Shown here in pieces: positions 1 to 64,000 of a DNA stretch of 64,000 nt. The notes beneath the pieces are model-generated. The model was given only the letters and a program-made list of their open reading frames with translations. It searched no databases and was not told the origin of the DNA. This stretch comes from a virus. The DNA is taken from IMG/VR virus record IMGVR_UViG_3300035523_000146, one strand, 5' to 3'. The position numbers and the translations under genes were made by a program. How positions within the stretch are numbered: the first letter of the stretch is position 1; each line of letters begins with the position of its first letter.

Positions 1-1248
1 GGCGGACATGGCGGTCGGCCCTGGAGCGAAGGCCACGATCGGATGCGAAAAAGGCATCTGCCGTTCTGGCAGCAGGCTCTGGAGATCGATCTGCTGTCGG
101 ATCTCAATGGATGTCTGCCCCGCGTCGAAACGGTTCTCCGCGATCTTCAGGATGGACGAAGCGGAAAAACCTTGCAGAACTACGCCGAATCCTTGGCGGC
201 GTTCTGCGATTGGGCCATCGAACGCGGCTATTTGGATGTCGATCCGCTCAAGAACCTGAAGAAATTCGATACGACGCCGAAGGTCGTACGCCGGGCTTTG
301 ACGGCCGACGAAGTCGCTCGCCTTCTCGCGGTTGCTTCCGGCGAACGCCGGCTGCTGTACAAGATCGCGCTGACCAGCGGTCTGCGGGCTAACGAACTTC
401 GTAGTCTACTGTTTCGCCATCTCGATGTTCCGAACAACGGTCTGCGGCTTGAAGACGGCTGGACGAAAGGCCGGAAAGCGACGTTCCAGCCGCTGCCGCC
501 GACCTTGGTCAGCGAACTGGTGGCAACCGCCGGCAGCGATCCGGCGAAGCCGCTGCTGAAAGTTCCAAAGGATACCGCCGGGATGATCTGTCGAGACCTG
601 ATCGCCGCCGGCATTCAGCGTATGACCACAGAAGGCAAAGTTGATTTCCATGCCTTACGTACGGCGTATACGACCTTCGTCTTTGAAGTCGGGGCGTCGG
701 TAAAGGAAGCCCAGACCCTCGCGCGACATTCGACGCCCGATCTCACGTTAAACGTCTACGCCAGGACGAGATCATCGCGTTTGTCGGACATCACCCAGCG
801 TGTCGGCGATGTCGTCCTTGGCGGCAGTTGTCCAACAGATGTCCAACAGCAGGCAGCGGCGGCGAACGCAAAATCTGCAAAGCAAGAGATTGAAACGACT
901 TCCGGCGGAAACGGCGTCGAGAACTCTGAGGGTTCGAGCCCCGATCATGCCGCCGTCGCTGCTGCGGACGCAACCGGACGCCAGCAGTCGATCGGTGGAC
1001 AGGAACTGACGCAAACCGGACAGCCGGAAGAACTTACGAAGACCATTGATGGTGTCCTGCGGACGCTGGCGGGCCCGGTCGAGCCCAATACCGGACGCAG
1101 CGACTGTCCAACAGATGTCCAACGGCCGATGCCTATGAGCGGCTTTTCTGGCTTCAGCGGCCTTGCGACCAGCAGCAAACAGCCTGTAAACGATGTCTAT
1201 CCCGGCTGGGCCGGTTTTTCCGGCTGGTCTGGCTGCAAAACGGCCTGA
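1..1248 (+). CDS. Tyrosine recombinase/integrase, 5'-truncated by window edge, with low-complexity C-terminal extension
   Basis: Frame is open from base 1. Catalytic motifs: LTSGLRANEL (R), KVDFHALR (HxxR), LARHS (H), LNVYAR (Y). Confidence 0.93.
   Translation, partial: GGHGGRPWSEGHDRMRKRHLPFWQQALEIDLLSDLNGCLPRVETVLRDLQDGRSGKTLQNYAESLAAFCDWAIERGYLDVDPLKNLKKFDTTPKVVRRALTADEVARLLAVASGERRLLYKIALTSGLRANELRSLLFRHLDVPNNGLRLEDGWTKGRKATFQPLPPTLVSELVATAGSDPAKPLLKVPKDTAGMICRDLIAAGIQRMTTEGKVDFHALRTAYTTFVFEVGASVKEAQTLARHSTPDLTLNVYARTRSSRLSDITQRVGDVVLGGSCPTDVQQQAAAANAKSAKQEIETTSGGNGVENSEGSSPDHAAVAAADATGRQQSIGGQELTQTGQPEELTKTIDGVLRTLAGPVEPNTGRSDCPTDVQRPMPMSGFSGFSGLATSSKQPVNDVYPGWAGFSGWSGCKTA
829..1123 (+). 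repeat. Identical 19-bp direct repeat TGTCCAACAGATGTCCAAC at 829-847 and 1105-1123; putative integrase arm-type sites
   Basis: Read directly. Each copy is a tandem pair of TGTCCAAC and both lie in the integrase 3' end. Confidence 0.75.
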
Positions 1249-1332
1249 TCCGCAGACATCGATTCTCCGGAGGTCAGAATCGGCGAAGAGCCTTGCGCGT
1301 AATCGGCGGCTGTCGTTCACGCCGTCGCCGGT

Positions 1333-1369
1333 CCGGAGAGAGGAAGGCGATCCTTCCTCTCTCTCCCGG
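1333..1369. terminator. Hairpin between convergent genes (probable bidirectional terminator)
   Basis: AGAGAGGAAGG-CGAT-CCTTCCTCTCT inverted repeat between the integrase stop (1248) and the minus-strand ORF stop (1378); no long U-tract. Confidence 0.5.
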
Positions 1370-1377
1370 TGTGGGCT

Positions 1378-2403
1378 CTACGCCGCCTGCGCCTTGGGAT
1401 CGGGCTTCTTGCGCGTGCGCGCCTTCGCCTTATTTGTGCTGGCGGAACTCGGCGGCTGAATCTGGACCTTCTCAGCGGCGATGGCGGTGGTCGACACCGG
1501 CAAACTGCCAGCCTGCGCGGTGGCGATCTTCGGCGCGGCAGCCGCCTGCATTTCGTGCTGGCTTTCGCGCGCGCCATCATCCGCAATCACGGACGTGTCT
1601 GACGCTGCAGAAGTGGTGCTCGCCAGAGTCGCCGCTTGAGGGGCGGTCTTTACCGTTCCAGTCTTCATCGCGCTTTTCGCCGCGTTGAGATCCACGAGGA
1701 TCAGCATCTTCCCTCTGGCAGGGCAGGCGGCAGCGATCTTGGCGCGCAGTTCCGGCTCCGCCAAGTAGGCATCGATCGCGGTAGGGGTGGATTCCGCCGG
1801 CACAATGGTAACCAGCGGCACGCAAAGTCCGGCCGGCACGATCACCTCGTCGAACTTCGCTTTCAGCCGTTCGACATCAAGCCTCTCGATCATCGGCGGC
1901 TTGACAGCAAAGAGATCCTCGGCGGCGACCGGTCGGCACTTGTGTGTGTTCAGCGACGCGTTGATCGCCCGCTCTTTCCTGAACAGCGCCCGCACGTCGC
2001 GATGCGAAAGTTCACGCTTGATGATCCGCTGCGCCGTCGTCTTGATGTGTTCTTCGATCACGCGCTTCTCCACCTCGTTCTTTGCGATTTTCAAGGCGAC
2101 CTCACGGCCACGATGCAGCTCATAGAATGCGGACAGCGAATCGGGCGGCAACACGTTTGTAGGATGCTTCAGGTGAATCCGCATCTGCTCCGCTTTAGTT
2201 TCCATCGAGATTTGCGGCATGGTGGCCCCACAGAGTTGGACCGCGGCCTTGATGTAGGGCTGGCGTGCCTTTTCCGCCGCATTTTTGATGCGCATTGCGG
2301 CCTGCGCCTGCCGCCATTGCGATGAACCACATTCCCGCCGTGCTTTGCTGTATTCCTTGCACGCGGCCACCACCTGCGGATCGAACTTGCACTTCTGTGA
2401 CAT
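1378..2403 (-). CDS. Hypothetical mobile-element protein, basic, possibly DNA-binding; Ala-rich disordered C-terminus
   Basis: Long ORF. AGGAG RBS precedes ATG at 2403 (MSQKCKF), preferred over the track start at 2502. Confidence 0.65.
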   Translation of the reverse strand: MSQKCKFDPQVVAACKEYSKARRECGSSQWRQAQAAMRIKNAAEKARQPYIKAAVQLCGATMPQISMETKAEQMRIHLKHPTNVLPPDSLSAFYELHRGREVALKIAKNEVEKRVIEEHIKTTAQRIIKRELSHRDVRALFRKERAINASLNTHKCRPVAAEDLFAVKPPMIERLDVERLKAKFDEVIVPAGLCVPLVTIVPAESTPTAIDAYLAEPELRAKIAAACPARGKMLILVDLNAAKSAMKTGTVKTAPQAATLASTTSAASDTSVIADDGARESQHEMQAAAAPKIATAQAGSLPVSTTAIAAEKVQIQPPSSASTNKAKARTRKKPDPKAQAA

Positions 2404-2659
2404 GGCTTCTCTCCTGTTGCCAGTGTTGATTGACCTGATGCTTAGCCCCACGACCAAGTCCTCCAGGTCGGACGCGGGGATCCTACGGAGGCGGTTTGAC
2501 ATGTCCTGCCGTGAATTTTCCAGATTTTAAGCACATAAGCATAACTCACTTCCTCATTGGGACTTAGAAGAACGGCCTGTCAGGAGATTTTTCCGCCACG
2601 CTCAGATTGTCGGTCCGGAAGCCATGTGCTAGCTTAATCCGATGACGCTCAGAACCGGA

Positions 2660-2677
2660 ATTTCAGGCGCCTGAAAT
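2660..2677. promoter_or_regulatory. Perfect 18-bp palindrome ATTTCAGGCGCCTGAAAT, possible operator
   Basis: Read directly, upstream of the 1378-2403 gene; function inferred. Confidence 0.35.
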
Positions 2678-3466
2678 CCAGCGGGTTGGCAACGGTTGCA
2701 GATCAAAAGGGTTGCGCATCGCGGTTGACCTCGGCTCGCAGCTCCACCGGCTGCGCCTCGTCCCTTGGTCTCCCACCTGACAAATGCCGATACGATGGGT
2801 GCGTTTGAGTATCCGTCCGGCGAAGGCCGGGGTGTTGAATGGTTGGGTGTGGCACGGGTTCTGGTCGGCGGGTGGATCAGTTAGCTGCGGGCGCGGGAGT
2901 CGGGTTGGGTATCCAGTTCTGCGGCGTCAGTTCAGAGACGGCACTGGCGGGGTAGCTTCGCACGTTCTCAGTCAACTTTGCAGATGGGCTTCGCCGGACG
3001 GCTGCGCCTTTGAAGGCAATGCTCGGTTCCACCAGGAGGTGCGGCGGTCGCATCTCGCCGGCATTTTGGCTACCGGAGCGGCCGATGCCCAGCGCGCCGC
3101 CGCAGAGCAGCAGCGTCGCGGGCTGGGGAGACGATTTGCTGCGTGCGGGCGTGTAGGAGGCTGATCGGTCGGCTCACCAACCTGCCCTTCGATTGGCTTG
3201 ACGGGCACTACCGGGAATTCGGCTCCGAAAACGGAAGATGATTATTGCGACTGCCAAAACGCCCGAGTCCAATGGACAGAGCGGCAAGCGGCGCGTGTGG
3301 CGCGTCGCAGGCAGCAACATCACAACCATAGATCAAGCCGATCTGGACAACAGGAAAGCGGGGCGGCAGGATTCGTCCTGCTATTAAGATCGTTTTCTCA
3401 CGCATACACGCCAATGCGCTTTGCGCTCGCTGGCAATCGTAGATTGTAGATTCCGAATACAACGCA

Positions 3467-4996
3467 TCAGTTCTGCGGTGGCCTAAACACAGTCACGGGG
3501 AGACCGAGGATCGCACCGTTATTGATGCGGAAGAAGGCCGTCGATTCTACCGGCTCGGCCCCAGCCGGGAGAGAGGGCATAGAAATTGACACGGAAACTC
3601 GCCAATTGCCGTCTTTGACTTCGTCGGCGAACTCGAGTTTCATTGGAACATTCTCGCTCCCCCAGCTCTCAAGGACACTAAACCCCCTCTTTGCGTGGCT
3701 CCCCAGACGCACAATCGCCGTACCCTCGCCACGTCCGTTGAGCGTCACTAAGGCAATCCCCGGCACCGCATGAATGTCCGCAATAATTGAACCGTTGACT
3801 GCGACCTTATGTGTTGACACGCTCCCTGCTGCCGAAAGCACGACATTCACTTCGCCTCGGAGCTCGCCAACTGGACAGTCGTTGTCTGCTTCGACCAGTA
3901 GCCGTATTATGTAGTCCTCTGGCGCAACCTTGTACCCGGCTTCGCTGCCGATTCTATGAACTGCATCGCCAACTCCGCTGCAGCTCACCGAACACCGTAA
4001 ATGCCTGAAGATGGTGAGATTCGGCGACGCGACAAACGTTGCGTGGCGTACTTGAAAACCCTCAAATCCCGGATCGCTAACGTAAAACTCTTTTTCAAGC
4101 TTGCTGCCTTGGGGCAAATCCTCCAAATTCACTCTCTGAGCAGAAAGAACCCGCGTGCGCAGGACTCCGCCAGCCATGCGCAGTACGCACAAAGGACTCG
4201 TCGGATCGTTGGTCTTTACTACAAGACTATGCATGAAATAACCTTGAGAGTTTCTGAGATCAACATCAGCTTCTATGGTGCTCGCCTGACCTTGTCCCAG
4301 TCGGGTACTTGCTATCTTAAATGCAGAGCAGCCACAACTCTTCTTTATGTCGCCGATGACCAGATCACTGCGCCCAACATTGCGAAACGAGAAGCAATAA
4401 TGGCTATGGTCTTTTTGCACGCCGTTGTCAAGAAGACAGCTATCCCATTCAATGTACGGTGCGTCACCCCCAGCTTTCGAGACAACCCTCCTTATTGAAA
4501 GCGTCTCGCCATGCCAGACATTCTCCAGTTCCAACCGTGTCAACCACCGGGCCGGCTTGGACTCCTCGTAGATACGTACGCTGTTACGCTGAAGGCCCGA
4601 TTCCCGCGGATCGACCGCAACAAAATGATTTCCGTTTACAAAGAGTACCGCCGTGCCGTCAAGACGCCTTAGGTTCTCCCAGTCAAATCGTTCGGCGCGA
4701 GCCTGGACTTCCGAGATACCTTTTGCCACCCGCTCTAAATCGGTCAAAAGGACGCCCTCTGAAGTCACGGTGCACTGCGATGACAATTGCCGAAAACTAG
4801 CAGGGACACCGAGACGCCATAATGCCATTGTGAGGCTGTACGGACCGCAGAGCATCTGCTTGTACTTTGGGTCAGCCGGGTCAAGCCTAACTGCTGCAGT
4901 TGAATCTCTTCGACTCAGCCTTGCTGCGATCAAAAATACAATCCCGAGAACGGCGATGGCAACGGCCGTCTTTGTGCGCCTTCTCTTAGACAGCAT
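3467..4996 (-). CDS. Membrane-anchored C39-family cysteine peptidase fused to a DUF1573 (Ig-like) domain
   Basis: Basic N-terminus plus TM helix; QMLCGPYSL (Gln/Cys) and GNHFVAV (His); FSFRNVGRSDLVIGDIKKSCGCS is the DUF1573 signature. Confidence 0.85.
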   Translation of the reverse strand: MLSKRRRTKTAVAIAVLGIVFLIAARLSRRDSTAAVRLDPADPKYKQMLCGPYSLTMALWRLGVPASFRQLSSQCTVTSEGVLLTDLERVAKGISEVQARAERFDWENLRRLDGTAVLFVNGNHFVAVDPRESGLQRNSVRIYEESKPARWLTRLELENVWHGETLSIRRVVSKAGGDAPYIEWDSCLLDNGVQKDHSHYCFSFRNVGRSDLVIGDIKKSCGCSAFKIASTRLGQGQASTIEADVDLRNSQGYFMHSLVVKTNDPTSPLCVLRMAGGVLRTRVLSAQRVNLEDLPQGSKLEKEFYVSDPGFEGFQVRHATFVASPNLTIFRHLRCSVSCSGVGDAVHRIGSEAGYKVAPEDYIIRLLVEADNDCPVGELRGEVNVVLSAAGSVSTHKVAVNGSIIADIHAVPGIALVTLNGRGEGTAIVRLGSHAKRGFSVLESWGSENVPMKLEFADEVKDGNWRVSVSISMPSLPAGAEPVESTAFFRINNGAILGLPVTVFRPPQN

Positions 4997-5002
4997 GCGT
5001 TC

Positions 5003-6184
5003 TTAGCCCCTTCGAATTCGGCGAACAAGCCACCATCCTAAGACGACAACAACGGCTAACAAGGCGAGTGCCCAACCTAGGGGCATAAGGTACCATGGAC
5101 GTCGCGAGGATGTGGATGTTGCCGAGTCCGGCTCCCTCTCCGTATTATTGCTCGGCCGTTCAGTCGGGCTAATCTTGGATACCCTTCGTGATGCGCTCCG
5201 GGTTGCAGCCTCTCTTACCTCATCTGGAGTGAAGACCAGCGGCGGTGAAAGTCTATAATCATGAATCGTGAGCTTAGGCGGGCGCTTCTCGATCACAGCA
5301 CTCCTGGCGTCCGCGTAGAGCTTCTCATTGAAGTTTTCCACTGCGGGATCAAATGTCACTTCATCTGACCGCTCATCGGCACCCTCGATTGGACCCAAGT
5401 AACAGCAAACTGCGCGTTCTGGAACGCAATACACACCACTCCATGCAGTCCCCTGGTTTCTTACTTCGCAGTTGACGGATTGCGGTTTTCGCTCACTGTA
5501 AAAGCGCGCTTTCCGTACCATCCATGCCGCGGCAGGATCGATTTCTAGTTCCCACCTGCCATGGAGTCCTTCAGATCGTTTCCCGTTAGCAGAAACGGCA
5601 ATATACCCGACTCCAGAATCTTTGGCCTCAGTCACTTCAGTGATATTATTTGAAAAGAAACGGCCCAAGGACCAAAATATAATATTTCTCGGTGCATTGG
5701 GTCCAACATCCTTGGGACCAAACAATGACGAATTAAGCATGTCTGCGCCTTCGGCGATTTTGTTTTCGGGGCCAATTTTCATAACCCTATCAACATAGTA
5801 GTTTCCACATGCGTCTGGGCCCCAGTACCCCCATTGCCTAGTACGGATCGAGAAAATGTGCCATCCGTTTTGATCCCTGCCGCCTACGTTACCTGCCGCT
5901 GCCAAGGCTTCGAAGGTCGGCTTCTCAAAATCCGTAACCTCTTTAACATACCCGCATCGTCCAGACTCAAAAGTCAGGCGCCACTTTCGTGTTACGCGTA
6001 TCTCGGGGCCCACGCCGTTTAAGGGGTCGTTGCTCGTTTGGGTCCCCGAGACCATCAATCCTGCCGCATAAATAGAATCATAGCGTTTTAGCTTTTCTAA
6101 AACCGCCGTCGCGTCGTGGGCATGGGTTTGGATCTGACTGCCCAAACAACCGAGTAGACAAATGGTCAACGCCGTTCGCAGCAT
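5003..6184 (-). CDS. Secreted protein with C-terminal membrane anchor
   Basis: N-terminal signal peptide; Ser/Thr/Arg-rich linker; C-terminal TM followed by RRIRRG. Confidence 0.8.
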   Translation of the reverse strand: MLRTALTICLLGCLGSQIQTHAHDATAVLEKLKRYDSIYAAGLMVSGTQTSNDPLNGVGPEIRVTRKWRLTFESGRCGYVKEVTDFEKPTFEALAAAGNVGGRDQNGWHIFSIRTRQWGYWGPDACGNYYVDRVMKIGPENKIAEGADMLNSSLFGPKDVGPNAPRNIIFWSLGRFFSNNITEVTEAKDSGVGYIAVSANGKRSEGLHGRWELEIDPAAAWMVRKARFYSERKPQSVNCEVRNQGTAWSGVYCVPERAVCCYLGPIEGADERSDEVTFDPAVENFNEKLYADARSAVIEKRPPKLTIHDYRLSPPLVFTPDEVREAATRSASRRVSKISPTERPSNNTEREPDSATSTSSRRPWYLMPLGWALALLAVVVVLGWWLVRRIRRG

Positions 6185-6202
6185 CGATGCCTCCCTTTCA
6201 CG

Positions 6203-6763
6203 TTATCCTTGTACCCCGCATCGATACCGCTTCGTCACTTGGGGAAAATCCCCATAAGGTTCCATTTCGCCGTTGCAACCATGATCGCTATAACACGGAG
6301 TGTTGGCACCGTGATTATAGGTGCCATCTGGCTCCTGAGACCAGATTTGGGCACAGTCGTATATTGGACTTGGCTGAGGAATGCCGCCATAGGTCTGGTA
6401 TGCCTGTGTCCACGAGCAAGGCATTATACGGTTGCTCACCCATTTGCTCCAATCGTTGTCATCCTCGTAGAATTCACAGGGTGGATCATCGGGGTTTATA
6501 CACGGCGTGCAATCTATCCCTCGAATGGTGATTATTGCGCACTTCTCCTTATCGCATGGTCTATTTATATAGAGATGCTTGCATTCCTCGAAATTGTATA
6601 CCTGCGTGTCGTCACAGTTTCTGCAATTGCCTATGGTGGGCCCACCATAAACCGCGAGACTCGAAGGAGCGTTCAGGCTCCACAATATGCTCCCAACTGA
6701 TAGTGCAAGGAGCACTATCACTAACGCTGCCCACCAAGCCTGCAAGAAAGTTAATCCTCTCAT
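6203..6763 (-). CDS. Cys-rich secreted protein with double-glycine motif (candidate precursor/substrate)
   Basis: Strong RBS (AGGAGG); hydrophobic N-terminus, then SSLAVYGG, then 13 Cys in about 145 residues. Confidence 0.8.
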   Translation of the reverse strand: MRGLTFLQAWWAALVIVLLALSVGSILWSLNAPSSLAVYGGPTIGNCRNCDDTQVYNFEECKHLYINRPCDKEKCAIITIRGIDCTPCINPDDPPCEFYEDDNDWSKWVSNRIMPCSWTQAYQTYGGIPQPSPIYDCAQIWSQEPDGTYNHGANTPCYSDHGCNGEMEPYGDFPQVTKRYRCGVQG

Positions 6764-6922
6764 TTGAAATCCCCTCCTATCGGATCCTTGCGCCTAGACA
6801 TCTCCAAGAACCGCCCCTGTACAGCAAGGCTGTACTGTATCTTCCTTCTAACGTCAGCCAGCACCCGTCGCAGGCCTCACGGCCGCTTAGCAAGAAGAGG
6901 CATGAGGCGCAGATTCAACTGA

Positions 6923-8065
6923 TCAAATTCTCTTCCAAGTCACCTCCCTGTCAAATCTAAGGACATGCTGCGCACTCTGTTGGGCGCTGTCGACTGATGG
7001 AATCCAAGAGGTGTGGCCCTCTGCGCTTATGCGCAGGCGCAAATCCTTTAGTTGCTCTACAGCGTTGATCCAGATTAGCCCCTCTCCGTTTTCCACCCCA
7101 AAGATCACTTGGCCGTCGACCACGAAGAGTTCAACGGGTGCTTGCAGAAACCACTCTCGGACGTTATCTAGCCTGCCATGAGCCCACATGGGTCGCTCGC
7201 CACGCGGCTGAAGTTCCGGACTTCTATAGGGCGGAACTTCTACGAGTGCCACACGAGGGGAATTGTCCAATCCAGCAAGCTCTTCGGTTATCTTCCGGTA
7301 CTTGGGCATCGCCAGTTGGCAGTGCGGACAGCTCCGATCGTACAACACGATAATCCATGCACCTTTGGCCAGATCCTCGCTGATCTTAATGTGCCGAAGC
7401 AGGGGGAAACGCCCGCCGACCCACTGCGTAGGCTCCAGCAAAACGAAAGGACTCTTACCGATAAGCTCGCCATCTGTTGAGAGCTGGGCCGGGCGAGCAA
7501 GTGCCATCACGAGCGCTGACGAAGTACACAGGAACAAGCCAAGTACCGCGACGGTCGCTCCTCGCCATCGCTGTACCCGCATCTTGATATTTCTTGGCGG
7601 ACACATGACAAGAGCAATGAGGAACAGTAGATCAAGGGTCAAGGTGTAGCTTGGCGGTACCTCGGCTTTTCCAAAACATCCGCAGCTCAGATCACCATGC
7701 CATACTTTATACGCGCTCGCACACGCGAAAACAGTGAAACACAAGATGCTCACCTGCCACGTTAGGCGCCTCCAAAGCCCACCGACTAAGCAGAGCGCCA
7801 ACACAAACTCGAACTCGACCAAGGCAATCAGCACCCATCGCGACGCAATGAGACTGTTCTGCATCAACGGGCTAGTTGCCAAATGATAGGCTTTCATGGT
7901 CGCTGCGGTAAGCAATACAGTTGCGAGCAAAATACCGATTACTCTATGTGTGTCAAGTGCCCTCTGTGCAGTACGCCCTTCCTGTATAGTTTCCTTCGCA
8001 ACGCAACCCCTACGAGCTGCTGCCTCGGATGGCATCACGATGTCCAAGGACGGCTCACCGATCAT
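6923..8065 (-). CDS. MauE/DoxX-family membrane protein fused to a thioredoxin-like domain
   Basis: Several TM helices with DLSCGCFG; C-terminal WIIVLYDRSCPHC (CxxC). Confidence 0.85.
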   Translation of the reverse strand: MIGEPSLDIVMPSEAAARRGCVAKETIQEGRTAQRALDTHRVIGILLATVLLTAATMKAYHLATSPLMQNSLIASRWVLIALVEFEFVLALCLVGGLWRRLTWQVSILCFTVFACASAYKVWHGDLSCGCFGKAEVPPSYTLTLDLLFLIALVMCPPRNIKMRVQRWRGATVAVLGLFLCTSSALVMALARPAQLSTDGELIGKSPFVLLEPTQWVGGRFPLLRHIKISEDLAKGAWIIVLYDRSCPHCQLAMPKYRKITEELAGLDNSPRVALVEVPPYRSPELQPRGERPMWAHGRLDNVREWFLQAPVELFVVDGQVIFGVENGEGLIWINAVEQLKDLRLRISAEGHTSWIPSVDSAQQSAQHVLRFDREVTWKRI

Positions 8066-9918
8066 GGCGCAGTCCCCTTGCTAAGCGTCAGGGAATTGGA
8101 CTCAACTGGAATGCTTTTAATCAGGCGCTGCTCCCAACGCTTGACCTCTGGGAGAAATGGCGACTCCGGATACTGATGCCTAATGAACCGCAACACACGC
8201 AACGCGTCAGTGTATTGGCAGCGAGCGAGGAGACCCATTGCCGCGGCATAGTAGAGTTCCGCGCCCAACGGATGTGCCGGAAACTTCTCGAAGAAGCTCT
8301 TCTGCAGTTCGCTTGCTTCGTCGAATCTCAGGAGCCTACGATTTGCCACCCAATCGATGTACAGCAGCTCCGGCAGGCACTCCCGGCATCGCTCATCTTG
8401 AACCCGTTCAATCGCCTCTGCGACAACTTGCTCAAAGGCGTGCTCTTCAAAAAGATATCTCAATCGCAACGTGGCGGCCTTGGCGTAATGACAGTCTTGA
8501 GCAGCGTCGGTGAGAATCTGGCGCAATAGGTCAATCGCTTCCTTTGGCGAACCCGTGTCGTGCATCAATTCTGCAATTCTCAACCGCAGAGATATGGAGC
8601 GTTCCTTGGAATTGGTGGACAGCGCAGCTTCAAGGGCCAGCTTGAGGTAATATAACCCTGTCGGATATTCCCGGTTCCGCAGCATTAGGTCAGCGCCCTG
8701 CTCTAGGCAGTCCAAGTAGCCTTCAGGAGAGGGCCTCCGGTGCGGGCCCAGGCACTGCGAACACGCATAAGCAGTTCGAGGATACCGTGCAGCGAAGGCG
8801 AATTCCTCCAGTACTGACAGAACCTCCTTTTCCCGCAGCCAACTGGGAAGGTTCGCGATGCTGCGTTCCGACCAACCTTCATCTGCGCAGCTCAGCAACG
8901 GAATCACAAGCGATAGACGCCGGACTTCGGCGGCATTTCCATATGTTGTAGTTCGCGCCTCCTCCCAAACTGCTTCATTTAGACCTTTCACACTTGCAGC
9001 GTAATAGGCTTGCATAACTTTCTGGTCTGCGGAGCTCAAAGCGGCCAACGCCAAGTCGTTCTTGAACGCCGCGCTGTTCCTGGTGAGAAGTGTCAGTGCC
9101 GAGATGGTGTGCCCGGCGGATTCGCCTGCAGTCTCGCCCGCCAGCGCAGCCTTTCGATTCAGATATGACGCACGATGAGACGACAAATTCCTGAACACAG
9201 TTGCTACTATATCATCAAGAAGGACGACCTTTCGCTGAAATGCCTGGACATCCTTATCCTTCGAATATTGACTTAAAATCCTATCATAGTCAGACTGATA
9301 CTCTGCGCAAGCTTGCTGCCGAATGCGCCTTACCGCCTCAGCATCGCGCGCGCTAACGCACGGCGTGAAACCCGTGCACACGAGGATCGCCAGCGCCAAG
9401 ATGATTGAACAAGCTCTCTTGGGCGGACGAAAACAGAGTCTGAACATTCCGGAGCATGCGCCGAATGGGGCGGTGCCGCTGACACGATAGCTACAGCACA
9501 ATGCAAAAGACGCACACGCCATCAAGACAAACGAACGACAAAGCGTTACGATGCTGACGTGGTCGTCACCGAAACCAAGGCCGCAGCCGCACTGTACTGA
9601 AAGTCCTCGATAAAGTACGCTCGCCTGCGCAATGCCAAAAACCGCGAACATAAGAGCGCAAATTGTTAGAGCCAAGCACCGGCATGCGCCGCCGATAAGG
9701 CAGATGCTTAACAGAAACTCCACCCAGGGCAGAACGATAGCAATCATCGTGGCAGGCACCGGGGTCAGGAGTTCGTACCCATAGATGCTGGTGAGAAACG
9801 CGGCAGGCGCGGTGATCTTTGGGATACTGGTCCATAGCAGCAACGCGCCAAGTCCGAGTGTTACCACTCGGCTTGCGCAGCAGTTTACCCTCCCCCAGCG
9901 CATGTAAAGATCACTCAT
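8062..9918 (-). CDS. MauE/DoxX-family membrane protein fused to a TPR-like helical domain
   Basis: KITAPAAF...LPWVE...SVQCGCG in the TM region; C-terminal helical repeats (FFEKFPAHPLG, IRHQYPESPF); 4-bp overlap with the next gene. Confidence 0.8.
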   Translation of the reverse strand: MSDLYMRWGRVNCCASRVVTLGLGALLLWTSIPKITAPAAFLTSIYGYELLTPVPATMIAIVLPWVEFLLSICLIGGACRCLALTICALMFAVFGIAQASVLYRGLSVQCGCGLGFGDDHVSIVTLCRSFVLMACASFALCCSYRVSGTAPFGACSGMFRLCFRPPKRACSIILALAILVCTGFTPCVSARDAEAVRRIRQQACAEYQSDYDRILSQYSKDKDVQAFQRKVVLLDDIVATVFRNLSSHRASYLNRKAALAGETAGESAGHTISALTLLTRNSAAFKNDLALAALSSADQKVMQAYYAASVKGLNEAVWEEARTTTYGNAAEVRRLSLVIPLLSCADEGWSERSIANLPSWLREKEVLSVLEEFAFAARYPRTAYACSQCLGPHRRPSPEGYLDCLEQGADLMLRNREYPTGLYYLKLALEAALSTNSKERSISLRLRIAELMHDTGSPKEAIDLLRQILTDAAQDCHYAKAATLRLRYLFEEHAFEQVVAEAIERVQDERCRECLPELLYIDWVANRRLLRFDEASELQKSFFEKFPAHPLGAELYYAAAMGLLARCQYTDALRVLRFIRHQYPESPFLPEVKRWEQRLIKSIPVESNSLTLSKGTAP

Positions 9919-9948
9919 CAGTCAAACACCTTTGGCCCGAGCCAGCCG

Positions 9949-11202
9949 CTAAGGACCAGACGGCCCAGTCCATCTCACCCAGCCGTCGCCATAGAGCACT
10001 GAATCAGCGTAGCCCTCTTGCATCAGCAGGCCCATCAAGTACCGTCCTCTGCCGCATTGGGCAGAGTTGCAGTACACCGCAACTTTCTTGTCTTTGGGAA
10101 TACCCGCCATGTTCAATCGCACGCGACTAGCCTCATTCGCAGGACAGTTTATCGCTCCTTTGATATGCCCGATGGCAAACTCGCCTCTATTGCGCGCATC
10201 AATGAACAAAGTGCCCTCTGAATGCAAGCGCAACGCCGCTTCAAGCGAGACAGCCCTTGTATCAATGCAACCACTTTGCCAGTTCTTGCGAAGGAGAAAT
10301 TCCATAGGGTCTAGGCCATCATCAGAAGCAGGTCGGGCCGCGTATACCACCAGACCGTTTCCAGAAAGCAACCGAACACTACACCCTAGGATGGCTGCGG
10401 CGACCAAGAATAGCACCGCTTGCAAGGTCACTGGAAGCGGCCTAAGCTGTATAGCGCGCTTTGCAAACTGAAGGCGCGCGCGCCCAATCCCCAAAATGCC
10501 AACGGCAGCCGTTAGCCACAAAGCAATGGTCGGCAGGTACAATTTGTAACGATATCTGCGCAGGTCGATTTCGGCATCAGAAGCAGAAAAAACTAATGTT
10601 TCACCTCGCCATCGCGTGGCTAGCGCCTCTAGCGGCACAACCTTCTCCATGGCGGGTGGGTTAAAAATGCGCGCCGTTTTCTCGGCAATACCCAGGCAGA
10701 CAATATAATGATCTGTGCTGGTAGAATAACGGCTGCCTTGTACGTGTAGAATAGCGGGCCCCGTCGCACTGCACAACTGGGCGGGAGAGAGGTCATCGTA
10801 TAATTGGACGCTGAGCCCGTGTTGCTTTGCAAGCAGGGCTAGACTGTTTGCAGTCGCACCGTTCTGTGGCAGATTCTTAGACAGCAACAGGCGCGACATA
10901 TCGATCGGTCTACCGACAGCAGCGCTCGCTCTTTGAATGCACTCCACGGCCGAATAGTCTACAGTTCGTTCTAGGTTGCCCGGATCACCGCTGGGCATTG
11001 TGAAACCGTTGGATAATGAAGCTGCCACCGTTGGCTTGGAGAGCAAGGAGCACATAAGCAAGGACACGACACATGCTCGGATTGCATCTTCCATCATAAA
11101 GCACGCATTGCCGGACGCAACGTCTCGCCGTGTAACCGGGGCGGAAGCGAACCAACTCAAAAGTGATGGCGGCAGACCGCTCATGGCTGCGCCCCTAGAC
11201 AT
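9949..11202 (-). CDS. Degenerate C39-like domain + TM helices + rhodanese domain
   Basis: AILHV...DHYIVCLG...IFNPP is C39-like; LFIDARNRGEFAIGHIKGAINCP and VAVYCNSAQC mark the rhodanese. Start codon uncertain. Confidence 0.8.
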   Translation of the reverse strand: MSRGAAMSGLPPSLLSWFASAPVTRRDVASGNACFMMEDAIRACVVSLLMCSLLSKPTVAASLSNGFTMPSGDPGNLERTVDYSAVECIQRASAAVGRPIDMSRLLLSKNLPQNGATANSLALLAKQHGLSVQLYDDLSPAQLCSATGPAILHVQGSRYSTSTDHYIVCLGIAEKTARIFNPPAMEKVVPLEALATRWRGETLVFSASDAEIDLRRYRYKLYLPTIALWLTAAVGILGIGRARLQFAKRAIQLRPLPVTLQAVLFLVAAAILGCSVRLLSGNGLVVYAARPASDDGLDPMEFLLRKNWQSGCIDTRAVSLEAALRLHSEGTLFIDARNRGEFAIGHIKGAINCPANEASRVRLNMAGIPKDKKVAVYCNSAQCGRGRYLMGLLMQEGYADSVLYGDGWVRWTGPSGP

Positions 11203-12185
11203 TGCTGTTTCTTTGCGGGCTCGGTGCTTGGCGATCGCGTCCGAGGGGCACTGCTGGTTGGTGCCCCTGGAACTAGGACGGTAACGCGCTTTCGAATCCT
11301 ATCCACTGAACGATTTGAGGCGTCTTTAATCAGAGGTGCACGATCCGTTGCGCCGATCGCACGCAACTTGTCCGCATCATCAAGATCGCCGAGATCGCCA
11401 ATTGCGGCGATTGCTACCATTCGGAGGTAGGCGCTCTTGGGATTTGTATCTTCGCTTAGCTTGCGGCACACCGCAAGAGCGTCTGGCGCTCTTAGGCAAG
11501 CGCAGGATTGTACACCAGCAATACGTACTAGCATTTCAGCATTCTCGTCCCGCAGCGCCGTTAGGCACATCTCATGGATTCGCGCAGTTGTCTTTGCATC
11601 TGGAAGTTTGCTGGCGTCCCGACTAGATGCGATGCGCGCGAGTGACCAGAGCGCACCCGCGACAACCATGTTTTCTTCATCTTCAGCAGCCTCCATGAGG
11701 GTCTCTAGGATCTCTCGATCGCCGAAAGTGATGAAGTAAGTGTATAAGTGTTGAACGCAGTAGTTGCGCCACTTTGGCGTTTCCTGCGCATCCCAGAGCA
11801 TCGCCGTCAAATCTTTGACCAGATGCTCTTCTTGCCACCCTCTTAGTTTATCGGCCACGTTATTGCGCACGCCTTCGTTTTCGCTTCGTCGCCAAAGGCA
11901 CTGGCGCAATGCCGCCAAGGTTTCGGCGGAACGCGCTGTTGATGGGACATCATCCACCGCCTGCATGCGTGCTGCTACCGAGAGCTTCTTGTTAAACACT
12001 GCGGCAAGCTCTGCCGGCAGCTTAGCGCGATCTAGCGGGCTGTCGGCCAATCGAGTTTCACATTGAGTATTGGAGGGAGCTTGAACAGCGGTAGTGCGAA
12101 TGGGGAAATGCGCAGTAGCAAACGAGAGCAAAAGCGCGAGCGCGCCCAGGAAGAACCAAAGCAGATGCCTGCGCACGTAATTCAC
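11181..12185 (-). CDS. HEAT-repeat protein with N-terminal signal/TM
   Basis: Hydrophobic N-terminus; repeated helical units (VRNNVADKL, WRNYCVQHL, VRIAGVQSC, LRMVAIAAIG). Confidence 0.8.
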   Translation of the reverse strand: MNYVRRHLLWFFLGALALLLSFATAHFPIRTTAVQAPSNTQCETRLADSPLDRAKLPAELAAVFNKKLSVAARMQAVDDVPSTARSAETLAALRQCLWRRSENEGVRNNVADKLRGWQEEHLVKDLTAMLWDAQETPKWRNYCVQHLYTYFITFGDREILETLMEAAEDEENMVVAGALWSLARIASSRDASKLPDAKTTARIHEMCLTALRDENAEMLVRIAGVQSCACLRAPDALAVCRKLSEDTNPKSAYLRMVAIAAIGDLGDLDDADKLRAIGATDRAPLIKDASNRSVDRIRKRVTVLVPGAPTSSAPRTRSPSTEPAKKQQCLGAQP

Positions 12186-12268
12186 AAGTGTACCCTATTC
12201 CTACTCTAAGTTGCGGCGCGAATCGGCTCATATCAAGTTGCACCAAGAGCCACAGCCGAATCTTCCTT

Positions 12269-15200
12269 CTACGGGCAGATTTCGATGGTTGGATCACATG
12301 GACACTCGTTGACCGTGGGGTTGCACCAGCTTTGTGCGTAGATGACTACAGGATCCTCTTCGGTGATGTCAATCGTATGGCACCCGTGATCCGTTCCTGG
12401 CGCGAAGTACAGGGAATACGGCAGGTAACCTGCTGAAGTAAAGTCACTGGTATGATAGGCTATGGAAGAGACACCCCCATCGAAGGCCACACCTGCGCTT
12501 CTTATGCTTAACGTGATTTCAATCGAGGGATCGTCCGTGATTAACGGCGTCATCTTGAGGTAGGCCACGCAAACCTTCGTGCCGTCATCAAGCGTATGGT
12601 CCAAGGCGACCGCGGTCCGGGCTGTTGAACAGAACGTAAAGCCCTCGACCACCTGCCACGCGATGATTGGTCCCGCGGGACCGCCCACTCGTGCAACGAG
12701 ACTCGGCCTGTCCGCTCCCTGCGGCGAAAGATTGAGCGCGGCGCCTGTTGCCGTAGTTTCCTTCACAGATATGACCAAAGACGGGCCGCTTCCGGAAAAC
12801 GTAATACTTGAAGTAGCGGCGGGGGGATAGACGCTCGCATCCTTCTGGCGGGTGAAGCCAATTTGGCAGGCGATTGGACCATTGATCCCAACATCGACAA
12901 CGGTAACGCCAAATGTTCCGACGACAACACCGTCAATCAAAGCTGTCGCGACGTATGTGCCTGCGGTGGCGTACGTAAATGGGAACAAGGATCCAGGGGA
13001 TCCAGTAAAGTCCAACGTTCCGTCACCATCAGCATCAATTGCCAAAACATCGCCTGTACCACTTGCGCTAAGCAGCAGGGCGTCGCCCTTGCGAATCACA
13101 ATACTGTCAGAACTCGATTCCTTGGTTGACAGATCGGTCACTTGCCAAGTTACGCATGACGACTTAGCAATTCCGCTCCCTGCGTGGTTGATCGTGATGG
13201 GAGTCGCCGTGCCATCGCTGTTGAGGGGCGCGTTCACGAACCACCCATTGTCGCTGATGAAGGTTGGCGCCAGATCGCCACATGGCGCGGTTACCGTGAG
13301 AGCGTACGGCAAACCGGTCGTGGACCACGCTTGACCTTCGACGAAGGTCGGCGATACGACCGAAGAGCCCGCAATGCTCACGGTCATGCCCGCGCCAGGG
13401 TAAAGTTGTGTTTGCGGGACGACGCTCTTGCTCGTACTGGCGCTGCTCCACAGCAACTGTGCGACGGCAAGACCTGTGTGCTCAAAATATTCAAGCTTGA
13501 TTGGCACCTTTACACCCGCCGTAAGCGAGATTGATGCGCTGGAGTACTCCGTGGACTGATCGCGCCACTCATCTACCACGAGTTGATCTCCCACCCACAG
13601 CCGCACACCATCGTCGCATCGGACGTAGAAAGTATATGCCTCGGAGTATTGCGCCTCAACCTCGCCGATCCAACGAACGGAGAAATTGTCAGGACTAATC
13701 GCTTCATCGGGCGCATTCAAGCCCCAGTCAAAGGCTACAACGGGATCAACTTGCAGGAGCAGTGCCGTGCCAGAAAGGTCACGGGTGTTATAATAGCTTC
13801 CCTGGAGCCCCGTGCCGGTGCCGATCAACATGGCGCTGCCCGTAGAGTAGAGCTGCGTTTGAGGGATCAAGTTCTTTGGCGTTAGCGAACTACTCCAAGC
13901 CAGCCCGGCATTCGCGCCGCCACCGCTCTGGAAGTACTCCATCTTGATATCGTACTTCTGGCCAGCAACAAGCGAGATCGTGCCGCTCCATTCTGTGTTG
14001 CCCTGTAGCTGCCATTTGTCGATCAGCAGTTGCCCATTCACCCACAGCCGCGCACCGTCATCCGTCCAGGTATAGAAGGTGTAGGTGTCCGTGTACTGCG
14101 CTTGGACTTGGCCAACCCACCGCACGGCGAAGTTGTCCCGGCTCACGTTGGCGTCGGGAGCATTGGTATTCCAATCGAAGCCGACCTGCGGATCCACTCG
14201 CGTGACGACTGCCGGAGTTCCCAAGTCCGCGCGATTGAAATACTGCCCAAGCAGACCATCGCCGGTCCCTACAACCATCTTGTTGGAAGTGGAATACAAT
14301 TGGCTTTGCGGGATCACCTGCTTGTCCTGGCTCGGCGATGACCAGAGCAGTTTGGCAACCGAGCCACCCGTGCCCTGAAAATATTCCATTTTAACATCAT
14401 ACTTCTGGCCGGCCTCAAGCGCGATATCGCCTGTGTTTTCTGTCGGCCAATGGGCCGTCCAGTTGTCGATGAGGAGAACATCGTTCACCCAAAGACGCAC
14501 GCCGTCATCCGAGACCGTATAAAAGGAGTACGTTTCCGAGAACTGCGGCTCGACTTGGCCCAGCCAGCGGACGCTGAAACTGGTGCTACTGACGCCAGTG
14601 GCGGGAGTGCCGCCCACCCAATCGAAGTTCACCGTGGCGTCCACTTGGTCGGCGATGACCGGGCCGTTTAGATCGGCGGTGTTGAAATAGTAGCCGGCAA
14701 GTCCATCGCCAGTACCCAAAGGAGGGTTATACGCGGCGAGGGAGACGTTTCTGAATTCGGCCTTGCTGGTCGCAAAATCGCTGCGGTGCGGCGTAACGGC
14801 CATCCCGACGAGAACGGGGTCGGTCAAATTAAGGGTGACGGAGTCGACCGGGAACCACACTACGCCATCGCTGGAAATGTGCCCCGTAATCTGATTGCCG
14901 GCTCTTGTCAGACGCACCCAACTGTTCGGCGCTGAATTCCAGCCACCCGAAGTCGCGCTGGTCTGCGCTGCGACGGTGTCGCGGTGCTGGAAGACAAACC
15001 CATTTCCGGCGCTCGCTAACATAATGGCGTTGACGCTGTTGCGGTCGCTTGACTGCCGCACCATGAGGCCCGCTTTGGCCCAGCCATCTGAGTTTTCAAG
15101 GGATGCGATACGGGCGCGAATGTCGAAATTGCCTGAGTAGGATTGCGACACAAAGCGGAAAGCGTCCTGCGTGCCCCAGATGTCGTCGCCCACGCCGACC

Positions 15201-15328
15201 ACGTCGTAGCTCGCTGCGTCGATCTGTGTGGTTGACCCGCCTGGAATGTCTTGAGAGCTAAACTCGCCAGCGCAAACGGCGAGTGCCAAAACGCAGCAAG
15301 TGCAAACGGCAAGTGAAGGCAGTCTCAT
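12269..15328 (-). CDS. Secreted protein with lectin-like N-domain, three PA14 domains and a Cys-containing tail
   Basis: Signal peptide; three copies of FSVRWxGQV...YTFY..SDDG.RLWV; DADGDGTLD Ca-binding-like motif. Confidence 0.9.
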   Translation of the reverse strand: MRLPSLAVCTCCVLALAVCAGEFSSQDIPGGSTTQIDAASYDVVGVGDDIWGTQDAFRFVSQSYSGNFDIRARIASLENSDGWAKAGLMVRQSSDRNSVNAIMLASAGNGFVFQHRDTVAAQTSATSGGWNSAPNSWVRLTRAGNQITGHISSDGVVWFPVDSVTLNLTDPVLVGMAVTPHRSDFATSKAEFRNVSLAAYNPPLGTGDGLAGYYFNTADLNGPVIADQVDATVNFDWVGGTPATGVSSTSFSVRWLGQVEPQFSETYSFYTVSDDGVRLWVNDVLLIDNWTAHWPTENTGDIALEAGQKYDVKMEYFQGTGGSVAKLLWSSPSQDKQVIPQSQLYSTSNKMVVGTGDGLLGQYFNRADLGTPAVVTRVDPQVGFDWNTNAPDANVSRDNFAVRWVGQVQAQYTDTYTFYTWTDDGARLWVNGQLLIDKWQLQGNTEWSGTISLVAGQKYDIKMEYFQSGGGANAGLAWSSSLTPKNLIPQTQLYSTGSAMLIGTGTGLQGSYYNTRDLSGTALLLQVDPVVAFDWGLNAPDEAISPDNFSVRWIGEVEAQYSEAYTFYVRCDDGVRLWVGDQLVVDEWRDQSTEYSSASISLTAGVKVPIKLEYFEHTGLAVAQLLWSSASTSKSVVPQTQLYPGAGMTVSIAGSSVVSPTFVEGQAWSTTGLPYALTVTAPCGDLAPTFISDNGWFVNAPLNSDGTATPITINHAGSGIAKSSCVTWQVTDLSTKESSSDSIVIRKGDALLLSASGTGDVLAIDADGDGTLDFTGSPGSLFPFTYATAGTYVATALIDGVVVGTFGVTVVDVGINGPIACQIGFTRQKDASVYPPAATSSITFSGSGPSLVISVKETTATGAALNLSPQGADRPSLVARVGGPAGPIIAWQVVEGFTFCSTARTAVALDHTLDDGTKVCVAYLKMTPLITDDPSIEITLSIRSAGVAFDGGVSSIAYHTSDFTSAGYLPYSLYFAPGTDHGCHTIDITEEDPVVIYAQSWCNPTVNECPCDPTIEICP

Positions 15329-15947
15329 GAGAACCTCCTAAGCAGTTGCCCAGCCTTTGGGGATCATTGTCTGAATAGAAAATACACATTTAATGAACTA
15401 TAAAATATCACTGGAGTGCACAATGTCAACACAGAAACCTCAAGAAAAGTCGTGGAGTTGCAAGTATTGGCGCTAGCGTAACTTGCGTGAGGCCATGCGG
15501 CTTTGTAGTCGCACCTGGCGGCTGCAAATTACGCCTGAACTGAGGTTACCCGCGACTTGGAGAAAGACTCCTCAACGGCGATGCGATGCCATTTTGTCAT
15601 GCGGGCGGGGCTGTATCCTGAATCAAGGTTGGCGCGTTTCGCAAACGCGGCTCGCAGAACTCACCAGCACGCCACGCTGACTACTGGTTCTGTGGCTGCC
15701 GACAGGCTGGTTCGGAGGAGTTCGGCGCCTGGATCTTGGCCGACATTTACAGAGGTCCAACTGGATTTCGGTTTACGGTTTTAGGATTCTTGTTACGGAC
15801 CGATCACGCGGCCGCCGCGATGGCGCTCGATCGACGTAGTCGAGCGCCATCGCAAATTTTCTCTTGGTCTGACCGCTCCAAAGCCGTATAGAGGTGCAGG
15901 TCTGCGCAACGTTTTCTGAGCCGATTTTACCGGCGGGAGATTGCCGC

Positions 15948-16801
15948 GTGCCCGTTGAAGTCAAACCGTTGTTCCGGCCAGATGTGCTGCGCTCGCATCT
16001 CTCTGCGTTCCGCATGCCTGGTCGGCTGGGGAACGGCTCAGCGCTGCGGAACAAGGTCGCGCATTGGGCCGAGCTTGTTTCCTCCGGGCGTGCGGACGCC
16101 TTCAAAGAGCGCGAAATCCTGCCTGACTTCCTGACCGATCTCTTCGGCGGCGTGCTCGGCTGCACAAGCCCGGCCGAGAACGCCGACCGCTACACGCTCT
16201 CTCGGGAGCAGATTTGTTCCTGCTGGCAGTTCTGAAGTCACCGTTGATCTGGTGGCACAACTGGCGCTACCTGCCGCACATGAAAGATGAGGCTCTCTCG
16301 CCAACCGGCGTGAAGATAGAGGCGTTCCCCGTCGCGAAGCCCAGCGCGCAGGCGCGCGCCGCAGCCGAGGAGAACGTCGCGCGGCTGATCGACATCACGA
16401 AGGCGCAGCAGTCCGCCACGCGCGAACTGCTGGACTGGCTGCGCGTCGAACATGAAGTCGCCAAGCCCAGTCTGCGGCTGCAGGCGCCGGCGGAACTGTC
16501 GAGCGATGAGTTCGTCAGCGAGGGGAAGAAGGCGCGCGGCAAGAAATGCCTGATCGCCGCCGGCCTCAAGAGCCTGCGTGACGAGTACACGCGCTTGATT
16601 GTGCCGATGCAGATCTGCGCGGCCGAAGCGCTGGACCTGGAGCGGGCCTTGAGCGCCAGCGTCAATGCTGCCTACGGCCTCACCCCCGCCGATGAAAAGC
16701 TCCTCAGGCAAACCGCCCCGCCGCGGATGCCCATCGGCTCCCAAGCCCCAGCGACGCTGCAGCAATCGGCCGCCAACAGGACATCAGATTTCAGCGCCTG
16801 A
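15948..16801 (+). pseudogene. Internally deleted type IIG (Eco57I-like) restriction-modification gene
   Basis: N-terminal fragment (VKPLFRPDVL...EILPDFL) joined out of frame near 16210 to a typical C-terminal end (LAVLKSPLIWW...AYGLTP); no methyltransferase motifs. Confidence 0.7.
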
Positions 16802-16860
16802 GACTTGAGAGTCGAAATCCATATGTTGCGAAGGGCACGCGGCAACCAGAGGAACCAGCG

Positions 16861-18561
16861 CTACCGCGCAAACTCCAAAAACGGCAGTTCGCCAGTCCGA
16901 CGGTCAGTGCAGGACGCCGCCACCTTCTCATCGATTCCCCACTTTGATGGGTACTTGGGCGTATCAAGGGGCTCCAATGAAGGCCGAAACTTCTGCTTTA
17001 TCCGCGTGCGACCAAACAGCCCAGAAACTTCCGGGTGCCGCACCCTCGCGTACTTGCTAATCTCGCAGAACAGATTCTGACAATCGATGTATTGCAGTGG
17101 CCGCCCCCAAAGCGTCTGGAATTCAAGGCCGCGCTCAGAAAACTCGGATTCCTGGCGTTCGCATACCAGCTTGATGATTTCGGTCTCATTGAGTCCGCCC
17201 AACGAGTCGAAGCACTTGCGGATGCCGTCCCGAGCTCCAGGACCCGGAACGACGAATTCCCTCTCGGAGAAATCTGTTACCGAGCTGTAGTTGATGTCGG
17301 TGACGTATTGATATGCAAGAAAGTCTCCGATCATGGGGTAATCGCGCAGCAACAAGAAAGCCTCAGACATCCTGCGGCAATCTGCTAGCCGCATCGGCAA
17401 CTCATCACGTAGCATTCGCTGGAGAAGAATTAGAAATGAGCGATGCTTCCTTCCGCCATCGGCGTCACGATCTCCCGACGGCATAATGTATGCGGCCGAA
17501 AAAATCCTGCGCCCGGATTCAAGAGCGCTCGTCAAGATTCTGTCGTAGCGTTTGAAATCAAACTCCGCTGCGCTGATCGCCCCCAACTTGCTTTTGATCA
17601 GCCGCCACGTTTCGATCTTATTGAATATCTTGAACAAAAGCACCCTGAACACGACTTCGTTGATGTGCTGGCTTCCTTCATCAATGACGTAACGAATAAG
17701 GAACTGGCTCGCACGATCCGAAGCCCTATAGGCGTTTGTAAACTTGTTGACCGCCAGGATCGGATCTTCGGTCCATGGCGGCGGTGTGCCACGGAGACGC
17801 CGGAAAAAGATCGCTTGTCGTTCCGTGGCAAACCGCCAGAAGGTATCGTACACCAACGTTGTTTTTGCCGGAGCCAGGGAACTGAATCCGTATGGCGCGT
17901 GCGCCCGCTCCGCAGGCGATGCCTCCCGGCAATTTGTTGCGACGCGATTGGCGCCGCCACTGTCAACGGGAGACGCAGCGCGCAAGATCTGCGCAAATGC
18001 ATCCTGTATCGTGTGGTTGTTGTCCACCGAAACGACGAGGTAATTTTTCGCCTCGCGCCGAGCGAGTGCCTCGTATGCCGTTTGGAGCCGGATCCAGAGA
18101 TCCTCTTTTTCTGGTCGCAGTGGCACTCCCCGTTGAATAACGAAGACGGCTGTGGGTTTCAGATCGCCCCACGCTTCGAGTTCCAAGTCGATGAGTTTCC
18201 GCAGGAGCGAAGCATTGGCGCCTCCCACCACGCCGTATACTTCCGTGGACCACCAGAATCTATCCAGGACAACACTGCGGCCTTCAGTCAGCGCTGGGAT
18301 AATGCTGCGCTGGATGGTATCCAGATGCGCGGCCACATGAAGCATCTGCAGGATAGCGGGATCGAATTGCTTTATCCCAAATCTGCCAGGATCATGGTGC
18401 AGATCGTATACGTGCTTTCCGAGAGTTCCTGGATCGCGCCCAGGAAAACTCAGCGCCAAAGAAGCGATGTCGGATCGTGCCAAATAGTCCGAGAACCGCT
18501 TGCACAGCTCCGACTTGCCAACACCGTCCGGACCTTCGAAAACGTAAAGCCGTCCTGTCAC
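16861..18561 (-). CDS. Thymidylate-kinase-like domain fused to a 5-hmdU DNA kinase helical-type (aGPT-pyrophosphorylase clade 1) domain
   Basis: VFEGPDGVGKS P-loop and VLDRFWWS (dTMP kinase); FWRFATERQAIF...PPPWTEDPIL...FTNAYRASDR is the helical-domain signature. Confidence 0.85.
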   Translation of the reverse strand: MTGRLYVFEGPDGVGKSELCKRFSDYLARSDIASLALSFPGRDPGTLGKHVYDLHHDPGRFGIKQFDPAILQMLHVAAHLDTIQRSIIPALTEGRSVVLDRFWWSTEVYGVVGGANASLLRKLIDLELEAWGDLKPTAVFVIQRGVPLRPEKEDLWIRLQTAYEALARREAKNYLVVSVDNNHTIQDAFAQILRAASPVDSGGANRVATNCREASPAERAHAPYGFSSLAPAKTTLVYDTFWRFATERQAIFFRRLRGTPPPWTEDPILAVNKFTNAYRASDRASQFLIRYVIDEGSQHINEVVFRVLLFKIFNKIETWRLIKSKLGAISAAEFDFKRYDRILTSALESGRRIFSAAYIMPSGDRDADGGRKHRSFLILLQRMLRDELPMRLADCRRMSEAFLLLRDYPMIGDFLAYQYVTDINYSSVTDFSEREFVVPGPGARDGIRKCFDSLGGLNETEIIKLVCERQESEFSERGLEFQTLWGRPLQYIDCQNLFCEISKYARVRHPEVSGLFGRTRIKQKFRPSLEPLDTPKYPSKWGIDEKVAASCTDRRTGELPFLEFAR

Positions 18562-19349
18562 GCCGTCGTCTCCTGGGAGCGGAGAATCGCGCGCAGATCT
18601 GTCGCGAAGTCCTGAAGATCCTCTTTACTCCGCCGCCCACGCGCGCCGACAGAAGCGACACATGTAAGCTGCGTCAGCCGAAGTCCCATTCGAGCGGCCA
18701 TGAACTTCCCAAGTCGGCATAGGCCGAGGTAGTTGCCGTATGCGCGTTCGAAGAAGAACTGGGTCGCGTAAAAACCGGTTACGCACAAGCCGTCCTGACC
18801 GACTGGTGCGAAGTTCACCTGCTGAAGACAAGGAAAGCCCAACTGTCGATTATTGCTGTGGTCGCGCGTCGGATCAAAAACCGATGCGATGAGGGCACTA
18901 CGACGATGATTTCCGCTGCGGTACGTGTCTACAATGTGCGTTAGCTGATCGACGGGCTTCAGGACTGAGTCTTCCGGCTGGTATGCTGTGAGACGCCTGA
19001 AGTAGACGCCGTACTTATTCGCCGGGCATTTCTTGATCATCGCCCAGATCCGTCCATACCGTCCCAACACGTGTGCTCCTCCATCGTCCAGCGACGGGTT
19101 CCACAACGAAATCGGAAAAATCGTGTTGGCGACCGTGTGGCACTTAGCTCGCTCGAAACGCTCTAGCTCCTTGTCCAACCGCTCACGGATCGCATCATTT
19201 TCTATGGCGGTACCGTTATCGAAAGCATGGACACGTACAATTAGCGGAGTCAGCTCGTCGATGCCGGGCTCCATCAGCCGCAGAAAGGCCTGTGCCCATG
19301 CCACTGACAAATTCGTGCTTGAGGGAATAAACCAGTCACTCGCCATCAC
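18558..19349 (-). CDS. Divergent thymidylate-synthase-fold protein
   Basis: YFRRL...DQL..IV, SVFDP, GFPCLQQV (catalytic Cys) and YGNY; lacks RSND and the terminal HxY. Confidence 0.7.
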   Translation of the reverse strand: MMASDWFIPSSTNLSVAWAQAFLRLMEPGIDELTPLIVRVHAFDNGTAIENDAIRERLDKELERFERAKCHTVANTIFPISLWNPSLDDGGAHVLGRYGRIWAMIKKCPANKYGVYFRRLTAYQPEDSVLKPVDQLTHIVDTYRSGNHRRSALIASVFDPTRDHSNNRQLGFPCLQQVNFAPVGQDGLCVTGFYATQFFFERAYGNYLGLCRLGKFMAARMGLRLTQLTCVASVGARGRRSKEDLQDFATDLRAILRSQETTA

Positions 19350-20199
19350 TCACCTCTTCCTCAAAGCGGTACACGGCTCGTCCCGCGTAATCCTTGCGTG
19401 ACACGCGAACAAAGCTTGCCCATGGTCCTGCCGCAAGTCGGCCAATCCCAGTCGTAACGGCGCGAAGGACGACGCGCGCGCTATTGCGTTCCACGATCTC
19501 CGTACAACGCCCCTCAAACAGAACATCCGGCGGCGCGCAAACCAGATCGCCCACTTCCAGATCAATTGCTCTGCCGACCCAATTGGTGTCCGCCACAACG
19601 AGGTTATTTCGGCACTCAGCCCCGAGTATTCTGCCTCGCAAATCCAATGGCTGGTTTCTGAGCAGTTCCTCTGCACGCGTGCGGTTGATCAGTCCCAGGC
19701 TGATGCACATATGATTGACCAATGTGCCGAAGCCCACACCGAAGTAAGTAGCGATCACGTAAACGGCTTCGGGACAACACGAACCAGCGGTCAACTTCCT
19801 TACGGCAAAAGCTCTTGAGACCGCCGCTTTCGGCATCAGGAGCTCGCCAGCAAAGCAGTTGGCCACGTACTCATCGGGATCATTCCGGCGTAACGTGCTT
19901 CGTTCTTCCACGAGCTCGTCGAATTGGGCACCGTGCCCAAAGACGTGGTGTCCGAGCTCATGCGCCGCGTTGAATGCACGTCTGCCAGGCGGACGAAGTG
20001 CCGATACCAGCACGATTGGCATCACTCCATTTGGGAAATATATCCCCTCCATGGATGGGAGAGCCTCGAACCGAACGTCCACGCCAACCTTGGCGGCAAG
20101 GTCAAAGACGCAGCCGGGATTGGCGCAGCTCCAACCGTGCTCAGAGCGGAGTCTCAGTGCCTTTGCAATGGCGGCTCGCGCAAACACGCTGCGATTCAC
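19336..20199 (-). CDS. ImmA/IrrE-family metallopeptidase
   Basis: RRAFNAAHELGH (HExxH) and EYVANCFAGELLMP. Confidence 0.92.
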   Translation of the reverse strand: MNRSVFARAAIAKALRLRSEHGWSCANPGCVFDLAAKVGVDVRFEALPSMEGIYFPNGVMPIVLVSALRPPGRRAFNAAHELGHHVFGHGAQFDELVEERSTLRRNDPDEYVANCFAGELLMPKAAVSRAFAVRKLTAGSCCPEAVYVIATYFGVGFGTLVNHMCISLGLINRTRAEELLRNQPLDLRGRILGAECRNNLVVADTNWVGRAIDLEVGDLVCAPPDVLFEGRCTEIVERNSARVVLRAVTTGIGRLAAGPWASFVRVSRKDYAGRAVYRFEEEVSDGE

Positions 20200-20549
20200 T
20201 CTTTCTCCTTCGGCTTGCGCAGCATGCGAAGCGTACTTAGCAGCCGGTCGAGATCCTCGTCCTTCATTCTGCTGAGCTCACGTGCAGCTATGAGGATACG
20301 GTCTTCCACAGATTCCTTTTCGCCCCAGTCCCCTCCGGTGAGCCAATTTACGCTGACCCCGTACATCTCGGCAAATGCTGCAAGTTCCTCGGCACTAACG
20401 GCGCGACGGCCGGCCTCAATCTCCGATACAGATGGACGATGCAAATCCATCTTCTTTGCAGCTTGCCCCTGTGATAAGCCAGCAGCTTCACGCGCAGATC
20501 GCAGACGACTCGCGATCAACTCGCGCTTTTCATGGTCCCGTCCTGGCAC
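20196..20549 (-). CDS. XRE-family HTH transcriptional regulator
   Basis: LRSAREAAGLSQGQAA...VSEIEAGRR; overlaps the IrrE-like gene start. Confidence 0.92.
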   Translation of the reverse strand: MPGRDHEKRELIASRLRSAREAAGLSQGQAAKKMDLHRPSVSEIEAGRRAVSAEELAAFAEMYGVSVNWLTGGDWGEKESVEDRILIAARELSRMKDEDLDRLLSTLRMLRKPKEKE

Positions 20550-20552
20550 ACT

Positions 20553-20828
20553 TCACCTCACAGTCATCAACTGAGCCAGCCGTTCAGCTATCTGTTCGAC
20601 GCGTACTGGCTTGCTTTTCTTGTCAAGACAAAGGTTGTCTTCAGGGATATCGATCCCGAGCTGCGTCCTGAGCTCCACGGTTACCTCCATCCCGTTCAAA
20701 CTGTCAAATTCGAGTAGGTCTGTCAGAGGGCAAGTGGCAGGGCCAATCTCAGATGGTGGCCGGCCCGACATTTCCTGGTAATGACCAATAACCTCAATTA
20801 CCAGAGCAAGTAGCTGCGCGCTCGACAT
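20553..20828 (-). CDS. Acyl carrier protein-like
   Basis: 91 aa from ATG 20828 with AGGAGG RBS; FDSLNGMEV phosphopantetheine-site motif in helical context. Confidence 0.75.
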   Translation of the reverse strand: MSSAQLLALVIEVIGHYQEMSGRPPSEIGPATCPLTDLLEFDSLNGMEVTVELRTQLGIDIPEDNLCLDKKSKPVRVEQIAERLAQLMTVR

Positions 20829-20841
20829 TTTTCTTGACCTC

Positions 20842-20870
20842 CTTACCGGTTGGTAATATATTCTTACCGG
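20842..20870. promoter_or_regulatory. Candidate operator in the divergent promoter: CTTACCGG repeated at 21-bp spacing with an inverted GGTAA between
   Basis: CTTACCGG at 20842-20849 and 20863-20870, GGTAA at 20852-20856, in the about 100-bp AT-rich gap between divergent genes. Confidence 0.45.
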
Positions 20871-20926
20871 CGTGGACGTCAATGAAAAAGTTGAAAAAAT
20901 AACATCGTGTTTCAAATGGAGGGGCT

Positions 20927-21937
20927 ATGTTCCACGCATTTGAGGGCCATACCGCCGAGGAAGTCTATGATGGGATCCTTTCAACATTCCGCACGCCGGG
21001 ACAGATTGGCTTCCAGCCGAGCCGCGCTGGCGACACCCAGGAGTTGCTGCATGCAACAATCTCAATCGCCGATCCTCGTCAACGTTGGTTGGCTTCCCGC
21101 ACACCTGCACTGAACCCGGCTTTCGCCATTGCGGAAGCGATCTGGATCCTGCGCGGTCGAAACGACTCGCGCTTCCTTACATTCTTCAATAGCGAATTGC
21201 CGAAGTTCGCCGGCGTGGGCCCAACATTTTACGGAGCCTACGGGCACCGGCTTCGGCGAAACTTGGGCATTGACCAACTGGAGCGCGCTTTCCACGCGCT
21301 TAAGAACAACCCGGAATCGCGACAGGTAGTACTGCAGATTTGGGACGCCGAGCAGGATTTTCCAGACGAAGCCGGAGCGCCAAAGGCGGAAGACATTCCG
21401 TGTAATCTGCTTTCCATGCTGAAGGTAAGAGACGGTGCCCTGGAGTGGACGCAGGTGATTCGCAGCAACGATGTCTATCGCGGACTTCCGTACAACCTCG
21501 TGCAATTCACCACTCTGCAGGAGGTGATGGCCGGTTGGCTCGGCTTGAAGCTCGGAAGCTACAATCAGCTCAGTGACAGCCTGCACGTTTATGCGCGAGA
21601 CTTGAAGGCAGTTGTCAGTTCGGCGGGTGTTCAAGCGCAGGCGAACGAGGACAACTTGAGTCTTCCGAAGGCGGAATCCGATCGGGTCTTCGCTGCAATG
21701 GAAAAACACGTCGAAACGCTGATCAACAATGAGCGCGGTTCCGCGGCGCCCACCGAGATCGTAAAGAGGCGCGATCTTCCCCAGCCGTACAGAAACATGA
21801 TCTGCGTTCTATCCGCCGAAGCTGCACGGCGAGCCAGATTGGCCACTGTCGCGACCGAGATAATGGCCGAGTGCTCGAATCCGGTCTTTTGCCAATTATT
21901 CGAGCGCTGGTGCAAGCGGTTCAAGAAGGCGGGCTAA
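20927..21937 (+). CDS. Thymidylate synthase / dUMP hydroxymethylase-family protein
   Basis: AYGHRLR, DQL...SRQVVLQIWD, DIPCN (catalytic Cys), RSNDVYRGLPYN, SLHVY. Confidence 0.9.
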   Translation: MFHAFEGHTAEEVYDGILSTFRTPGQIGFQPSRAGDTQELLHATISIADPRQRWLASRTPALNPAFAIAEAIWILRGRNDSRFLTFFNSELPKFAGVGPTFYGAYGHRLRRNLGIDQLERAFHALKNNPESRQVVLQIWDAEQDFPDEAGAPKAEDIPCNLLSMLKVRDGALEWTQVIRSNDVYRGLPYNLVQFTTLQEVMAGWLGLKLGSYNQLSDSLHVYARDLKAVVSSAGVQAQANEDNLSLPKAESDRVFAAMEKHVETLINNERGSAAPTEIVKRRDLPQPYRNMICVLSAEAARRARLATVATEIMAECSNPVFCQLFERWCKRFKKAG

Positions 21938-22086
21938 ACGCACCGCTCGGACGCGACTGTCTGATCTCGGCACTTAGGGATGGTTGGGAAATCTCTCACG
22001 CGGACGCACTGGAATGGGCAACTCGCAGCACGACTTGCCCTTACCGAGCGCAAGCTTTAGCTATGTAATGATCTTGTTGCGATGCT

Positions 22087-23025
22087 TTATGTGCCGACCT
22101 TTTTCTTTGCAGAGACGTCAAATATTTCGTCGGTCAACATGGATTCGAGCCGATCGTTATTCAGCAATTTCAGGATCAACTCCACATTCTCTTCGGTTGT
22201 TATGATCTTGTCGCCGTCAAACGTCACTGGCCAACCTTGCGCAGTGCATACCAATTTCAGGTTTGCCATGAAATCAGGTTGCTTATAATAGCCATTCTTC
22301 TTAATCATGGCCATCCGACGAAGGAAATTCAACCGCACACCGGTCGCGCTCCGGATCACCTCGACGTCATCGATCAGTCCCGAACTATGAAGCTCCCGCA
22401 AGAGATCATCCCGACTTCTCTCCATACCCGCACGAAAATTCATCGCCGCCTCAAACTTCTTCTTATCCAAGACGAACACCAGACCATCGTATGCAAAGAA
22501 ATCAATCTTCTTCTCCAGCTTGAAGATCTGGTCTTCAGCAACATCCATGAGAATGTGGTCGCGAAAAACGGCGTTAAGGGTCCGTCCCTTCTGCTTCAAC
22601 TTCCAGCCTTCGGGGATCTTATGAACTGCCAGAATGCGTTCGCTCTGCGCTTCCATGGCAATCGCATAAGCCCAGGAGTCGTAAAGTTGGTCCGCTGACG
22701 TTACCGACGGAGCAGCACTGCCCTCGGCGATTTGGTCGTAGATGGCCTGAAGGTCAGTTTCTGGCATCCTAAGGCCTACTGCTTCACCGGTATCAAGTTC
22801 TTCCGAGAGGAACTCATAGGGCTCAACGTGGTTAGCGGATCTTACCGCAGACGACACGATGTCCGAGAGTTTTCGCTGCAGTGCAGCTTCCGTCCGGACT
22901 GCGAGGGCATCATACTTGGCGACACCCGCGCGCATACCGCGTTTGATCACCCACAGGTTCGCGTGCGCGCGTGCAAACGACAAGGCTTGCAGTTTCTTCA
23001 GGCTCTTCGTCAGTGCCGATATCAT
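22087..23025 (-). CDS. kwaB: Kiwa KwaB-like (DUF4868) protein
   Basis: IFKLEKKIDFF...FEAAMNF core typical of DUF4868; coupled downstream of a TM partner gene. Confidence 0.75.
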   Translation of the reverse strand: MISALTKSLKKLQALSFARAHANLWVIKRGMRAGVAKYDALAVRTEAALQRKLSDIVSSAVRSANHVEPYEFLSEELDTGEAVGLRMPETDLQAIYDQIAEGSAAPSVTSADQLYDSWAYAIAMEAQSERILAVHKIPEGWKLKQKGRTLNAVFRDHILMDVAEDQIFKLEKKIDFFAYDGLVFVLDKKKFEAAMNFRAGMERSRDDLLRELHSSGLIDDVEVIRSATGVRLNFLRRMAMIKKNGYYKQPDFMANLKLVCTAQGWPVTFDGDKIITTEENVELILKLLNNDRLESMLTDEIFDVSAKKKVGT

Positions 23026-23576
23026 TGGGCTTTCTCTCCTGTAGGAACGATGTAGAGGAAAGGCGATAACCGCTCCATCTTGTATTCCTTGCCCTGCGCC
23101 AACTCGATTTTCGACAGAAATATGCCTGTCCGCGGCTTGCCGGACTCCTCAAATTCGACTTCATACAGACCCCAGCCGAGCAGCGCAAGAAAAGGGTTAA
23201 GGAATATACTCTGCGTCCTGATAGCAAGAACAAGCAGTATTCCCAGAAACATCAGCAGCGCAGAGATGTCCTGCCACTTGCCGAAATCTACGCTAAAGAA
23301 CGACACTACGTAGGGGATGGAATACGCCGCGAGGTCATTTGACCGCAGGGATACACGTTTCGTCGTAATGAGGAATTGGCCGCGGCAACAACTCATTGCT
23401 GCGAAAAGCAGAACTCCGCTGGCAACGGCGACAGTAAACGCAGAGTAGACGAAGACGCTGTTCTTAAAGCAGTCCTGTTTTTCATCAAAGTCGCGTATCG
23501 CGAAAAGCAACGCGAGCGGCGCATACGCGCTCACCGCGATTGCCGCTGCGAACCCGAGGCGCGGTTTCATAAGCAA
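23022..23576 (-). CDS. kwaA: Kiwa KwaA-like membrane protein
   Basis: Several TM helices; YSIPYVVSF and IFLNPFLALLGWGLYEV; 4-bp overlap with the kwaB-like gene. Confidence 0.7.
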   Translation of the reverse strand: MLMKPRLGFAAAIAVSAYAPLALLFAIRDFDEKQDCFKNSVFVYSAFTVAVASGVLLFAAMSCCRGQFLITTKRVSLRSNDLAAYSIPYVVSFFSVDFGKWQDISALLMFLGILLVLAIRTQSIFLNPFLALLGWGLYEVEFEESGKPRTGIFLSKIELAQGKEYKMERLSPFLYIVPTGEKAQ

Positions 23577-23796
23577 TTGGCTCCGATGCTTTTCTGGATG
23601 ATAACAACACTGACTTCTCAGGTAAAGATGGCAAATTTAGGAAGGGTTGGAAACGCACGTAAGTCTCGCACGGGACCTCAGGGGCAGACTTCTTCGGGGG
23701 AGAACGTGTTTCGCTACATGTTACACTGTTATCAGGCGACACTTTATTGAATATGTAAACTATTATGCGTACATGACTTATATATTAGCGGTTCTA

Positions 23797-23825
23797 GGAC
23801 AGGGGGGTCGATTCCCATCGCCTCC
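23797..23825 (+). mobile_element. Degenerate tmRNA (ssrA)-like 3' fragment, possible att scar
   Basis: GGACAGGGGGGTCGATTCCCATCGCCTCC resembles the ssrA T-arm/acceptor end, with mismatches and no 5' part. Confidence 0.4.
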
Positions 23826-23980
23826 GCTGTCGGGCGGGCGTGGGTTGAATCCGCATCGATGGCCCGCTCCATGATCCGCAAAGTCGTCAGCGCGCGCGCG
23901 AGCGTGGACTGGCCTCGCTCGGCACGGAGTGCGGTTTGGGGGAATCGGGAGGTGCTATACATGAAAGATGCTGATAGACG

Positions 23981-24016
23981 ACGTAATGCAAAAACGTAAT
24001 GCAAACGTAATGCAAA
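23981..24016 (+). repeat. Three tandem ACGTAATGCAA repeats, putative integrase arm sites
   Basis: Copies start at 23981, 23994 and 24005, about 25 bp upstream of the tRNA-Leu fragment. Confidence 0.75.
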
Positions 24017-24041
24017 TCAGGCTACTTAATTGGGTACGAGT

Positions 24042-24087
24042 GGGACTTAAAATCCTTTCAGTGTGGGTTCGACTCCCATCCCGGCTA
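24042..24087 (+). tRNA. 3' fragment of tRNA-Leu(TAA) (att scar, not a functional tRNA)
   Basis: GGGA-CTTAAAA-TCC anticodon arm and GTGGG-TTCGACT-CCCAT T-arm; no matching 5' acceptor strand or D-arm. Confidence 0.7.
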
Positions 24088-24257
24088 AATCTTAATCCTG
24101 CGCTATATTCATAGGTGATATTAGGAACAGTCAAGCTCTTTACTCACAGGAGTTTCACATTTGCGCTATCCAGTTCGGAGCCGTCAGATGTTATCCATAT
24201 TTTGTCTATTGCGTGCGCTGTTTCGATTGGTATAACTCGCTATTTGAGGCGTTAACC

Positions 24258-25760
24258 ATGATTTTTGACCGAAAGGATCTATATCGAGTTCCACGCGTAG
24301 CTCCCACTCCGGAGAAGAGCTCCTTTAAGCGGCAATCTCTGCGACCTTACTCCGCATCCGGACGCCCGGGATGGCTTGTTAAGTGGACCAATCCACATGG
24401 AAGACGTTCGACGGCTTCTCTCAGTACGCGCGACGAGACCGAAGCGAAAGCCGTCGCGCTTGACCTCGAACGCCTTCTCAACGACCCGACGTACTGGGAC
24501 ATCAAGGATGGCGATCCCAGATGCGTTCATTTCCATCCCAGAGCACTCGAAATCTTCTGCCGGCGCCCGGCGCGAGCGTGTCCATCGACGGCGGCTGTCT
24601 CTGAGGACGCAATCCAGTTCTTCCGGACGATGCCATCCGATTGGAGCCCTAAGAGCTGGTACATCCCTGTTCCGGAACTCAACGAACTTCGCATCGAGCT
24701 TGCCAACAAGGAACGCATGGTCGCCAGACTTGAGCAGGAAAAAGAAGTGTGGAATCGCGAACGCATGGAACTCCGCAAGCGCCTAAACAAACACTGCACA
24801 GCCACAATGAGCGAGGCGCTTGAAGAATTCGAGAGATACTACCGCAACGGACATGCTCCAGAAACGGTGAGTCAAGTCTTGCGCGTGAATCGTCAGTTGG
24901 CTGAAGCTGTGGGCATGGATACTCTGGCTGGCCTCGTTACCGGCGCCGAGATCAATCAACTTCTGTACAACTACACTAACGCCGGGCGCAAAGTCTGCCA
25001 ACGAACGCGCAGACGGGTAAAGGCGTATCTGTCTACCTTCTGGTCTTGGGCTGTCCGCCAATACGAACTAAACGGAAATCCCATCGCTCACGTCCACGTG
25101 ATCCCTGCTGGCGCGCCTGAGTCAATTGAGGCGGTGAGGAGCTTTCAGGATCTAACGACCATGGTCAGTGCACTTGCTGACCGTCCGTATTGGCAAGCTT
25201 GGGTTGCGGTCGCCACCCTGGCCGGTCCTCGCTGGGGAGAACAGGCGGCCATCAGGATCGCAGACGTGAATCTCAATGATGGCTACATCCGCATTGCCGG
25301 ATCAATCACTGGCCGCGGCACAAAGACAGGAAGACAACGCAACGTTCCGATTGAACGGACCACTCTTATGCCCATCCTTAAGAAATTCATGGCGGACGAG
25401 CCGCATCGAAATGGGCTGCTCTTCCCTTCGATCAGCGCTGGACACGGCGCAACGAAGGACGGGCTCTGGCGGGCACAGACGTGGCACAAGTATTGGTTTG
25501 GCGGCCACAATCCCGACGGAGAATTTGTGCAGGGTATATCACAGGCTTTGCGTGCGAAACGTGATGCGTACTTTTGGGAATATGGACCAAGGGAATGGCG
25601 CCATTGCGCCGGAACCGCCATGGGTCACGCCGGAATGTCGACCCTGCGCATTTCCCAGTGGCTTGGCAATAGCGAAGCGATTTGCCGTCGTCACTACGTC
25701 GCTCCCAGTGGAGCAGCTAGCTGGCCCCTCAAATGGACAGTGAACCCATACATTGAGTAG
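24258..25760 (+). CDS. Tyrosine integrase
   Basis: TLAGPRWGE (R), TKTG (K), PREWRH, WLGNS, RRHY (Y); stop codon overlaps the tRNA-Pro fragment. Confidence 0.9.
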   Translation: MIFDRKDLYRVPRVAPTPEKSSFKRQSLRPYSASGRPGWLVKWTNPHGRRSTASLSTRDETEAKAVALDLERLLNDPTYWDIKDGDPRCVHFHPRALEIFCRRPARACPSTAAVSEDAIQFFRTMPSDWSPKSWYIPVPELNELRIELANKERMVARLEQEKEVWNRERMELRKRLNKHCTATMSEALEEFERYYRNGHAPETVSQVLRVNRQLAEAVGMDTLAGLVTGAEINQLLYNYTNAGRKVCQRTRRRVKAYLSTFWSWAVRQYELNGNPIAHVHVIPAGAPESIEAVRSFQDLTTMVSALADRPYWQAWVAVATLAGPRWGEQAAIRIADVNLNDGYIRIAGSITGRGTKTGRQRNVPIERTTLMPILKKFMADEPHRNGLLFPSISAGHGATKDGLWRAQTWHKYWFGGHNPDGEFVQGISQALRAKRDAYFWEYGPREWRHCAGTAMGHAGMSTLRISQWLGNSEAICRRHYVAPSGAASWPLKWTVNPYIE

Positions 25761-25810
25761 CCCCCTGGTTTGGGACCAGGAGGTCGCAGGTTCAAATCCT
25801 GTCGCCCCGA
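25757..25810 (+). tRNA. 3' portion of tRNA-Pro(TGG) (att site)
   Basis: CCTGG-TTTGGGA-CCAGG anticodon arm, GCAGG-TTCAAAT-CCTGT T-arm, CGCCCCGA acceptor end; 5' CGGGGCG strand absent. Confidence 0.88.
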
Positions 25811-26075
25811 TTTTTGAAACGCAGTGCAATCCAACGCAACCTAATGATGCGCAACGCCCTTGCAAGAGCGAGGGTGCGTGTTACGTTTCTGGCGATTCGT
25901 GCCATTCCACGCCGAACAAAGCCATAAATTGCAGCCCTTCCCGCCAAGTAACCGCCAAGGAAAACGAGCTTCCGATCGATCTGCAGGAGCTGGCCGCGCT
26001 CTGGACAGCGTTACCTGCGGCGTTGCGGGAATCGTGGATTCTGACTGCGCGCGCACTCGCCGGAAAGGAAAGCAA

Positions 26076-26291
26076 ATGAGAGGTGGACGACGTGAGGGAG
26101 CAGGGCGTAAAGGCATCGGTGGATGGCGATCCATATCCGCACGACTGCCGCGGAGCACTTGGGAAGCGCTGGAACACCAGCGGCAACAAAATGAATCTCG
26201 AGCCGACGCGCTCCGGCGTGTCCTTGCTCCATCTTTGATTTTGGATGATTCCAATTCTGTCCGAGGTTCAGGAATGGGGTCCAGCGATTAA
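26076..26291 (+). CDS. Small putative DNA-binding protein (RGGxRxGAGRK motif, ribbon-helix-helix-like)
   Basis: MRGGRREGAGRKG...SISARLP; ATG overlaps the upstream short ORF stop. Confidence 0.55.
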   Translation: MRGGRREGAGRKGIGGWRSISARLPRSTWEALEHQRQQNESRADALRRVLAPSLILDDSNSVRGSGMGSSD

Positions 26292-26613
26292 AGCCGCCGA
26301 CAGCAGCGCAGTCCCGGTCGAGAGCCGCCGAGTCGTCCTTGTCATCGTCGGCTCTGCCACCGAAGTCCTCAATCCCAACGGCATCTTTGATTGCAGGAAT
26401 GCCGCCCTGCACGGCGCAGTGGGTCCAGTTTGGATAGACGATCCCGTCAGGACCGACCACGTCTGCGGCCGTGAGCCGTTGCTGCTCGTCTGGATGAATC
26501 TTATATAGCGGCGGCCAAGGCGGTTGTGCGTCATGGCTCTCGCCACCCACCGCGACCGAAGCGGGAAGAGCGGGAAGGATCAGCAACAAGACCACGCGCA
26601 CCAAGTCACGCAT
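26290..26613 (-). pseudogene. 5' fragment of a secreted glycoside hydrolase / pectate-lyase-like protein
   Basis: Signal peptide, GIVYPNWTHCAVQGGIP and DFGGRADDDKDDSAA, then loss of protein-like sequence. Confidence 0.5.
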
Positions 26614-26878
26614 AAGCAGCACTGCCGACGCACAGAGAGAGCGCTGCATGTATAGCTTATGCACCGTTCGATCACCTGCGCCGATGGCAAGGACTGTCTC
26701 ATGGCTTTCTGGGGAGAAGACTGCCGCTTTTTCCGTTGGCCTTACCCCGTTTCCTTCCCACCCTCGGAGTACATTCACAGGCCGTTCTGCGATCATTTGC
26801 AACGCGGTGTAGGTTGTAAAGACTGCACTTACCTTACAAAAGTGAACTGCACCGGCCGAACAGGATATTGGAGCCGAG

Positions 26879-29800
26879 ATGAGCAAGCTCGAAGACCTGC
26901 TGCCAAACGCATCCGTGCGCGGAATCCTGCCCGACGCCCTGGTCACGGTTGTGAGCGTGCAATGGTTCGGCTCTGAAGCTCTGGAACTGACTTATAAATC
27001 CCCTGCCGGCAAAGTCGCTAACGAACTGCTGTATCGCCACGATGAACCGCGCGTCCAGCTTGTTGAGCAAGGCCGGCCGTGGAGTTTCGACGGCGACGGC
27101 GCGCTGTTCCGGCTGGTGTCCGAGGCGCAGCGCATTCGGCTGGCGCACCTCTTCGATCCGGTGCTGGCCGTCCACACGTCAATCGTCGATCCGCTGCCGC
27201 ACCAGATTACCGCTGTGTATGAATCCATGCTACCGCGACAGCCGTTACGTTTCCTGCTTGCCGACGATCCTGGAGCCGGCAAAACGATCATGGCCGGGCT
27301 GTTCATTAAGGAACTGGTCGCGCGCGGCGACCTACAGCGTTGCCTCATCGTCTGTCCGGGCAGCTTGGCAGAACAATGGCAAGATGAGCTGTATCGCCGC
27401 TTCCACCTGCCCTTTGAGATTCTGACTACCGACAAGCTCGAAGCTGCGCGCACGGGCAACTGGTTCCTGGAAACGAACCTGGTCATCGCCCGGTTGGACA
27501 AACTGTCGCGCAACGAAGACGTGCAGCAAAAGCTCCAGGCGCCCGACTGTCGCTGGGATCTGGTGGTTTGCGACGAAGCACACAAAATGTCCGCCACCAT
27601 CTTCGGCGGCGAGACGAAGTACACGAAGCGCTACCTGCTTGGCCGTCTGCTATCTTCGCTGACACGGCACTTCTTGCTGATGACTGCGACTCCGCACAAC
27701 GGCAAGGAGGAGGACTTCCAGCTCTTCATGGCGCTTTTGGATGGTGATCGCTTCGAGGGTAAATTCCGCGATGGTGTCCACGTCGCCGACGTCTCCGACA
27801 TGATGCGCCGCATGGTGAAGGAAAGCCTGCTCAAGTTCGACGGCACACCGCTGTTCCCCGAGCGCATCGCGTACACGGTGCCGTATAAGCTCTCGCAGGC
27901 GGAAGCGCACCTTTACAAAGAAGTCACCGATTACGTCCGCGAAGAGTTCAACCGTGCCGAAGCGCTCGAAAACGATAAGCGCGCCGGCACGGTGGGCTTT
28001 GCCCTCACGATCTTGCAGCGCAGGCTGGCGTCATCGCCGGAAGCCATCTACCAGTCGTTGCGCCGGCGGCGGGAGCGCCTCGAAAGCCGGTTACGTGAAC
28101 TCGAAGTGCTTCAGCGTGGCGGTCAGGTTGCACCGGTCCAGGCACCTGGAATTCCGACACTCGACGTGGAAGACGTCGATGATTTAGAAGACGCGCCTGA
28201 CAATGAAGTCGAGGCCGCCGAAGGGGAGGTTCTTGACCAGGCAACAGCGGCGCGATCGATAGCTGAGCTCAAGATGGAAATTGGGACGCTGAAGGAACTG
28301 GAGTCGCTCGCCTTGGCTGTACGCCGCAGCGGCACGGACACCAAGTGGCGCGAACTGGCCAGCTTGCTCAGCGAGATCTTCACGCCAGCGAGCGTGACGC
28401 AGCGTGTGGCCGAGCCCGACGTTCCTTACGGCGCCGGGCCGATTCCGCGCCCCACTCCTTCACCGCGCCAGAAATTGGTCATCTTCACTGAGCACCGGGA
28501 CACGCTGAATTACCTGGATACGCGCATCACGGCGCTGCTGGGGCGGAAACAGGCCGTGGTCATCATCCATGGCGGCATCGGCCGTGAAGACCGGATGAAG
28601 GCCCAGGAATCTTTCAAGCACGACCCCGAAGTGCAGGTGCTTCTGGCCACGGATGCCGCCGGGGAAGGCATCAATCTGCAGCGCGCCCATTTGATGGTAA
28701 ATTACGACTTGCCCTGGAATCCCAACCGGCTGGAACAGCGTTTCGGCCGCATTCACCGTATCGGCCAGACGGAAGTTTGCCACTTGTGGAACCTGGTGGC
28801 CGAAGAAACCCGCGAAGGCGACGTCTACCGGCGGCTGCTGGACAAGCTGGAGCAGGCCCGCCAGGCGCTCGGCGGCCAGGTCTTTGACGTGCTGGGCAAG
28901 CTGCAGTTTGAAGGCAAGCCGCTCCGCGACCTGCTGATCCAAGCGATCCGCTATGGCGATCAGCCGGAGGTCCGCGCTCGACTTACGACGGTGTTGGATC
29001 AGGCACTCGACCGCGATCAGCTACGAAACCTGCTTGAAGAGCATGCGCTGGCCCACGACGCCATGGACGCCAGCCGTGTGCAGCACATCCGCGAAGATAT
29101 GGAGCGCGCGGAAGCCCGACGGCTGCAGCCCCACTACATCGAGTCCTTCTTCCACGAAGCCTTCCAGCGTCTGGGTGGCTCGGCTAAGCAGCGCGAATCT
29201 CGCCGCTACGAGATTACACATGTACCGGCGCCGGTGCGCAACCGCGACCGTCTGATCGGTATCGGTGAGCCGGTCTTGCCGCGTTACGAGCGCATCGCCT
29301 TTGATAAGACGTTAGTCGCTCCGCCGGGGCAGCCGCTGGCGGCGTTCGTCTGCCCAGGGCATCCGCTGCTGGATTCCGTCATCGACCTCACGCTGGAGCG
29401 CCACCGCGATCTGCTCAAGCGCGGCACGGTGCTGGTGGATGAGCGCGATCCGGGCCTTCAACCGCGCGTGCTGTTTTTCCTTGAGCATTCCATTCAGGAC
29501 GCCGGCGTGACGCGCTCCGGCGAGCGCCGCGTCATCTCCAAGCGCATGCTTTACGTTGAGCAAACCGCTGACGGTGCCACGCGCCATCTGCACTACGCGC
29601 CATACCTGGACTACCGGCCGCTGGCCAAAGACGAACCGCAGATCGATGCGCTCTTGTCCAGGCCCGAGTGCGCCTGGATCAGCCGCGCCCTGGAGCAGAA
29701 GGTGCAGGGCTACGCGATCGCGCAGGTGGTGCCCGAGCATCTGAAGGAAGTTCGAGACCGCAAGCTGGTGCTGATCGCCAAGACCGAGGCTGCCGTAAAG

Positions 29801-30460
29801 GATCGGCTAACAAAGGAGATCACCTACTGGGATCACCGTGCCGAGCAGCTCAAGGTCCAGGAGCAGGCCGGTAAGCCCAACGCCAAGCTCAACTCTGGGG
29901 AAGCCCGCAAGCGTGCCGACATTTTGCAGGGGCGTCTGCAAAAGCGATTGGAGGATTTGAAGCTCGAAGCACAGATCTCGCCGCTGCCGCCGGTGGTACT
30001 GGGTGGAATGCTGGTGGTGCCGGCCGGGCTGCTCGCGGCCATGGCCGGCCGTGCGGCGCCGGTGGCAACTACGCCGGCAAACACGCAGGCCAGCGCCGCG
30101 CGGGCCCGAGCAATCGTGATGGACGTCGAGCGCAAGCTGGGCTTCGATCCGACGGACCGGGAAGTTGAGAAGCTGGGCTACGATGTCGAAAGTCGCGTAC
30201 CCGGCACCGGCAAGCTGCGCTTCATCGAAGTCAAAGGCCGGGTCTCCGGCGCGCCGACGATCACGGTTACCCGCAACGAAATCCTGTACTCGCTCAACAA
30301 GCCAGAGGATTTCATTCTGGCCATCGTGGAGTTTACGGATAGCGACAACCACCAAGTTCACTATCTGCGCGAGCCTTTTCAGCGCGAGCCGGATTTCGGT
30401 GTGACCAGCGTGAACTACGACTTTACTGAGTTGATCCAACGCTCCGAGGAACCGAGGTAG
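26879..30460 (+). CDS. SNF2-family helicase with C-terminal DUF3883 nuclease-like domain
   Basis: LLADDPGAGKT, DEAH, QRRLASS, EQRFGRIHRIGQ; GYDVESR...FIEVKGR. Confidence 0.95.
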   Translation: MSKLEDLLPNASVRGILPDALVTVVSVQWFGSEALELTYKSPAGKVANELLYRHDEPRVQLVEQGRPWSFDGDGALFRLVSEAQRIRLAHLFDPVLAVHTSIVDPLPHQITAVYESMLPRQPLRFLLADDPGAGKTIMAGLFIKELVARGDLQRCLIVCPGSLAEQWQDELYRRFHLPFEILTTDKLEAARTGNWFLETNLVIARLDKLSRNEDVQQKLQAPDCRWDLVVCDEAHKMSATIFGGETKYTKRYLLGRLLSSLTRHFLLMTATPHNGKEEDFQLFMALLDGDRFEGKFRDGVHVADVSDMMRRMVKESLLKFDGTPLFPERIAYTVPYKLSQAEAHLYKEVTDYVREEFNRAEALENDKRAGTVGFALTILQRRLASSPEAIYQSLRRRRERLESRLRELEVLQRGGQVAPVQAPGIPTLDVEDVDDLEDAPDNEVEAAEGEVLDQATAARSIAELKMEIGTLKELESLALAVRRSGTDTKWRELASLLSEIFTPASVTQRVAEPDVPYGAGPIPRPTPSPRQKLVIFTEHRDTLNYLDTRITALLGRKQAVVIIHGGIGREDRMKAQESFKHDPEVQVLLATDAAGEGINLQRAHLMVNYDLPWNPNRLEQRFGRIHRIGQTEVCHLWNLVAEETREGDVYRRLLDKLEQARQALGGQVFDVLGKLQFEGKPLRDLLIQAIRYGDQPEVRARLTTVLDQALDRDQLRNLLEEHALAHDAMDASRVQHIREDMERAEARRLQPHYIESFFHEAFQRLGGSAKQRESRRYEITHVPAPVRNRDRLIGIGEPVLPRYERIAFDKTLVAPPGQPLAAFVCPGHPLLDSVIDLTLERHRDLLKRGTVLVDERDPGLQPRVLFFLEHSIQDAGVTRSGERRVISKRMLYVEQTADGATRHLHYAPYLDYRPLAKDEPQIDALLSRPECAWISRALEQKVQGYAIAQVVPEHLKEVRDRKLVLIAKTEAAVKDRLTKEITYWDHRAEQLKVQEQAGKPNAKLNSGEARKRADILQGRLQKRLEDLKLEAQISPLPPVVLGGMLVVPAGLLAAMAGRAAPVATTPANTQASAARARAIVMDVERKLGFDPTDREVEKLGYDVESRVPGTGKLRFIEVKGRVSGAPTITVTRNEILYSLNKPEDFILAIVEFTDSDNHQVHYLREPFQREPDFGVTSVNYDFTELIQRSEEPR

Positions 30461-30490
30461 CCCTCGCGGCTACTGCGAGAGGAAGAAGAT

Positions 30491-32305
30491 ATGGTGATCC
30501 ATGCAATTTGGGTGCGGAATGCCGGCAATCTCGAGAACGTCTTGTTTAACCTGTCTGGCCAGTATCTGTTCAAGTTGTCTTCCGACGCTCGGGTCCTGAC
30601 GATAGAGAGGAACCCGCGCTACATCCCTGGCTTCTGGAAACACAAGAACGTCGCCAGTGTCGCAGCTATCGTTGGGGAAAACGGGGCAGGCAAGACGAAT
30701 ATTCTGGATTGGATATTCTCCACATTACCACGGTCAGATCAGCCTCCGCCTAACAGAATGCACGAGTACTTGGTAGCTGTAGAAAAAGACGGCGCCTCCC
30801 ATGTGTTCTATCAGTTTGCGGGAGAAGGCGTCATCACGATTAACTCGCCAGACGGGGAAGGGCAATGGGAATCCACGGCACTGCACGACGTGGCACGCCC
30901 CAGCTCGCAATTTCCAGAGTTCTTTCATAAGGATGTCAGTTTCATCTACTACTCCAATGATCTGGCACCGCTAATGCGGACGCGTGATTCCGACTTACTA
31001 AAGAGCGGCCCAGAGACGCACAATATCTCAACCGCCTACTGCATGCGCCATGATGCGCTCAGATTGCGGAACGGGCCATCAGGTTCTATTAGCCAGGTCG
31101 AAGCACATGCGACGATGGAAGTTCTCCGCAACATAGAGTTCATCTTGGAAGAAGGGAGCGAGAGGTTTTGCCCCTTCAATTTTCCTAGTTGCCTCTACAT
31201 CGAACCCGAACGGATCCCCACCGAATTTCTTCAACCCAGTCAGCATTACGCCGAGAATGGAAAGCCCGGTTTTGTATTCAGATTGACATTGGCGGCGCTT
31301 GTCAGCCTCTTCAGAGACACCAACCCTCAGAAGGGCGACCCCCCGTTCGGGCGATTGCACGAGTCGCTATCGGGTGATTATTCCTTGGAATCAATGCGGA
31401 ACGAGATCGTGAAGATGGGCCGCCCGTACGGCGCCGTAGGCGAGAAGCGATTGGAGTTCCTCGATTTCGTGGCAAAGCGGGTTCCTGGTGACGTGTTCGC
31501 ATGGAATGGCGAAAGAGCCGAATTCACGACAGATGCGCAAAAGCTATCTGTACTTAGGGAGTTTTTCGGCACGTACGCAGCATCGGTTGCGATCACGCCG
31601 TTCGTTTCATGCCGTTGGCGCCACCGGCTTAGCGGCGGTGAACAGTCAATCCTCACGCTGTTTTCGAGAATCTGGAGCGTGTGCAGAGATAAGCCGGCGC
31701 GCAATATGAGAGTGGGAAAGCACGTCGTCCTCCTCTTAGATGAGGCCGATATTTGCTTCCATCCCGAGTGGCAGAAGCGGCTCTTCGACCTATTGCTTGA
31801 GTTCACGGCAAGAATGGCATTTAGGGATTCCGAAATCCAGATACTGATGACGTCGAACTCGCCTTTCTGCGTTTCGGATATTCCACGAGACAACGTAATA
31901 CTGCTCGAGCGGGACAAGAGTAGTTATGTTTCAAAGGTTGCCGACACTGGGTGTCTTGGTGAGACGTTCGGCGCTAACATCCATTCGCTATTGGCCAAGT
32001 CGTTCTTCATGAAGCAGTCACTTATGGGTGATTTTGCTCGACACCAGATCAGGGATCTGGTTCAGTGGCTGACAGAAGATCAAAATGAAAATGCTGCGGA
32101 GTGGATCAACGAGGAGACCGCATTAGTAGCGATTGATCTGATCGGGGAGCCATTGCTTCGTGAACGAATGCGCGACCTTTACCGTAGACATGCCGGCGAC
32201 ACCGATTCCGAGATCGCTCGTAAAAGGAGACTTGAGAGGCTACGCGCAGAGCTTGCGGAACTTGAGGCAAGAGAGCAAGAGAATGGATCGGAACCGCTAC
32301 AATGA
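30491..32305 (+). CDS. ABC-type AAA ATPase, Septu PtuA-like
   Basis: GENGAGKT, LSGGEQ, LLLDEAD..FHPEWQ, TSNSPF, ETFGANIH.LL...FF. Confidence 0.88.
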   Translation: MVIHAIWVRNAGNLENVLFNLSGQYLFKLSSDARVLTIERNPRYIPGFWKHKNVASVAAIVGENGAGKTNILDWIFSTLPRSDQPPPNRMHEYLVAVEKDGASHVFYQFAGEGVITINSPDGEGQWESTALHDVARPSSQFPEFFHKDVSFIYYSNDLAPLMRTRDSDLLKSGPETHNISTAYCMRHDALRLRNGPSGSISQVEAHATMEVLRNIEFILEEGSERFCPFNFPSCLYIEPERIPTEFLQPSQHYAENGKPGFVFRLTLAALVSLFRDTNPQKGDPPFGRLHESLSGDYSLESMRNEIVKMGRPYGAVGEKRLEFLDFVAKRVPGDVFAWNGERAEFTTDAQKLSVLREFFGTYAASVAITPFVSCRWRHRLSGGEQSILTLFSRIWSVCRDKPARNMRVGKHVVLLLDEADICFHPEWQKRLFDLLLEFTARMAFRDSEIQILMTSNSPFCVSDIPRDNVILLERDKSSYVSKVADTGCLGETFGANIHSLLAKSFFMKQSLMGDFARHQIRDLVQWLTEDQNENAAEWINEETALVAIDLIGEPLLRERMRDLYRRHAGDTDSEIARKRRLERLRAELAELEAREQENGSEPLQ

Positions 32306-33477
32306 TTCATGTACGTCACACCGACCTCGGTCGGATAGCAGAAGAGCACACTTCAAGGTTGCTTGATTGGATAACCGAGAGAATTGACTGCGCCATTATG
32401 CTCATGGTGGACATGCGACCCGAAGCACCACATCCAAGTGGCCTCACACTACAATCCCATTTGCTGCACACGCTCTCGCGCGGTCCCGCGACAGCCCTCT
32501 TACGAAAATGCTATCCAGTGCCAAGCGGGATCGCATCCCAAAAGCTGATAGCGCACGTACTTGAGAACATTCCGCCGCAGCCAAGCTTTGCTAGTAACGC
32601 AGGGGTGATACATACACTACTGCAGAATGTGAGAAATAACCTGAAGGACCTGTTGAGGAGCCGCCCAGATGTCCTCGAGCAATTGGACCATGATCTGGGC
32701 CTGACGTACAAGGGCATGGGTTGGGAAGAAGAGGCCAAGGGCCTCCTGGAGTTTATATTCGACTACGAAGCATGGACCGAGCCCGGGGAATGGGCAACCA
32801 CGACGCTGAAGTGGGGGCCTCAGGACTTGATACGGAGAATTGGCCTACGCACGTGCCCATACTGTAACCGTGCCTACATCTATTCGGTCTCCCGTCGAAA
32901 GGGTAACGTGGAGGTCCGAGCCGACTTGGACCATTTCTTTGACAAAGCGGAACATCCGCTACTGGGATTGTCCTTCTATAACCTCGTCCCGAGTTGTACC
33001 ACGTGCAACTCTAGGCTCAAGGCTCGGACACCGTTCACGCTTGACCAATACATGCATCCGTACGTTGAGGGCTTCGATGATGACGCGGTGTTCAGAGTAG
33101 GCAAGCACGCATCAGCCCTTGATCCTCAACAGTTGCTCGAAGATCCTGAGTCTATAGGTGTGCATATTGAAAATCGGGTTGATGCGGCCAACCCAAAGCG
33201 CGCAAAGATTAATTCGCATATAGAGTTGTTCTGCTTGGAGAAGTTCTACAAAGGACATTGCGACGTGGTGGCGGATGCCATCGTGCGCTATCGCATGTAC
33301 ACGCCGGAACTGGTACGCGCTCTGATCTCGTCCTTCGGAAGAGGAGTATTGACGGAAAAATACGTTCGAAGAGTGTTGTGGGGAAACTACACCGACATCG
33401 AGGACCTGCACCGCCGCCCGCTGGCGAAGCTGACGCGCGACGTACTCAACGATCTCGGATTCACTTGGAAGGATTAG
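32302..33477 (+). CDS. HNH endonuclease, Septu PtuB-like
   Basis: CPYCN, LDHFF.K...P.L.LS.YNLVPSC..CN; 4-bp overlap with the ATPase. Confidence 0.88.
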   Translation: MIHVRHTDLGRIAEEHTSRLLDWITERIDCAIMLMVDMRPEAPHPSGLTLQSHLLHTLSRGPATALLRKCYPVPSGIASQKLIAHVLENIPPQPSFASNAGVIHTLLQNVRNNLKDLLRSRPDVLEQLDHDLGLTYKGMGWEEEAKGLLEFIFDYEAWTEPGEWATTTLKWGPQDLIRRIGLRTCPYCNRAYIYSVSRRKGNVEVRADLDHFFDKAEHPLLGLSFYNLVPSCTTCNSRLKARTPFTLDQYMHPYVEGFDDDAVFRVGKHASALDPQQLLEDPESIGVHIENRVDAANPKRAKINSHIELFCLEKFYKGHCDVVADAIVRYRMYTPELVRALISSFGRGVLTEKYVRRVLWGNYTDIEDLHRRPLAKLTRDVLNDLGFTWKD

Positions 33478-33490
33478 GGGACTGTAGCTG

Positions 33491-33592
33491 ATGGCCAAGA
33501 AGCTCATCGAAATGGCGCTGCCGCTGGAAGCGATCAACAAGCCGTGCCCGCGGGAGAAGACGCAAAACGTCAATGAGGACCGGCGATGTTAA
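33491..33592 (+). pseudogene. Stub duplicate of the DUF1156 methyltransferase 5' end
   Basis: 33495-33559 matches 34992-35056 at 57/65 nt by manual alignment; encodes [17 protein letters not shown]. Confidence 0.85.
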
Positions 33593-34404
33593 TGGCGCTT
33601 ATCCACGGCAAGCTCTCGCGCGAGCAGGAGAACATGGAGGACATCCTTACCTCCAGCGTTTTCGGATCGATGGAACTTTGCGGAGCCAATAATCTATTAA
33701 TTGCGTTTCTGAAACAGGCACGGACGTTGCCCGGGCGACGGCCCTTTGCCGACGACCGCCGCATCTCCCGCGTAAACTACACATTCTGGCCTGCGTGCAC
33801 CGAATGCGATGATGCGTATTTTGCGGAACCCGATTTGGAACTGGAAATCATACTGGACGACAACAGTGAACATCTCCTGTTTGTCGAAGCGAAGTTTCTT
33901 TCCGGCAAATCGTCTTTCGATCTTGCTGAAGACGGCGAGGAAGAGCGCGCTCCGGAGCCCTTCCCCGAAACTCCACGATCAAAGGATCAACTGGCAAAGG
34001 AGTGGGCTCAACTGCAGCGACGGGCTAAAGAACAAGGAAGACGTCCGGCTCTGATCTATTTGACGGCAGATACGGCGCCGCCGGTAATCGAGATTGAGGA
34101 ATCGAGAGTCGCGGCTTCAAGAGTCCTAAGGCCCGGCGATCAGGAGTTCGAATGCTTCTGGCTGTCGTGGCGACACCTCTGCTCAATGCTGCGCCCAGAA
34201 AAGGGGCGCCTCGAATCCGAGTTATTGCGCATGCTGGTTCACCTGGACCTGCACTTTTTTGACGGCTTTCGATGGCCGAACTTTCCGCAAGCGATCTGTT
34301 GGCGATTTGCGGTGACGCCAATGGCGCGGTCAGCAAAGAACCGCCCGAAACTCCCCATCGGCCTGGCTAGTGGGCCGCAGCTATCCTGGAGGTTCAATCA
34401 ATGA
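33586..34404 (+). CDS. PD-(D/E)XK-superfamily nuclease-like protein
   Basis: EDILTSSVFG, EPDLEL, LFVEAKF. Confidence 0.7.
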   Translation: MLMALIHGKLSREQENMEDILTSSVFGSMELCGANNLLIAFLKQARTLPGRRPFADDRRISRVNYTFWPACTECDDAYFAEPDLELEIILDDNSEHLLFVEAKFLSGKSSFDLAEDGEEERAPEPFPETPRSKDQLAKEWAQLQRRAKEQGRRPALIYLTADTAPPVIEIEESRVAASRVLRPGDQEFECFWLSWRHLCSMLRPEKGRLESELLRMLVHLDLHFFDGFRWPNFPQAICWRFAVTPMARSAKNRPKLPIGLASGPQLSWRFNQ

Positions 34405-34985
34405 CGGAATCCACTCAGAATCTGAAGAGGGCCATTGATGCTCTTCGTGATGTGACTAAGCAGATCGCCTTGCTGCTGAAAACTGCAGATGGATTAATGG
34501 AAGAACATAACTGGATGGTCCGAAGGGGTAACTGCATTTCCGGGAGTACTGGAATCGAATCGCCATTTGAATGGATTCCCAGCTACTTCTTAAGGACATA
34601 CTCAAATTCCGATTCTCCACAAGTGACCGCATATGTATGCGTAATTCTCAGTGCGCCGTCGGATGATGACGAGGTAGTCGTAAAAGAACCACTGATCACC
34701 GCCTGTTGGTGTTACTGGGGCAATGTCAAGAAGCCCAGAAGTGAACTACTCGCGGGTTGGGCCCCATCGCATCTTTGGGCGGAGGGACGCAATGACGACG
34801 GAACGATTGTTCGAACTGACGTTAAGAAAAAATGGCCAAAGGATTATAAAAGCGGCGTGACTGAGTTTTACTCCCTCGCGTTGCCGCTGGACCAGATTAC
34901 ATCGGAAGATGACCTGAAGGCAAAGATAATCGATCCGTTTGCCACTGGCGTCGAAGAGCGGCATGGAAAGCGAAAAGGCAAATGA
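34401..34985 (+). CDS. Hypothetical protein
   Basis: 194-aa ORF with 4-bp overlaps to both neighbours. Confidence 0.75.
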
Positions 34986-37903
34986 CCTATCCCAAGAAGC
35001 TCATCGAAGTGGCGCTGCCGCTGGAGGCGATTAACAAGGCTTCGGCGCGGGAGAAGTCGATCCGGCATGGGCATCCGTCCACGTTGCATTTGTGGTGGGC
35101 GCGGCGGCCGCTGGCGGCGGCGCGGGCTGTGATCTTTGCGCAGATGGTGGACGATCCGTCGGCGCACCCGGACCTGTTCCCCACGGAGAAGAAGCAGGAG
35201 AAGGAACGGCAGCGGCTGTTCAAGATCATCGAAGATTTGGTGCTGTGGGAGAACACCACCAACGAGAAGGTGCTGCAAGCGGCGCGCGATGAGATCTGGC
35301 AAAGCTGGCGCTACGCCTGCGCGGCAAACGCGGACCATCCGCGCGCGAAGGAACTCTTCGACCGCAACAAGCTGCCGGCGTTTCACGATCCCTTCGCCGG
35401 CGGCGGGGCATTGCCGCTGGAGGCGCAGCGGCTGGGGCTGGAAAGCTACGCCAGCGATCTGAACCCGGTCGCGGTGCTGATCAACAAGGCGATGATCGAA
35501 ATTCCACCGAAGTTCGCCGGCAAGCCGCCGGTGAACCCCGAGGCGCGCAAAGAGAAGACGCTGCTGGCGCGCGAGTGGCGCGGCGCGCAGGGCCTGGCGG
35601 AGGACGTGCGCTACTACGGGAAGTGGATGCGCGACGAAGCCGAGAAGCGCATCGGGCATCTGTACCCGAAGATCGAAGTCACGGCGGAGATGGCTAAGCC
35701 GCGGCCGGACCTGAAACAGTACGTCGGCCAGAAGCTCACTGTCATCGCCTGGCTCTGGGCGCGCACGGTAAAAAGCCCCGACCCGGCCTATGCGCACATC
35801 CATGTGCCGCTTGTATCGACATTCATGCTCTCGCCGAAAGCCGGTAGTGAATCTTACGTGATGCCTGTAATGCAAAAGGACGGTTATTTCTTCACGGTGA
35901 ACGTGGGCCTATCGAAAGAAGTGGATCTGGTCACGAACGGCACGAAGTTGGCTCGCGCTAATTTCGTCTGTTTGATGTCTAAAGCGCCGATCTCTGGCGA
36001 CTATATCAAAGCCGAGGGAAAAGCCGGGCGCATGGGTGTCCGATTGATGGCGATTGTGGCTGAAGGTGAACGCGGCCGAGTTTATATTTCACCTTTGCCC
36101 TCGCATGAAGAGAGGGCGCAACAAGCGCATCCGACCTGGCTACCGGAAGGTGAAATTGCCGCCCGCATGACTGGTGGAAACTGCACACCTTACGGGCTTA
36201 CTCGCTGGTGCGACCTTTTCACGCCGCGCCAACTTGAGGCACTTACGACGTTTTCAGATCTTGTACTGGCAGTCTGTGAACGGGCGAAGCTCGACGCATT
36301 GGCTGCTGGCCTTCCAAAAGACGGCAATCATCTGCGCGACGGAGGCAGCGGCGCCACAGCTTATGGAGACGCCATAGCGACTTACTTAGGCTTGGCGGGC
36401 AGTCGTTTTGCGGATCGCAATAACGCGCTCTGCACGTGGGACTCCGGTCCGGTCGGAACCCGGTCGTCAACCGGAGGTTCAGCTCGCACAGCGAGTCTGC
36501 GAAATCTGTTTGCTCGGCAGGCAATACCAATGGCGTGGGATTACGGCGAGGCAAATCCATTTAGCGATTCTGGAGGTGGTTATAATAGCGCACTAGAATG
36601 GATTGAACCCGCTATTAAGTTCCTGCCCGGAACTACATCCGGGCACGCAACAGCGGAAGACGCTCAATCGCAGTCTGTTACGAATGCCAAAGTCGTCTCC
36701 ACAGATCCTCCGTACTTCGACAACATCGGCTACGCCGATCTCTCGGATTTCTTTTATGTCTGGCTACGCCGCGCACTAAAGCCCATCTTCCCGAACGTCT
36801 TCGCCACAGTCGCGGTGCCCAAGGCCGAGGAACTGGTGGCAACGGCACATCGCCACGGAGGCAAAGACGCAGCCGAGAAATTCTTCTTGGACGGAATGAC
36901 GCAGGCCATGCATTGTCTTGCAGGGCAGGCCCACCCAGGCTTCCCGGTGACCATTTATTACGCCTTCAAGCAGGCCGAGAGCGATAGTGTAGATGGAACT
37001 ACAAATACAGGATGGGACACGTTCCTCGATGCGGTGATTCGCGCGGGTTTTGCAGTCAGCGGCACGTGGCCGATGCGCACTGAACTTAGCAATCGGATGA
37101 TCGGTTCAGGCACGAATGCCCTCGCCTCCAGCATCATCCTCGTCTGCCGCAAGCGCCCAGAGAACGCCCCCAGCGCCACGCGCCGCGAGTTCGTCAACGC
37201 GCTAAAGGCCGAACTGCCGGCGGCCCTCGCCCATCTGCAACGCGGCAATATCGCGCCGGTGGACTTGGCGCAGGCTGCCATAGGGCCGGGCATGGCGGTC
37301 TACACGCGCTACGCGAAGGTGCTCGACGCCGAAGGCAAACCGCTCTCCGTGCGCGAGGCGCTGTCGCTCATCAATCAGACCCTCGATGAAGCGCTGGCCG
37401 AGCAGGAAGGCGACTTCGACGCCGACAGCCGCTGGGCGCTGGCCTGGTTCGAGCACACCGGCTTTGCCGACGGCGAGTACGGCGTCGCCGAGACGCTCAG
37501 CAAAGCCAAGAACACCAGCGTTGCCGGGTTGGTCGATGCCGGCATCCTGGCATCCAGTCGAGGCAAGGTGCGGCTGCTGAAGCCGTCCGAATTGCCTGCC
37601 GACTGGGATCCGACGACCGACGAGCGTCTTACCGCGTGGGAAATGGTCCACCACATGGTCCGCGTGCTCGAATCCGGCGGCGAAAGCGCCGCAGCCGCTC
37701 TGGCCGCCAAGCTCGGCAGCAAGGCCGAAGTCGCCCGCGAGCTCTGCTATCGCTTGTACACCCTCTGCGAGCGCAAGAAGCGCGCGAATGAAGCCTTGGC
37801 CTACAACGCCCTGGTCCAAAGCTGGCCCGAAATCGTGCGCCTGGCCCACGAAGGCACCGTGGCCAAAAAGAAAGAGCAGGGGGAGTTGTTCGAAGAGGAA
37901 TAA
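34982..37903 (+). CDS. DUF1156-containing adenine DNA methyltransferase
   Basis: [10 protein letters not shown]...[18 protein letters not shown] (SAM-binding), TDPPY (catalytic). Confidence 0.95.
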
Positions 37904-37927
37904 GGCAAACCATCGGAGGGGTCTTTC

Positions 37928-38101
37928 ATGGCGGCAGAGTACAAGAAGAGGAAGCACGAGCCAATGGGGTTCATGAGTATTGAACTTGGGACGGCCGTCA
38001 AATACGCGACCCGCCACCGCACGGAGGAACAGGAACTAAAGCAGTCAGGGTGGATCAAGGCGGCCCGCGTTTCACCCTCTGCTCTGAAACGTAGGCGGTG
38101 A
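37928..38101 (+). CDS. Possible 57-aa basic protein or gene remnant
   Basis: GGAGG RBS; MAAEYKKRKHEP...KRRR read manually; no family recognised. Confidence 0.3.
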   Translation: MAAEYKKRKHEPMGFMSIELGTAVKYATRHRTEEQELKQSGWIKAARVSPSALKRRR

Positions 38102-38163
38102 ACGCGTGCCCGTCGGATGCAAAGGATAGTCAGAAGTAGGCAGTTTGTACAAGGAGCCCGGGA

Positions 38164-41100
38164 ATGGCCATCAGCAATCACGACCGCGTCGGCAAGGCGA
38201 TAGAGCTTCTCAAGGGGGGCCTCGGACCCTTCGTTGAGCGCGAGCTTACGAGTACTTACGCCGCTCGTGCCAGCGCCGAAGCGACACGTTTTCTCGGCGA
38301 AGATCGCATCAATGCGAAGAAGCCGATCGCGGAATGGGATGCTGCAGCGCACCTCAAGCTGATGTGGGAAGCATGGAACGATGTCTTTCGTAAGACGCTG
38401 GGGCACACCGAACGCAGCCTGGTCAGCGAACTGCGAGAACACCGCAACAAGTGGGCGCACCAGGAAACCTTCTCCGGAGATGACGCCTATCGCGCGCTGG
38501 ACTCGGCAGGACGACTGCTGGCAGCCATTTCGGCACCCCAGGCCGACGAAATCGAGAAGATGAAGACGGAGCTGTTGCGCCTGCGCTTCGACGAACAGGT
38601 GCGCGGCGAGAAGCGCAAGATCGCCGGCACGGCCATTGAGAGCGCAGTCACGGGCAGCCTCAAGCCATGGCGCGAAGTGATCACACCGCACAAGGACGTG
38701 GCCAGCGGGAACTATCAGCAAGCCGAGTTCGCCGCGGACCTCTGGCAGGTGCATCTCGGCGAGGGGACAGACGAGTACAGGAATCCTGTCGAGTTCTTCC
38801 GCCGTACCTATCTCACCGAGAGTCTGAAGTCGATGTTAGTTGGTGCGGTACGGCGTCTGGCTGGCAAGGGCGGCGACCCGGTCGTGCAGCTTCAAACCAA
38901 CTTCGGCGGCGGCAAAACGCACTCCATGCTGGCGCTGTACCACCTCTTTTCCGGTGCCACGCACACGGAATTGTCGGGCATCGACGCCGTGATGCAGGCA
39001 GCCGAGGCCAAGACGCTGCCAACAGCCCGGCGCGTGGTGCTGGTGGGTAATAAGATCTCGCCCGGCAACCCGGTCGTCAAGGCCGATGGCACAGTCGTGC
39101 GCACCCTATGGGGTGAATTGGCGTGGCAGCTTGGTTTTTCTGCGGGTGGTGTGAAGGAGGCGAAGAAAGCCTTCAGGCGACTCCAGGCGGACGACCAGAA
39201 GGCAACGAGCCCCGGAGACGTCCTGCGCGAGTTGTTTAAGGACTACGGTCCCTGTCTCATCCTGATCGACGAGTGGGTGGCATACGCGCGGCAGCTTCAC
39301 GATCAAGGTGATTTGCCAGCCGGCGGCTTCGAAACGCAGTTCACCTTTGCTCAGGTTTTGACGGAATCGGCCAAGCTGGTGAAGAACTGCCTTCTAGTGA
39401 TTAGTCTCCCGGCATCTGACACGACCGGTTCACCGCATACGCAAGCCGATGATGTTGAGGTGGGGGGCCAACGCGGACGCGAGGCGCTCGACCGGCTCCG
39501 CAACGTCGTGGGGCGCGTGGAGGCATCCTGGCGGCCAGCCAGTGCTGAAGAGGGATTTGAGATCGTGCGCCGTCGGCTATTCGAACCACTTGCTGATCCG
39601 GCGCAGTTCAAGGACCGCGACGTGGTGGCGCGTGCTTTCGCGGACCTGTACCAGACGCAGCACCAGGAGTTCCCACCCGAGTGCCGCGATGCCGACTACG
39701 AGAAGCGCATCAAGGCAGCGTACCCGATCCACCCGGAGATCTTTGACCGGCTCTACACGGACTGGTCCACGCTGGTGAAGTTCCAGCGCACCCGCGGCGT
39801 GCTGCGGTTGATGGCGGCGGTGATCCACAGCCTATGGGAAAAGGGCGACAAGAACCCGCTCATTCTGCCAGCAAACATTTCGATCGACGATCCGCGCGTC
39901 CAATTCGAGATGACGCGGTATCTCTCTGACAATTGGGTGCCGGTGATCGAGAAGGATGTGGATGGCCCAAGCTCCTTGTCGCTAAGGCTCGACGGCGAGG
40001 TGCTCAACCTCGGCAAATTTGCGGCATGTCGCCGCGTGGCGCGTGCGATCTATCTGGGCTCGGCGCCCACGGCAACGGCCGCCCATCGTGGGATTGAGGA
40101 CCGCCGTGTGAAGCTTGGATGTGTGATGCCGGGCGAGTCGCCAGCAGTCTTCGGCGATGCACTGCGCAGGCTGGCCAGTGCGGCAACCTACCTTTATCAA
40201 GATGGCCCGCGCTACTGGTATTCGACGCAGCCCACCGTCACCAAGTTGGCTGAGGACCGCGCCGAACAGCTCAAGCGTGATCCCGACAAGATCGTACACG
40301 AGCTGGAATTGCGCCTGCGGGAGAACTTGGGCAAGACAGGAGACTTCAGTCGCATCCATGCCATGCCGCAATCGGGGCAGGACGTGCCCGACGATTTAGA
40401 TGCGCGGTTGGTCGTGCTCCGGGTTGATCATGCCTATAGCAAAGAGCCGGGCAGCCCCGCCGAGGCTGCGGCTAAGGCGATCCTGGAGTCCCGTGGCAAC
40501 ACACCGCGCCTCTACCGCAATACGCTCGTCTTTCTGGCCGCGGACAAGACCCGGCTGCAGGATCTCGATGAGGCGGCGCGGAAATACCTCGCGTGGGAAT
40601 CAATCCTTGCCGAGAAGGAACAGCTCGATCTCTCGCCCCATCAGGTGAAGCAGGCCGAGACTCAAAAGACTGCCGCTGACGGCACCGTGACGGCGCGGTT
40701 GCCTGAAACTTATCAGTGGCTGTTGGTGCCGGTGCAGGCAACGCCGCAGGCGAAGATTGAGTGGCAGGCGCTCCGGCTATCTGGGCAGGATGCGTTGGCC
40801 GTGCGGGCCAGCAAGAAGCTCAGGACGGACGACCTTCTGGCCCCAACGCTTGCCGGCACGATCCTGCGCATGTGGTTGGATCGCATACCACTTTGGCGCA
40901 ATGACAACGTTGCCGTCAAGCTGCTGGTGGAAGACTTTGGGCGGTATCTCTACCTGCCACGACTGAAAAACTCGTCAGTGTTGCTCGACGCCGTTCGCGA
41001 GGGCGTCGCGCTGCTGACCTGGGAGCATGACGCATTTGCCTACGCAGATAGCTTTGATATCGGCACTGACCGCTATCGTGGCCTGCGCGGTGGGCAGCAA

Positions 41101-41511
41101 GTCGTAGTGGCTGACGCAGACTCGCCAGGACTACTGGTAAAGTCAGCAGTGGCACGCAAGCAGATGGATTCAGACAAAATAGTTTCGCCTCCCCCTCCAC
41201 CCCCGAAGGGCCCTGGCGGGGGCGGTGGACCATCACCCAAGCCGGGCCCGGGTCCTGTTCCACCCGTAGCATCAAAGCCCAAGCGTTTTCACGGAACAGT
41301 CATTTTGGATGCGAACCGCGTTGGCCGCGATGCTAGCCGCATCGCCGACGAGGTGATCGCGCATCTCGCCGGTCTGGTCGGTGCGAAGGTAACCGTAACC
41401 CTCGAAATTGAGGCCGAGATTCCGTCGGGCGCGCCGGAAAACGTCGTGCGGATAGTTACCGAAAACAGTCGGACTTTGAAGTTCACGAGCCAAGGGTTTG
41501 AAAGGGAATGA
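38164..41511 (+). CDS. DUF499 AAA+ ATPase with N-terminal Swt1-like HEPN domain
   Basis: RNKWAH (HEPN RxxxxH), QTNFGGGKTH, LILIDEW, YPIHPE. Confidence 0.93.
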   Translation: MAISNHDRVGKAIELLKGGLGPFVERELTSTYAARASAEATRFLGEDRINAKKPIAEWDAAAHLKLMWEAWNDVFRKTLGHTERSLVSELREHRNKWAHQETFSGDDAYRALDSAGRLLAAISAPQADEIEKMKTELLRLRFDEQVRGEKRKIAGTAIESAVTGSLKPWREVITPHKDVASGNYQQAEFAADLWQVHLGEGTDEYRNPVEFFRRTYLTESLKSMLVGAVRRLAGKGGDPVVQLQTNFGGGKTHSMLALYHLFSGATHTELSGIDAVMQAAEAKTLPTARRVVLVGNKISPGNPVVKADGTVVRTLWGELAWQLGFSAGGVKEAKKAFRRLQADDQKATSPGDVLRELFKDYGPCLILIDEWVAYARQLHDQGDLPAGGFETQFTFAQVLTESAKLVKNCLLVISLPASDTTGSPHTQADDVEVGGQRGREALDRLRNVVGRVEASWRPASAEEGFEIVRRRLFEPLADPAQFKDRDVVARAFADLYQTQHQEFPPECRDADYEKRIKAAYPIHPEIFDRLYTDWSTLVKFQRTRGVLRLMAAVIHSLWEKGDKNPLILPANISIDDPRVQFEMTRYLSDNWVPVIEKDVDGPSSLSLRLDGEVLNLGKFAACRRVARAIYLGSAPTATAAHRGIEDRRVKLGCVMPGESPAVFGDALRRLASAATYLYQDGPRYWYSTQPTVTKLAEDRAEQLKRDPDKIVHELELRLRENLGKTGDFSRIHAMPQSGQDVPDDLDARLVVLRVDHAYSKEPGSPAEAAAKAILESRGNTPRLYRNTLVFLAADKTRLQDLDEAARKYLAWESILAEKEQLDLSPHQVKQAETQKTAADGTVTARLPETYQWLLVPVQATPQAKIEWQALRLSGQDALAVRASKKLRTDDLLAPTLAGTILRMWLDRIPLWRNDNVAVKLLVEDFGRYLYLPRLKNSSVLLDAVREGVALLTWEHDAFAYADSFDIGTDRYRGLRGGQQVVVADADSPGLLVKSAVARKQMDSDKIVSPPPPPPKGPGGGGGPSPKPGPGPVPPVASKPKRFHGTVILDANRVGRDASRIADEVIAHLAGLVGAKVTVTLEIEAEIPSGAPENVVRIVTENSRTLKFTSQGFERE

Positions 41512-41820
41512 CGATCTGCAGACGGTGCTGGAAAAGTGTCAATCGATATCACTTCGCGCCAAACCCTTCGTCGCATCCAACACTCAACCTTGCGGCTGCG
41601 CTTGTTTTTCGACAGCTTCATCAGGGTCAATAAGATCCTGGTGTCATGCTCAGAGCGACGAGCACGGGTTGCGAGTGCTACGCCAATTTCTGGAGGCAGA
41701 CACATCCGCCGCGCTTACCATGCGCTCGACGCAACACGTAGCTGGCATGTGTTTGGTGTATGTGCTTGCGAGTGCTTGTGTAATTGCTGAATCTCCGCGG
41801 GCAAGGGTGATGGAGAGCGT

Positions 41821-44800
41821 ATGGCAGCGGAAGCGGGTGGACCAAGCATGGCGGGTGGCGTATCGTATCAAGCGCTCGCGATTGCGCGTGCCCTGCTCGA
41901 TGTCTTCGTGGGACGCGCAGAGTGGGTGCGGGTCGAGGCGCCGGAGCAGTCCGACTTCGGTCGTTCTGATCTCGTCCAGGTCGCCGTTGACGATTTCGTC
42001 GTATGCCGCAAGAGCTCTCTGGAGTTTTACCAAGCGAAGTCGAGTGCACCAGGCGGCGGCGTATGGACTGTTAAGAAACTTGCTCGCGAAGGAATCCTCG
42101 AGGACTTCAGAACACAGACTACGGGCACGTCCCGGGCGACGTGCATCCTCGTCACTCCCAGTCCCTGCCCCCTGTTTGGCACTGTGGCGGAAAGGGTGAG
42201 GAGCAGCACTACGTTCAGTGAGTTCACGGGTAATCTGGGAAAGGCGCACGCAGAACAGTTTCGCCAGATGTACACCCAACTCAAGACAGACAAGAAGTCC
42301 TGCCATCGTCTACTTCATCGTTGGCACCTCGATGCGGTCTCAGATCGCTCACTGGCGGAATTGATCCGCCAAGTCGTTGAAGGTCGCTTTGCCCACCCGT
42401 CAGCAGCGTTCGAGTGTCTGGTGTCGTTCGCAGTAAGGGCGATGCAGTCACGTGCGAAGCTGGACGCCGAAGCCATACGACGGTTCTTCGACAGCATGGG
42501 CGTATTCGACGCGCCGAAGGCGAATATCGAGTCACTCCTCGGTTCAGTACGGACGGCGTGCGCCGCCTTGAGAATAGCGAAGAAGAGTATCAATGGCGTG
42601 GCTATCCAGCGCGAAGTCGTGGTGAAGCTTGCCGAGTGGGTGCTTGCCCCGGAAGGCCGAGTAGCTGTCTTGCTTGACCGCGCGGGCACCGGTAAGACTG
42701 CCGCACTTGCGAGCCTGATGGAAACGCTTGACGCAAAGGATTGTGTCGTTATCGGCGTGAAGGCGGACGCGCTGGCTTCGTTTGCTTCTGCAGCCGAACT
42801 CCAAGACGGACTTGGCCTATCAGACTCTATACCATCCATCGCATCTACGCTTTCGGTACAGGGCCGAAAAGTGGTTGTCATGCTGGACCAAGTGGACGCT
42901 CTGTCTGCGGCGATGGCACACGATTCCGCCGGTATTAAGGTTCTGCTGGGGGTCGTGCAGCAACTTCAGACGCTTCCAGGCGTCAAAACGATCCTTTCGT
43001 GCCGTGAGTTCGATTGGCGCTATGATGACAGACTTCGGTCCTTTCGAGACAGCCAAGCGACTGTGTTCACAGTGGGCCTGTTCAGCCGCACCGATGTGGA
43101 ACGGATTCTGCAAACCGAGTCATTGACCCTGACAAACCTCCATCCCGCGATGGATGCACTCCTTCAAACCCCCATTTACCTCGATGCGTTTGTGGAGATG
43201 ATCCACCGCGAGCGAAGCCAGAGCGTTGAGTGGACACCCGCGCGGGCGCAAGTCTACACATTGCAGCAACTCTACGAGCGACGTTGGTCTGCGACCCTCC
43301 GCAGGGCGCGGGACAGCGCGACTGATGTTGCCGCGTGCGACCGCGCCGTTGGGCAACTTGTAGACCAGATGTCGGCGCGACAAGAATTGTCGATACCAGA
43401 TGCAACCGTCAATGCGACCGACCTTGCGGCAGTCGAATGGCTCTCCAGTGAAGGCATATTGGCGCGAGCACAGCGCTGCATCCGGTTCTTTCACCAAACA
43501 TTCTTTGATTTCATGGCCGCCCGGAGGTTCGTCGGACGCGGCACACTGTTAACAGATTATCTGTTGAAAACCGAGCAGAGCCTGTTCTATCGGCCGCTCG
43601 TGCGGCAAGTATTGGAACACGTTCGTGAGACGGACCGCGGAGCGTATTTTCGCGAGTTGCCACGGCTCTTGGCCGAACCGCGGATTAGGAAACATATCAA
43701 GGCAATGGTGCTGACCTGGCTTGGGCAGTTGGCTAACCCAAGCGCAGAGGAATTGAGCGTATTCGAACTACTGCTGAGTGACGGTGCGGGACGCATACGC
43801 GCTCTTGGCTATATGAAAGCAAATGCAGCTTGGTTTGACCTCCTCAGCCCAGCACGCTTCGAGCGCTGGCTGGCCACCTTGCCAGATCACGAGATTCACA
43901 CGGCCATCTGGTTCCTTCGCGAGACCATAGGAACTCGCCAGAAGGAAATCGAGCATCTGCTACGACCATACTTGGGGCGCAGTCCTGAATGGAATGGACG
44001 CGTTGGGCTCTGTCTCTCGGGCATCAAAGATAACTGGCAAGATATCTCGGTGCGCCTCTTGCGGGACGTTCTTGCCGACGAGGCATCACAGCCGGAATGG
44101 CACTGGCAGCATTATGCGCTCGAAGACCTCGCCAAGTTCAGGCCCGCGGAGGCTGCGGCCACGATAGGGGTATTCCTGAAGCGATACGTACCCGAATGGT
44201 TGGCGTTCCGGTCCAATGCAGCGGATGAGAAGTCCCAAGGTGCTCAAAGCCGAACGGCACAAGGATTCCTGTACGATGTGCACGGACTTTGGGAAGCCGT
44301 TAAGCACGTGGTAGAGTGTGCTCCTGGAGAGTTCCTCGAGGCCGTCCTGCAGCCTATCCTGCTGGCCATGGAGGCTACGTGCGAGCGGCGCTCGGGCGGC
44401 TACAGGCACGACCACGCACTTTGGCTCCACGAGAAGGAAGAACATGTCCACGACGGGTGGGTGCGGCTCCTGTGGGCTTTTGCCAATGCAGCCAAAGTAC
44501 TGGCAAAGGACGATCCAACCCGACTTCGGCGCCTCACAACGCAGATGCTCAATAATGAGTTCGAGCCAATGCAGCAAGTGGTGGCGCTGACATACGCATC
44601 CCAGGGAGAGACATTCGCACCAGACGCGGCCGCGTTTCTGCTTAGGGACCTTCGGCGCTTCAAGCTTGGCATGCTGAGCGACGCCGTCTTGCGGAGCGCA
44701 ACATTGATCCAAGCCTGCTCGCACTCCTGGCCCCCGGAGCTGTTTGCTAAGGTAGAATCTGCGATATGTAGTATGAAGCCAAGGCATCCGAAGAGCACCA

Positions 44801-46344
44801 AAGAGATCGCGTGGCATCAGGAGGAAGTGCTGGAGCTACTCTCCGCACTCGATGCGCCCAAGCTAAGCGAAAATGGTAAAAACCTCCTTGGTCAATTGCA
44901 TCGCAAGTTCCCTGAGACCGCGCCGCGTTCTCGGGTGTCAATTGACGCCGGCTTTGTCGGTCCCCCGATTTCACCAGAGGGCATCAAACGGATGGGAGAC
45001 CAGGCGTGGCTGGGCGCGATGCGAAAGTACACAGGCGATTGGCAGCCCCGCACTGGAAAACCGATAGGCTTGAGCGGTGGGAGAAGTGAGCTCGCTCAGG
45101 CGCTGCAACAGCGCGCGAAAGAGGACCCAGAGCGCTTCTTCAACCTCGCCAACGAGAAGATGGACTCATCATTTCATGTTGACTACGTAGCAGCGATCAT
45201 CACGGGGCTGTCGGAGGCCGGCGCGCCAATCGAGCATATCGAGAAGTTGATCGACCGCTTTGCCAGCGCGATTGACAGGGAATGCGTCCGCGAGGTGTCC
45301 TCGGCGATCGGCAAGTATGCAGAGAAGCCCGTTCCCAATAGCCTTGCGAAACTGCTCGAGAACTGGGCGCTAACAGCCTCCGCCGACAAGGGCTGCAATT
45401 CCCAAGATCTTGTCACCGATGGACTCAACACAGAACGAGGCGGTGCATTATGGAACCTTGGCGCGATTCTGCTGAAAGCCGAGCCGCCGCAACGCGCGGC
45501 ATACCTGGACGTGGCCGAGAAGGTAATTCCTGATGCATCATTAGGGGTCCGTGCCGTGTGCATTCAGTTCCTCACGTACGCAATTCCGGCTGACCCACTG
45601 CGAGCGTGTGAAATCTTCCGCCGGATGGTGCGGTCTGAACGTGAGCTTCTCAGGAGCGGGGCCTGCGCCGACTTCGTTTACCGGACAACGCACAAGCATA
45701 GCAGTGAAACAGCCTGGGCGGTGAAAGCCATGCTTGCCGATGCTGAGGACGAGAAGGCGCGGGAGGCGGGCGGGCGGTTAGCGTGCTTGGCTGCGTTCGA
45801 AAACCCTGAGATGGTTGGCCTGCGAGACATGTGTCTTTCCGGCGACGCGGCAATGAGAAAGGGGGCCGCAACCGTCTACGCGCACAACATCAACAGCGCG
45901 AAGGTTGGTGCCGAGTGCCGTTCCCGACTGAAGTCGCTATGGAATGACGCTGAGGCCCCCGTGCGCGCTGCGGCATCCGAATTCTTGAACCGACTTACGG
46001 CGGAGAATCTGCGCTCGTCATCCACGTTACTCCTGGACTGGACCGCGACGCCAGCATTCGACGAAAAGGAACTGGAGAACGCATCGAGAATACTGTCCGA
46101 CAATGCACTGGCTAATGCGCAGCTCACGCTTGAAATGGCAGACCGCATCACCAAGCGGGCGAGTTCGGATGCGGCGAGTTACCAGGGGGGGATGCTGTCC
46201 TTTTATCTCGTCCCTGCTATTGTCGCAGTGTACCATGATGTGCCCGAGTTGCGCGGGCGTGCAATGGATCTACTAGAGCAGATGGAGGAGTGGGGATGCA
46301 GCGAGGTCGCTGCAGCATACACCGCCGCCGATAGGGTGAACTGA
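41821..46344 (+). CDS. Avs/AVAST-like STAND NTPase with N-terminal Cap4/Mrr-like nuclease and C-terminal helical repeats
   Basis: GGVSYQ...VDD...YQAKS nuclease motif; RAGTGKT, VVMLDQVD, SCREFD, FFHQTFFDF; long helical C-terminus. Confidence 0.82.
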   Translation: MAAEAGGPSMAGGVSYQALAIARALLDVFVGRAEWVRVEAPEQSDFGRSDLVQVAVDDFVVCRKSSLEFYQAKSSAPGGGVWTVKKLAREGILEDFRTQTTGTSRATCILVTPSPCPLFGTVAERVRSSTTFSEFTGNLGKAHAEQFRQMYTQLKTDKKSCHRLLHRWHLDAVSDRSLAELIRQVVEGRFAHPSAAFECLVSFAVRAMQSRAKLDAEAIRRFFDSMGVFDAPKANIESLLGSVRTACAALRIAKKSINGVAIQREVVVKLAEWVLAPEGRVAVLLDRAGTGKTAALASLMETLDAKDCVVIGVKADALASFASAAELQDGLGLSDSIPSIASTLSVQGRKVVVMLDQVDALSAAMAHDSAGIKVLLGVVQQLQTLPGVKTILSCREFDWRYDDRLRSFRDSQATVFTVGLFSRTDVERILQTESLTLTNLHPAMDALLQTPIYLDAFVEMIHRERSQSVEWTPARAQVYTLQQLYERRWSATLRRARDSATDVAACDRAVGQLVDQMSARQELSIPDATVNATDLAAVEWLSSEGILARAQRCIRFFHQTFFDFMAARRFVGRGTLLTDYLLKTEQSLFYRPLVRQVLEHVRETDRGAYFRELPRLLAEPRIRKHIKAMVLTWLGQLANPSAEELSVFELLLSDGAGRIRALGYMKANAAWFDLLSPARFERWLATLPDHEIHTAIWFLRETIGTRQKEIEHLLRPYLGRSPEWNGRVGLCLSGIKDNWQDISVRLLRDVLADEASQPEWHWQHYALEDLAKFRPAEAAATIGVFLKRYVPEWLAFRSNAADEKSQGAQSRTAQGFLYDVHGLWEAVKHVVECAPGEFLEAVLQPILLAMEATCERRSGGYRHDHALWLHEKEEHVHDGWVRLLWAFANAAKVLAKDDPTRLRRLTTQMLNNEFEPMQQVVALTYASQGETFAPDAAAFLLRDLRRFKLGMLSDAVLRSATLIQACSHSWPPELFAKVESAICSMKPRHPKSTKEIAWHQEEVLELLSALDAPKLSENGKNLLGQLHRKFPETAPRSRVSIDAGFVGPPISPEGIKRMGDQAWLGAMRKYTGDWQPRTGKPIGLSGGRSELAQALQQRAKEDPERFFNLANEKMDSSFHVDYVAAIITGLSEAGAPIEHIEKLIDRFASAIDRECVREVSSAIGKYAEKPVPNSLAKLLENWALTASADKGCNSQDLVTDGLNTERGGALWNLGAILLKAEPPQRAAYLDVAEKVIPDASLGVRAVCIQFLTYAIPADPLRACEIFRRMVRSERELLRSGACADFVYRTTHKHSSETAWAVKAMLADAEDEKAREAGGRLACLAAFENPEMVGLRDMCLSGDAAMRKGAATVYAHNINSAKVGAECRSRLKSLWNDAEAPVRAAASEFLNRLTAENLRSSSTLLLDWTATPAFDEKELENASRILSDNALANAQLTLEMADRITKRASSDAASYQGGMLSFYLVPAIVAVYHDVPELRGRAMDLLEQMEEWGCSEVAAAYTAADRVN

Positions 46345-46724
46345 ATCGCGGTTTCCGTCCATTGAGCCACACCTTTCGCCCATGCTTCACAGCCGTTTGT
46401 TCCAACGCGGTCCGGAAGGTCTCGTCGGCAAGGGCGTGATACCAGAAACCAGCCGGCAGGCATTGTCCCGTGCATGCCTCTCACCGGTTGCGAAAGTGTC
46501 AACATCTGTCAGTCCGTCCACCGTATAGCAGCCGTCCACTGCAGTCCAGCCCCGCCGCGCCGAGTGGTCACCACTCCTGTGCATGAACCATCGCGGACCG
46601 TCTCACCTCATGCGCCCGTGCCCGCGCGGGGGGGCCAGGGCGTGCGTCACACAGGCGTAGAGGTTGCCTCGGCACGACGCCGACGGCAGCACAGCGCCGC
46701 TCAGAGCGCCACGGAGAACAGAAC

Positions 46725-47072
46725 ATGAGTAACACAGCAGTCGCTACCCCCAAGTCCCAGGTCGAGAACGAAGCCGCTCTGGTAATCCAGAAGCTGCTGG
46801 CCGAGAACGCTGCCCTGAAAGCCCAGGTTGCCGCCTCGAAGCCCAAGCTCCCGGTGATCACGCTCCAGGATGCCACGGCTGCGGCACTGAAGCTCGGTGC
46901 CAAGCTCCAGCCGGCGAAGCACAAGGCTGCCGACGGCAGCGAACTGCCGGGATTCAAGTCCGGTTCCCGCGGCTTCCAGGCTTGGGGCAAAGTCCAGATC
47001 GGCGAAGCCCGGTACCAGGTGCAAATCCAGGCCGTCGAGATCGGCAGCAAGCCCGGCGAAGCCGCCGAGTAG
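46725..47072 (+). CDS. Hypothetical mobile-element early protein
   Basis: GGAG RBS, strong codon bias, followed by a terminator. Confidence 0.7.
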   Translation: MSNTAVATPKSQVENEAALVIQKLLAENAALKAQVAASKPKLPVITLQDATAAALKLGAKLQPAKHKAADGSELPGFKSGSRGFQAWGKVQIGEARYQVQIQAVEIGSKPGEAAE

Positions 47073-47081
47073 CTACCCGCA

Positions 47082-47112
47082 AGCCCGGGGCATTGTGCTC
47101 CGGGCTTTTTTT
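47082..47112 (+). terminator. Rho-independent terminator
   Basis: AGCCCGGGGCA-TTG-TGCTCCGGGCT stem followed by a T run. Confidence 0.85.
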
Positions 47113-47136
47113 CTGGCATGAGCCTGGAGATTAACC

Positions 47137-47259
47137 ATGTACCGCGTGATCTGTGAAGCATCTGGTGAAGTCCTGAGCTTGGCATTCTCGCTGGAAGCCG
47201 CTGCCGCCGTTGCCTTGGCCCTGTGTCGCAAGGGCATTGTGGCGCGCGTAGCAATCTAA
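47137..47259 (+). CDS. Small hypothetical protein (40 aa)
   Basis: GGAG RBS; MYRVICEASGEVLSLAFSLEAA... read manually. Confidence 0.5.
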   Translation: MYRVICEASGEVLSLAFSLEAAAAVALALCRKGIVARVAI

Positions 47260-47956
47260 TCGCAGAGAGCACCGGGGAAGCCCGGTGTAATGCGGCAGTC
47301 CGGTCTCAAGCCCGGACAAGTACAGCACACCGCTACCAACCCGACCGCAGCATGGAGCTGCTGACTGCCAGGAAAGGCCACGGCCCGCAAGGCTGCTCGG
47401 CACCGCGAACTGGCACGCTCTCGCACCAGACAAGTACATACCGTGCCGTGCCGCCGTGGACTGACAACCCGCTGCGGCCCGGTGCCCGTCATAGTCCGCG
47501 ACGAGGTATCCGGTGTGCCCGGATAGCGGCAGGCTGGCCGTGTGCTGGCCGGAGCACCTGATCGTCCGTTGCGTGGTCAGGTGGGCGGAAGTGACCGTCC
47601 GGTGTCAAGCTCTCATGCAATCCGCAAACGCTGCGATTGCGAACCCGCTGCTTGTCGAGCGGAAGCTGCCCGTCCGGTGTCGTCCTCCCGTGCGGCCACT
47701 CAGCGCCCCAGAGACTTCCCGCAAGCTGCTGCGCACAGACTCCCGGTCCAGAGCACTCCCGGCTGGAACGGCAAGCCGAGCAGACTTGACGCCACACCCC
47801 AAGCGTGTTCGCCCCGCGATCCGGCCCGCTGCCGGTCTCGCCGCAGGAATGCCCGGAGCGGATTGCGTCCTAATGCGGCCATGCCAGCGCCCGCTGTCGT
47901 GCCAGTGGTCAGCCTGGAACCCAACGCAGAACCGGACACCGAACACGGAGAACACC

Positions 47957-48094
47957 ATGCCTACCGTTGCCGAAGTCCTCGAACTCTTGGAGCGCATCGT
48001 CCGCAGCAAGGGCGTGCACACCAAGGAATACGTGCAGACCATGCGGCTCTTCGAACAGGCCGTCGCCCGCGAAATGGCGGTGGCCTATGCCTAG
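47957..48094 (+). CDS. Small hypothetical protein (45 aa)
   Basis: CACGGAGAACA RBS identical to that of the 46725 gene; coupled to the next ORF. Confidence 0.55.
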   Translation: MPTVAEVLELLERIVRSKGVHTKEYVQTMRLFEQAVAREMAVAYA

Positions 48095-48275
48095 CACGGG
48101 CGACAAGTACGACTACTTCGGGGAAACGTGGGAAGTGCTCAGCATTTCCAAGGACAAACGCTATGCGCGGATGGTCTGCAACGACAGCCGCGACGCCTTT
48201 GGGCGCGTCTATCCCCGATACGCCACGATGCACGTTTCGGCCTTCAACGTGATGCGAAAGCTGGTGCCCGCATGA
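48087..48275 (+). CDS. Small hypothetical protein (62 aa)
   Basis: MPSTGDKYDYFGETWEVLS...; overlaps both neighbours. Confidence 0.55.
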   Translation: MPSTGDKYDYFGETWEVLSISKDKRYARMVCNDSRDAFGRVYPRYATMHVSAFNVMRKLVPA

Positions 48276-48625
48276 CCCGCCGCCGCCAGCGCCACAAGGC
48301 CAGAGCCGCCCCCGGCAAGCTCGCCCGCTGCCTGCGCCACATTCTGAACGTCTTCCGCTCCCAAGTCCCGGCATCGCGCCGGGGCTTTTCGTTGGTGCAC
48401 TGCCGCGAGGACTAAACCATGCCGCCGTCACTCGCTAACGCCACGCGAAGTACAAAAGCGCAAGCCGACTCCGGCACTACTGCCGAAGGGAATGAACGCC
48501 AAGAGCTTGCGCCGGATCTTTGGAAGCCTGCTTCTTCGGGCTGGAAAGTCGTATGCAGAGATTGCGGCGGCGATGGGCAACACGGCGGCCGTGGTGGAAC
48601 AGCATTACGGCAAGCTGAGGGGTGA
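48272..48625 (+). other. Two further short coupled ORFs (48272-48415, 48419-48625)
   Basis: ATGA overlap and GAGG RBS; the second has a CxxCxGxG motif. Confidence 0.35.
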
Positions 48626-48703
48626 TGAAGTGAAGGTGAATTTCTGCCCAGCCGTTTCTTGAGCCACTTGCGCTGTTCGACGCGCTGGTCGTAGACACTG
48701 GTT

Positions 48704-49336
48704 TTAGGGCTTCTGGAGCCCTGGTTGTGGAACTGCAGGGGGGGCCTGCTGCGGCTGAATGGCGGGCGTAGCAGGCGGAGGTGTTGCCGGTTGCAGGAGC
48801 ACGGGTTGCAAGCGGGGCATCGTGTTCGGGAAAAACTCAAGCGTAATGTGGCCGCGCCCGTCATACTGCAAACGGCCGTGCTGCAGCATGTCCCGCCCCA
48901 ATAAACCAATCAGGTGCACTCGCGTCCCGCGACGCATTACCTGTATCTGCTGGTAATAGTCGTCCAAATGGGGAATTGCTTGAAAGCGCTGATCCAGGGA
49001 GACAGTGCGCTTGCGGCCATTTTCCTCCATAACGATTTCGAGCTTCGCGGCAAAAATGGGATTCGTGTGTTTTCCACCTGCGCCGTACCCGTGGCAAACA
49101 CCAAGGGGGCGCAAGCCAAGTTGTTGGGATACATCGAGGGAAATGCAGGTGGCTTGCGCACCAGTGTCGACCAATATATCGCCGTAAACAGGGGCGGGTA
49201 TCGGTTTGCCGGCCAGCGTAAGCGCATTTTCTAGGAGTTGGGGTATGCGCCAAGATGCGGCAATGATGGGACCAATGGTTTGCAGCGCCTCTGGAGTTTG
49301 GAAGTCTTCAAAAATCTTTCGAGGCGCGTGCTTCAT
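48704..49336 (-). CDS. Retropepsin-like aspartyl protease
   Basis: ILVDTGA and GLLGRDML; Pro/Gln-rich tail. Confidence 0.85.
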   Translation of the reverse strand: MKHAPRKIFEDFQTPEALQTIGPIIAASWRIPQLLENALTLAGKPIPAPVYGDILVDTGAQATCISLDVSQQLGLRPLGVCHGYGAGGKHTNPIFAAKLEIVMEENGRKRTVSLDQRFQAIPHLDDYYQQIQVMRRGTRVHLIGLLGRDMLQHGRLQYDGRGHITLEFFPNTMPRLQPVLLQPATPPPATPAIQPQQAPPAVPQPGLQKP

Positions 49337-49349
49337 TTGGCCGCCTGAC

Positions 49350-49715
49350 TCACTTCATGTTTGTGAACATGGCGCCGGCGGTCCAAGAAAGCGAAGTGCA
49401 GAGTGGTTCGGGGCGTTCTACCCGCGCAATCAAAAACACCGCATCAACGCCGAACGTCTTCAGGGCAAACGCATAGGCAGAGTCAAAATCCCTATAGAAC
49501 GCATGCGCACGACTATCTTTGAAAACGACGAATTCTTCGCCGTGACTCTTCAGCAGTTCGGGAAGCGCTGCCTCGAAATCTGCCTGTTCTTGTTCTAGTG
49601 TCCGTGTCTGTTCGGTGGTCACAGTCTCGTTCTCCGGTAAGAATAATACCCCGCCCGGAACGATAAGGAAAGAATAAAACTGAACGGGCGACAAGGGCGA
49701 GTCCAAGAACGACAT
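49350..49715 (-). CDS. DUF5678-like small protein (start uncertain)
   Basis: FEAALPELLKSHGEEFVVFKD...FDSAY..A...FG motif directly upstream of the protease. Confidence 0.65.
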   Translation of the reverse strand: MSFLDSPLSPVQFYSFLIVPGGVLFLPENETVTTEQTRTLEQEQADFEAALPELLKSHGEEFVVFKDSRAHAFYRDFDSAYAFALKTFGVDAVFLIARVERPEPLCTSLSWTAGAMFTNMK

Positions 49716-49767
49716 ATCCGGATAGTAAACGTATTCTAAGGAATACCGCCCGCTGGTCAATCTCGCC

Positions 49768-49977
49768 ATGCGCAGCACCAAGACTGATTTCCTGGCCGAA
49801 GCAGAGAACGAACGGCTGACTGGCTTTGACGACAAGCAGCGCACGGCTGGCCGCTCCGGTGCCGTGCAGTTCATCAAGGAAACCTTACACATGGACCTCG
49901 CCCGCTTCTGGCGTGTGACCAGAGGCAAGGAGATCATCCCGGGCCCTGCCCCGCAGGTGCAAGGCGTACTGTTTTAG
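49768..49977 (+). CDS. Hypothetical protein (69 aa)
   Basis: Protein-like ORF directly upstream of the AAA+ gene. Confidence 0.5.
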   Translation: MRSTKTDFLAEAENERLTGFDDKQRTAGRSGAVQFIKETLHMDLARFWRVTRGKEIIPGPAPQVQGVLF

Positions 49978-49988
49978 GAGTCTCGCCG

Positions 49989-50732
49989 ATGCAACTCCAC
50001 GAGAAATACCGCCCGAAATCGCTCGCTGGTGTCGCCGGGCACAGCGGCATCGTGCATCGCCTGCAAGCTCTGCTTGATTCGCCCACCTGGACCGGCGACG
50101 CGATCTGGCTGCAAGGCCCGTCCGGCATGGGCAAGACGACGCTGGCCAACATCATTGCCGCCGCCAAGTGCGACCCGCGCGACATTCACCACCTCGCCGG
50201 TGCGGACTGCACAATTGAAGCCGTGGACGAGATCAAAGCTCACACACAACTGTCCACGTGGGGCACAGGATGGAAGGCGTTCTGCATCGATGAAGCGAAT
50301 GCAATGTCTTCGAAATCCGTTCAGGCGTGGAAAACGCTGCTTGAGCCGCTAAAGCCCCGCCGCCTGTACATCTTCACCTCGGCGCGCATGATCGACAGTC
50401 TGTTCGAGACTGGCGCGGAGAACGATCAACTGGCCTCGCGCTGCAAGGTCTTCACGCTGATGCCCAACCTCGAAGCGATCACCAGCCACGTCTGCGACAC
50501 GCTCTGCAATTCGGGTGAGCTTGGCGAGAAGCGCTGGTTCGACCAAGTATCGCGGCAAGACATTCTCGCCTTGGTCACGAAGCACAAGGGCAACCTGCGC
50601 AGCATCTGGCAGGAGATCGAACTGCAAGCGCAGGACGCCACTGAAGACACGCCCGACGCCGATGTCCCGGAAGACGTTGGCGACATTATAGCCCAGGCCC
50701 GCGCGCTGCTCGCGCAGATGGCCACCGCATAG
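49989..50732 (+). CDS. Clamp-loader-like (DnaX/RFC-type) AAA+ ATPase, short form
   Basis: LHEKYRPKSL..V.G, GPSGMGKTT, CIDEA, LASRC. Confidence 0.85.
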   Translation: MQLHEKYRPKSLAGVAGHSGIVHRLQALLDSPTWTGDAIWLQGPSGMGKTTLANIIAAAKCDPRDIHHLAGADCTIEAVDEIKAHTQLSTWGTGWKAFCIDEANAMSSKSVQAWKTLLEPLKPRRLYIFTSARMIDSLFETGAENDQLASRCKVFTLMPNLEAITSHVCDTLCNSGELGEKRWFDQVSRQDILALVTKHKGNLRSIWQEIELQAQDATEDTPDADVPEDVGDIIAQARALLAQMATA

Positions 50733-50742
50733 GAGGACTGCG

Positions 50743-50958
50743 ATGCAACGCTCCGGTGAAATTGCCGTCACGATCAACGCGGACGGCACGGTACGAATGC
50801 AAATCCTGAACAACGACTCGCCCGACCACGGCGAGCTGCTCAAGCCGTTTGAAGTCAGCGTGTCCGATGGGGACGCATCCCGCGTGCAAGCCCATCGTCA
50901 CGATCATTCCCACACCGGCCACGTTCACCACGGCCACAGCCACGAAGGGGGACACTAG
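50743..50958 (+). CDS. DUF2997-like small protein with His-rich tail
   Basis: EIAVTINADGTV; tail HRHDHSHTGHVHHGHSHEGGH; context next to DUF1257-like and AAA genes. Confidence 0.55.
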   Translation: MQRSGEIAVTINADGTVRMQILNNDSPDHGELLKPFEVSVSDGDASRVQAHRHDHSHTGHVHHGHSHEGGH

Positions 50959-50959
50959 C

Positions 50960-51271
50960 ATGGCTTGCTACTCCATCGTCGCGATCAAAACGCAGGTCAA
51001 GGCACCCGTGTCCGAAGTAGCGCAAGCCTTGATCGCGATGGGCTATAAGAACGTCATGTCCGACATCAGGAGCGTGCTGGCCGACGGTCTGCAACTGTCT
51101 TGCCGTGGGGACGACACCTGGGAAGTCACCCGCGGCACGCTTGACGTTGCCCGCTTCACCCGCGAAGTCGCCCGCGCCAAAGTGCTGGCCGAAGCCCGAC
51201 GCCAAGGCTACCGCGTCACCGTTGACAGCCGCGAAGGCGAACAAATCAAGATTCGTCTCCGCGTGCAGTGA
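50960..51271 (+). CDS. DUF1257-like protein
   Basis: MACYSIVAIKTQV...AQALIAMGY...EARRQGYRV pattern. Confidence 0.5.
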   Translation: MACYSIVAIKTQVKAPVSEVAQALIAMGYKNVMSDIRSVLADGLQLSCRGDDTWEVTRGTLDVARFTREVARAKVLAEARRQGYRVTVDSREGEQIKIRLRVQ

Positions 51272-51506
51272 CCCCGCGTAGGAATGCAGAAATAACGCGA
51301 AAAAACGTTTATCTCGACGCGACCCGACCAAAGACACCATCCGATCCACAAGAGCTGTTTTTCCAGCCTGAAACCCTTTGGTGACGGCACGAGAAGTCCA
51401 GCATCGCACTGGCCACGGACGCTACGTGGCATCACGTCCTGGCTGGCTTCTCGTGTAAACCCCATGCCCTGTCCGAAGGCGGGGCCGCTCCTGTCAGGAG
51501 ATTCCC

Positions 51507-52589
51507 ATGCCCGACCAAATTCCCGGCCACATGCTCTGGACGTTCTCGGTCCAGAAGTGCCGCCTCTCTACGCTCCGCGATGCTCTGGTCGAATCCGGGA
51601 TCGCACCGGAGAAGGCGCGCGAACTGCCCAAGCGGTATGCCTTCATCCGCGCGATCAAGAACCTGGAAGCCGACGGGATCATCCTGCCGGTCACGGAAGA
51701 CGAAGACCGCCTCTTGTTCCAGTTGTCCGACAAGGCGACGGAGTGGATTGAAGGCCGCGACCGCCTCACGCTCAAGTACCGCCAGCAGTTCTGGTTTAAC
51801 AAGAAAGCCGAAACGCTCGGCACGGACGGCGACAACATCGACGCGATCCGCCAGATGTTCGAAGACGCCCGCGACATGTACACTGCCGGTCAGGTCAGCC
51901 ACTTGCTGCGCAAGGTTCTCGACGACAACAAGGCCATCGTCCCCCTGCGCCCCAACGGCGTGCTGTACTTCGTGCCGGAAAGCTACGAAGACCTGCTCAA
52001 GCAGATCAAGTCTTTCGGCAAACTCATCGGCACACAAATCCGCACCAAGACCGTGGGCTTCACCGAAGCAGACATCATGCAAGACGCCTTGTCGGGCCTC
52101 GCCAGCAAGATCAAGTCCGACCTGGCCGCAATCACCAAGGACGTGCGCGAGAACGGACTGACCCCACAGAAAGCCGCGAACCGCTGGGACAGCATCGTCG
52201 GCCAGATCCGGCGGGCCGCAGCCTTCGCCGATTCCATGCGCGTGTCGGCCGCCGACATTCTCAAGGGCGTGAGCAGCGCCGAAATCGACCTCTCACTGGT
52301 GAGCGGAGCCGACAGCATCGACGTGGTGGCCTGCCTGACGCAAGCCGGCAAGGTGCGCGGCGTGCTCGGTGACATCGCCCAGGCACTCACCGAGGGCCAC
52401 GAACTCCCCGCCCTGGACAGTGCCCGCGTGCAAGCCGCCCTTTTCGCCGCCGCCTGCCCGGTCGTGGACGACATGGAACTTCCCGCCGTCGCCTCTGCCA
52501 TATCCATCCCGGTGCCGGATTTCACGCCCGATCAGCACGAGCAATTGCGCCTGACGCTGCTGGAAGCCCGGCGCGTACTGAGCGCCTAA
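51507..52589 (+). CDS. Hypothetical phage/ICE protein (possibly DUF3150-like)
   Basis: 360-aa ORF with strong codon bias, GGAG RBS, LRPNGVLYFVP motif. Confidence 0.7.
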   Translation: MPDQIPGHMLWTFSVQKCRLSTLRDALVESGIAPEKARELPKRYAFIRAIKNLEADGIILPVTEDEDRLLFQLSDKATEWIEGRDRLTLKYRQQFWFNKKAETLGTDGDNIDAIRQMFEDARDMYTAGQVSHLLRKVLDDNKAIVPLRPNGVLYFVPESYEDLLKQIKSFGKLIGTQIRTKTVGFTEADIMQDALSGLASKIKSDLAAITKDVRENGLTPQKAANRWDSIVGQIRRAAAFADSMRVSAADILKGVSSAEIDLSLVSGADSIDVVACLTQAGKVRGVLGDIAQALTEGHELPALDSARVQAALFAAACPVVDDMELPAVASAISIPVPDFTPDQHEQLRLTLLEARRVLSA

Positions 52590-52599
52590 CGAGGAGCAC

Positions 52600-52833
52600 A
52601 TGACCACCTACGCCGAAGACTATCTCGCCGCCGTGGCCTTGTCCGCACGCTGGCACCGCAAGCTCATGACTGCCCGCACCAAATGCCGCAAGCTGAACGC
52701 TCGCATCTGGCGTTTACGCAAGCTCGTGCAGGCGGGCGTCCAGAAGAAGCCCCGGCGTGCGCCGGGGCATTTGTACCACCCGTTGCCGGTCGTGCGTGCA
52801 AAGATCACGCCGCCGCCAATCATCGAGGACTAA
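52600..52833 (+). CDS. Small basic hypothetical protein
   Basis: GAGGAG RBS; fills the gap between coupled genes. Confidence 0.55.
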   Translation: MTTYAEDYLAAVALSARWHRKLMTARTKCRKLNARIWRLRKLVQAGVQKKPRRAPGHLYHPLPVVRAKITPPPIIED

Positions 52834-52835
52834 GC

Positions 52836-54386
52836 ATGAACATTACCACCGCACTACTGTCTTGCCTCAAGGCCCGCCAGCCAGGCATCCACCTCCGCAC
52901 GCTGGAAGAAGAACGCGCCCTGGAAGCCTTGCGGCAGACCGTCGCCGCCATGCGCCCAGCCCGTCCGCTCTGGTCCTGGTCGATGGCGACCGGGATCACC
53001 AATCTGTCCCTCGAAAACGAGGAAGACGACCGTGTAACCGAGCCGCAGGTTCCGCTCGACGTGGCTCTGCAAGCCTTCGTCAAGGAAGCCGGCCCCGTCG
53101 TCCTGCTGCTGCTCGACCCGTGGGACGCCCTGCAGGCCGCGTTCTTCCAGCGTGCCCTGCGCGAAACCCTCCAACACGGCCGAGGCAAGGGCAAGGCCAT
53201 CGTGCTCGTCGGACGTGACTGGAAGGTTCCGGGCGAACTGGCCGATGACATTCACGTTCTCGACCTGCCTCTGCCCCGCGCATCCGAACTGGAAGAGTTC
53301 ATCCGATCGCTTTGCGTGCTCTACAAGTCCAGCCCTATCGGCGACAAGATCGAGATCGACGAGGCCAGCATCCCGCCCTTGGCTCGAGCCTGCACCGGCC
53401 TGACCCGCGATGAAACGAAGTCCATCGTGGCCCTATCACTCGTCGCACACAAAGCCATCGGGCCGAAAGCTGTCGCACTCGCTATCCGGGAGAAGTCCCA
53501 GATCGTCAAACGCACCGGCATGCTGGAGTATGAAGAAGCCCGGCACAGCCTCGCCGACGTGGGCGGCTTGCGAAACCTGAAGAGCTGGCTGCTCAAGCGC
53601 GGCAAGCTGTTCAGCCCCGAAGCCAAGGCGCGCGGCATTCGGGCCACCAAGGGCGCGATCTTCGTCGGCCCTCCCGGCACAGGCAAAACGCTGTGCGCCA
53701 GGGCCATCGCGGCGGCATGGCAACGCCCCCTGGTCAAACTCGACGCGGGCAAGCTGTTCGGGTCGCTCGTCGGGGAGTCGGAAAGCAACCTGCGCATGGC
53801 CTTGCGCACTGCCGAAGCCGTCGCGCCCTGTGTGCTGCTCATCGACGAAATCGAGAAGGGTTTCAGCCAGAGTGGCGGCAACGACGGCGGCACGACACAG
53901 CGCGTTTTCGGAGCGTTCCTGTCGTGGATGCAGGACAAGACGGCTGACGTGTTCGTGGTCGCCACTGCCAACGATATCGACAAGCTCGATAGCGCGTTGG
54001 TGCGCAAGGGACGCTTCGACGAAATCTTCGCGGTGGACCTGCCCGACGAGAAGGCCCGCGAGGAAATCCTGCGCATCCACTTGGGCTCCGACGAGTTCGA
54101 ACCGGTCGCCTTGACCACCCTGGCACAGCAGTGCAACGGCTTCACCGGCGCAGAGCTCGAAGCGGCCGTACAGGATGCCCGCATCGACGCATTCAACGAC
54201 GGCGACCGCGCTGTGACTCCGGCCGATGTGGGCGAAGCCATCCATCGCACGGTTCCGCAAAGCAAGACGATGGGCGCGCAGATCGAAGCCCTGCGCCAGT
54301 TCTGCAAGTCCGGCCGCGCCCGCCCTGCCGACGGCGGGACTATTGAGTCCGACGCAAAGAAGCAGACGGCAGGTATCGAACTCTAA
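52836..54386 (+). CDS. Ycf46-like AAA ATPase
   Basis: DVGGL..LK.WL, GPPGTGKT, LLIDEIEK, ATAN, RKGRFDEIF; degenerate N-terminal ATPase domain; start at MNITTALL. Confidence 0.92.
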   Translation: MNITTALLSCLKARQPGIHLRTLEEERALEALRQTVAAMRPARPLWSWSMATGITNLSLENEEDDRVTEPQVPLDVALQAFVKEAGPVVLLLLDPWDALQAAFFQRALRETLQHGRGKGKAIVLVGRDWKVPGELADDIHVLDLPLPRASELEEFIRSLCVLYKSSPIGDKIEIDEASIPPLARACTGLTRDETKSIVALSLVAHKAIGPKAVALAIREKSQIVKRTGMLEYEEARHSLADVGGLRNLKSWLLKRGKLFSPEAKARGIRATKGAIFVGPPGTGKTLCARAIAAAWQRPLVKLDAGKLFGSLVGESESNLRMALRTAEAVAPCVLLIDEIEKGFSQSGGNDGGTTQRVFGAFLSWMQDKTADVFVVATANDIDKLDSALVRKGRFDEIFAVDLPDEKAREEILRIHLGSDEFEPVALTTLAQQCNGFTGAELEAAVQDARIDAFNDGDRAVTPADVGEAIHRTVPQSKTMGAQIEALRQFCKSGRARPADGGTIESDAKKQTAGIEL

Positions 54387-54421
54387 ACCTCGCACACCCC
54401 GCTGTGCAGAAAGGACGAGCA

Positions 54422-54598
54422 ATGCATCACGGTGATCTGCCCTACAAGCACACCAAGGCCGATGCCGAAGAGCCCTTGGCACACTCCGATGGCGCGCCGG
54501 CAAAGAGTGCCGCCCTCCTGACCAAGATGCTCCAGGACATCGCCCGCCAAACCGCACCCGAATTCGCCGCAGCACTGCAAGTTGTTCGCATGAAGTAG
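54422..54598 (+). CDS. Small hypothetical protein
   Basis: Short ORF in the co-oriented backbone. Confidence 0.4.
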   Translation: MHHGDLPYKHTKADAEEPLAHSDGAPAKSAALLTKMLQDIARQTAPEFAAALQVVRMK

Positions 54599-54667
54599 CC
54601 CTCGCACAAACCCGTCACGCAACCCCTCGAAGAACCTTAACCGCCTGCGCCGCAGGCAAGGAGACCC

Positions 54668-55243
54668 ATGTCTACAGTCACGCAGCCCGTTACGTCCAAT
54701 CTCGCCGACATGCTCGCCGCGGTAGCCAAGCCCAAGGCCCCGGCAGCTTCCGAAAAGATGCCCGTTGTTGCTCGCGCGGAGCTTGCACCGATGGCAAAGA
54801 AGTTGGCACAGACATTAGCCCAGTTGAAAGACCTGGAGGCTCAGAAGGCGATGCTCGTCGCGGACCTGATGCCGGCCGCCGAGCACGCTCGCGCAGACTT
54901 GGCCCGCCAGCGCGGCGAGAACCTGTCAAGCATACGCTTCTGCGGCCTGACATATCAGACGCAATGCAGGTACGCCGACGTGAAACCGGAATTGGCTGCG
55001 CGCATCAAGGCTGCTCATGCTGAACTGTTTGCCACGTACTTCCGCGAGCAGTACGCCGTCAACATCGACGTGGGTAAGCTCACCCCCCAACTGCTGCAGA
55101 ATTTGATCGCCGCAGGCGCAGAAGTAACTGTCACAGTGCAGCCTACCAAACAGTTTCATGAAGATCGCACGCTCAGACCAGACGTTGCCGTTGTGGCGGC
55201 GTCGCTGCCGGACATCAAGCCGGTCGCGTTTTTCCGGGCATGA
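54668..55243 (+). CDS. Hypothetical phage-like protein with coiled-coil N-half
   Basis: GGAG RBS; 191 aa; helical heptads. Confidence 0.7.
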   Translation: MSTVTQPVTSNLADMLAAVAKPKAPAASEKMPVVARAELAPMAKKLAQTLAQLKDLEAQKAMLVADLMPAAEHARADLARQRGENLSSIRFCGLTYQTQCRYADVKPELAARIKAAHAELFATYFREQYAVNIDVGKLTPQLLQNLIAAGAEVTVTVQPTKQFHEDRTLRPDVAVVAASLPDIKPVAFFRA

Positions 55244-55259
55244 TCGGAGGGAAGCACCT

Positions 55260-55943
55260 ATGCTTAGGTATCCTGACACCCCACGGCGCGTCTCGGTCGA
55301 GTTTCTGAGGCGGCTCGACACTGAAGTGCCGGGGCGATGGCACGCGCAGCGGAAGATTGATGGCGTAAGGCGAGTAGCGTGGCTGGCCGACGGCAAATGG
55401 ACATACTATTCGAAGCACCTTGTCGGGCCTGCTGCGATGCCGATGCCGAACACTCTCGTGGCGGAATTCGAGTCGTTGCCGTGGCCGGACGGAATTGGCT
55501 TGGATATGGAATGGTCGGGCAGGCGGTGCGTTCAATTCATCACCGAGCACAAGCTCCACCTGTTCGATCTGCTGATGGCTCCTGTGGGCATCACCAAGCA
55601 GTGCCGTAGCAGCGCAAATGGCGATTGCTGGTTAGGCGATGTTCCATTCTCGACGCGCTACGAACTACTGCGCCAGCTCGTCGAGGCCGTGAAGATGGCA
55701 GCCACATCACCATCGAACCATATTCACTTGATCCCGTGTTGGACGAATCCCGGACTGGTCGACAGGTTTTTGGAGCAGATCCAGGACCCGTTGTCAGAAG
55801 GGCTCGTGGTGCGCCGCGCTGATTCCGGCTTGGTCGGCCACACCGGCCGCTTCGCCGAGAATCCGATGTGGTTCAAGATTAAGCACCGGGATGACGTTCC
55901 CAGCGGACTGGACGCTGGCCGGCGGAAGGGCGGTGCCCAATGA
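55260..55943 (+). CDS. ATP-dependent ligase-family nucleotidyltransferase (adenylation domain only)
   Basis: KIDG (I), DME (III), LFDLL (IIIa), EGLVV (IV), WFKIK (V); ends soon after motif V; GGAGG RBS. Confidence 0.85.
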   Translation: MLRYPDTPRRVSVEFLRRLDTEVPGRWHAQRKIDGVRRVAWLADGKWTYYSKHLVGPAAMPMPNTLVAEFESLPWPDGIGLDMEWSGRRCVQFITEHKLHLFDLLMAPVGITKQCRSSANGDCWLGDVPFSTRYELLRQLVEAVKMAATSPSNHIHLIPCWTNPGLVDRFLEQIQDPLSEGLVVRRADSGLVGHTGRFAENPMWFKIKHRDDVPSGLDAGRRKGGAQ

Positions 55944-56183
55944 GCGCATGGGAAACGTTACAGACCGTCGCCTGCTGCTGGCTCCTCGTCGGCATCTTAT
56001 ACTGATTGCCGCTTGCGCCGCGGAAGCCAAGACCAGAGATTAAGCGGAAAAGCAAGCGCGAGCGTCTCCCGTGTGTGGCCGTATTGTCTTTTCAGCCAAA
56101 TATGGATACAAGCTATCTGCAAAATCATTGGTTGATTGCCGGGACGCGCCCTGGTTCGGGCTCAGACGATAAGGATACTCCAC

Positions 56184-59100
56184 ATGAAACGAGCTTCCCG
56201 GGTCGCGCTGGCTTTGGTGCTGCTGGCCTCATCCGCGCAAGCGGCAAACTGGTCCGACACCGGTTCAATGGGCACTGCCCGCTACTCCCACACATCAACG
56301 CTGCTGCAGAACGGGAGAATTCTCGTGGCGGGGGGATGGGATGGCAGCACGACGTTTGCCAGCGCCGAATTGTACGATCCGGCGACCGGCACGTGGACGG
56401 CTACCGGTTCGCTGGCCGCCGCGCGCAGGCTTCACACAGCGACGCTGCTTCCCAGCGGTAAAGTCCTCGTTGTAGGAGGCCGTGGTGCCGGCTATCTTTC
56501 TAGCGCGGAAGTATACGATCCCGCCGCCGGCAACTGGACAACCCTTAACCCGATGACCATCGGGCGCGCCTATCACACGGCGACGCTTCTATCGAATGGC
56601 AAGGTCCTCGTCACGGGGGGGTACAATTCCAGTGGCGGTTTCCTTTCCAGCGCGGACGTGTACGACCCGGCAACGGGCTTGTGGTCCGCTGCCGGCGCCA
56701 TGGGCGCCGGTCGCTATTTGCACACGGCAACATTGCTGCAGAACGGGAAGGTTCTCGTTGCGGGGGGCTACAACGCCAGCGTGTCTCTTTCCAGCGCCGA
56801 ATTATACGACCCGGCCACGGGCAACTGGACGGCTACCGGTTCGCTGGGCACCGCGCGAAGGTATCACACGGCGACGCTGCTGCCCAATGGGAAGGTGCTC
56901 GTTGCCGGATGGTTTCTCAGCGCGGAAGTGTACGACCCGGCGCTGGGCTCATGGTCTGACACCGGCGCGATGGCCACCGCGCGCTACAGTCACACGGCGA
57001 CGCTTCTGCCCAGTGGAAAGGTCCTCGTGGCTGGAGGCATTGGCAGCGGATATCTTTCGAGCGCGGAAGTATACGATTCAGCGACAAATGCGTGGTCAAA
57101 TGCCGGTCCATTGACTGCCGCGCGCGCGCTGCACACGGCGACTGTGTTGCCCAGCGGCAAGATTCTGGTCGCGGCGGGTTACGACGGCAGTACGGCTCTG
57201 TCCAGCGCCGAGGTTTATTACTGCCCAGGAACCGCTTCGTGGGCAACCACAGGTTATATGATCGCTGCGCGCCAATATCACAAGGCGACGCTGCTGCCCA
57301 GCGGGAAGGTGCTCGTCGCGGGAGGAAGTAACAGCGGTGTTCTTTCCAGCGCGAACGTGTATGACCCGGCCCTTGGCAACTGGGCGGCCACCGGTGCGCT
57401 GGCCACCGCGCGCTACGATCACACAGCCACGCTGCTGCCCAGCGGGAAGGTCCTCGTCGCGGGGGGCGGCGGCAACGGTGGTTCTCTTTCCAGCGCAGAA
57501 GTATACGACCCGGCGACGGGCCTCTGGACGAGCACCGGTGCGCTGGCCACGGCGCGCAAGTATCACACGGCGACGCTGCTACCCAGCGGGAAGGTCCTCG
57601 TCGCGGGTGGGTATTACTACGATGGCACCGATCATTATCTTTCCAGCGCGGAAGTGTATGACCCGGCGACGGGCGCCTGGACGAGCACCGGGTCGCTGGC
57701 CACGGCCGCGGCGCGCTACTATCACACGGCGACGCTGCTGCCCAGCGGGAAGGTCCTCGTCGCGGGGGGCTATGGCAACTTCGGGTATCTTTCTAGCGCG
57801 CAAGTGTACGACCCAGCGACGGGCAATTGGACGGCTACTGGTGCGCTGAGCACCGCGCGCTACTATCACACGGCGACGCTGCTGCCCAGCGGGAAGGTCC
57901 TCGTCACAGGCGGCGACAACGGCAGTATTCTTTCCAGCGCGGAAGTGTACGACCCGGCCACGGGCGCCTGGGCGGCCACCGGCTCGCTGGCCACCGGGCG
58001 CTACTCTCACACGGCGACGCTGCTGCCCAGCGGGAAGGTCCTCGTCGCGGGGGGCGCCGGCTACGGCGTTATTTTTTCCAGCGCGGAAGTGTACAACCCG
58101 GCCACGGGCGCCTGGGCGGCCACCGGCTCGCTGGCCACCGGGCGCTACTATCACACGGCGACGCTGCTGCCCAGCGGCAAGGTGCTCGTCGCGGGTGGCA
58201 ACAGCGACGGCTTCAGCGGATTTCTTTCCAGCGCGGAAGTGTACGGGGAGGATTTGGGGTACTTGGCGCCTTGGCAGCCGAGCATCAACGGGGCGACGTC
58301 GCCGCTTGTTCTTGGCACAGCCTTAAGCATTCAGGGTGCGCAGTTCAGGGGGCTTTCAGAGGCATCGGGCGGATCAGGTAACAATTCGGCAACAAACTAC
58401 CCTGTAGTCGAACTCCGCAGCATGATTAATGAACACACTGCGTTTCTGTTGCCCGATCCAGAGACGCCCTGGACAGACTCGAGCTTCACCAGTCTGCCGG
58501 TAACAGGGTTTCCCAAAGGCCTGGCTTTAGTCACTCTGTATGTCAATGGCATACCCAGCGCGGCTAAACCGGTCCTCATCGCCAAACCAGTGGTATCGCT
58601 GCAGGCCGCCGGATTCACCTCACCTACCACGGCGGGAGTGGCGCATCAGATAACTGTCACCGCCAAAGATGAAGATTCCCAAACTGCCATTGGCTATACC
58701 GGTTCGATTAAGTTTACAAGTTCCGACACACAAGCGGTGTTGCCCACCGATTACACGTTCGCTTCCGGTGACAAGGGTGTTCACTCTTTCAGTATTACGC
58801 TCAAAACCGCGGGCGGTCGTTCCATCACGGCTACCGACAAAGCGACAGGAACGATCACGGGCACCCAATCCAACATCCTGGTCAGTCCTGAAGCCGCCAG
58901 TGTGCTGGAAGTCTGGTACCCCTTGACGACGACCGCCGGGGTTGCTCGCAATTTCTCACTGACAGCCAAGGATGCCTATGGAAATACAGCAACGGACTAT
59001 ACGGGAACGATCCATTTCACCAGCTCTGATCCGCAAGCTGTGTTACCTGCAGACTACACGTTCTCTTCCAGTGTTAAGGGATCTCAATCCTTTGTCGCTA

Positions 59101-62100
59101 CGCTCAAGACGGCCGGCAGTCAGTCGATCACCGCGACGGACAAAGCGACCGGAACGATCACGGGCACGCAGTCCAACATCACGGTCAATCCTGCGGCCGC
59201 GAGCGCGCTGGTAGTCTCCGGGTTTCCCTCGACGCCGACCGCCGGGATTGCTGGCGATGCCACAGTGAGAGCCAAGGATGCCTACGGGAACACCGCAACC
59301 GGATACACGGGAGCCGTCCATTTCACCAGTTCTGACCCGCAAGCTCTGCGGCCAACGGACTACACGTTCGTTTCCGGTGACAACGGGGTTCACTCTTTCA
59401 GCATTACGCTCAAAACCGCGGGCAGTCAGTCCATCACGGCGACAGACACAGCGACCGGAACGATCACGGGCACGCAGTCTAACATCATCGTGAACCCCGC
59501 AGGCGCCAGCACGCTGCTAGTGACCAACTTCCCGTCGACGAAGACCGCTGGGACTGCTGGCAGTGTCTCAGTGACACCCCAGGATGCCTATGGAAATACG
59601 GCAACCGGATACAGGGGAGCTGTCCATTTCACCAGTTCTGACCCGCAAGCGCTGCGACCTGCGGACTACACGTTCGTTTCCGGTGACAACGGGGTTCACT
59701 TTTTCAGCATTACGCTCAAGACCGCCGGCAGTCAGTCCATCACCGCGACGGACAAAGCGACCGGAACGATCACGGGCACGCAGTCGAACATCACCGTGAA
59801 TCCGGCGGGCGCCAGCACGCTGCTAGTCTCCGGGTTCCCGTCGACGCCGACCGCCGGGATTGCCGGCGATGCCACGATAAGAGCCAGGGATGCCTACGGG
59901 AATACAGCAACCGGATACAGGGGAGCCGTCCATTTCACCGGTTCTGACCCGCAAGATCTGCTGCCCACGGACTACACGTTCGTTTCCGGTGACAACGGGG
60001 TTCACTCTTTCAGTATTACGCTCAAGACCGCGGGCAGTCAGTCCATCACCGCGACGGACAAAGCGACCGGAACGATCAAGGGCACGCAGTCCAACATTAT
60101 GGTGACTCCTGCAGCCGCCAGCGCGCTGGTAGTCTCCGGGTTTCCCTCGACAACGACCGCCGGGACTGCTGGCGATTTCTCAGTGACAGCCAAGGATGCC
60201 TACGGAAATACAGCAACCGGATACCGGGGAACCGTCCGTTTCACCAGTTCTGATCCGCAAGCTGTGCTGCCCGCCGACTACACGTTCGTATCCGGTGACA
60301 ACGGGGCTCGTTCTTTCAGCATTACGCTCAAAACCGCGGGCAGTCAGACGATCACCGCGACCGATACTGTTACGAGCACGATCACGGGCACGCAGTCCAA
60401 CATCACGGTGACTCCCGCCGCCGCCAGCGCGCTGGTAGTCTCCGGGTTCCCATCGACGACGACCGCCGGGGCATCTGGAAATGTCACCGTGAGTGCCAAG
60501 GATCCCTATGGAAATACGGCAACGGAATACAGCGGAACCATTTGTTTCACCAGCTCTGATCCGCAGGCTGTGCTGCCCGCCGATTACATGTTCGTTTCCG
60601 GTGACAAGGGTGTTCACGCCTTCAGCGTTACGCTCAAAACCACAGGCACTCAGTCCATCACCGGAACAGACACAATCACCGGCGCGCTTACAAGCACACA
60701 ACCTGGCATTACGGTATCTCCCGCAAGCGGCAAGTTGGTTGTTTCGGATTTCCCCTCGCCAACGACTGCCGGGGATTTGGGCAGCGTCACTGTGACGGCC
60801 AAGGATCTTTTTGATAACGTGGTTACTGGGTACACAGGAACCATTCATTTCACCAGCACGGACGAACAGGCGGAGTTGCCGGCGGACTTTACGTTCGCGT
60901 CCAGTGACAACGGCGTTCACAGCTTCAGCGTCACGCTCAAGACCGCTGGCAGTCAGTCCATCACCGCGACGGACATAGTGCCTGGAACGATCCCAGGCAC
61001 GCAGTCTGACATCGATGTGAGCCCCGCGCCTGCCAGCACCCTGTTCGTGTCCGGCTTCCCCTCGCCAACGACCGCCGGGAACGCCGGCGTCGTTACGGTG
61101 ACGGCCAAGGATCTCTATGCGAACACAGTGACGGGTTACACAGGAACCATTCACTTTGCCAGCATTGATGAATTGGCGGACCTGCCAGCGGACTATACAT
61201 TCGTGCCCGCTGACAACAGCGTTCAAACCTTCAGCATTACACTCAAGACCGCAGGCAGCCAGTCCATCGCCGCGACGGACACAGAGACAGGAACGATCGC
61301 CGGCACGCAGTCCAGTATTGTCGTGAACCCAGCTGCCGCCAGCACGCTGGTGCTATCCGGCTTTCCATCACCAACGATCGCCGGGGACCCAGGCGATTTC
61401 ACTGTGATGGCGCAGGACATTTATGGAAACACTGCCACCGGATACACAGGAAGCATCCAGTTCACCAGCACGGATGGCCAGGCGGATTTACCTGGCGAGT
61501 ACACATTCCTGCCTGGTAACAATGGCTTTCAGACCTTCAGTTTTGCGCCCAAGACCGCGGGCAATCAGTCCCTGACCGCGACCGACACCGTAACAGGAAC
61601 TATCACCGGCACGCAATCCAGCATCATCGTGAACCCGTTGGGCGCCAGCACGCTGCTCGTGTCCGGTTTCCCCCAGGGTCCGACGGCCGGCACTGCTGGC
61701 GATATCACGGTCACAGCGAAGGATCTTTATGGAAATACAGTCACCGGCTACACGGGAACCGTCAGCATCACCAGCACGGATGGGCAGGCGGTGCTTCCCT
61801 CAGACTATAACTTCCTTTCCGGTGATGCCGGCGTTCACAACTTCAGCGTCACACTCAAGACCGCAGGCGACCAGTCCATCATCGCGACGGATAGCCTGGC
61901 TGAAACCATTTCGGGCGCCCAGGCGAGCATTACGGTGAACTCGGCCGCCGCCAGCACGCTCGTAGTCGCCGGCTTCCCCTCGACAACGACCGCCGGGAAT
62001 GCCGGAACAATCAGTGTGACGGCTAAAGATCCTTATGATAACACTGCTACGGGATACACCGGGGTTATTCAGTTCAACTGCACGGACGTGCGAGCTGCAC

Positions 62101-64000
62101 TTCCGCTACTGTATCAGTTCCAGCCCGAAGACAACGGCACGCAAACATTTAGCGCAGCACTTTCAACTGCAGGCACGCAATCAATAACTGCCAAAGACAC
62201 TGTGACGAGCACCATCATCGGCACGCAATCCAACATTGCGGTCCAGGCGGGATCGGCGCATCATCTAGCCATGGAGACCCAGCCTTTCCCCTATAGCCAG
62301 GTCGGCGAGGTATTTACAGAGCAACCATCCGTCCGCATCGAAGACGCCTGGGACAACCTAGTCGCATCCGACAGCAGCACGGTTGTCACCGCCGCGATTG
62401 GCAGCGGCCCTGGCAATTTACAGGGAACACTGACGGCGCCGGCATCTGGGGGCGTGGCCACGTTTGCAGATTTGGCGTGTGACACCGCTGGCATTGTAAC
62501 AGTGCGATTCGCGGGCGATTCGCTGCTCGGAGCGACATCTGGCAGCATCGTGGTTGACTCACTTAGCCAAACGATCACCTTCGCCGCGCTGACTAACAAG
62601 GTATTCGGCGACGCGCCGTTCACCGTGAGCGCCACAGGCGGCGCGTCCGGCAATCCAGTCACGTTCGTTATCGCCAGCGGTCCAGCCACGATCAACGGCA
62701 GTGAAATCACCCTCACCGGCGCGGGCTTGGTGACGGTCCGTGCCTCGCAAGCCGGGAACGCAAACTACAGCGCGGCGGCGGATGTTGATCAGTCGTTCAA
62801 CGTCGCCCAGGCCGCGCAGGCGATCACCTTTGGCGCGCTTTCCGGCAAGACCTATGGCGACGCGCCGTTCACGGTGAGCGCCACGGGCGGCGCGTCCGGC
62901 AATCCAGTCACGTTCGTTATCGCCAGTGGTCCAGCCACGATCAATGGTAATGAGATCACGCTTACTGGCGCGGGATTGGTGACGGTGCGTGCTTCGCAAG
63001 CTGGAAACGCGAATTACAGCACGGCGGCGGACGTTGATCAGTCGTTCACCGTGGCTAAGGCGAACGCTACAGTGACGCTCAGCGGCTTGAGCCAGACCTA
63101 CGACGGAACGGCCAAAAGCACGACGGCTACGACAAGCCCGACGGGACTGCCAGTTAGCATCACCTACGACGGTTCGACCACGCCGCCGAGTGCAGCCGGA
63201 AGCTATGCCGTGGTCGCGACAAGCACCGATGTTAACCGCAGCGGTTCGGTCTCTGGCACGCTGGTTATCGCCAAAGCGGACGCGACCGTGGCGTTAGCCG
63301 GTCTCAACCAGACCTACGACGGCAACCCGAAGGCCACTACCGCGACTACAAATCCACCAGGACTGGCCGTGGTTCTCAAGTACAACGACTCACCCGCGGC
63401 GCCCAAAGATGTCGGAAGCTATGCGGTGACGGCGGCTATCTCGGATGCAAACTACCAGGGGAGCGCGGGCGGCGTGCTCACCATAGCGGCTCCAAACGTG
63501 GCACCGGCCATTGACTCTCCGCCGACCATCAGCCCGGGTCACCCCAAGGCTGGCGAAAGCGTGGCGTTCTCAGCCAGCGCCAGCGACAGCAACAACGACG
63601 CTCTGACGTACACATGGAATTTCGGAGACAACACTACTGGCACGGGCGCGGGTGTAAGCCACGTCTATGCCGCTGCCGGAACCTACACCGTTACTCTTAC
63701 CGTCAGCGACGGCACGAAGACCACGACCAGCAGTTTGAGTTTGACTGTGGCCCCAGCACAGACCGGCGGAGGGGACGGGGGCGGGCCCGTCCTGCCGCCC
63801 AGTCAAGATATGGACGGCGATGGATTCTCGGATCAAATCGAGACCACACTCGGCTCGAATCCCAGCAACGCGTCTGATACTCCCGGCGGCGCGGCCAAAC
63901 CGACTGCGGCAGGCAAGTTGTCCGTCTCCAAGTTGAGCATCAAGCTGAACTTCGCCAAGCCGCAGGGAAACGACAGCATCGGCCTATCGGGCCTGCTTCT
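56184..64000 (+). CDS. Giant secreted Kelch-repeat / Ig-like-repeat / MBG / PKD surface protein, 3'-truncated by window edge (over 2600 aa)
   Basis: Signal peptide [20 protein letters not shown]; frame checked open where translated, and no stop-terminated ORF appears in the track for this frame. Confidence 0.92.
56250..58250 (+). repeat. 14 coding Kelch repeats
   Basis: 14 copies of HTATLL..G.VLV.GG...S.E.YDP counted manually. Confidence 0.9.
58600..62250 (+). repeat. 12 coding Ig-like repeats with about 306-bp period
   Basis: 12 copies of KD.YGN....Y.G...FTS.D counted from about 58667 to 62023. Confidence 0.88.

Follow-up and report, generated by a model that had tools for sequence, protein, structure and literature searches.

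The window analysed here is a stretch of 64,000 nucleotides, in which positions 3467 to 15328 are occupied by eight open reading frames (ORFs), all co-oriented on the minus strand and numbered g1 to g8 in transcription order (Table 1). The spacings from g1 to g8 are +83, -22, +30, -4, +159, +18 and +6 bp, i.e., two of the pairs overlap. ORF calls and Pfam domains agree with a preliminary description of the locus as co-oriented, tightly packed genes for PA14, HEAT, C39-like/rhodanese, MauE/TPR, MauE/thioredoxin, Cys-rich double-glycine, anchored secreted and C39/DUF1573 proteins; note that the TPR matches of g4 stay below the curated cut-offs and that the thioredoxin part of g5 is recognized by its CPHC motif and weak PDB matches. 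Hydrophobic signals or transmembrane (TM) helices had been predicted for all eight products. A hydropathy scan recovered an N-terminal or internal segment in seven of them, the exception being the 393-aa g7, for which it gave a C-terminal TM helix only and whose signal peptide is predicted from the sequence and a modelled helix (residues 2-15).

The neighbouring integrase mentioned in the same description is present (positions 43-1248 of the window), and integrase and DNA-modification or defence-like genes are found near the trio g6-g7-g8. The cluster is indeed poorer in GC than the rest of the window (0.548 vs 0.591), and g6-g8 (0.525) have the second lowest value among 122 segments of 3.3 kb. 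No ABC, radical-SAM or other tailoring domains were detected in the eight proteins with Pfam and NCBIfam, so that the reported lack of an ABC transporter or RiPP tailoring enzyme holds for all eight genes; ABC domains were not found beside the trio in other loci either. The proposal of an ABC-independent, outward-facing system is in keeping with these results and with the topology that we infer for the products. PADLOC gave zero matches for all eight proteins. The sole sequencing run with this DNA is a soil metagenome, probably its source, and no RNA run containing the locus was found.

Table 1. Genes and sequence features of the cluster (positions refer to the window).
Feature	Position	Strand	Description
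Promoter-like site	15429-15402	-	before g1
g1	12269..15328	-	secreted 1019-aa protein; three PA14 domains (E 1.4e-85)
g2	11181..12185	-	HEAT-repeat protein; N-terminal hydrophobic signal or anchor; HEAT_2 (E 4.7e-15)
g3	9949..11202	-	signal sequence, C39-like domain, two TM helices, rhodanese domain
g4	8062..9918	-	MauE domain (CGC at residue 110), fifth TM helix, helical TPR-like domain
g5	6923..8065	-	MauE (DsbB-like) membrane domain, fifth TM helix, thioredoxin-like domain
CGCFG of g5	7676-7684	-	in MauE domain
CPHC of g5	7319-7330	-	in thioredoxin-like domain
Promoter-like site	6954-6927	-	overlaps the end of g5; consensus match only
Gap g5/g6	6764..6922	-	159 bp; small hairpin at 6819-6835; AGGAGGGG ribosome-binding site 8 nt before ATG
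g6	6203..6763	-	secreted 186-aa protein; signal peptide, short propeptide ending GG, beta-rich domain; 12 conserved Cys
Gly40-Gly41 codons of g6	6641..6646	-	proposed double-glycine cleavage site, between LNAPSSLAVYGG and PTIGNC
g7	5003..6184	-	393-aa protein; signal peptide, LolA/LolB-fold domain, Pro/Ser-rich linker, C-terminal TM helix, basic tail
g8	3467..4996	-	509-aa protein; N-terminal TM anchor, C39 peptidase, DUF1573 Ig-like domain with CGC, further beta domains
C39 domain of g8 (residues 47-169)	4490..4858	-	catalytic Cys50 codon at 4847-4849
CGC motif of g8 DUF1573 (Cys221-Gly-Cys223)	4328..4336	-	candidate redox site

The order g6-g7-g8 is kept in 11 independent loci (the window, L001/L007, L002-4, L005, L016, L036, G096, G226, and contigs of P0015, P0057 and P0108), and the flanking genes differ from locus to locus. 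Among 401 sampled Planctomycetota genomes, g6 profile matches and full-length g8 occur in the same three (G001, G096 and G226), and g7 in these and in G014, where it adjoins a g8 remnant at the end of a contig. The trio is a rare conserved planctomycete module, and g1-g5 are local neighbours outside it. The locus had been regarded as one eight-gene unit; this view is not upheld, as only g6-g8 co-occur elsewhere. In no other locus did g1-g4 turn up within 10 kb of the trio, and a g5 homologue (39% identity) is near it in a single further lineage (L005/L006). A description of the module was not found in the literature on C39 in combination with DUF1573, Planctomycetes or rhodanese.

Both g4 and g5 belong to the MauE family (PF07291), with scores above the cut-off of 27 bits (g4, 62.4 bits, E = 7.1e-17, motif CGCG; g5, 45.3 bits, E = 1.3e-11) and with CXC located between the third and fourth TM helices. 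For the thioredoxin part of g5 there was no Pfam match, and all 18 weak PDB sequence matches have the thioredoxin fold (the best being PDI A4, E = 0.0015). Judging from these domains, g5 is probably a self-contained periplasmic disulfide oxidase. However, it is missing from most trio loci and so cannot be required; a search with g5 as the query revealed no homologue in G014 or in the three genomes that have the trio. A DsbH-type thioredoxin is encoded near the trio in L016. A search for related loci with g4 alone returned nothing. In g3, Pfam recognizes Peptidase_C39 (E = 1.4e-10; 41.6 bits, cut-off 22) and Rhodanese (E = 8.8e-14); the rhodanese active-site Cys is retained. In the C39-like domain, Ser84 stands in for the catalytic Cys and Asn for the catalytic Asp, which suggests that this domain binds rather than cleaves. 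CGxxC and Asp are retained in the sole full-length relative of g3 in the 401 genomes (in G226); a MauE gene follows it, this pair being on another contig than the trio.

The Cys-rich protein g6 of the window has 13 Cys, and its GG corresponds to residues 40-41. Used alone in a word-index search, g6 retrieved only itself, and a profile search was needed to reach its relatives (72 representatives at E ≤ 1e-3); no family for it exists in Pfam or NCBIfam. In 41 aligned sequences 11 Cys are invariant and two more are conserved in at least 90%. All family members possess a basic n-region and a hydrophobic core typical of a Sec-type signal peptide ahead of the propeptide motif [DE]-[FL]-x-x-[VL]-[FY]-G-[GA], and in 22 of 40 sequences a (-3,-1)-type site is found 13 residues upstream of G-[GA]. 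Position -2 is Gly in 40/40 members, being the sole invariant non-Cys residue within the first 46; position -1 is Ala/Gly in 38/40 (Gly/Ala/Ser in 39/40), -4 is V/L/A/I in 35/40, F/L/V are found at -7 in 27/40, and D/E at -8 in 21/40. The family thus follows the double-glycine consensus (acidic -8, hydrophobic -7/-4, Gly -2, Gly/Ala/Ser -1), and the designation of g6 as a Cys-rich double-glycine protein is borne out by this conserved motif and by the constant location of the gene beside a C39 peptidase gene. The motif differs from classical leaders, which are located at the extreme N-terminus without a Sec signal peptide.

The structural model of g6 (pLDDT 81.8) consists of a helix (residues 6-31), a disordered stretch (32-42) and a beta domain (47-182), with G-[GA] in the disordered linker. 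No fold match above noise was found in the PDB, AFDB clusters, a wide VIA search or the ESM Atlas (the best row being VIA Z 2.8, TM ≤ 0.36), and a feature search of the ESM Atlas gave no match. The weak matches to archaellin and pilin are due only to a shared layout, with one helix and one beta domain. Several other assignments were rejected. The motif fits signal peptidase I poorly, since -3 is aromatic and the hydrophobic core is at least 15 residues away; it is no lipobox, as +1 is not Cys; and it is no prepilin site, as Gly comes after the hydrophobic helix and not before it. A relationship of g6 to the methylamine dehydrogenase small subunit was dismissed for want of fold or sequence similarity.

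The sequence family of g7 has no Pfam or NCBIfam match. Its model (pLDDT 88.4) is an open beta-barrel with a helical plug, as in the LolA/LolB superfamily, and resembles LolB (9tpm, Z 14.9, 217 aligned residues, rmsd 3.7), DUF1329 (4z48, Z 14.3), LolA3 (Z 13.8) and RseB (Z 8.3); the Foldseek match had E = 7e-7. The TM helix (369-387) is followed by four K/R. In 14 of the 16 places checked, g7 is directly upstream of a C39-DUF1573 gene, the exceptions being the two-module loci (where this position is taken by a diverged copy) and L015 (no adjoining C39 gene). One AFDB fold match is an entry named DUF1573 domain-containing protein, which hints at a fusion of LolA-fold and DUF1573 domains, although the name covers the whole protein and is no proof of it.

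In g8, Peptidase_C39 (PF03412; E = 1.6e-11, 44.6 bits, cut-off 22) and DUF1573 (PF07610; E = 4.2e-13, 49.6 bits, cut-off 26.1) are recognized. As PDB sequence searches with the g8 family profile or the C39 domain alone gave no C39 structure, the catalytic residues were assigned from family conservation and known C39 motifs. In the family (10/10; 38-49% identity to the window protein) Cys50 (CGP), His124 (NH[FY]) and Asp129 are invariant, and residue 144 is Glu/Asp (Y-[ED]-[PE]). Active C39 domains had been supposed for the locus: g8 retains Cys, His and the acidic residues, whereas g3 has lost the nucleophile. C39 peptidases typically carry an oxyanion-hole Gln; this residue (about six positions before Cys) is not conserved here, being Lys/Arg in most relatives, and Gln47 of the window protein is not kept. 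Cys221 and Cys223 are invariant as well. Five K/R precede the TM helix of g8 and three follow it; we infer that its C39 domain is membrane-anchored and lies outside the cytoplasm. In L001, DUF1573 is also present on a protein with a lipoprotein-type signal. A sub-threshold NCBIfam match of g8 was to OS_HP2 (seleno)protein, and DUF1573 selenoprotein forms are known with UGC at the position of the CGC motif (PMC9312934).

A diverged second trio is present in G226 (L033). It comprises a paralogous C39-DUF1573 protein (24% identity), a 440-aa protein with a tail anchor and a Cys-rich protein of 158 aa without detectable similarity to g6; profile-profile comparison revealed no relation of the proteins of this trio to the g6 or g7 families. 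The 158-aa protein has a signal peptide (ending AVA, before S), then ALTEEEIAGIWGS followed by AC. Its putative leader, which reads L-T-E-E-E-I-A-G-I-W-G-S, appears even more canonical than that of g6.

We propose, with slightly better than even confidence, that the locus is composite, with a g6-g7-g8 core in which g8 cleaves the propeptide of g6. Here, g6 would be exported by Sec and cut by signal peptidase I at a site of the type V-Y-[SAG] before Y, leaving a propeptide of about 13 residues that ends in [FY]-G-[GA]. The C39 domain of g8, held by the N-terminal helix at the outer face of the inner membrane, would then cut after G-[GA], i.e., perform the same cleavage as ABC-fused C39 domains do with double-glycine leaders on the cytoplasmic side. 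Disulfides would form from the 12 conserved Cys of g6, with the CGC of g8 DUF1573, general cell oxidases or, in this genome, the adjacent g5 (which resembles a fused DsbB-DsbA pair) as possible oxidants. For the LolA-fold domain of g7, tethered by its C-terminal helix, the role of a chaperone, carrier or immunity partner can be guessed from the fold. In this proposal, g3-g4 (inactive C39-like/rhodanese plus MauE-TPR) may be another thiol-redox pair, brought next to the trio within a low-GC island, and g1 and g2 would be unlinked neighbours. Modelling of the peptidase-precursor complex, suggested earlier as a check, gave for the g8 C39 domain with g6 a median score of 0.35 versus 0.02 for the best control, a weak pass with one of three runs at 0.04 (contact agreement at least 42%, partner pLDDT at least 57). 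Of the 80 solved complexes used for calibration, 58 attained this mark, as did 2 of the 110 mismatched pairs; passes scoring ≤0.60, however, comprised only 7 of the 80 solved complexes and yet both passing mismatched pairs.

Co-orientation, tight spacing with overlaps, the predicted outward-facing location of all products and the thiol-redox genes close to the trio in two further loci (L005/L006 with MauE-Trx, L016 with a DsbH-type thioredoxin) would fit one dedicated eight-gene system for folding, cleavage and display of the Cys-rich protein, as first described. We regard this as quite improbable, since neither the distribution of g1-g4 nor that of g5 follows the trio, the g3-MauE pair of G226 is on a different contig, and g6 is preceded by the 159-bp gap with its own ribosome-binding site and promoter-like site. 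The hairpin, ribosome-binding site and promoter-like site at this gap (consensus matches only) are compatible with separate transcription of g6-g8; the display of the Cys-rich protein is unsupported. That the trio is a chance juxtaposition or a product of mis-called ORFs might be thought from the shorter gene models that databases list for g8 (462 aa) and for g7 (350 aa). However, homologues of both align through the longer N-termini of the window calls, and conservation of order and co-occurrence over the 11 loci contradicts this explanation, which is hardly credible.

Another possibility is that the trio is real but G-[GA] is not a C39 site; g8 would act on another substrate or serve in redox or as a scaffold via its CGC, and the motif would be needed for folding or binding of g7. 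This is rather unlikely in our view. The poor conservation of the oxyanion Gln, the Pro directly after GG in the window protein (whose upstream positions also fit the consensus less well than those of most family members) and the weak complex score speak for it and count against cleavage of g6 by g8, as does the putative propeptide being shorter than most classical leaders; moreover, FapD still lacks a known substrate despite GG/GA motifs in Fap proteins. On the other hand, the invariance of the Cys, His and acidic residues at 38-49% identity, the fit of the motif to the double-glycine consensus at five positions within a disordered linker, and its recurrence on an unrelated Cys-rich protein beside the paralogous C39-DUF1573 of G226 argue for processing. 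A role in conflict, with g6 as the precursor of a large disulfide-rich bacteriocin or toxin, g7 as its tethered immunity protein and g8 as the activating protease, is compatible with the proposed cleavage of g6 by g8 and differs in purpose alone. The patchy distribution (3/401 genomes) with variable flanking genes, the low-GC trio near integrase and DNA-modification or defence-like genes, and the fact that double-glycine leaders are typical of bacteriocins point in this direction. Nevertheless, no toxin or immunity family was matched, the module has no outer-membrane export component and a single g6 copy, and LolA is to our knowledge not among the known immunity folds; such a purpose thus seems improbable, though less so than an eight-gene system.

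Generalizing the proposed processing of g6 by g8, a Sec-dependent, ABC-independent pathway may exist in Planctomycetota, in which a periplasmic, membrane-anchored C39-DUF1573 peptidase, always paired with a tail-anchored LolA-fold protein, trims short double-glycine-type propeptides from exported disulfide-rich proteins of at least two substrate families without detectable sequence similarity, one of them with an orphan predicted fold; we give this wider proposal a little less than an even chance. According to the usual teaching, a double-glycine leader is an export tag that an ABC-fused C39 domain recognizes in the cytoplasm. The genes g6 and g8 encode a genetically fixed candidate pair of substrate and peptidase with a clear putative cleavage motif, and C39 specificity outside the cytoplasm therefore becomes directly testable. 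Furthermore, three families without a Pfam or NCBIfam model are defined (the 12-Cys protein, whose predicted fold has no match, its LolA-fold partner, and the full C39-DUF1573 architecture), and the trio exemplifies a possible route of maturation for disulfide-rich proteins of Planctomycetota. As a MauE-CPHC fusion, g5 is a candidate for the newly proposed MauE disulfide pathway acting on a natural 12-Cys client.

Individual parts of the locus can be compared with known systems. C39-like domains (CLDs) occur in RTX exporters such as HlyB. The C39-like domain of g3 likewise lacks the nucleophile (Ser84; Asn for Asp) but is fused to two TM helices and rhodanese and predicted to be periplasmic, and one relative keeps the Cys. 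The predicted fold of g7 is that of the LolA/LolB/RseB superfamily, whose members are soluble or lipid-anchored, whereas g7 has a C-terminal TM tether. MauE replaces DsbB and uses a CXC site, MauE-thioredoxin-type fusions make up 8.2% of MauE entries, and MauE and MauD of the mau cluster mature a small subunit with six disulfides (bioRxiv 10.64898/2026.03.05.709764). Resembling the MauE/MauD and DsbB/DsbA pairs, g5 joins MauE (CGCFG) to a thioredoxin-like CPHC domain through a fifth TM helix; unlike MauE/MauD with their client, it is not a constant partner of the trio, and g6 is unlike the methylamine dehydrogenase small subunit.

The C39 domains of PCATs (ComA, CvaB, PCAT1) cleave double-glycine leaders in the cytoplasm. 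With PCATs g8 shares a C39 domain with Cys and His, and g6 the leader consensus; however, g8 lacks the ABC transmembrane and ATPase domains and has a predicted extracytoplasmic location, and g6, in which the motif is preceded by a Sec signal peptide, has about 140 residues with 12 Cys, i.e., is not a small peptide. A periplasmic C39 peptidase as such has precedent in FapD of the Pseudomonas Fap amyloid system, the nearest one for g8: FapD, the one periplasmic C39 peptidase studied, is a Sec-exported protein whose active-site Cys is needed for function and which has no defined substrate, though GG/GA motifs occur in Fap proteins (PMC5557850). Fap genes (FapF, amyloid subunits) were not found in the window cluster or related loci. 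Like FapD, g8 is a C39-family protein without a fused ABC transporter, and its predicted location is the periplasm. FapD, however, is a soluble single domain encoded in the fapABCDEF operon together with an outer-membrane channel, whereas g8 appears to be membrane-anchored, is fused to DUF1573 and beta domains, and is paired with a LolA-fold protein and a candidate substrate that carries a double-glycine-type motif.

The eight minus-strand ORFs g1-g8, numbered in the direction of transcription, occupy 3467-15328 with successive spacings of +83, -22, +30, -4, +159, +18 and +6 bp. Pfam and NCBIfam models bear out the domain calls of the preliminary description, and its observation of co-oriented, tightly packed, GC-poor genes with an integrase nearby stands as well: GC is 0.548 for the cluster, 0.525 for g6-g8 and 0.591 for the remaining window, the trio g6-g8 being the second lowest among 122 windows of 3.3 kb. 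It was also right that ABC transporters and tailoring enzymes are missing (ABC, radical-SAM and other tailoring domains are absent from the cluster). In a hydropathy scan, the seven proteins other than g7 showed a segment resembling a signal or a TM helix, and g7 showed a C-terminal TM helix alone. Within the 159-bp gap preceding g6 there are a hairpin and a promoter-like site besides a strong ribosome-binding site, an arrangement compatible with separate transcription of g6-g8 that does not prove it. The final ~380 residues of g1 have no family match. A DNA-modification or defence-like operon borders the cluster, in which the kinase fusion gene adjoins an IrrE/M78 peptidase gene.

Features of the window and of related loci (L001-L033)
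Feature	Position	Strand	Length	Assignment
Integrase	43-1248			
g1	12269-15328	minus	1019 aa	PA14 domains x3
g1 C-terminus	12269-12400			short Cys-rich tail CNPTVNECPCDPTIEICP
g2	11181-12185	minus	334 aa	HEAT repeats
g3	9949-11202	minus	417 aa	C39-like domain + rhodanese
g4	8062-9918	minus	618 aa	MauE + TPR-like helical part
g5	6923-8065	minus	380 aa	MauE + thioredoxin-like part
g6	6203-6763	minus	186 aa	13 Cys; no family match
g7	5003-6184	minus	393 aa	no family match
g8	3467-4996	minus	509 aa	C39 + DUF1573
Kinase fusion	16861-20199			dTMP-kinase domain fused to 5-hmdU DNA kinase helical domain (PF18723, E 1.7e-105)
tRNA-Leu (TAA)	24015-24087			complete (ARAGORN)
L033 (G226, contig C100)	1016-4533	minus		diverged second module
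L001/L007	4764-11569			two-module layout
L001	2445-4250			multi-pass membrane protein, PMT_2 glycosyltransferase-like
L005	6269-8335		688 aa	multi-pass membrane protein, no Pfam match
L016	8103-10163	minus	686 aa	Thioredox_DsbH/Thioredoxin_7 protein
L008	9764-10354		166-196 aa (with L009)	stand-alone C39, N-terminal TM anchor
L009	7606-8106		166-196 aa (with L008)	stand-alone C39, N-terminal TM anchor

Linkage was judged from metagenomic relatives and from 401 Planctomycetota genomes sampled evenly across the phylum. Relatives of g8 are few (38-49% identity, full length), and each of them that has upstream DNA is directly preceded by a g7 homologue, often with a 4-bp overlap, which is itself preceded by a small Cys-rich gene. 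Relatives of g7 possess the same pattern of neighbours, and two remote g6-family members (P0097, and P0108 with E 1.5e-6) are found in the same trio. The order g6-g7-g8 is thereby present in 11 independent loci whose surrounding neighbourhoods are otherwise unrelated. Among the 401 genomes, the g6 profile matches three (G001, G096, G226); full-length g8 is present in these three only, all other matches being confined to the DUF1573 domain, and g7 can be found in the same genomes and in G014, where it is located at the end of a contig, next to what remains of a g8 N-terminus. The trio genes are adjacent, with their order kept, in G096 and G226. None of g1-g4 is located within 10 kb of the trio at any other locus examined. 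Only at L005/L006 does a g5 homologue (39% identity across 287 residues; motifs CGCFG and CPQC) accompany the trio, two genes downstream of g8; a search with g5 itself detected none in G001, G096, G226 or G014. The full-length g3 architecture occurs once in the 401 genomes: in G226 its next gene encodes MauE (159 aa), and the contig is not the one that carries the trio. Because of these recurrence patterns, the eight genes fall into a conserved trio, g5 as its occasional redox companion, the pair g3-g4, which is separate, and the unlinked g1 and g2. The one eight-gene system that had been proposed is therefore not borne out; what belongs together is a rare module of three genes.

In two distant lineages (L001/L007 and the contig of the metagenomic relative P0057), the layout consists of two modules: g6-g7 are followed by genes for a 175-207-aa protein and a DUF1573-only lipoprotein (367-375 aa), then by a diverged g7-like gene and g8. 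The L016 protein, two genes from the trio, is a further thiol-redox neighbour besides the MauE-thioredoxin protein. Large multi-pass membrane proteins are encoded beside the trio at L001 and L005, and from these neighbours a link of protein glycosylation to the trio is possible.

The g6 profile, built from four trio-linked sequences, retrieved 72 cluster representatives at E<=1e-3 (44 at E<=1e-10) among 1.84 billion, all of 114-227 aa; Pfam and NCBIfam models match none of 41 members. Eleven Cys are invariant in the alignment, and another two are present in 90% of sequences or more. Ahead of the first Cys pair (C-K-x-P-C), the members all contain a basic n-region and a hydrophobic core, and the core is followed by a conserved stretch with an invariant Gly. 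With -1 as the last residue ahead of the proposed cut, this stretch has Ala or Gly at -1 (38/40), Gly at -2 (40/40), Tyr or Phe at -3 (22/40), Val, Leu, Ala or Ile at -4 (35/40), Phe, Leu or Val at -7 (27/40) and Asp or Glu at -8 (21/40). The classical consensus of double-glycine leaders is E-L-x-x-I-x-G-G, and the stretch, judged by sequence, is this pattern; the core of such leaders has been quoted as (l/v)-x-GG (FapF paper, PMC5557850). We rejected the reading of the G-[GA] motif as a signal peptidase I site, as its -3 residue is aromatic and its distance to the hydrophobic core is at least 15 residues. In 22 of 40 sequences, the site V-Y-[SAG]/Y (slash, cut), of the (-3,-1) type, is present 13 residues upstream of the motif, which makes two-step processing of g6 plausible. 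The AlphaFold model of g6 (pLDDT 81.8) consists of a helix (6-31), a disordered linker (32-42), within which the double-glycine-type motif falls, and a beta-rich domain (47-182). For the latter, no convincing fold relative was found in any library searched (Foldseek versus PDB, best E 0.19; wide-VIA, best Z 2.8; Atlas, TM <=0.36).

The strongest argument for a recognition site comes from the second module in G226 (L033). Three proteins are encoded there. A C39-DUF1573 paralogue has 24% identity to g8, with CGC replaced by CPC; a second protein, of 440 aa, combines a signal sequence with a C-terminal TM helix and an RRRR tail; the third, of 158 aa, is Cys-rich, and profile comparison does not relate it to g6. 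This third protein has a signal peptide (AVA/S), followed by ALTEEEIAGIWGS/AC, in which Leu (-12), Glu (-8), Ile (-7 and -4), Gly (-2) and Ser (-1) make up a near-textbook leader of the double-glycine type. Since the peptidase paralogue is paired with an unrelated cargo bearing the motif, the motif appears to be the recognition site. Complex prediction with the g8 C39 domain (residues 35-185) and g6 (residues 26-186) resulted in a median score of 0.35 (runs 0.04, 0.35 and 0.68; best control 0.02), with contact agreement of at least 42% and partner pLDDT of at least 57. When the method was calibrated, 58 of 80 solved complexes passed the mark, as did 2 of 110 mismatched pairs; of these passes, those scoring 0.60 or under comprised only 7 solved complexes and both mismatches. 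The prediction counts as weak support, which shifts the odds slightly and settles nothing.

Ten aligned members of the g8 family have in common Cys50 (CGP-x-SL), His124 (NH[FY]), Asp129, an acidic residue at 144 within R-[IV]-Y-[ED]-[PE], which we take to be the counterpart of the C39 'xDP' motif, and, in DUF1573, Cys221 and Cys223 (C-G-C). Conservation does not extend to the Gln that had been regarded as intact. DUF1573 exists as a selenoprotein with UGC at the position of the CGC motif (PMC9312934), which argues for a redox-active CGC in g8. From the five Lys/Arg before the single TM helix of g8 and three after it, and from a DUF1573 domain at L001 on a protein with a lipoprotein-type signal, we infer that the C39 domain is most likely located outside the cytoplasm. 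Database gene calls start g8 at Met48 (462 aa, TM helix lost) and g7 at an internal Met (350 aa). As the homologues align through longer N-termini, the long ORFs are evidently the real ones, and automatic annotation conceals the membrane anchor of g8 and the signal peptide of g7. The latter, a putative assignment, rests on sequence and on a modelled helix at residues 2-15.

In its AlphaFold model (pLDDT 88.4, 46 homologues used), g7 has a LolA/LolB fold at residues 22-316, matching LolB of P. gingivalis (Z 14.9, 217 residues aligned, rmsd 3.7), DUF1329 (Z 14.3), LolA3 (Z 13.8) and RseB (Z 8.3). It continues with a low-confidence Pro/Ser-rich linker, a C-terminal TM helix and a basic tail. Its AFDB matches include one entry named thioredoxin domain-containing and one named DUF1573 domain-containing (A0A3L7TLZ2, 706 aa, matched at residues 36-440). 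Both names hint at fusions with the domain in question, and the latter entry may be a fusion of LolA-fold and DUF1573 domains; because such names describe whole entries and do not prove fusion, they give no more than a weak hint of a functional g7-g8 link.

Among the redox neighbours, the thioredoxin part of g5 has no Pfam match but contains CPHC, the active-site motif of E. coli DsbA, and all 18 of its weak PDB sequence matches are thioredoxin-fold proteins. As g5 also has CGCFG and a fifth TM helix with five Lys/Arg ahead of it, it resembles a periplasmic disulfide oxidase that is complete in itself. In E. coli, MauE proteins can take the place of DsbB, their CXC motif (usually C-G-C-F-G) faces the periplasm between helices 3 and 4, and 8.2% of MauE entries have a thioredoxin-fold fusion (bioRxiv 10.64898/2026.03.05.709764). 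In g4, CGCG and a fifth helix are combined with a TPR-like domain. In g3, a signal-like segment and the C39-like domain come first, then a pair of TM helices joined by a basic loop, and last the rhodanese with its active-site Cys kept; both soluble domains are predicted to be periplasmic. As had been suspected, nucleophile and Asp are gone from this C39-like domain: g3 reads Y-S-A-V-E-C-I and I-F-N-P-P where the G226 relative has Y-C-G-I-Y-C-L and L-Y-D-P-P.

Because of the family-wide conservation of the motif, the strict co-occurrence and the diverged second trio, ABC-independent extracytoplasmic double-glycine processing of g6 survives testing as the probable reading and is strengthened, whereas the eight-gene unity of the earlier interpretation is lost. 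For the trio, we infer cleavage, topology, disulfide formation and biological role. The literature, incompletely covered, yielded no description of C39-DUF1573, of the trio or of a Sec signal followed by a double-glycine propeptide. The stand-alone C39 proteins at L008 and L009 originate from a Bacteroidota MAG and another uncultured bacterium, and the L009 gene comes after one for a small membrane-anchored protein. As these proteins are TM-anchored, outward-facing C39 domains may be more general than the trio module. MauE and MauD mature the six-disulfide subunit of methylamine dehydrogenase, to which g6 (12 conserved Cys) beside the MauE-CPHC protein g5 is an analogy, not a homology. In the literature, C39 domains belong to ABC exporters (PMC10318531), and C39-like toxin domains are also contained in polymorphic toxins (PMC3482391). 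FapD departs from the exporter pattern: it is a C39 protein that Sec exports to the periplasm, secretion of Fap amyloid depends on its active-site Cys, its target is unknown and its class 'has yet to be characterised' (PMC5557850). We rate the trio as a probable case of periplasmic C39 processing, with FapD as its precedent.

Follow-up and report, generated by a model that had tools for sequence, protein, structure and literature searches.

The window analysed here is a 64,000-nucleotide stretch of the IMG/VR virus record IMGVR_UViG_3300035523_000146. Within it, a gene for a Cys-rich protein of 186 aa is the sixth of eight co-oriented genes, which encode, in order, a three-PA14 protein, a HEAT-repeat protein, a C39-like-rhodanese protein, a MauE-TPR protein, a MauE-thioredoxin protein, the Cys-rich protein, a 393-aa protein and a C39-DUF1573 protein. 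An N-terminal signal or TM segment was found in 8/8 of the operon proteins, and ABC-transporter domains were found in none of the eight. The features of the Cys-rich gene and its neighbours are as follows.

6203..6763, minus strand: gene for the 186-aa Cys-rich precursor; an open ORF with its stop codon at 6203-6205, the first in-frame ATG, at 6763, being taken as the start
6773..6778, minus strand: Shine-Dalgarno-like AGGAGG, read from the sequence, 9 nt 5' of the ATG
6671..6754, minus strand: hydrophobic N-terminal helix, residues 4-31, a Sec signal peptide or signal anchor (KD scan and AF2)
6641..6670, minus strand: putative short propeptide APSSLAVYGG, residues 32-41, with the double-glycine end G40-G41 at 6641-6646 (family conservation and AF2)
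6206..6640, minus strand: predicted mature domain, residues 42-186, acidic and all-beta, with 12 family-conserved Cys and the optional C88 (alignments and AF2 model)
6819..6835, no strand assigned: 7-bp/3-nt hairpin GTACAGC-AAG-GCTGTAC in the 159-nt upstream gap, probably not functional
5003..6184, minus strand: LolA-like cassette partner of 393 aa; a signal peptide precedes a LolA/LolB/RseB-like fold, which a disordered linker joins to a C-terminal TM anchor
3467..4996, minus strand: cassette protease, C39 plus DUF1573/Ig-like, with an N-terminal anchor at residues 10-28 (Pfam PF03412, PF07610)
4847-4849, 4625-4627 and 4565-4567, minus strand: catalytic positions of the cassette C39, C50, H124 and E144 (the Asp position), respectively
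6923..8065, minus strand: MauE (CGC at 7676-7684) fused to a thioredoxin-like domain (CPHC at 7319-7330), directly upstream of the Cys-rich gene (PF07291, E 1.3e-11)
8062..9918, minus strand: second MauE (CGC at 9583-9591) with a TPR region (PF07291, E 7.1e-17)
9949..11202, minus strand: C39-like domain with Ser84 at the nucleophile position, two TM helices and a rhodanese domain (PF03412, PF00581; hhalign)

The ORF at 6203-6763 on the minus strand is a genuine gene for an exported, disulfide-rich protein. The initial annotation had described a hydrophobic N-terminus, a GG and 13 Cys in its product, and all three were borne out by the ORF translation and a KD scan; the strong RBS that it named corresponds to the AGGAGG at 6778-6773, 9 nt before the ATG. 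The hydrophobic stretch follows R2, covers about residues 4-30 (25-27 residues) and reaches its KD maximum of 2.43 at residues 12-30. G40-G41 precedes all 13 Cys, which lie at residues 47, 50, 61, 70, 75, 85, 88, 96, 116, 137, 157, 163 and 182. Two details needed correction. The first Cys was said to follow the GG at once, but five residues (PTIGN) lie between the GG and C47; and the motif had been given as L-x-x-(I/V)-x-GG, but the actual sequence, L36-A-V38-Y-G-G, has the order L-x-V-x-GG with Ser at -7. The small hairpin reported for the upstream gap is present at 6819-6835 but unremarkable: a 7-bp hairpin arises in 3.9% of shuffles of the 159-nt gap (p about 0.04), and the gap as a whole folds no better than its shuffles (z = -0.06). 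The coding strand has no T-run after the hairpin, no equivalent stood out in RNAfold predictions at homologous loci, and neither the hairpin nor the 5' gap matched an Rfam family. We regard it as probably not functional.

An exhaustive phmmer search of 1.84 billion representatives returned ten homologs of the Cys-rich protein (E 1e-11 to 4e-4). Synteny, that is, neighbouring genes traced into metagenome and genome contigs, added about ten further members and brought the family to a total of ~20. Whether run with the single sequence or with the family profile, word-index protein searches returned only the query and members already known, an ESM Atlas feature search gave no usable match, and no credible match was obtained from Pfam, NCBIfam or PDB sequences. 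In the phmmer search of PDB, matches to designed 'Cake' repeat proteins (E 9e-8, 0 stretches) were judged a compositional artefact, and weak matches to XPA zinc fingers were judged compositional or CxxC artefacts. Every member of the family has the same three-part layout of hydrophobic N-terminus, short linker and Cys-rich domain. Alignments showed 12 Cys to be conserved across the family (C47, 50, 61, 70, 75, 85, 96, 116, 137, 157, 163 and 182), together with non-Cys residues that include D52, E60, D101, W105 and G165. The core is therefore a conserved 12-Cys scaffold and not the variable core that the initial annotation had named. The thirteenth Cys, C88, which makes C85-x-x-C88, was found in only about half of the members, and mature Cys counts in full-length members run from 12 to 14. 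Since 12 Cys are conserved and the thirteenth is optional, the earlier argument from an odd Cys count to dimerisation or modification is weak.

The AF2 model of the precursor, built on 19 sequences (pLDDT 74.7), has a helix at residues 4-31 and an all-beta core that begins at about residue 47; the GG lies in a disordered stretch between them, at residues 32-43. The pLDDT at residues 32-43 is below 50, which points to a flexible linker. Foldseek searches with this model returned nothing from PDB, AFDB clusters or Atlas (best E 0.2-0.5), and VIA-align gave no fold match among 48,161 chains (best Z 2.6); at this model quality the missing match does not prove a new fold. In the libraries searched, then, the Cys-rich protein has no fold match, and it founds a previously unnamed planctomycete family. 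Four matches were found among 185,579 species representatives, all in Planctomycetota and one labelled Sedimentisphaerales, and 3/301 sampled Planctomycetota genomes carry the family. So far it has been seen only in Planctomycetota-type genomes and metagenomes, all named loci being Planctomycetota. The only dataset listed for the DNA of the locus is a soil-metagenome DNA run, which may be its source; no RNA dataset was listed. With its lower G+C (50-57%, against 60-65% in the flanks) and its place between an integrase gene and a defence cassette, the cluster looks like accessory, possibly mobile DNA.

The part of the operon that is conserved between loci is a three-gene cassette of Cys-rich, LolA-like and C39/DUF1573 genes, whose order was kept in 9/10 independent loci with enough DNA. 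In the tenth, L018, the C39 part is deleted and the GG is kept. Wherever enough downstream DNA was available, the LolA-like gene came immediately after the Cys-rich gene. Its 393-aa product was modelled by AF2 with a pLDDT of 83, and the Foldseek matches of this model in PDB lie in the LolA superfamily (E down to 6.8e-7, TM by target 0.5-0.57). The predicted fold thus resembles the LolA/LolB/RseB superfamily, from which the protein differs in being C-terminally TM-anchored via a disordered linker of ~35 aa and in having no Pfam match.

The product of 3467-4996 matched PF03412 with E 1.6e-11 (44.6 bits, against a cut-off of 22) and PF07610 with E 4.2e-13. A profile of the cassette C39 domains matched the C39 domains of ComA, LahT and PCAT1 at E 2e-6 to 9e-5 with the catalytic residues aligned. 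All 7 cassette copies have C50 (in LCGP) and H124 (in NHF), the counterparts of C17 and H96 of ComA in the alignment. At the position of the triad Asp the copy in the window has Glu (RIYEE), compared with Asp in 5/6 of the other copies, the sixth of which reads I-I-D. The equivalent of Gln11 of ComA is Lys44 here, at a position that is not conserved; the role of the C39 oxyanion-hole Gln has itself been questioned (PMC6363468). The protease has a single TM segment with KRRRTK on its N-terminal flank. Because this flank is the more positive one in all 7 copies, the predicted location of its C39 and DUF1573 domains is extracytoplasmic, like that of the GG motif. A complex prediction for the C39 domain (residues 36-178) with precursor residues 24-62 returned 'no answer' (score 0.01) and counts neither way.

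Upstream of the cassette, both MauE proteins carry the CGC motif. In the MauE-thioredoxin protein four TM segments passed the scan threshold and a fifth was read by eye; the thioredoxin fold with CPHC comes after the fifth. A 2026 preprint demonstrated that MauE takes the place of DsbB and that CXC is its active site (bioRxiv 10.64898/2026.03.05.709764). In the product of 9949-11202, alignment by hhalign to the cassette C39 profile paired Ser84 with the catalytic Cys and an Asn with the Asp, and this C39-like domain is probably a non-catalytic module. MauE is not present in every locus: one cassette lies in a 7.2-Mb genome without an adjacent MauE gene, and several homologous cassettes, such as G098 and L013, lack both rhodanese and MauE. 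The rhodanese-C39-like fusion and the two MauE proteins in one operon, together with the odd Cys count of the 6203-6763 product, could be read as signs of a heavily modified product, whose Cys would be substrates of sulfur chemistry (persulfide, trisulfide, thioether-like) rather than form plain disulfides, as in RiPP-like maturation of a small protein. We consider this very improbable: the operon encodes no radical-SAM, lanthipeptide or other tailoring enzyme, the genes in question are missing from those several cassettes, and the conserved 12 of the 13 Cys form an even set to which the thirteenth is an optional addition.

The reading that we prefer, in which plain disulfides form and a C39 protease then cuts, depends on the double glycine. 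A single GG is expected by chance and means little alone, because a second YGG occurs at residues 125-127, within an insertion unique to the copy in the window; what exceeds chance is its conservation in relatives. The initial annotation had named that conservation as the test of its reading. In 18 aligned family N-termini the motif was conserved, with Gly at -2 in 17/18 and G, A, S or T at -1 in all of them (G9/A7/S1/T1). The -4 position is V, L, I or A in 17/18 (V38 in the window), and the Gly at -2 is the sole non-Cys position before residue 47 with at least 90% conservation. Two members lack G-[GAS], P0025 with A-G and P0021 with G-T. A second hydrophobic residue lies at -6 in the clade of the 6203-6763 product, where the canonical hydrophobic -7 is absent throughout; the L005/L022 clade, which is more distant, has it at -7, with leaders that end in LAQLRGA, IAKLKGA and LSQLQGS. 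In the window -7 is Ser34 and -12 is Ser29, neither of them hydrophobic, with Leu30 at -11. P1' is Pro (P42) in this product and two close relatives; Pro at this position is awkward for many endopeptidases, and for C39 in particular we found no data.

These positions were compared with the determinants measured for the double-Gly protease LahT150, for which the last 13 leader residues suffice for cutting, which cuts GG, GA and GS leaders, and which needs hydrophobic leader residues at -4, -7 and -12 (PMC6363468). The motif positions of the family match them. In the 6203-6763 product itself G-[G/A/S] at -2/-1 and a hydrophobic -4 are present and hydrophobic residues at -7 and -12 are absent; -4 and -7 are both hydrophobic in the L005 clade and in the unrelated cargo of L001 (described below), and -12 in the latter. 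The claim of a classical C39 cleavage context thus holds for G-[GAS(T)] and the hydrophobic -4, which are conserved, but not for the Ser at -7 and the Pro at P1'. Other types of site were considered for the motif and rejected: a signal peptidase I site, as -3 is often Y, R, K, Q or S and 10-17 residues separate the hydrophobic stretch from the motif; a lipoprotein, as there is no lipobox Cys; and a prepilin-type signal, as the motif comes after the hydrophobic stretch and not before it.

In loci L001-L004 the cassette is homologous, and the slot of the Cys-rich gene is filled by a 15-Cys protein that is unrelated (hhalign probability 1.6%) and in which ELSREELRALTGG comes after a signal peptide, with the first Cys five residues on. 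The ELSREELRALTGG stretch matched the GG-leader model TIGR04149 with E 1e-3, below the curated cut-off.

In most relatives the hydrophobic stretch ends in a signal peptidase I-like [LV]-x-A, about 10 residues upstream of the GG. A32 of the copy in the window corresponds to the Ala that relatives conserve in '[LV]-H-A', and Pro33 comes next; an alternative site is S35-L-A37|V38. A Pro directly after the cleavage-site Ala blocks signal peptidase I. Because Pro33 follows the Ala here, the N-terminal helix of this product may remain as an anchor until C39 cuts. The two-step processing proposed by the initial annotation is thus reasonable for the family, with [LV]-x-A in most relatives, the GG conserved and a C39 protease in the cassette, but Pro33 speaks against its first step in this copy. 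One might also suppose an ordinary Sec protein that is cut by signal peptidase I alone, at or near A32 or A37, its proximity to C39 reflecting some other shared function. The n/h/c layout of the N-terminus fits this, as does the conserved Ala ending the hydrophobic stretch ([LV]-H-A, and also S-L-A37 here), which agrees with the -3/-1 rule. Yet it would leave unexplained both the conserved Phi-x-Phi-x-G-[GA] 5-10 residues downstream and the strict linkage to a C39 peptidase, and in the window it must contend with Pro33; we think it quite unlikely.

Pro33, which speaks against removal of a signal peptide, counts in favour of a further alternative, a membrane-tethered periplasmic protein that is not cut at the GG at all. 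The N-terminus would then be a permanent type II anchor and the G-G/A a hinge, and the C39-DUF1573 protein would have another substrate or serve as a binding scaffold. The hydrophobic stretch is indeed long, AF2 extending the helix over residues 4-31; the residues on either side of the GG are about as conserved as the core and could also be compatible with a structural hinge; -7 is non-canonical and P1' is Pro; and the L018 cassette keeps its GG without a C39 domain. A hinge, however, would not need Gly at -2 in 17/18 members, a small residue at -1 and a hydrophobic one at -4. The distant clade and the unrelated L001 cargo have textbook double-glycine leaders in the same place, and a C39 domain with intact catalytic residues is kept adjacent in 9/10 loci. 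We hold this alternative to be unlikely.

Cleavage by C39 after G41, following Sec export and oxidative folding and taking place outside the cytoplasm, is the reading that we favour, if only somewhat above even; as a whole it is our best explanation of the locus, with a mature domain of about 145 aa that would be acidic, beta-rich and held by about six disulfides. From anatomy, conservation and synteny we infer each processing step, and no ABC transporter would be involved. First, the hydrophobic N-terminus would carry the precursor through Sec and would either be removed by signal peptidase or, as may be the case here with Pro after the conserved Ala, be kept as a membrane anchor. Second, as family knowledge suggests, the 12 conserved Cys would be oxidised in the periplasm by the MauE(CXC)-thioredoxin(CPHC) fusion encoded upstream, which may act as a DsbB/DsbA-like pair. 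Third, the propeptide, with its Phi-x-Phi-x-G-G in a flexible linker, would be cut after G41 by the anchored, outward-facing C39-DUF1573 protein encoded two genes downstream, and the folded domain would be freed; motif conservation and conserved synteny point to this step. Finally, and speculatively, the anchored LolA-fold protein might handle the product as a chaperone, carrier or receptor. Caveats to C39 cleavage are the Ser at -7, the Pro at P1', the Glu in place of the triad Asp, the two members lacking G-[GAS], the GG of L018 that has no C39, and the absence of MauE from some loci. Given a diversified cargo and a locus in a variable island, one guess is that the mature domain is a competition or signalling effector; the initial annotation had suggested that it may be a toxin, adhesin or signal.

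As far as we know, the textbook pairing of C39 peptidases with double-glycine leaders is limited to the cytoplasm and to coupling with an ABC transporter. In a review of RiPP leader proteases, C39 is listed only as part of PCATs (PMC10885120), and our literature search found no published description of a Cys-rich/LolA-like/C39-DUF1573 system. Like the PCAT/AMS systems (ComA/ComC, PCAT1/CtA, LahT, CvaB), the cassette has leaders that end in G-G/A/S and have a hydrophobic -4 (joined in the distant clade by -7 and -12), a C39 domain of the papain-like type in which Cys and His are conserved, and a protease gene beside that of the presumed substrate. It differs from them as follows: the motif comes after a Sec-type hydrophobic N-terminus and not at the start of the protein; the C39 domain is borne on a single N-terminal anchor with DUF1573/Ig-like, has no ABC transporter and is predicted to face the periplasm; the cargo is, as predicted, a folded 12-Cys domain of 145 aa and not a short peptide; and -7 is not hydrophobic in the clade of the 6203-6763 product.

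Pediocin-type class IIa operons (PedA-D) encode a GG-leader precursor, a C39 protease within the exporter, so that cleavage is coupled to transport, and the thioredoxin-like PedC; the product has 2 disulfides in about 44 aa. Common to both is that a GG-leader precursor, with a product in need of disulfides, is encoded alongside a C39 protease and a thioredoxin-fold helper of its own; in contrast to pediocin, the protease here is not exporter-borne, and the Cys-rich gene has no sequence relation to PedA. By analogy, the locus may work like a double-glycine/C39 system with a pediocin-like disulfide helper, but two features that define that class, a leader without a Sec signal and a PCAT exporter, fail here. 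An exported 12-Cys protein beside MauE (CXC) and a thioredoxin-fold protein also recalls the MauE/MauD maturation of the methylamine dehydrogenase small subunit; however, no other mau genes are present, and MauE is missing from several homologous cassettes. No methylamine dehydrogenase light chain was among the matches listed, up to E 10, by the family-profile search of PDB sequences, and what is shared is only the 12-Cys content and the MauE neighbourhood. LapG, a periplasmic BTLCP (C93) cysteine protease, frees the giant RTX adhesin LapA, which is exported by a type I system, under c-di-GMP control via LapD. As in the pathway proposed here, this cysteine protease works outside the cytoplasm and releases a tethered protein by cutting at a dipeptide of small residues close to the N-terminus; its enzyme family (C93 against C39), its giant substrate with type I export and its control by c-di-GMP and LapD set it apart.

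Collectively, our results suggest, tentatively and with somewhat less than even confidence, that the cassette is a transporter-independent, extracytoplasmic form of double-glycine maturation, in which Sec-exported, diversified Cys-rich proteins of at least two unrelated cargo families would be folded oxidatively and released from a membrane-proximal propeptide by an anchored C39-DUF1573 protease with the help of a LolA-fold protein. The Cys-rich proteins form a new family, for which the libraries searched contained no fold match. If the proposed pathway is true, C39/GG processing would not be confined to PCAT exporters and short peptides, and a motif and protease that lie outside the cytoplasm and act on a folded 12-Cys Sec substrate would widen where, and on what, this chemistry works. 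The cassette would also provide a natural stand-alone C39 enzyme, possibly of altered specificity (-4/-6), and, in the Cys-rich protein, the MauE disulfide pathway, recognised only recently, would gain a concrete client.

The eight co-oriented genes that make up the cluster of the window (3200-15800) have a G+C content of 50-57%, compared with 60-65% in the flanks. A tyrosine-integrase gene (43-1248) lies on one side of it and a defence-type cassette (16861-21937) on the other, and the cluster therefore looks like island DNA. Within the cluster, we found a second C39-like gene:

9949-11202, minus strand; C39-like domain, two TM helices and a rhodanese domain

When compared with the C39 domain of the cassette protease, the position of the catalytic Cys is occupied by Ser84 and that of the Asp by Asn, while the His is retained (DHYIV). 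The two TM helices connect this domain to the rhodanese domain, which carries YCNSAQC. The C39-like domain is likely a non-catalytic binding module, comparable to the C39-like module of HlyB. The cassette protease itself contains a CGC tripeptide within its DUF1573 domain (KKSCGCSAF; 4328-4336, minus strand), identical to the active-site tripeptide of MauE.

The Cys-rich protein of the window has a second Y-G-G at residues 125-127 (6383-6391), inside an insertion of about eight residues (GIPQPSPIY) found in no other member; the structure model predicts it as a low-confidence loop. In the related loci L022 and L005, a near-identical region was observed upstream of three paralogous Cys-rich genes:

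L022:1930-2127, upstream region
L005:2259-2386, upstream region
L005:8969-9143, upstream region

Within this region, a stem-loop (TTGTGAGG...AAACTCACAA) is located about 40 nt 5' of the start codon; the region may represent a shared promoter or 5'-UTR module.

Anti-sigma-like genes adjoin the cassettes at two independent loci, and none adjoins the cluster of the window:

L005:1987-2259, anti-sigma-like gene
L005:6296-8017, anti-sigma-like gene
L011:11903-12664, anti-sigma-like gene

Two of these proteins have N-terminal Cys/His motifs that, by eye, resemble anti-sigma zinc fingers, and a FecR domain is on record for the third. Among the AFDB matches to the LolA-like partner are entries that bear the names MucB/RseB and sigma-70. 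A connection with ECF signalling is possible.

A variant cassette was found in L001-L004:

L001:178-1635 and L001:2743-3237, variant cassette

Here the C39 domain is fused directly to MauE (485 aa), the DUF1573 protein is encoded separately, and the 15-Cys cargo, unrelated to the Cys-rich family of the window, carries a signal peptide followed by a textbook leader, ELSREELRALTGG. In L018, the gene after the LolA-like gene (L018:2107-2949) encodes the DUF1573/Ig part without a C39 domain, and VSGG is retained in the Cys-rich gene despite this. Two more unrelated Cys-rich exported proteins, with 16 and 18 Cys (L011:102-794 and L011:3782-4276), are encoded next to DUF1573 and C39 genes on the same contig; before the first Cys, one of them has A-G, and G-[GAS] is missing from the other. 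Because these L011 proteins are unrelated and lack G-[GAS], the cargo of such systems may be diverse, and the motif is not universal among it.

Follow-up and report, generated by a model that had tools for sequence, protein, structure and literature searches.

A thymidylate kinase-like protein fused to a PF18723 domain belongs to a widespread repressor-controlled cassette that probably turns phage DNA chemistry against phages

We describe P0001, a protein in which a thymidylate kinase (TMK)-like domain is joined to a PF18723 domain, encoded in a 64,000-nucleotide stretch of DNA (the window; IMG/VR record IMGVR_UViG_3300035523_000146). The fusion is common, and it is not an isolated gene: it keeps its place in a conserved cassette, widespread and repressor controlled, that probably directs phage DNA chemistry against phages. 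Our leading interpretation, to which we assign a probability of about 0.45, is that P0001 forms the two-domain enzymatic core of an inducible cassette directed against phages and built on their own thymidine-hypermodification pathway. Phages hypermodify thymidine to evade bacterial nucleases, and the cassette suggests that bacteria have put a hydroxymethylase, a base kinase, and a PPlase-type domain to inducible use as a weapon or signal. A related system with separate kinase and PF18723 genes, DS-4, is already known; the TMK-fused cassette is a variant.

An intact gene for a two-domain protein

The preliminary description of this DNA had placed an open reading frame at 16861-18561. The frame exists at exactly these coordinates, and it lies on the minus strand, which had not been given.

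16861..18561, minus strand: gene for P0001, a fusion of a TMK-like kinase and PF18723 (aGPT-PPlase clade 1/HMUDK_hel), defined by the ORF, Pfam, and homologues
17917..18561, minus strand: kinase domain, residues 1-215, defined by PF02223, alignment to Aquifex TMK (2pbr), and family conservation
16861..17886, minus strand: helical domain of the PF18723 family (residues 226-566 and stop codon), defined by Pfam, an AF2 model, fold comparison, and conservation

The translation has 566 aa with a GTG start and contains all of the motifs quoted in that description: GPDGVGKS (residues 10-17), DRF (100-102), FWRFATERQ (241-249), PWTEDPIL (262-269), and FTNAYR (274-279). The kinase had been said to be joined to the PF18723 family, and Pfam agrees: PF02223 (Thymidylate_kin) matches residues 8-142 (E 7e-13, 49 bits, cut-off 27) and PF18723 (HMUDK_hel) matches residues 237-513 (E 4e-106 to 1.7e-105, 353 bits, cut-off 25), both far beyond chance. 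The description had named a C-terminal domain without a PF18723 match as grounds for giving up its reading; the match covers nearly the whole model (positions 3-280 of 281). The tie of this family to phage 5-hmdU DNA hypermodification also holds. Its further proposal, that the fusion may act as a kinase on modified bases in DNA or else channel a modified dNMP, remains a reasonable guess and in essence coincides with our leading interpretation and the first alternative to it. Among the homologues listed, more than 100 are full length (548-596 aa, 53-59% identity) and agree with P0001 in length and ends; thus, the gene looks intact. None of the PADLOC 2.0 models covers the fusion; only the kinase part draws a weak PDC-M51B match.

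The fusion gene closes a regulated operon in a defence island

P0001 is encoded by the terminal gene of a tightly packed operon in the order ACP-like protein, XRE repressor, M78 peptidase, TS263, and fusion. The gene for TS336 is divergent from this operon, across a shared control region.

20553..20828, minus strand: ACP-like carrier protein, 91 aa, the first gene of the operon (PP-binding, 26.1 bits, cut-off 20.8)
20196..20549, minus strand: XRE-family HTH repressor, 117 aa (HTH_3/HTH_31, E about 5e-15; RstR-like)
19336..20199, minus strand: M78/IrrE-type metallopeptidase, capP-like (PF06114, E 4e-17; PADLOC capP, E 5e-18)
18558..19349, minus strand: TS263, a divergent protein with a thymidylate synthase (TS) fold (TIGR03283, E 1.3e-10; AF2 pLDDT 94.4)
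20829..20926, no strand: divergent control region, 98 bp (consensus matches)
20927..21937, plus strand: TS336, a dUMP-hydroxymethylase-like enzyme of the TS fold (identity to phage dUMP hydroxymethylases)

The DSL motif of the ACP-like protein (Ser43) is at least 95% conserved in 40 homologues, and the peptidase has its HExxH motif (HELGH) at residues 80-84. TS263, whose gene shares a GTGA start/stop overlap with the fusion gene, retains Cys174 (FPCL) and Asn206 (YGN) and lacks both the Arg-Ser phosphate motif of TS and the residues of the folate side. Its fold assignment is based on the NCBIfam match and the AF2 model, which has 396 TS-fold matches in the PDB; its sequence found no match in the PDB and, by BLASTP, no similarity to TS336. 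A complex prediction for TS263 with the full fusion protein scored 0.00, below the mark, and weighs neither way. In the control region, two sigma70-like promoters overlap each other and the CTTACCGG box occurs twice (20842 and 20863); all of these are consensus matches only, from which we infer a regulatory function.

The sequence of TS336 most resembles dUMP hydroxymethylases from hypermodifying phages. It shares 35% identity with SP10 gp188 (E 5e-39) and 37% with the enzyme of PAE1, and it scores better with the MilA profile (E 3e-25) than with that of true TS (about 1e-13). It has Cys159, RSND (179-182), Asn190, and H..Y (220-222), the Asn being of the uracil type.

Kiwa, an integrase, and DISARM-like genes neighbor the locus, with a tRNA gene nearby, and the locus lies within a bacterial defence island. 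Downstream of the fusion there is no trace of a MazG_C gene or of a second TS336 gene; the ORFs at 15773-16801 match no family and lack counterparts in the 85 related loci. Pfam detected neither TIR nor Nmad2 in the 27 window ORFs scanned, between positions 11181 and 46344.

The kinase domain is TMK-like and departs from dTMP kinases

The N-terminal domain has a P-loop (10-17), the DRF motif (100-102), four conserved histidines (H55, H56, H75, and H79), and LID-like arginines R144 and R149; P-loop and DRF are kept throughout the family, and the LID arginines are retained. PF18748 (HMUD1) was not found by Pfam in residues 1-235 at E values up to 1, while SP10 gp186 gave E 2.8e-23 in the same search. 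What had been described as a dTMP-kinase domain is TMK-like by PF02223 and falls short of the dTMP-kinase equivalog TIGR00041 (40.5 bits versus a cut-off of 83.25). In the 2pbr alignment, the Phe that stacks on thymine is replaced by His75 and the Arg that binds O4 is replaced by His79, both at least 90% conserved; the REP-motif arginine, which holds the phosphate of dTMP, corresponds to R42 and is not conserved in the family.

These features bear on the simplest reading of the gene, a housekeeping dTMP kinase carrying an extra inert domain, as the PF02223 match above the gathering score and the label "thymidylate kinase" given to homologues by JGI pipelines would have it. We rejected this reading, which is barely credible given that P0001 reaches about half of the TIGR00041 cut-off and has altered base- and phosphate-contact residues. 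Moreover, a separate full-length TMK is encoded in four of the five complete genomes of relatives in which host-genome checks were made, the better conserved half of P0001 is the helical domain rather than the kinase, and the gene belongs to a repressor-containing operon within an island.

TMK-type kinases form a family known to act on free nucleotides, not DNA, which counts against our leading interpretation. In a second reading, P0001 would phosphorylate the 5-hm-dUMP made by TS336 to the diphosphate, flooding the pool with hm-dUTP and starving it of dTTP. The helical domain would then perform no transfer, acting instead as an hmU glycosylase or DNA-binding module, or as a free-nucleotide enzyme like QNG1, and defence would come from pool poisoning and abasic sites. 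T4 gp1, a modified-dNMP kinase, is the model for this reading, which taken as a whole we regard as possible but unlikely. It accounts for a kinase domain that matches TMK and nothing else, for the position of the two His replacements where TMK touches the thymine edge, and for the logical requirement of a dedicated kinase if hm-dUMP is to enter DNA. The loss of conservation at R42, the position of the arginine for the dTMP phosphate, speaks against it.

The helical domain resembles DNA glycosylases and phage glycinyltransferase

The AF2 model of the helical domain (pLDDT 94.5) is an all-alpha, helix-hairpin-helix fold of the DNA-glycosylase type. PF18723 is the former clade 1 of aGPT-PPlase; it has the fold of helix-hairpin-helix glycosylases and is related to the amino-acid:DNA transferases. 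The original aGPT-PPlase prediction is reportedly that of Iyer et al. in 2013. Sequence searches of PDB chains with the domain gave nothing significant, and its relatives were found by fold comparison only. QNG1/DUF2419 is the top structural match by Z score (10.8), followed by PUGT (10.3 over 221 residues) and by Mag1, Ogg, AlkA, and EndoIII (7.8-8.9); Foldseek places PUGT first (probability 0.92). In these comparisons, PUGT, a phage 5-phosphomethyl-dU glycinyltransferase, appears to be the closest solved enzyme relative. The preliminary description had called the domain hmdU-kinase type, which we do not uphold: the fold is that of glycosylases, and the 5-hmdU DNA kinase activity of SP10 gp186 resides in its P-loop domain alone (PMC8989533), so the helical domain is not a kinase.

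The fused family shows no variation at twelve residues: R248, R279, D282, R283, Q418, D422, D493, Q495, N496, C499, E500, and K503. Some of them fall in two blocks colinear with the active site of PUGT and other ADDTs, in which F414/Q418 correspond to W146/K150 and Q495-N496-x-x-C499 to E243-T244-x-x-C247. In PUGT, Cys247 is catalytic, Trp146 stacks, and Lys150 binds glycine (PMC11472151). The metal and co-substrate ligands are changed in P0001, with Q/N for E/T and Q for K. The profile alignment between the helical family and ADDT is consistent but statistically weak (hhalign E 0.014, probability 3%), and we treat it as a lead only; in it, C499 pairs with Cys247, and D493 and E500 are acidic neighbors flanking C499. 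P0001 does not match PF18724 (ADDT) in Pfam, where PAE1 Orf43 gives E 1.3e-46. The clade 1 protein M6 gp55 is dispensable in vitro, and clade 1 may therefore not be a transferase.

The same data touch on the nucleotide-pool alternative. The best match by Z score, QNG1/DUF2419, acts on a free nucleotide, and classical glycosylases come next, as that alternative would have it. Yet the invariant C499 is not a glycosylase-type residue, and elsewhere the helical domain occurs as a fusion with DNA methyltransferases, pointing to DNA, not free nucleotides, as its substrate.

The cassette is conserved across phyla while its kinase partner varies

Homologues of P0001 number in the thousands and occur in more than ten phyla, and the fused family spans at least 563 species genomes. 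The cassette is conserved across 80 loci from more than ten phyla. XRE and M78 genes are kept in 53-59 of the 80, and a minimal two-gene form, fusion plus TS336, occurs in about 17. MazG/MazG_C replaces TS336 in 30 of the 80 related loci; the window copy is of the TS336 type and lacks MazG_C. In some loci MazG_C is fused to or adjoins the helical domain, triple PF18723::MazG::MazG_C fusions exist, and loss of the TMK domain is almost confined to loci with MazG_C (14/15 versus 16/65). Neighbors of related loci also include dCTP-deaminase-like genes. As a NTP pyrophosphatase, MazG is, like the deaminase, a pool enzyme, and both recall the hm-dC pathway of T4, in keeping with a poisoned nucleotide pool.

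The kinase that accompanies the helical domain differs among systems: HMUD1 is fused to it in SP10 and separate in PAE1, P0001 has a TMK-like domain, and Microbacterium phages pair it with Ploopntkinase3. Constant coupling to a kinase whose family changes fits a pair in which the kinase activates and the helical domain processes; pool poisoning, in which the two act in separate steps, does not readily account for such repeated coupling to unrelated kinases.

Most related loci are chromosomal, adjoin defence systems, and lack phage structural genes. TIR and Nmad2 account for 3/99 and 5/99 of the genes flanking relatives' cassettes, in PADLOC and Pfam tallies that are descriptive and have no random-region control. 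This setting is relevant to a third reading, in which the cassette hypermodifies thymidines of host or island DNA as protection from nucleases and is not a weapon. All characterized relatives (SP10, M6, ViI, and PaMx11) modify their own genomes, a contig classified as viral carries one of the fused copies, and the integrase and tRNA gene are close to the window locus. Nevertheless, we consider such self-marking improbable. The XRE/M78 switch points to expression that is normally off, an ill fit for a protective mark; the chromosomal position of most loci beside defence systems also weighs against it, only 1 of 12 viral-contig matches is the fused form, and ADDT and HMUD1 are absent from the five host genomes by a search method that worked on a phage record.

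A proposed mechanism

The kinase and transferase chemistry of phage hypermodification enzymes has been established by others. From the domain identities, fold, conserved residues, cassette, and context observed for P0001, we infer how an inducible anti-phage cassette could work, the substrate of the kinase included. In the uninduced cell, the XRE repressor would keep both divergent promoters off. Upon infection or DNA damage, the M78 peptidase may inactivate XRE, by analogy with CapH/CapP and ImmR/ImmA. TS336 would then convert dUMP to 5-hydroxymethyl-dUMP, which would be incorporated into newly made DNA, mostly that of the phage. The P-loop kinase of P0001 would phosphorylate a hydroxymethyl-pyrimidine substrate; its helix-hairpin-helix domain could flip the base out, attack C6 through Cys499, and expel the phosphate, giving rise to a reactive exocyclic methylene that a nucleophile would capture. 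With its DNA modified or damaged, the phage could not replicate, transcribe, or package. Phosphorylated hmU in DNA is reported to shut off bacterial transcription in vitro (PMC6457204).

Two further considerations temper this mechanism. Since hmU would enter host DNA too, it would need abortive infection or some selectivity, and the protection conferred by DS-4 may stem from its TIR or Nmad2 component, both missing in the window cassette.

A more specific version, which we put forward as a long shot, makes the cassette an enzymatic DNA-adduct weapon: the phosphopantetheine thiol of the ACP-like protein, or another nucleophile, would capture the electrophilic C5 methylene that Cys499 generates on hmU DNA, and bulky adducts or DNA-protein crosslinks would stall phage replication. 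A clade 2 enzyme gave a beta-mercaptoethanol adduct (Lee et al. 2021), so thiol capture of the C5-methylene intermediate is chemically possible. If this version were true, it would be an immune effector chemistry not described before. Given the large family, the two-gene core, and the validated cousin DS-4, a single well-aimed study of the biochemistry could account for many loci and would also give clade 1 aGPT-PPlase domains a function, those of phages included. DNA-base-writing enzymes of defined chemistry are also of interest as tools.

Comparison with known systems

The closest phage counterpart in architecture is SP10 gp186, which, like P0001, combines an N-terminal P-loop kinase with a C-terminal PF18723 domain in one chain (637 versus 566 aa). 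It adjoins the dUMP hydroxymethylase gp188, an arrangement mirrored by the bacterial two-gene form of fusion plus TS336. However, the kinases belong to different families (PF18748 HMUD1 in gp186, PF02223 TMK-like in P0001), and the helical domains are only about 25% identical. The lytic phage SP10 modifies its own genome, whereas the P0001 copy is chromosomal, repressor controlled, and located in a defence island. A search of the SP10 record did not find ADDT, in agreement with Table 3 of PMC5889632, which leaves the clade 1 domain as the only PPlase-type candidate of that phage.

ADDTs (PF18724, former clade 2), such as the PUGT PaMx11 gp46, M6 gp51, and ViI gp247, have the PUGT fold, as does P0001, and act on 5-phosphomethyl-dU in DNA, downstream of the kinase. 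P0001 differs from them in its identity of about 10%, its missing PF18724 match, and the replacement of Glu243/Thr244 by Gln/Asn and of Lys150 by Gln. Bacterial Tmk (TIGR00041) shares with the P0001 kinase the P-loop, DRF, LID arginines, and, judging by sequence, the overall fold; P0001 is set apart by its score below the equivalog cut-off, His75/His79, the unconserved REP arginine, and its occurrence in addition to the housekeeping copy.

CapH/CapP, ImmR/ImmA, and DdrO/IrrE share with the window cassette an arrangement in which overlapping XRE HTH and M78 genes head a defence operon. The likeness to CapH/CapP-type switches is at the domain level only, with capP as the best PADLOC match.

Among defence systems, the nearest known relative is DS-4 ("NTTI") of E. 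coli, which came from the DefensePredictor screen of DeWeirdt, Mahoney & Laub (Science 2026; PMC13092281). Its anti-phage protection in E. coli was validated and replicated, and no mechanism was given (PMC13092281). DS-4 consists of a TS, a kinase (185 aa, "adenylate kinase"), a PF18723 protein (340 aa), TIR, and Nmad2 (PMC13092281); compared by described composition, the window locus agrees with it in its TS-like enzyme, nucleotide kinase, and PF18723 protein. The kinase and PF18723 protein are separate genes in DS-4 and fused in P0001. The window cassette adds the XRE/M78 switch, a second TS-fold protein, and the ACP-like protein, and it is without the TIR and Nmad2 of DS-4. The same study predicted, without validation, further systems containing aGPT-Pplase, MazG, MazG-C, dUTPase, and Nmad (PMC13092281 Fig. 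6F); these resemble the related loci of the MazG/MazG_C type, whereas the window copy is of the TS336 type. The two DS-4 parts, TIR and Nmad2, recur beside relatives of the window cassette.

Domain architecture of the fusion protein

The fusion is encoded by one gene whose two domains are recognized by Pfam.

16861-18561, minus strand: ORF of 566 aa, GTG start
residues 8-142: Thymidylate_kin (PF02223), E 7e-13
residues 237-513: HMUDK_hel (PF18723), E 1.7e-105

The linker between the domains is ~35 residues long and poorly conserved. All motifs quoted in the preliminary description are present: GPDGVGKS (10-17), DRF (100-102), FWRFATERQ (241-249), PWTEDPIL (262-269), and FTNAYR (274-279). Its assignment of the C-terminal domain to a PF18723-type family, which it had named beforehand as the point on which its reading could fail, holds given the HMM match. 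Its dTMP-kinase label holds only in part: the domain is TMK-like by PF02223, yet its TIGR00041 score (40.5 bits) lies below the cut-off of 83. P-loop, DRF motif, and LID arginines are retained. In the alignment, His75 and His79 occupy the positions of the Phe and Arg that touch thymine in TMK; H55/H56 are also conserved in the fused family, while the REP arginine (R42) is not. As judged from sequence, the domain resembles TMK without being a dTMP kinase. A separate full-length TMK is encoded in four of the five complete genomes bearing a homologous cassette, and a housekeeping kinase is a highly improbable reading. A Dehalococcoidia genome (G005, of locus L024) carries two fused TMK-like genes (C1:985573-986004 and C1:2052041-2052454) and gave no match to a canonical separate TMK at the threshold used.

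Fold and candidate active site of the helical domain

Residues 225-566 were modelled using an alignment with 95 diverse homologues (pLDDT 94.5, pTM 0.92). The best Foldseek matches in the PDB were crystal structures of PaMx11 gp46 "PUGT" (probability 0.92). In an exhaustive structural search, the queuosine-nucleotide glycosylase QNG1/DUF2419 (Z 10.8) and PUGT (Z 10.3 over 221 residues) were followed by Mag1, Ogg, AlkA, EndoIII, and MutY (Z 5.5-8.9). Structure prediction, proposed earlier as a check, points to PUGT and glycosylases. These glycosylase matches would suit the main rival explanation, which keeps the defence role: the kinase would act on nucleotides, converting hm-dUMP to hm-dUDP, and the helical domain would be a glycosylase or binder. 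We consider this possible but on the unlikely side; the coupling pattern described below argues for consecutive steps instead.

PUGT, a 5-phosphomethyl-dU glycinyltransferase, is a member of clade 2, which is the present Pfam family ADDT (PF18724). In its active site, the base is flipped out and stacked on by Trp146, and Cys247 is the nucleophile that attacks its C6; a metal at O4 is held by Glu243/Thr244, and glycine is bound by Lys150 (PMC11472151). Profile-profile comparison of PF18723 with ADDT was statistically weak (E 0.014) and aligned two blocks in colinear order: I-G-x-F414...Q418 with PUGT F-G-P-W146...K150, and G-R-P...D493-C-Q495-N496-L-F-C499-E500 with PUGT D-R-P...E241-V-E243-T244-V-L-C247. 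In this weak alignment, Glu243, Thr244, and Lys150 of PUGT correspond to Q495, N496, and Q418 of the fusion. D493, Q495, N496, C499, and E500 are invariant across the fused family. With moderate confidence, we propose that the domain has a PUGT-like pocket in which a candidate cysteine nucleophile is kept and the metal and co-substrate ligands are changed.

Organization of the cassette

All six cassette genes are intact and single-copy in the window. Five form a tight minus-strand operon running from 20828 down to 16861, with stops and starts that overlap or abut; the sixth, TS336, is divergent.

18558-19349, minus strand: TS263, divergent TS-fold gene
20927-21937, plus strand: TS336, dUMP-hydroxymethylase-like TS-fold gene

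The 98-bp region between TS336 and the operon holds two overlapping sigma70-like candidate promoters (10/12 matches each) and two CTTACCGG boxes spaced 21 bp apart. The divergent arrangement is unusual, since TS336 in relatives usually lies directly downstream of the fusion. Downstream of the fusion in the window, the 1.5 kb at 15329-16860 contain only ORFs without a family, for which no relatives were found across 85 related loci; a strong hairpin of 15 bp with a T-run behind it lies at 15817-15853.

TS336 is 35% identical to the SP10 dUMP hydroxymethylase gp188 (E 5e-39) and 37% to the PAE1 enzyme. The CMP hydroxymethylase MilA matches it better (E 3e-25) than true thymidylate synthases do (E about 1e-13). 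Its Asn190 replaces the cytosine-specifying Asp of MilA, and its family conserves Cys159, RSND, and H..Y. TS263 matches TIGR03283 (E 1.3e-10), and its model (pLDDT 94.4; 396 PDB matches) makes the TS fold a confident assignment. It keeps Cys174 and Asn206 and lacks the Arg-Ser phosphate motif and folate-side residues. By target-normalised TM-score, its best match is AfhB, a short flavin-dependent phage dCMP hydroxylase (9iqu, TMt 0.71), rather than a folate-dependent TS; this modelled likeness hints that TS263 chemistry may be folate-independent. The score of the ACP-like protein exceeds the PP-binding cut-off, and an alignment of 40 sequences, the window's own included, shows conservation of its DSL serine motif.

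Distribution and kinase coupling

We scored 7,962 homologues with the fused architecture (53-59% identity for the best 120 of 7,962), which NCBI annotates as "nucleotide kinase domain-containing protein". The architecture occurs in at least 563 species genomes from >10 phyla; for the helical domain by itself, there are 4,303 cluster representatives.

Cassette content of 80 related loci searched with the window's proteins
helical domain: 80/80
kinase domain (fused): 65/80
M78 peptidase: 59/80
TS263 (about 263 aa): 58/80
XRE: 53/80
TS336-type gene: 42/80
MazG/MazG_C gene: 30/80
ACP-like: 28/80 by tblastn, 39/80 by ORF search

Gene order in these loci is ACP-like, XRE, M78, TS263, kinase::helical, and then a TS336-type or a MazG/MazG_C gene, the last two being near-mutually exclusive across the 80 loci; about 17 of the 80 have the fusion and TS336 pair only. 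MazG_C accompanies 14/15 stand-alone helical loci versus 16/65 fused ones (Fisher p 1e-6, the loci not being phylogenetically independent), and triple helical::MazG::MazG_C fusions occur.

Among phages, Bacillus phage SP10 gp186 (637 aa) joins an HMUD1-type P-loop kinase (PF18748), rather than a TMK-like one (PF02223), to the same helical domain; the PAE1 helical gene adjoins an HMUD1 kinase gene, and that of Sinatra overlaps a Ploopntkinase3 gene. Lee et al. entered gp186 as a "domain fusion" of gp186N (kinase) and gp186C (aG/PT-PPlase1) (PMC5889632), and its kinase part suffices to phosphorylate 5-hmdU in DNA (PMC8989533). The helical domain, formerly aGPT-PPlase clade 1, is not itself a kinase. 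Across these loci, it is persistently coupled to kinases whose family has been swapped repeatedly. This is the strongest comparative argument for consecutive steps on one substrate.

Genomic surroundings

A Kiwa system directly adjoins the cassette, followed by further defence-type genes.

22087-23576, minus strand: complete Kiwa (PADLOC; KwaB 312 aa, E 1.4e-96; KwaA 184 aa, E 2.5e-46)
24015-24087, plus strand: tRNA-Leu (taa), then a 515-aa tyrosine integrase, the pair spanning 24015-25760
26879-46344, plus strand: defence-type gene block (Pfam)
56136-63998, plus strand: ORF of >2,600 aa continuing past the window end

The tRNA-Leu and integrase likely mark an island boundary between two defence-gene blocks. 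The second block, which looks DISARM-like, encodes an SNF2 helicase with NOV_C (1193 aa), an AAA_21/AAA_15 ATPase (604 aa), a DUF1156 methylase-type protein (973 aa), and a HEPN_Swt1-DUF499 protein (1115 aa); a 1507-aa protein and three smaller ones had no Pfam match. Related cassettes neighbour TIR, metallophosphatase, AbiEii, type I R-M, Hachiman, integrase, and IS genes; the 99 nearest flanking genes, a descriptive count without control, include Nmad2 (5), dCTP-deaminase-like (5), type I methylase (5), and TIR (3). Only 1 of 12 viral-contig matches has the fused form, on a 22.9-kb IMG/VR contig classed viral (L088:3640-8732) with all six cassette genes in canonical order, TS336 downstream; this cassette may be prophage-borne or on a misclassified island.

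PF18723 is also fused to NADAR plus N6_N4 DNA methylase (1007 aa; P0199) and to MT-A70 methylase (672 aa; P0190), architectures with no mention in the PF18723 literature searched. Neither ADDT nor HMUD1 kinase was found in five host genomes; run on a phage record, the ADDT search did recover its target. That the cassette marks the DNA of its own host or island seems improbable, and this reading, like the housekeeping one, falls behind the defence readings.

Proposed function and comparison with known systems

With a hydroxymethylase, a kinase, and a PPlase-type domain, the cassette reproduces the route by which phages make hypermodified thymidine. Since these parts sit in defence islands and are governed by a repressor/peptidase switch, our reading of the cassette is an anti-phage system that can be induced. 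In the favoured version, with a probability of roughly 0.45, TS336 would supply 5-hm-dUMP, and the fusion would phosphorylate and then process a hydroxymethyl-pyrimidine, most likely in DNA. In one report, 5-HMUDK phosphorylation of template-DNA hmU turned off bacterial transcription in vitro (PMC6457204).

Pfam and NCBI already catalogue the fusion architecture, a phage fusion analogous to it has been published, and one related bacterial system has been validated. The latter, E. coli DS-4 ("NTTI"), was validated and replicated in the DefensePredictor study (Science 2026; PMC13092281) and comprises a thymidylate synthase (361 aa), an "adenylate kinase" (185 aa), a PF18723 protein (340 aa), a TIR protein, and Nmad2. 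That study presents a role in defence as new for both the 5-hydroxymethyluracil kinase domain and the thymidylate synthase domain, proposes no mechanism, and also names unvalidated predicted systems with aGPT-Pplase, MazG, and MazG-C (PMC13092281). By domain content, the window's cassette differs from DS-4 in having neither TIR nor Nmad2, and its kinase and PF18723 domains form one chain, whereas those of DS-4 are separate proteins. No paper on the XRE/M78-TS263-fusion cassette or its chemistry was found in the literature searched. Relative to that literature, three elements are new: a cassette with a TMK-type fusion, second TS fold, ACP, and XRE/M78 but no TIR/Nmad2; the kinase-swap pattern; and the structural relation between clade 1 and PUGT, in which a cysteine is retained.

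Follow-up and report, generated by a model that had tools for sequence, protein, structure and literature searches.

The protein encoded at positions 18558–19349 of the analysed DNA is a strongly conserved, very divergent member of the thymidylate synthase (TS) fold superfamily that marks a mobile operon under a CapH/CapP-type switch, of which it would be the effector. We give a probability of about 0.5 to its being an infection-induced, folate-independent enzyme whose cysteine acts on uracil nucleotides. The DNA (hereafter the window) is the whole 64,000-nucleotide stretch of IMG/VR virus record IMGVR_UViG_3300035523_000146. The protein, here termed TSL, had been described in an earlier note on the sequence as a degenerate paralogue of the complete TS encoded nearby, with altered chemistry or substrate, a heterodimer partnership or nucleotide sensing as its possible roles. 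The genes concerned are as follows.

16861..18561, minus strand: dTMP-kinase-like P-loop domain fused to an HMUDK_hel domain, 566 aa (PF02223, E 7.8e-12; PF18723, E 1.7e-105)
18558..19349, minus strand: TS-fold protein (TSL), 263 aa with a start at GTG 19349, 262 aa with one at ATG 19346
19336..20199, minus strand: CapP-like ImmA/IrrE (M78) metallopeptidase, 287 aa (PF06114, E 3.8e-17; PADLOC capP, E 4.9e-18)
20196..20549, minus strand: CapH-like XRE helix-turn-helix repressor, 117 aa (HTH_3 and HTH_31, E about 1e-15; PADLOC capH, E 1.2e-11)
20553..20828, minus strand: ACP-like carrier protein, first gene of the operon, 91 aa from an internal ATG (PP-binding, E 1.1e-5)
20927..21937, plus strand, divergent: complete TS-family enzyme (TS336; PF00303, E 3.2e-21; phrog_5131, E 6.3e-65)

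The gene and its cassette

The open reading frame at 18558–19349 is a real gene. Its start is probably ATG 19346, which has an AGAGG box upstream and yields a protein of 262 aa, and the database entry for TSL (P0001) is likewise the 262-aa form. The gene overlaps the stop codon of the CapP-like gene, and at its other end its stop codon runs into the start of the kinase gene within GTGA. The motifs reported in the earlier note could all be located: FPCL (residues 172–175) and YGN (204–206) are present, YATQ (194–197) stands in place of RSND, and the terminal His-x-Tyr strand is absent, the protein ending 57 residues past Asn206 as against 87 in E. coli ThyA. The divergent 336-aa gene was rightly described as complete, with IPC, RSND and HVY in place.

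The window protein has no match in PADLOC and none in Pfam at the gathering threshold, PDB searches by profile and by single sequence found no TS, and one of 50 family members has a Pfam hit, at an E value of 0.016. The similarity to TIGR03283 (E 1.3e-10) reaches 41 bits, below the cut-off of 174.55, and that to phrog_5131 has an E value of 5.9e-6.

The gene order ACP, CapH, CapP, TSL, HMUDK_hel recurs in nearly all of 80 genome loci. The CapP-like gene lies immediately 5′ of TSL in 77 of the 80, the HMUDK_hel gene lies 3′ of it in every one of the 78 loci with sufficient downstream sequence, and the carrier gene was detected by tblastn in 68/80. Other members of the cassette are optional (dNMP kinase, hydroxymethylase-type TS, MazG/MazG_C and a dCTP-deaminase-like protein), and the Pfam-named partners in these loci include MazG+MazG_C, DCD, radical SAM, ThsB-TIR and Nmad2. 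A minimal prophage form comprises only the ACP-like gene, CapH, CapP, TSL and MazG/MazG_C, and in one plasmid clade a UDG-superfamily gene takes the place of HMUDK_hel and is accompanied by a C1 peptidase. By this comparison of loci, TSL is the signature protein of a mobile cassette. The sole residue of the carrier that is invariant across all cassette variants is the serine of its DSL motif.

The C-terminal HMUDK_hel domain was modelled with a pLDDT of 88.9. Its fold matches are QNG1/DUF2419 (Z 10.9), the 5-PmdU glycinyltransferase PaMx11 gp46 (Z 10.3) and about 20 HhH DNA glycosylases, and on this model the protein is HhH-glycosylase-like.

Fold and conserved residues of TSL

The AF2 model of TSL (pLDDT 95.8) has the TS alpha/beta fold, in agreement with the earlier assignment of the protein to this family. 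In the VIA comparison the model matched seven TS-family chains at Z 17.2–11.3, with the next, unrelated chain at 4.2. TS chains also head the Foldseek list at a probability of 1.00, a value shared by most of the matches. All but one of the listed Foldseek matches are named as thymidylate synthases, DHFR-TS fusions or pyrimidine-nucleotide hydroxylases/hydroxymethylases, the exception being an entry whose title gives only a riboflavin-dependent monooxygenase with dCMP and FAD. By profile–profile comparison the TSL family resembles TS only weakly (hhalign E 0.014 and 0.12), so residue equivalences around TSL 194–206 are ambiguous.

The motif pattern of TSL goes well beyond what chance would produce. 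The TSL branch is sizeable, with 2474 homologues, 936 representatives at the 50% identity level, and relatives in 337 matched stretches of a genome set covering 185,579 species. Residue counts were taken from an alignment of 262 relatives. Cys174 and Tyr116 occur in 262/262, Arg119 and Asp163 each in 261, and Asn206, Arg149 (of the Arg126/127 type) and a basic residue (R/K) at position 202 each in 258. Cys174, Tyr116, Asn206, Arg119 and Asp163 remain invariant across clades, down to 25% identity. The cysteine of the F-P-C motif aligns with Cys146 in both hhalign runs, and its presence in every relative upholds the view of it as a retained catalytic residue.

In TS, Cys146 is the nucleophile that attacks C6 and Asn177 reads O4/N3 of uracil. 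The phosphate clamp is formed by Arg21, Arg166 and Ser167 together with Arg126′/127′, the folate site by Asp169 and the C-terminal lid, and the strand carrying His207 and Tyr209 binds the 3′-OH. Asn206 of TSL lies near the start of the helix after a hairpin, and the spacing from cysteine to asparagine (32 residues, against 31 in E. coli TS) is equal within one residue. An ungapped alignment with matching secondary structure pairs Asn206 with Asn177, whereas the rival hhalign register pairs R/K202 with Arg166 and deletes Asn177. From sequence and model together, we consider Asn206 to be probably the Asn177 equivalent, favoured by about 3:1 over the hhalign register.

The remaining ligand contacts are a different matter. 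The TSL positions matched to Arg166 (A/P/G/T) and Asp169 (Y/L/F/H) have no Arg and no Asp, respectively, among their five commonest residues, and T/M/L stand opposite Ser167. No Arg is conserved in the Arg21 loop, and the residues matched to His207/Tyr209 are of Ala/Gly type in the clade of the window protein, with Thr-His at the His207 position kept only in some distant clades. As aligned, TSL is without an equivalent of the Arg-Ser-x-Asp segment, of Arg21 or of the His-x-Tyr strand. Because TSL lacks three of the four arginines that canonically bind phosphate, its ligand may not be a 5′-nucleotide.

Relative to TS, the alignment identifies Arg119, Asp163 and R/K202 as newly arisen invariant residues. 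The family is, on these counts, under strong constraint, and ‘degenerate’ is therefore a misnomer; the invariant residues across 262 sequences also rule out a pseudogene or decaying copy.

Proposed function of TSL and the readings closest to it

By its conserved residues, TSL has kept the pyrimidine-activating part of TS, that is, a cysteine nucleophile for C6, a Tyr94-type base and an asparagine that would read a uracil- or thymine-type ring. Gone are Asp169 with its folate contact, the lid at the C terminus, the phosphate clamp (Arg21/Arg166/Ser167) and the contacts of His207/Tyr209 with the sugar. Such a protein could carry out C5/C6 chemistry on, or covalently capture, a uracil-type deoxynucleotide without folate. 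We propose that TSL is made only once infection or DNA damage has led the CapP-like protease to clear the CapH-like repressor. In concert with the nucleotide-pool enzymes (kinase, MazG/MazG_C, dCTP-deaminase-like protein and hydroxymethylase-type TS) and the glycosylase-like partner, it would then spoil the replicating phage’s supply of pyrimidines or its DNA. Of the three roles raised in the earlier note, altered chemistry or substrate fits best, and can now be put more narrowly: a TS-like fold with the pyrimidine-activating residues kept and the folate, phosphate and 3′-OH contacts gone.

The TS fold is among the best-studied enzyme scaffolds, and its switch from folate to flavin was shown only recently. 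If the proposal is true, a third TS branch without a folate site and with invariant new residues would extend the chemistry of the fold, and knowing the function of TSL would explain a defence class in which the enzymes of thymine modification are turned on the phages that use them. A new modified nucleotide or a chemistry for labelling DNA might be a further gain.

Apart from the regulatory genes, only those of the carrier and TSL are present in every variant of the cassette, which raises the possibility that the carrier replaces folate. After attack of Cys174 on C6 of a deoxyuridine nucleotide, the C5 carbanion or exocyclic methylene would react with the phosphopantetheine thiol or its cargo to give a novel C5-substituted pyrimidine nucleotide. 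The kinase would pass this nucleotide on for incorporation into phage DNA, from which the HhH-glycosylase-like partner would excise it, poisoning the DNA first and cutting it afterwards. This is a speculative and rather improbable elaboration, and the carrier may be part of the regulatory switch and not of the chemistry.

TSL might otherwise act on DNA, attacking a flipped-out pyrimidine presented by its HhH-glycosylase-like partner and either modifying the base or forming a replication-blocking covalent protein–DNA adduct. The contacts it has lost are those to a free 5′-phosphate (Arg21, Arg166, Ser167) and a free 3′-OH (His207, Tyr209), both of which are esterified in DNA. In fold, the constant partner is also close to DNA glycosylases and to the 5-PmdU glycinyltransferase, which acts on DNA, and the gene that stands in for it in one clade is of the UDG superfamily. 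However, none of the TSL fold matches from Foldseek or VIA is described as DNA-acting, the sole partner in the minimal prophage form, MazG/MazG_C, is a nucleotide-level enzyme, and QNG1, the best fold match of HMUDK_hel, acts on a free nucleotide. On balance, action on DNA appears unlikely.

The loss of many canonical catalytic-site residues and the regulatory genes that always adjoin TSL could also suit a non-catalytic nucleotide sensor or regulatory subunit, which would regulate the partner enzymes on binding dUMP, 5-hmdUMP or a phage nucleotide. At the examined positions of TSL the commonest residues are the same whichever accessory enzymes accompany it, as such a role would allow. It is nonetheless made less likely by the fact that all 262 sequences keep both the cysteine nucleophile and the equivalent of Tyr94, which would be unexpected in a protein that only binds, and the known paradigm already assigns sensing to the CapP-like protease. 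We regard the sensor proposed in the earlier note as improbable, and favour a folate-independent enzyme acting on uracil nucleotides.

Distribution and defence context

Most copies of the cassette sit on chromosomes, in defence islands. TSL relatives are also found on conjugative plasmids and as prophage morons, and 12 of the 20 plasmid records are conjugative. Among 2.9 million viral contigs only four loci were found, all with the same switch, and neither the cassette nor TSL had a match in 50,697 cultured phage genomes. Kiwa adjoins the cassette in the window and an AbiE toxin does so on one plasmid record, while three of ten sampled upstream neighbours are SIR2-pAgo, MADS mad2 and a type I REase. 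No killing effector common to all these loci was evident downstream. From this context, and from an analogous system without TSL (DS-4, below), we infer a role in defence, and the cassette, widespread and switch-controlled, is probably anti-phage. In the literature on the cassette, on HMUDK_hel/PF18723 and on CapH/CapP with TS, only the DefensePredictor study was found; papers of 2013 and 2015 from the Aravind laboratory may contain an earlier description.

Phages hypermodify thymidine with the enzymes found here (PMC8989533), and with some copies in prophages and plasmids the cassette could be a self-DNA hypermodification module that shields a mobile element’s own DNA, not a host defence. Against this stand its absence from the cultured phages, its mostly chromosomal position in defence islands and its damage-type repressor/protease switch, in place of constitutive or replication-linked expression. 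The cassette also has no phage-type 5-HMUDK P-loop and no aGPT-Pplase Pfam match. We judge self-modification to be very unlikely and retain the defence reading.

The neighbouring complete thymidylate synthase

In the family of TS336, equivalents of Cys146, Arg166, Ser167, Asp169, His207 and Tyr209 are present in 38/38 sequences, as is Asp in place of Leu143, and Asn177 is kept in 37. By sequence, this signature is of the dUMP-hydroxymethylase type. TSL and TS336, which the earlier note took for paralogues, are not close ones; BLASTP between them gives an E value of 6.7, which rules out TSL as a recent paralogue of the 20927–21937 enzyme.

Where a TS336-type gene is found, it lies directly 3′ of the kinase–HMUDK_hel gene in 33 of 38 loci. 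No complete TS gene occurs within 8 kb in 29 of 78 related loci, nor in the prophage and plasmid variants of the cassette, and in five genomes with TS-less loci no TS336 orthologue was found anywhere, the searches returning housekeeping-type matches at 26–31% identity or none. Long and short forms of the cassette are interspersed in the TSL tree, and the commonest residues at the examined TSL positions are identical in both. TS enzymes are obligate dimers with shared active sites, which, with Arg149 in 258/262 relatives and both genes inside the window, lent appeal to the suggestion that TSL is an obligate heterodimer partner of the complete TS, supplying or poisoning half of a shared active site; given the loci, genomes and variants without such an enzyme and the indifference of TSL residues to its presence, this is highly improbable, and as a general role it is largely refuted.

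Comparison with known systems

The top structural match of TSL is the flavin-dependent dCMP 5-hydroxylase AfhB of HY126 (PDB 9iqc/9iqu; Z 17.2, rmsd 3.1 over 206 residues). AfhB and RB69 gp48 are, like TSL, short TS-fold proteins, and they set a precedent for the fold giving up folate, the superfamily having already switched its cofactor from folate to flavin (PMC13326640). These phage-encoded enzymes carry a signature of Asn177-to-Asp and Asp169-to-Asn (PMC13326640). In TSL, Asn206 is kept and position 169 is matched by Tyr/Phe/Leu/His; a 5-hydroxy-dCMP synthase is ruled out by the absence of that signature.

The TS-family hydroxymethylases share the fold as well, with Z 15.4 for the CMP hydroxymethylase MilA and 11.3 for T4 gp42 dCH. 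T4 gp42, MilA and the phage dUMP hydroxymethylases perform cysteine-dependent C5 chemistry, and their signature is exactly that of TS336. They are folate-dependent and keep Asp169, Arg166, His207/Tyr209 and an Asp or Glu at 143, whereas TSL has none of these.

ThyA (E. coli b2827; PF00303) has the fold in common with TSL (Z 15.2 to Brucella ThyA), at about 12% identity and with TSL lacking a Pfam match. TSL keeps equivalents of Cys146, Tyr94, probably Asn177 and one Arg126/127-type arginine, and is without those of Arg21, Arg166, Ser167, Asp169, His207, Tyr209 and the C-terminal folate lid. ThyA is a housekeeping gene, while TSL sits within a repressed mobile cassette.

In CapH/CapP-controlled operons (CBASS and others), an XRE repressor and an M78 protease lie immediately upstream with overlapping genes, as in the window, where the PADLOC capH and capP matches are adjacent; the pair is kept in 77/80 loci. 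Those operons control a cyclase and effector, whereas the cassette controls nucleotide-modifying enzymes and has an ACP-like gene ahead of the switch.

The closest validated system is DS-4 (‘NTTI’) of E. coli, which is experimentally anti-phage (DefensePredictor, Science 2026, PMC13092281). It shares with the window a full TS, a dNMP kinase and an HMUDK_hel protein. As listed, DS-4 has five genes (TS, dNMP kinase, HMUDK_hel, TIR and Nmad2), without TSL, ACP or the CapH/CapP switch. Genes for TIR and Nmad2 are missing from the window, but both occur alongside the cassette in some related loci.

Identity and conservation of the TS-like protein

The open reading frame at 18558-19349 encodes a constrained, rewired enzyme with a thymidylate synthase (TS) fold, hereafter TSL, which is the signature gene of a cassette that also holds an ACP-like carrier, a CapH-like repressor, a CapP-like (M78/ImmA) protease and the PF18723 domain HMUDK_hel, with or without extra genes. 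The relevant features of the window are as follows.

16864-17889, minus strand: HMUDK_hel, labelled in Pfam as the helical domain of 5-hmdU DNA kinase; here fused to a dNMP kinase-like domain
18558-19349, minus strand: TSL, 263 aa from a GTG start
20927-21937, divergent from TSL: complete TS (TS336), 336 aa, PF00303 E 3.2e-21
22087-23576, minus strand: KwaB (PADLOC E 1.4e-96) and KwaA (E 2.5e-46), a Kiwa defence system directly adjoining the cassette
24213-25760, plus strand: tyrosine-recombinase-type integrase, after the Kiwa pair

An alternative ATG start at 19346, one codon after the GTG, is preceded by an AGAGG box, and the database form of the protein has the corresponding length of 262 aa. 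The upstream M78 peptidase gene has its stop within the 5′ end of TSL, and the stop of TSL in turn shares a GTGA overlap with the start of the downstream gene, placing TSL inside a tightly packed operon.

The relationship of TSL to TS is barely visible to sequence methods. Searches of Pfam, and of the PDB by sequence, gave no match; TIGR03283 was matched at E 1.3e-10, yet far under the model cut-off, and phrog_5131 at E 5.9e-6. BLASTP between TSL and TS336 reached only E 6.7, while hhalign of the TSL family gave E 0.014 against the TS336 family and 0.12 against E. coli ThyA. The fold predicted by AlphaFold2 from a 50-sequence alignment (pLDDT 95.8, pTM 0.93) is nevertheless unambiguously that of TS. 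All but one of the listed Foldseek matches were named as thymidylate synthases, DHFR-TS fusions or pyrimidine-nucleotide hydroxylases/hydroxymethylases, the sole exception being an entry titled riboflavin-dependent monooxygenase with dCMP and FAD. An exhaustive structural scan placed seven TS-family chains apart from the rest: a phage flavin-dependent dCMP monooxygenase (9iqc, Z 17.2), MilA (Z 15.4), Brucella ThyA (Z 15.2) and four more, the lowest being T4 dCMP hydroxymethylase at Z 11.3. The first unrelated chain scored Z 4.2.

An earlier note had read the retained motifs correctly, with FPCL at residues 172-175 and YGN at 204-206, as well as YATQ (194-197) in place of RSND and the missing His-x-Tyr strand ahead of the C-terminus. 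The TS-like fold and conserved Cys on which its reading depended also hold, the former in the model and the latter as Cys174 in 262/262 aligned relatives. Its description of the protein as degenerate is not borne out, given the many homologues (2474, or 936 representatives at 50% identity) and the invariant residues. Tyr116 and Gln135 are likewise invariant among the 262 relatives, Arg119 and Asp163 each occur in 261, Asn206 and Arg149 each in 258, and position 202 is basic (Arg or Lys) in 258. Cys174, Tyr116, Asn206, Arg119 and Asp163 are kept even in clades at only 25-30% identity.

Active sites of TSL and the complete TS

E. coli ThyA has a Cys-to-Asn spacing of 31 residues and TSL one of 32, the two share hairpin strands of equal length and the next helix aligns gap-free; Cys174, Tyr116, Asn206 and Arg149 would thus correspond to ThyA Cys146, Tyr94, Asn177 and Arg126/127. 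In this register the family replaces Arg166 with A/P/G/T, Ser167 with T/M/L and Asp169 with Y/L/F/H. The Arg21 loop has no conserved Arg among the aligned relatives, and the His207/Tyr209 strand position holds Ala/Gly-type residues. Because the rival register from hhalign, in which R/K202 takes the place of Arg166 and Asn177 is left unmatched, requires two compensating 7-residue indels and clashes with the predicted secondary structure, we favour the alignment in which Asn206 would be equivalent to Asn177. In either register, TSL keeps the pyrimidine-activating core and has lost the folate site, along with most of the canonical contacts to phosphate and sugar. In the C-terminal strand of the family alignment, distant clades retain Thr-His at ThyA Thr206-His207 and the clade of the window does not, so loss of the 3′-OH contact may be clade-specific.

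TS336 is a genuine TS-family member with all of the motifs ascribed to it, the equivalents of Cys146, Arg166, Ser167, Asp169, His207 and Tyr209 being present in 38/38 family sequences. The same comparison shows Asp at position 143 and a retained Asn177. By the residue rules summarised in PMC13326640, this signature points to a dUMP hydroxymethylase, not a methylase.

Distribution and variants of the cassette

In a collection of 185,579 species, with one genome per species, the TSL family was found in 337 stretches from Planctomycetota, Pseudomonadota, Chloroflexota, Acidobacteriota, Actinomycetota and other phyla. The 80 loci retrieved have the near-invariant order ACP-like, CapH-like, CapP-like, TSL, HMUDK_hel. 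HMUDK_hel follows TSL in 78/78 loci with sufficient sequence, a CapP-like gene is present in 77/80 and an ACP-like gene, by tblastn, in 68/80. Long loci (n = 49) have a dNMP kinase, which forms an in-frame fusion with HMUDK_hel in 40 of them, and 38 have a complete TS, directly downstream in 33; the 29 short loci lack both kinase and complete TS. Common extras are MazG with MazG_C, a dCTP-deaminase-like gene, a radical SAM/SPASM enzyme, a ThsB-type TIR and Nmad2. Other arrangements include the following.

L083:6345-9573 and L084:3507-6732: minimal prophage cassette
L087:2862-8538 and L088:2678-7614: distant alphaproteobacterial plasmid clade, 25-28% identity

The prophage variant, from two viral contigs, comprises ACP-like, CapH, CapP, TSL and MazG/MazG_C without HMUDK_hel; it is a moron, with the portal gene on one side and, on the other, a DUF1643 gene that adjoins the gene for the large terminase. 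On plasmids of sphingomonads and Acuticoccus, genes for ACP-like, HTH, ImmA, C1 peptidase and TSL proteins face a UDG-superfamily gene and MazG/MazG_C. In the distant plasmid clade the peptidase preceding TSL is papain-like and the MazG/MazG_C protein is longer; one copy has a dCTP deaminase gene ahead. A linear Streptomyces plasmid carries MazG and HMUDK_hel on opposite sides. Across all variants, the sole non-regulatory constants are TSL and the small carrier, whose only invariant residue is the phosphopantetheine-site Ser.

The partner protein HMUDK_hel

The HMUDK_hel domain model (pLDDT 88.9) matched the queuosine-5′-phosphate glycosylase QNG1/DUF2419 (Z 10.9), the phage PaMx11 5-PmdU glycinyltransferase (Z 10.3, and first in Foldseek at E 0.019) and about 20 HhH DNA glycosylases (Z 5-9), values that are just moderate for helical proteins although the list is coherent. 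Dozens of invariant polar residues suggest that the domain is probably enzymatic, with a modified base, either within DNA or on a nucleotide, as its target. It often lacks an attached kinase (29/78 loci) and, with its glycosylase-like modelled fold, is probably an independent enzyme.

Possible functions of TSL

Among the roles proposed earlier, altered chemistry or substrate fits best, the variable partners all being nucleotide-pool enzymes or base-excising folds. These partners lead us to favour a reaction that needs no folate and acts on a uracil-type deoxynucleotide, catalysed by a TSL that would be induced on infection, a reading to which we assign a probability of about 0.5. The recurrence of the carrier invites the idea that it takes the place of folate, as a hypothetical co-substrate. 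The main rival, in which TSL reacts on DNA, we consider unlikely. A pure nucleotide sensor is possible, but would leave the invariance of the nucleophile and the Tyr94 equivalent unexplained. A heterodimer with the complete TS fails as a general explanation, as short, prophage and plasmid variants lack that protein. TSL is independent of it: none of five short-variant genomes holds an orthologue, any hits there being of housekeeping type (26-31% identity); the TSL tree intermixes long and short states; and the examined TSL positions have the same commonest residues in both forms. In the literature searched, of which coverage was partial, we found no description of the TSL family or the cassette.

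Genomic context

PADLOC models match both the repressor (capH) and the protease (capP) of the cassette. Ten large neighbours upstream of the cassette were sampled in other genomes, and three of them are a SIR2-pAgo, a MADS mad2 protein and a type I restriction enzyme. In the cultured strain Paraburkholderia xenovorans LB400, the cassette on chromosome 1 (L009:2854-6042) directly adjoins a SIR2-fused short prokaryotic Argonaute. Twelve of 20 plasmid records carrying TSL are conjugative, and one plasmid copy adjoins AbiE. The family was not found in 50,697 cultured phage genomes and is nearly missing from 2.9 million viral contigs, with four hits, all bearing the same CapH/CapP-type switch. DS-4, which protects E. 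coli against phage (PMC13092281), shares with the cassette a complete TS, a dNMP kinase and HMUDK_hel; it lacks the second TS-like protein, the carrier and the switch, all of which the cassette has.

Elsewhere in the window, a 1019-aa ORF (12269-15328, minus strand) with a hydrophobic N-terminal stretch and three near-repeats of a module of ~140 residues has no relation to the cassette. Two short overlapping ORFs at 15894-16801 (plus strand), right after the downstream end of the cassette, resemble the leftovers of a larger gene that has been disrupted; a Pfam search with one of them, 16214-16801, gave no match.
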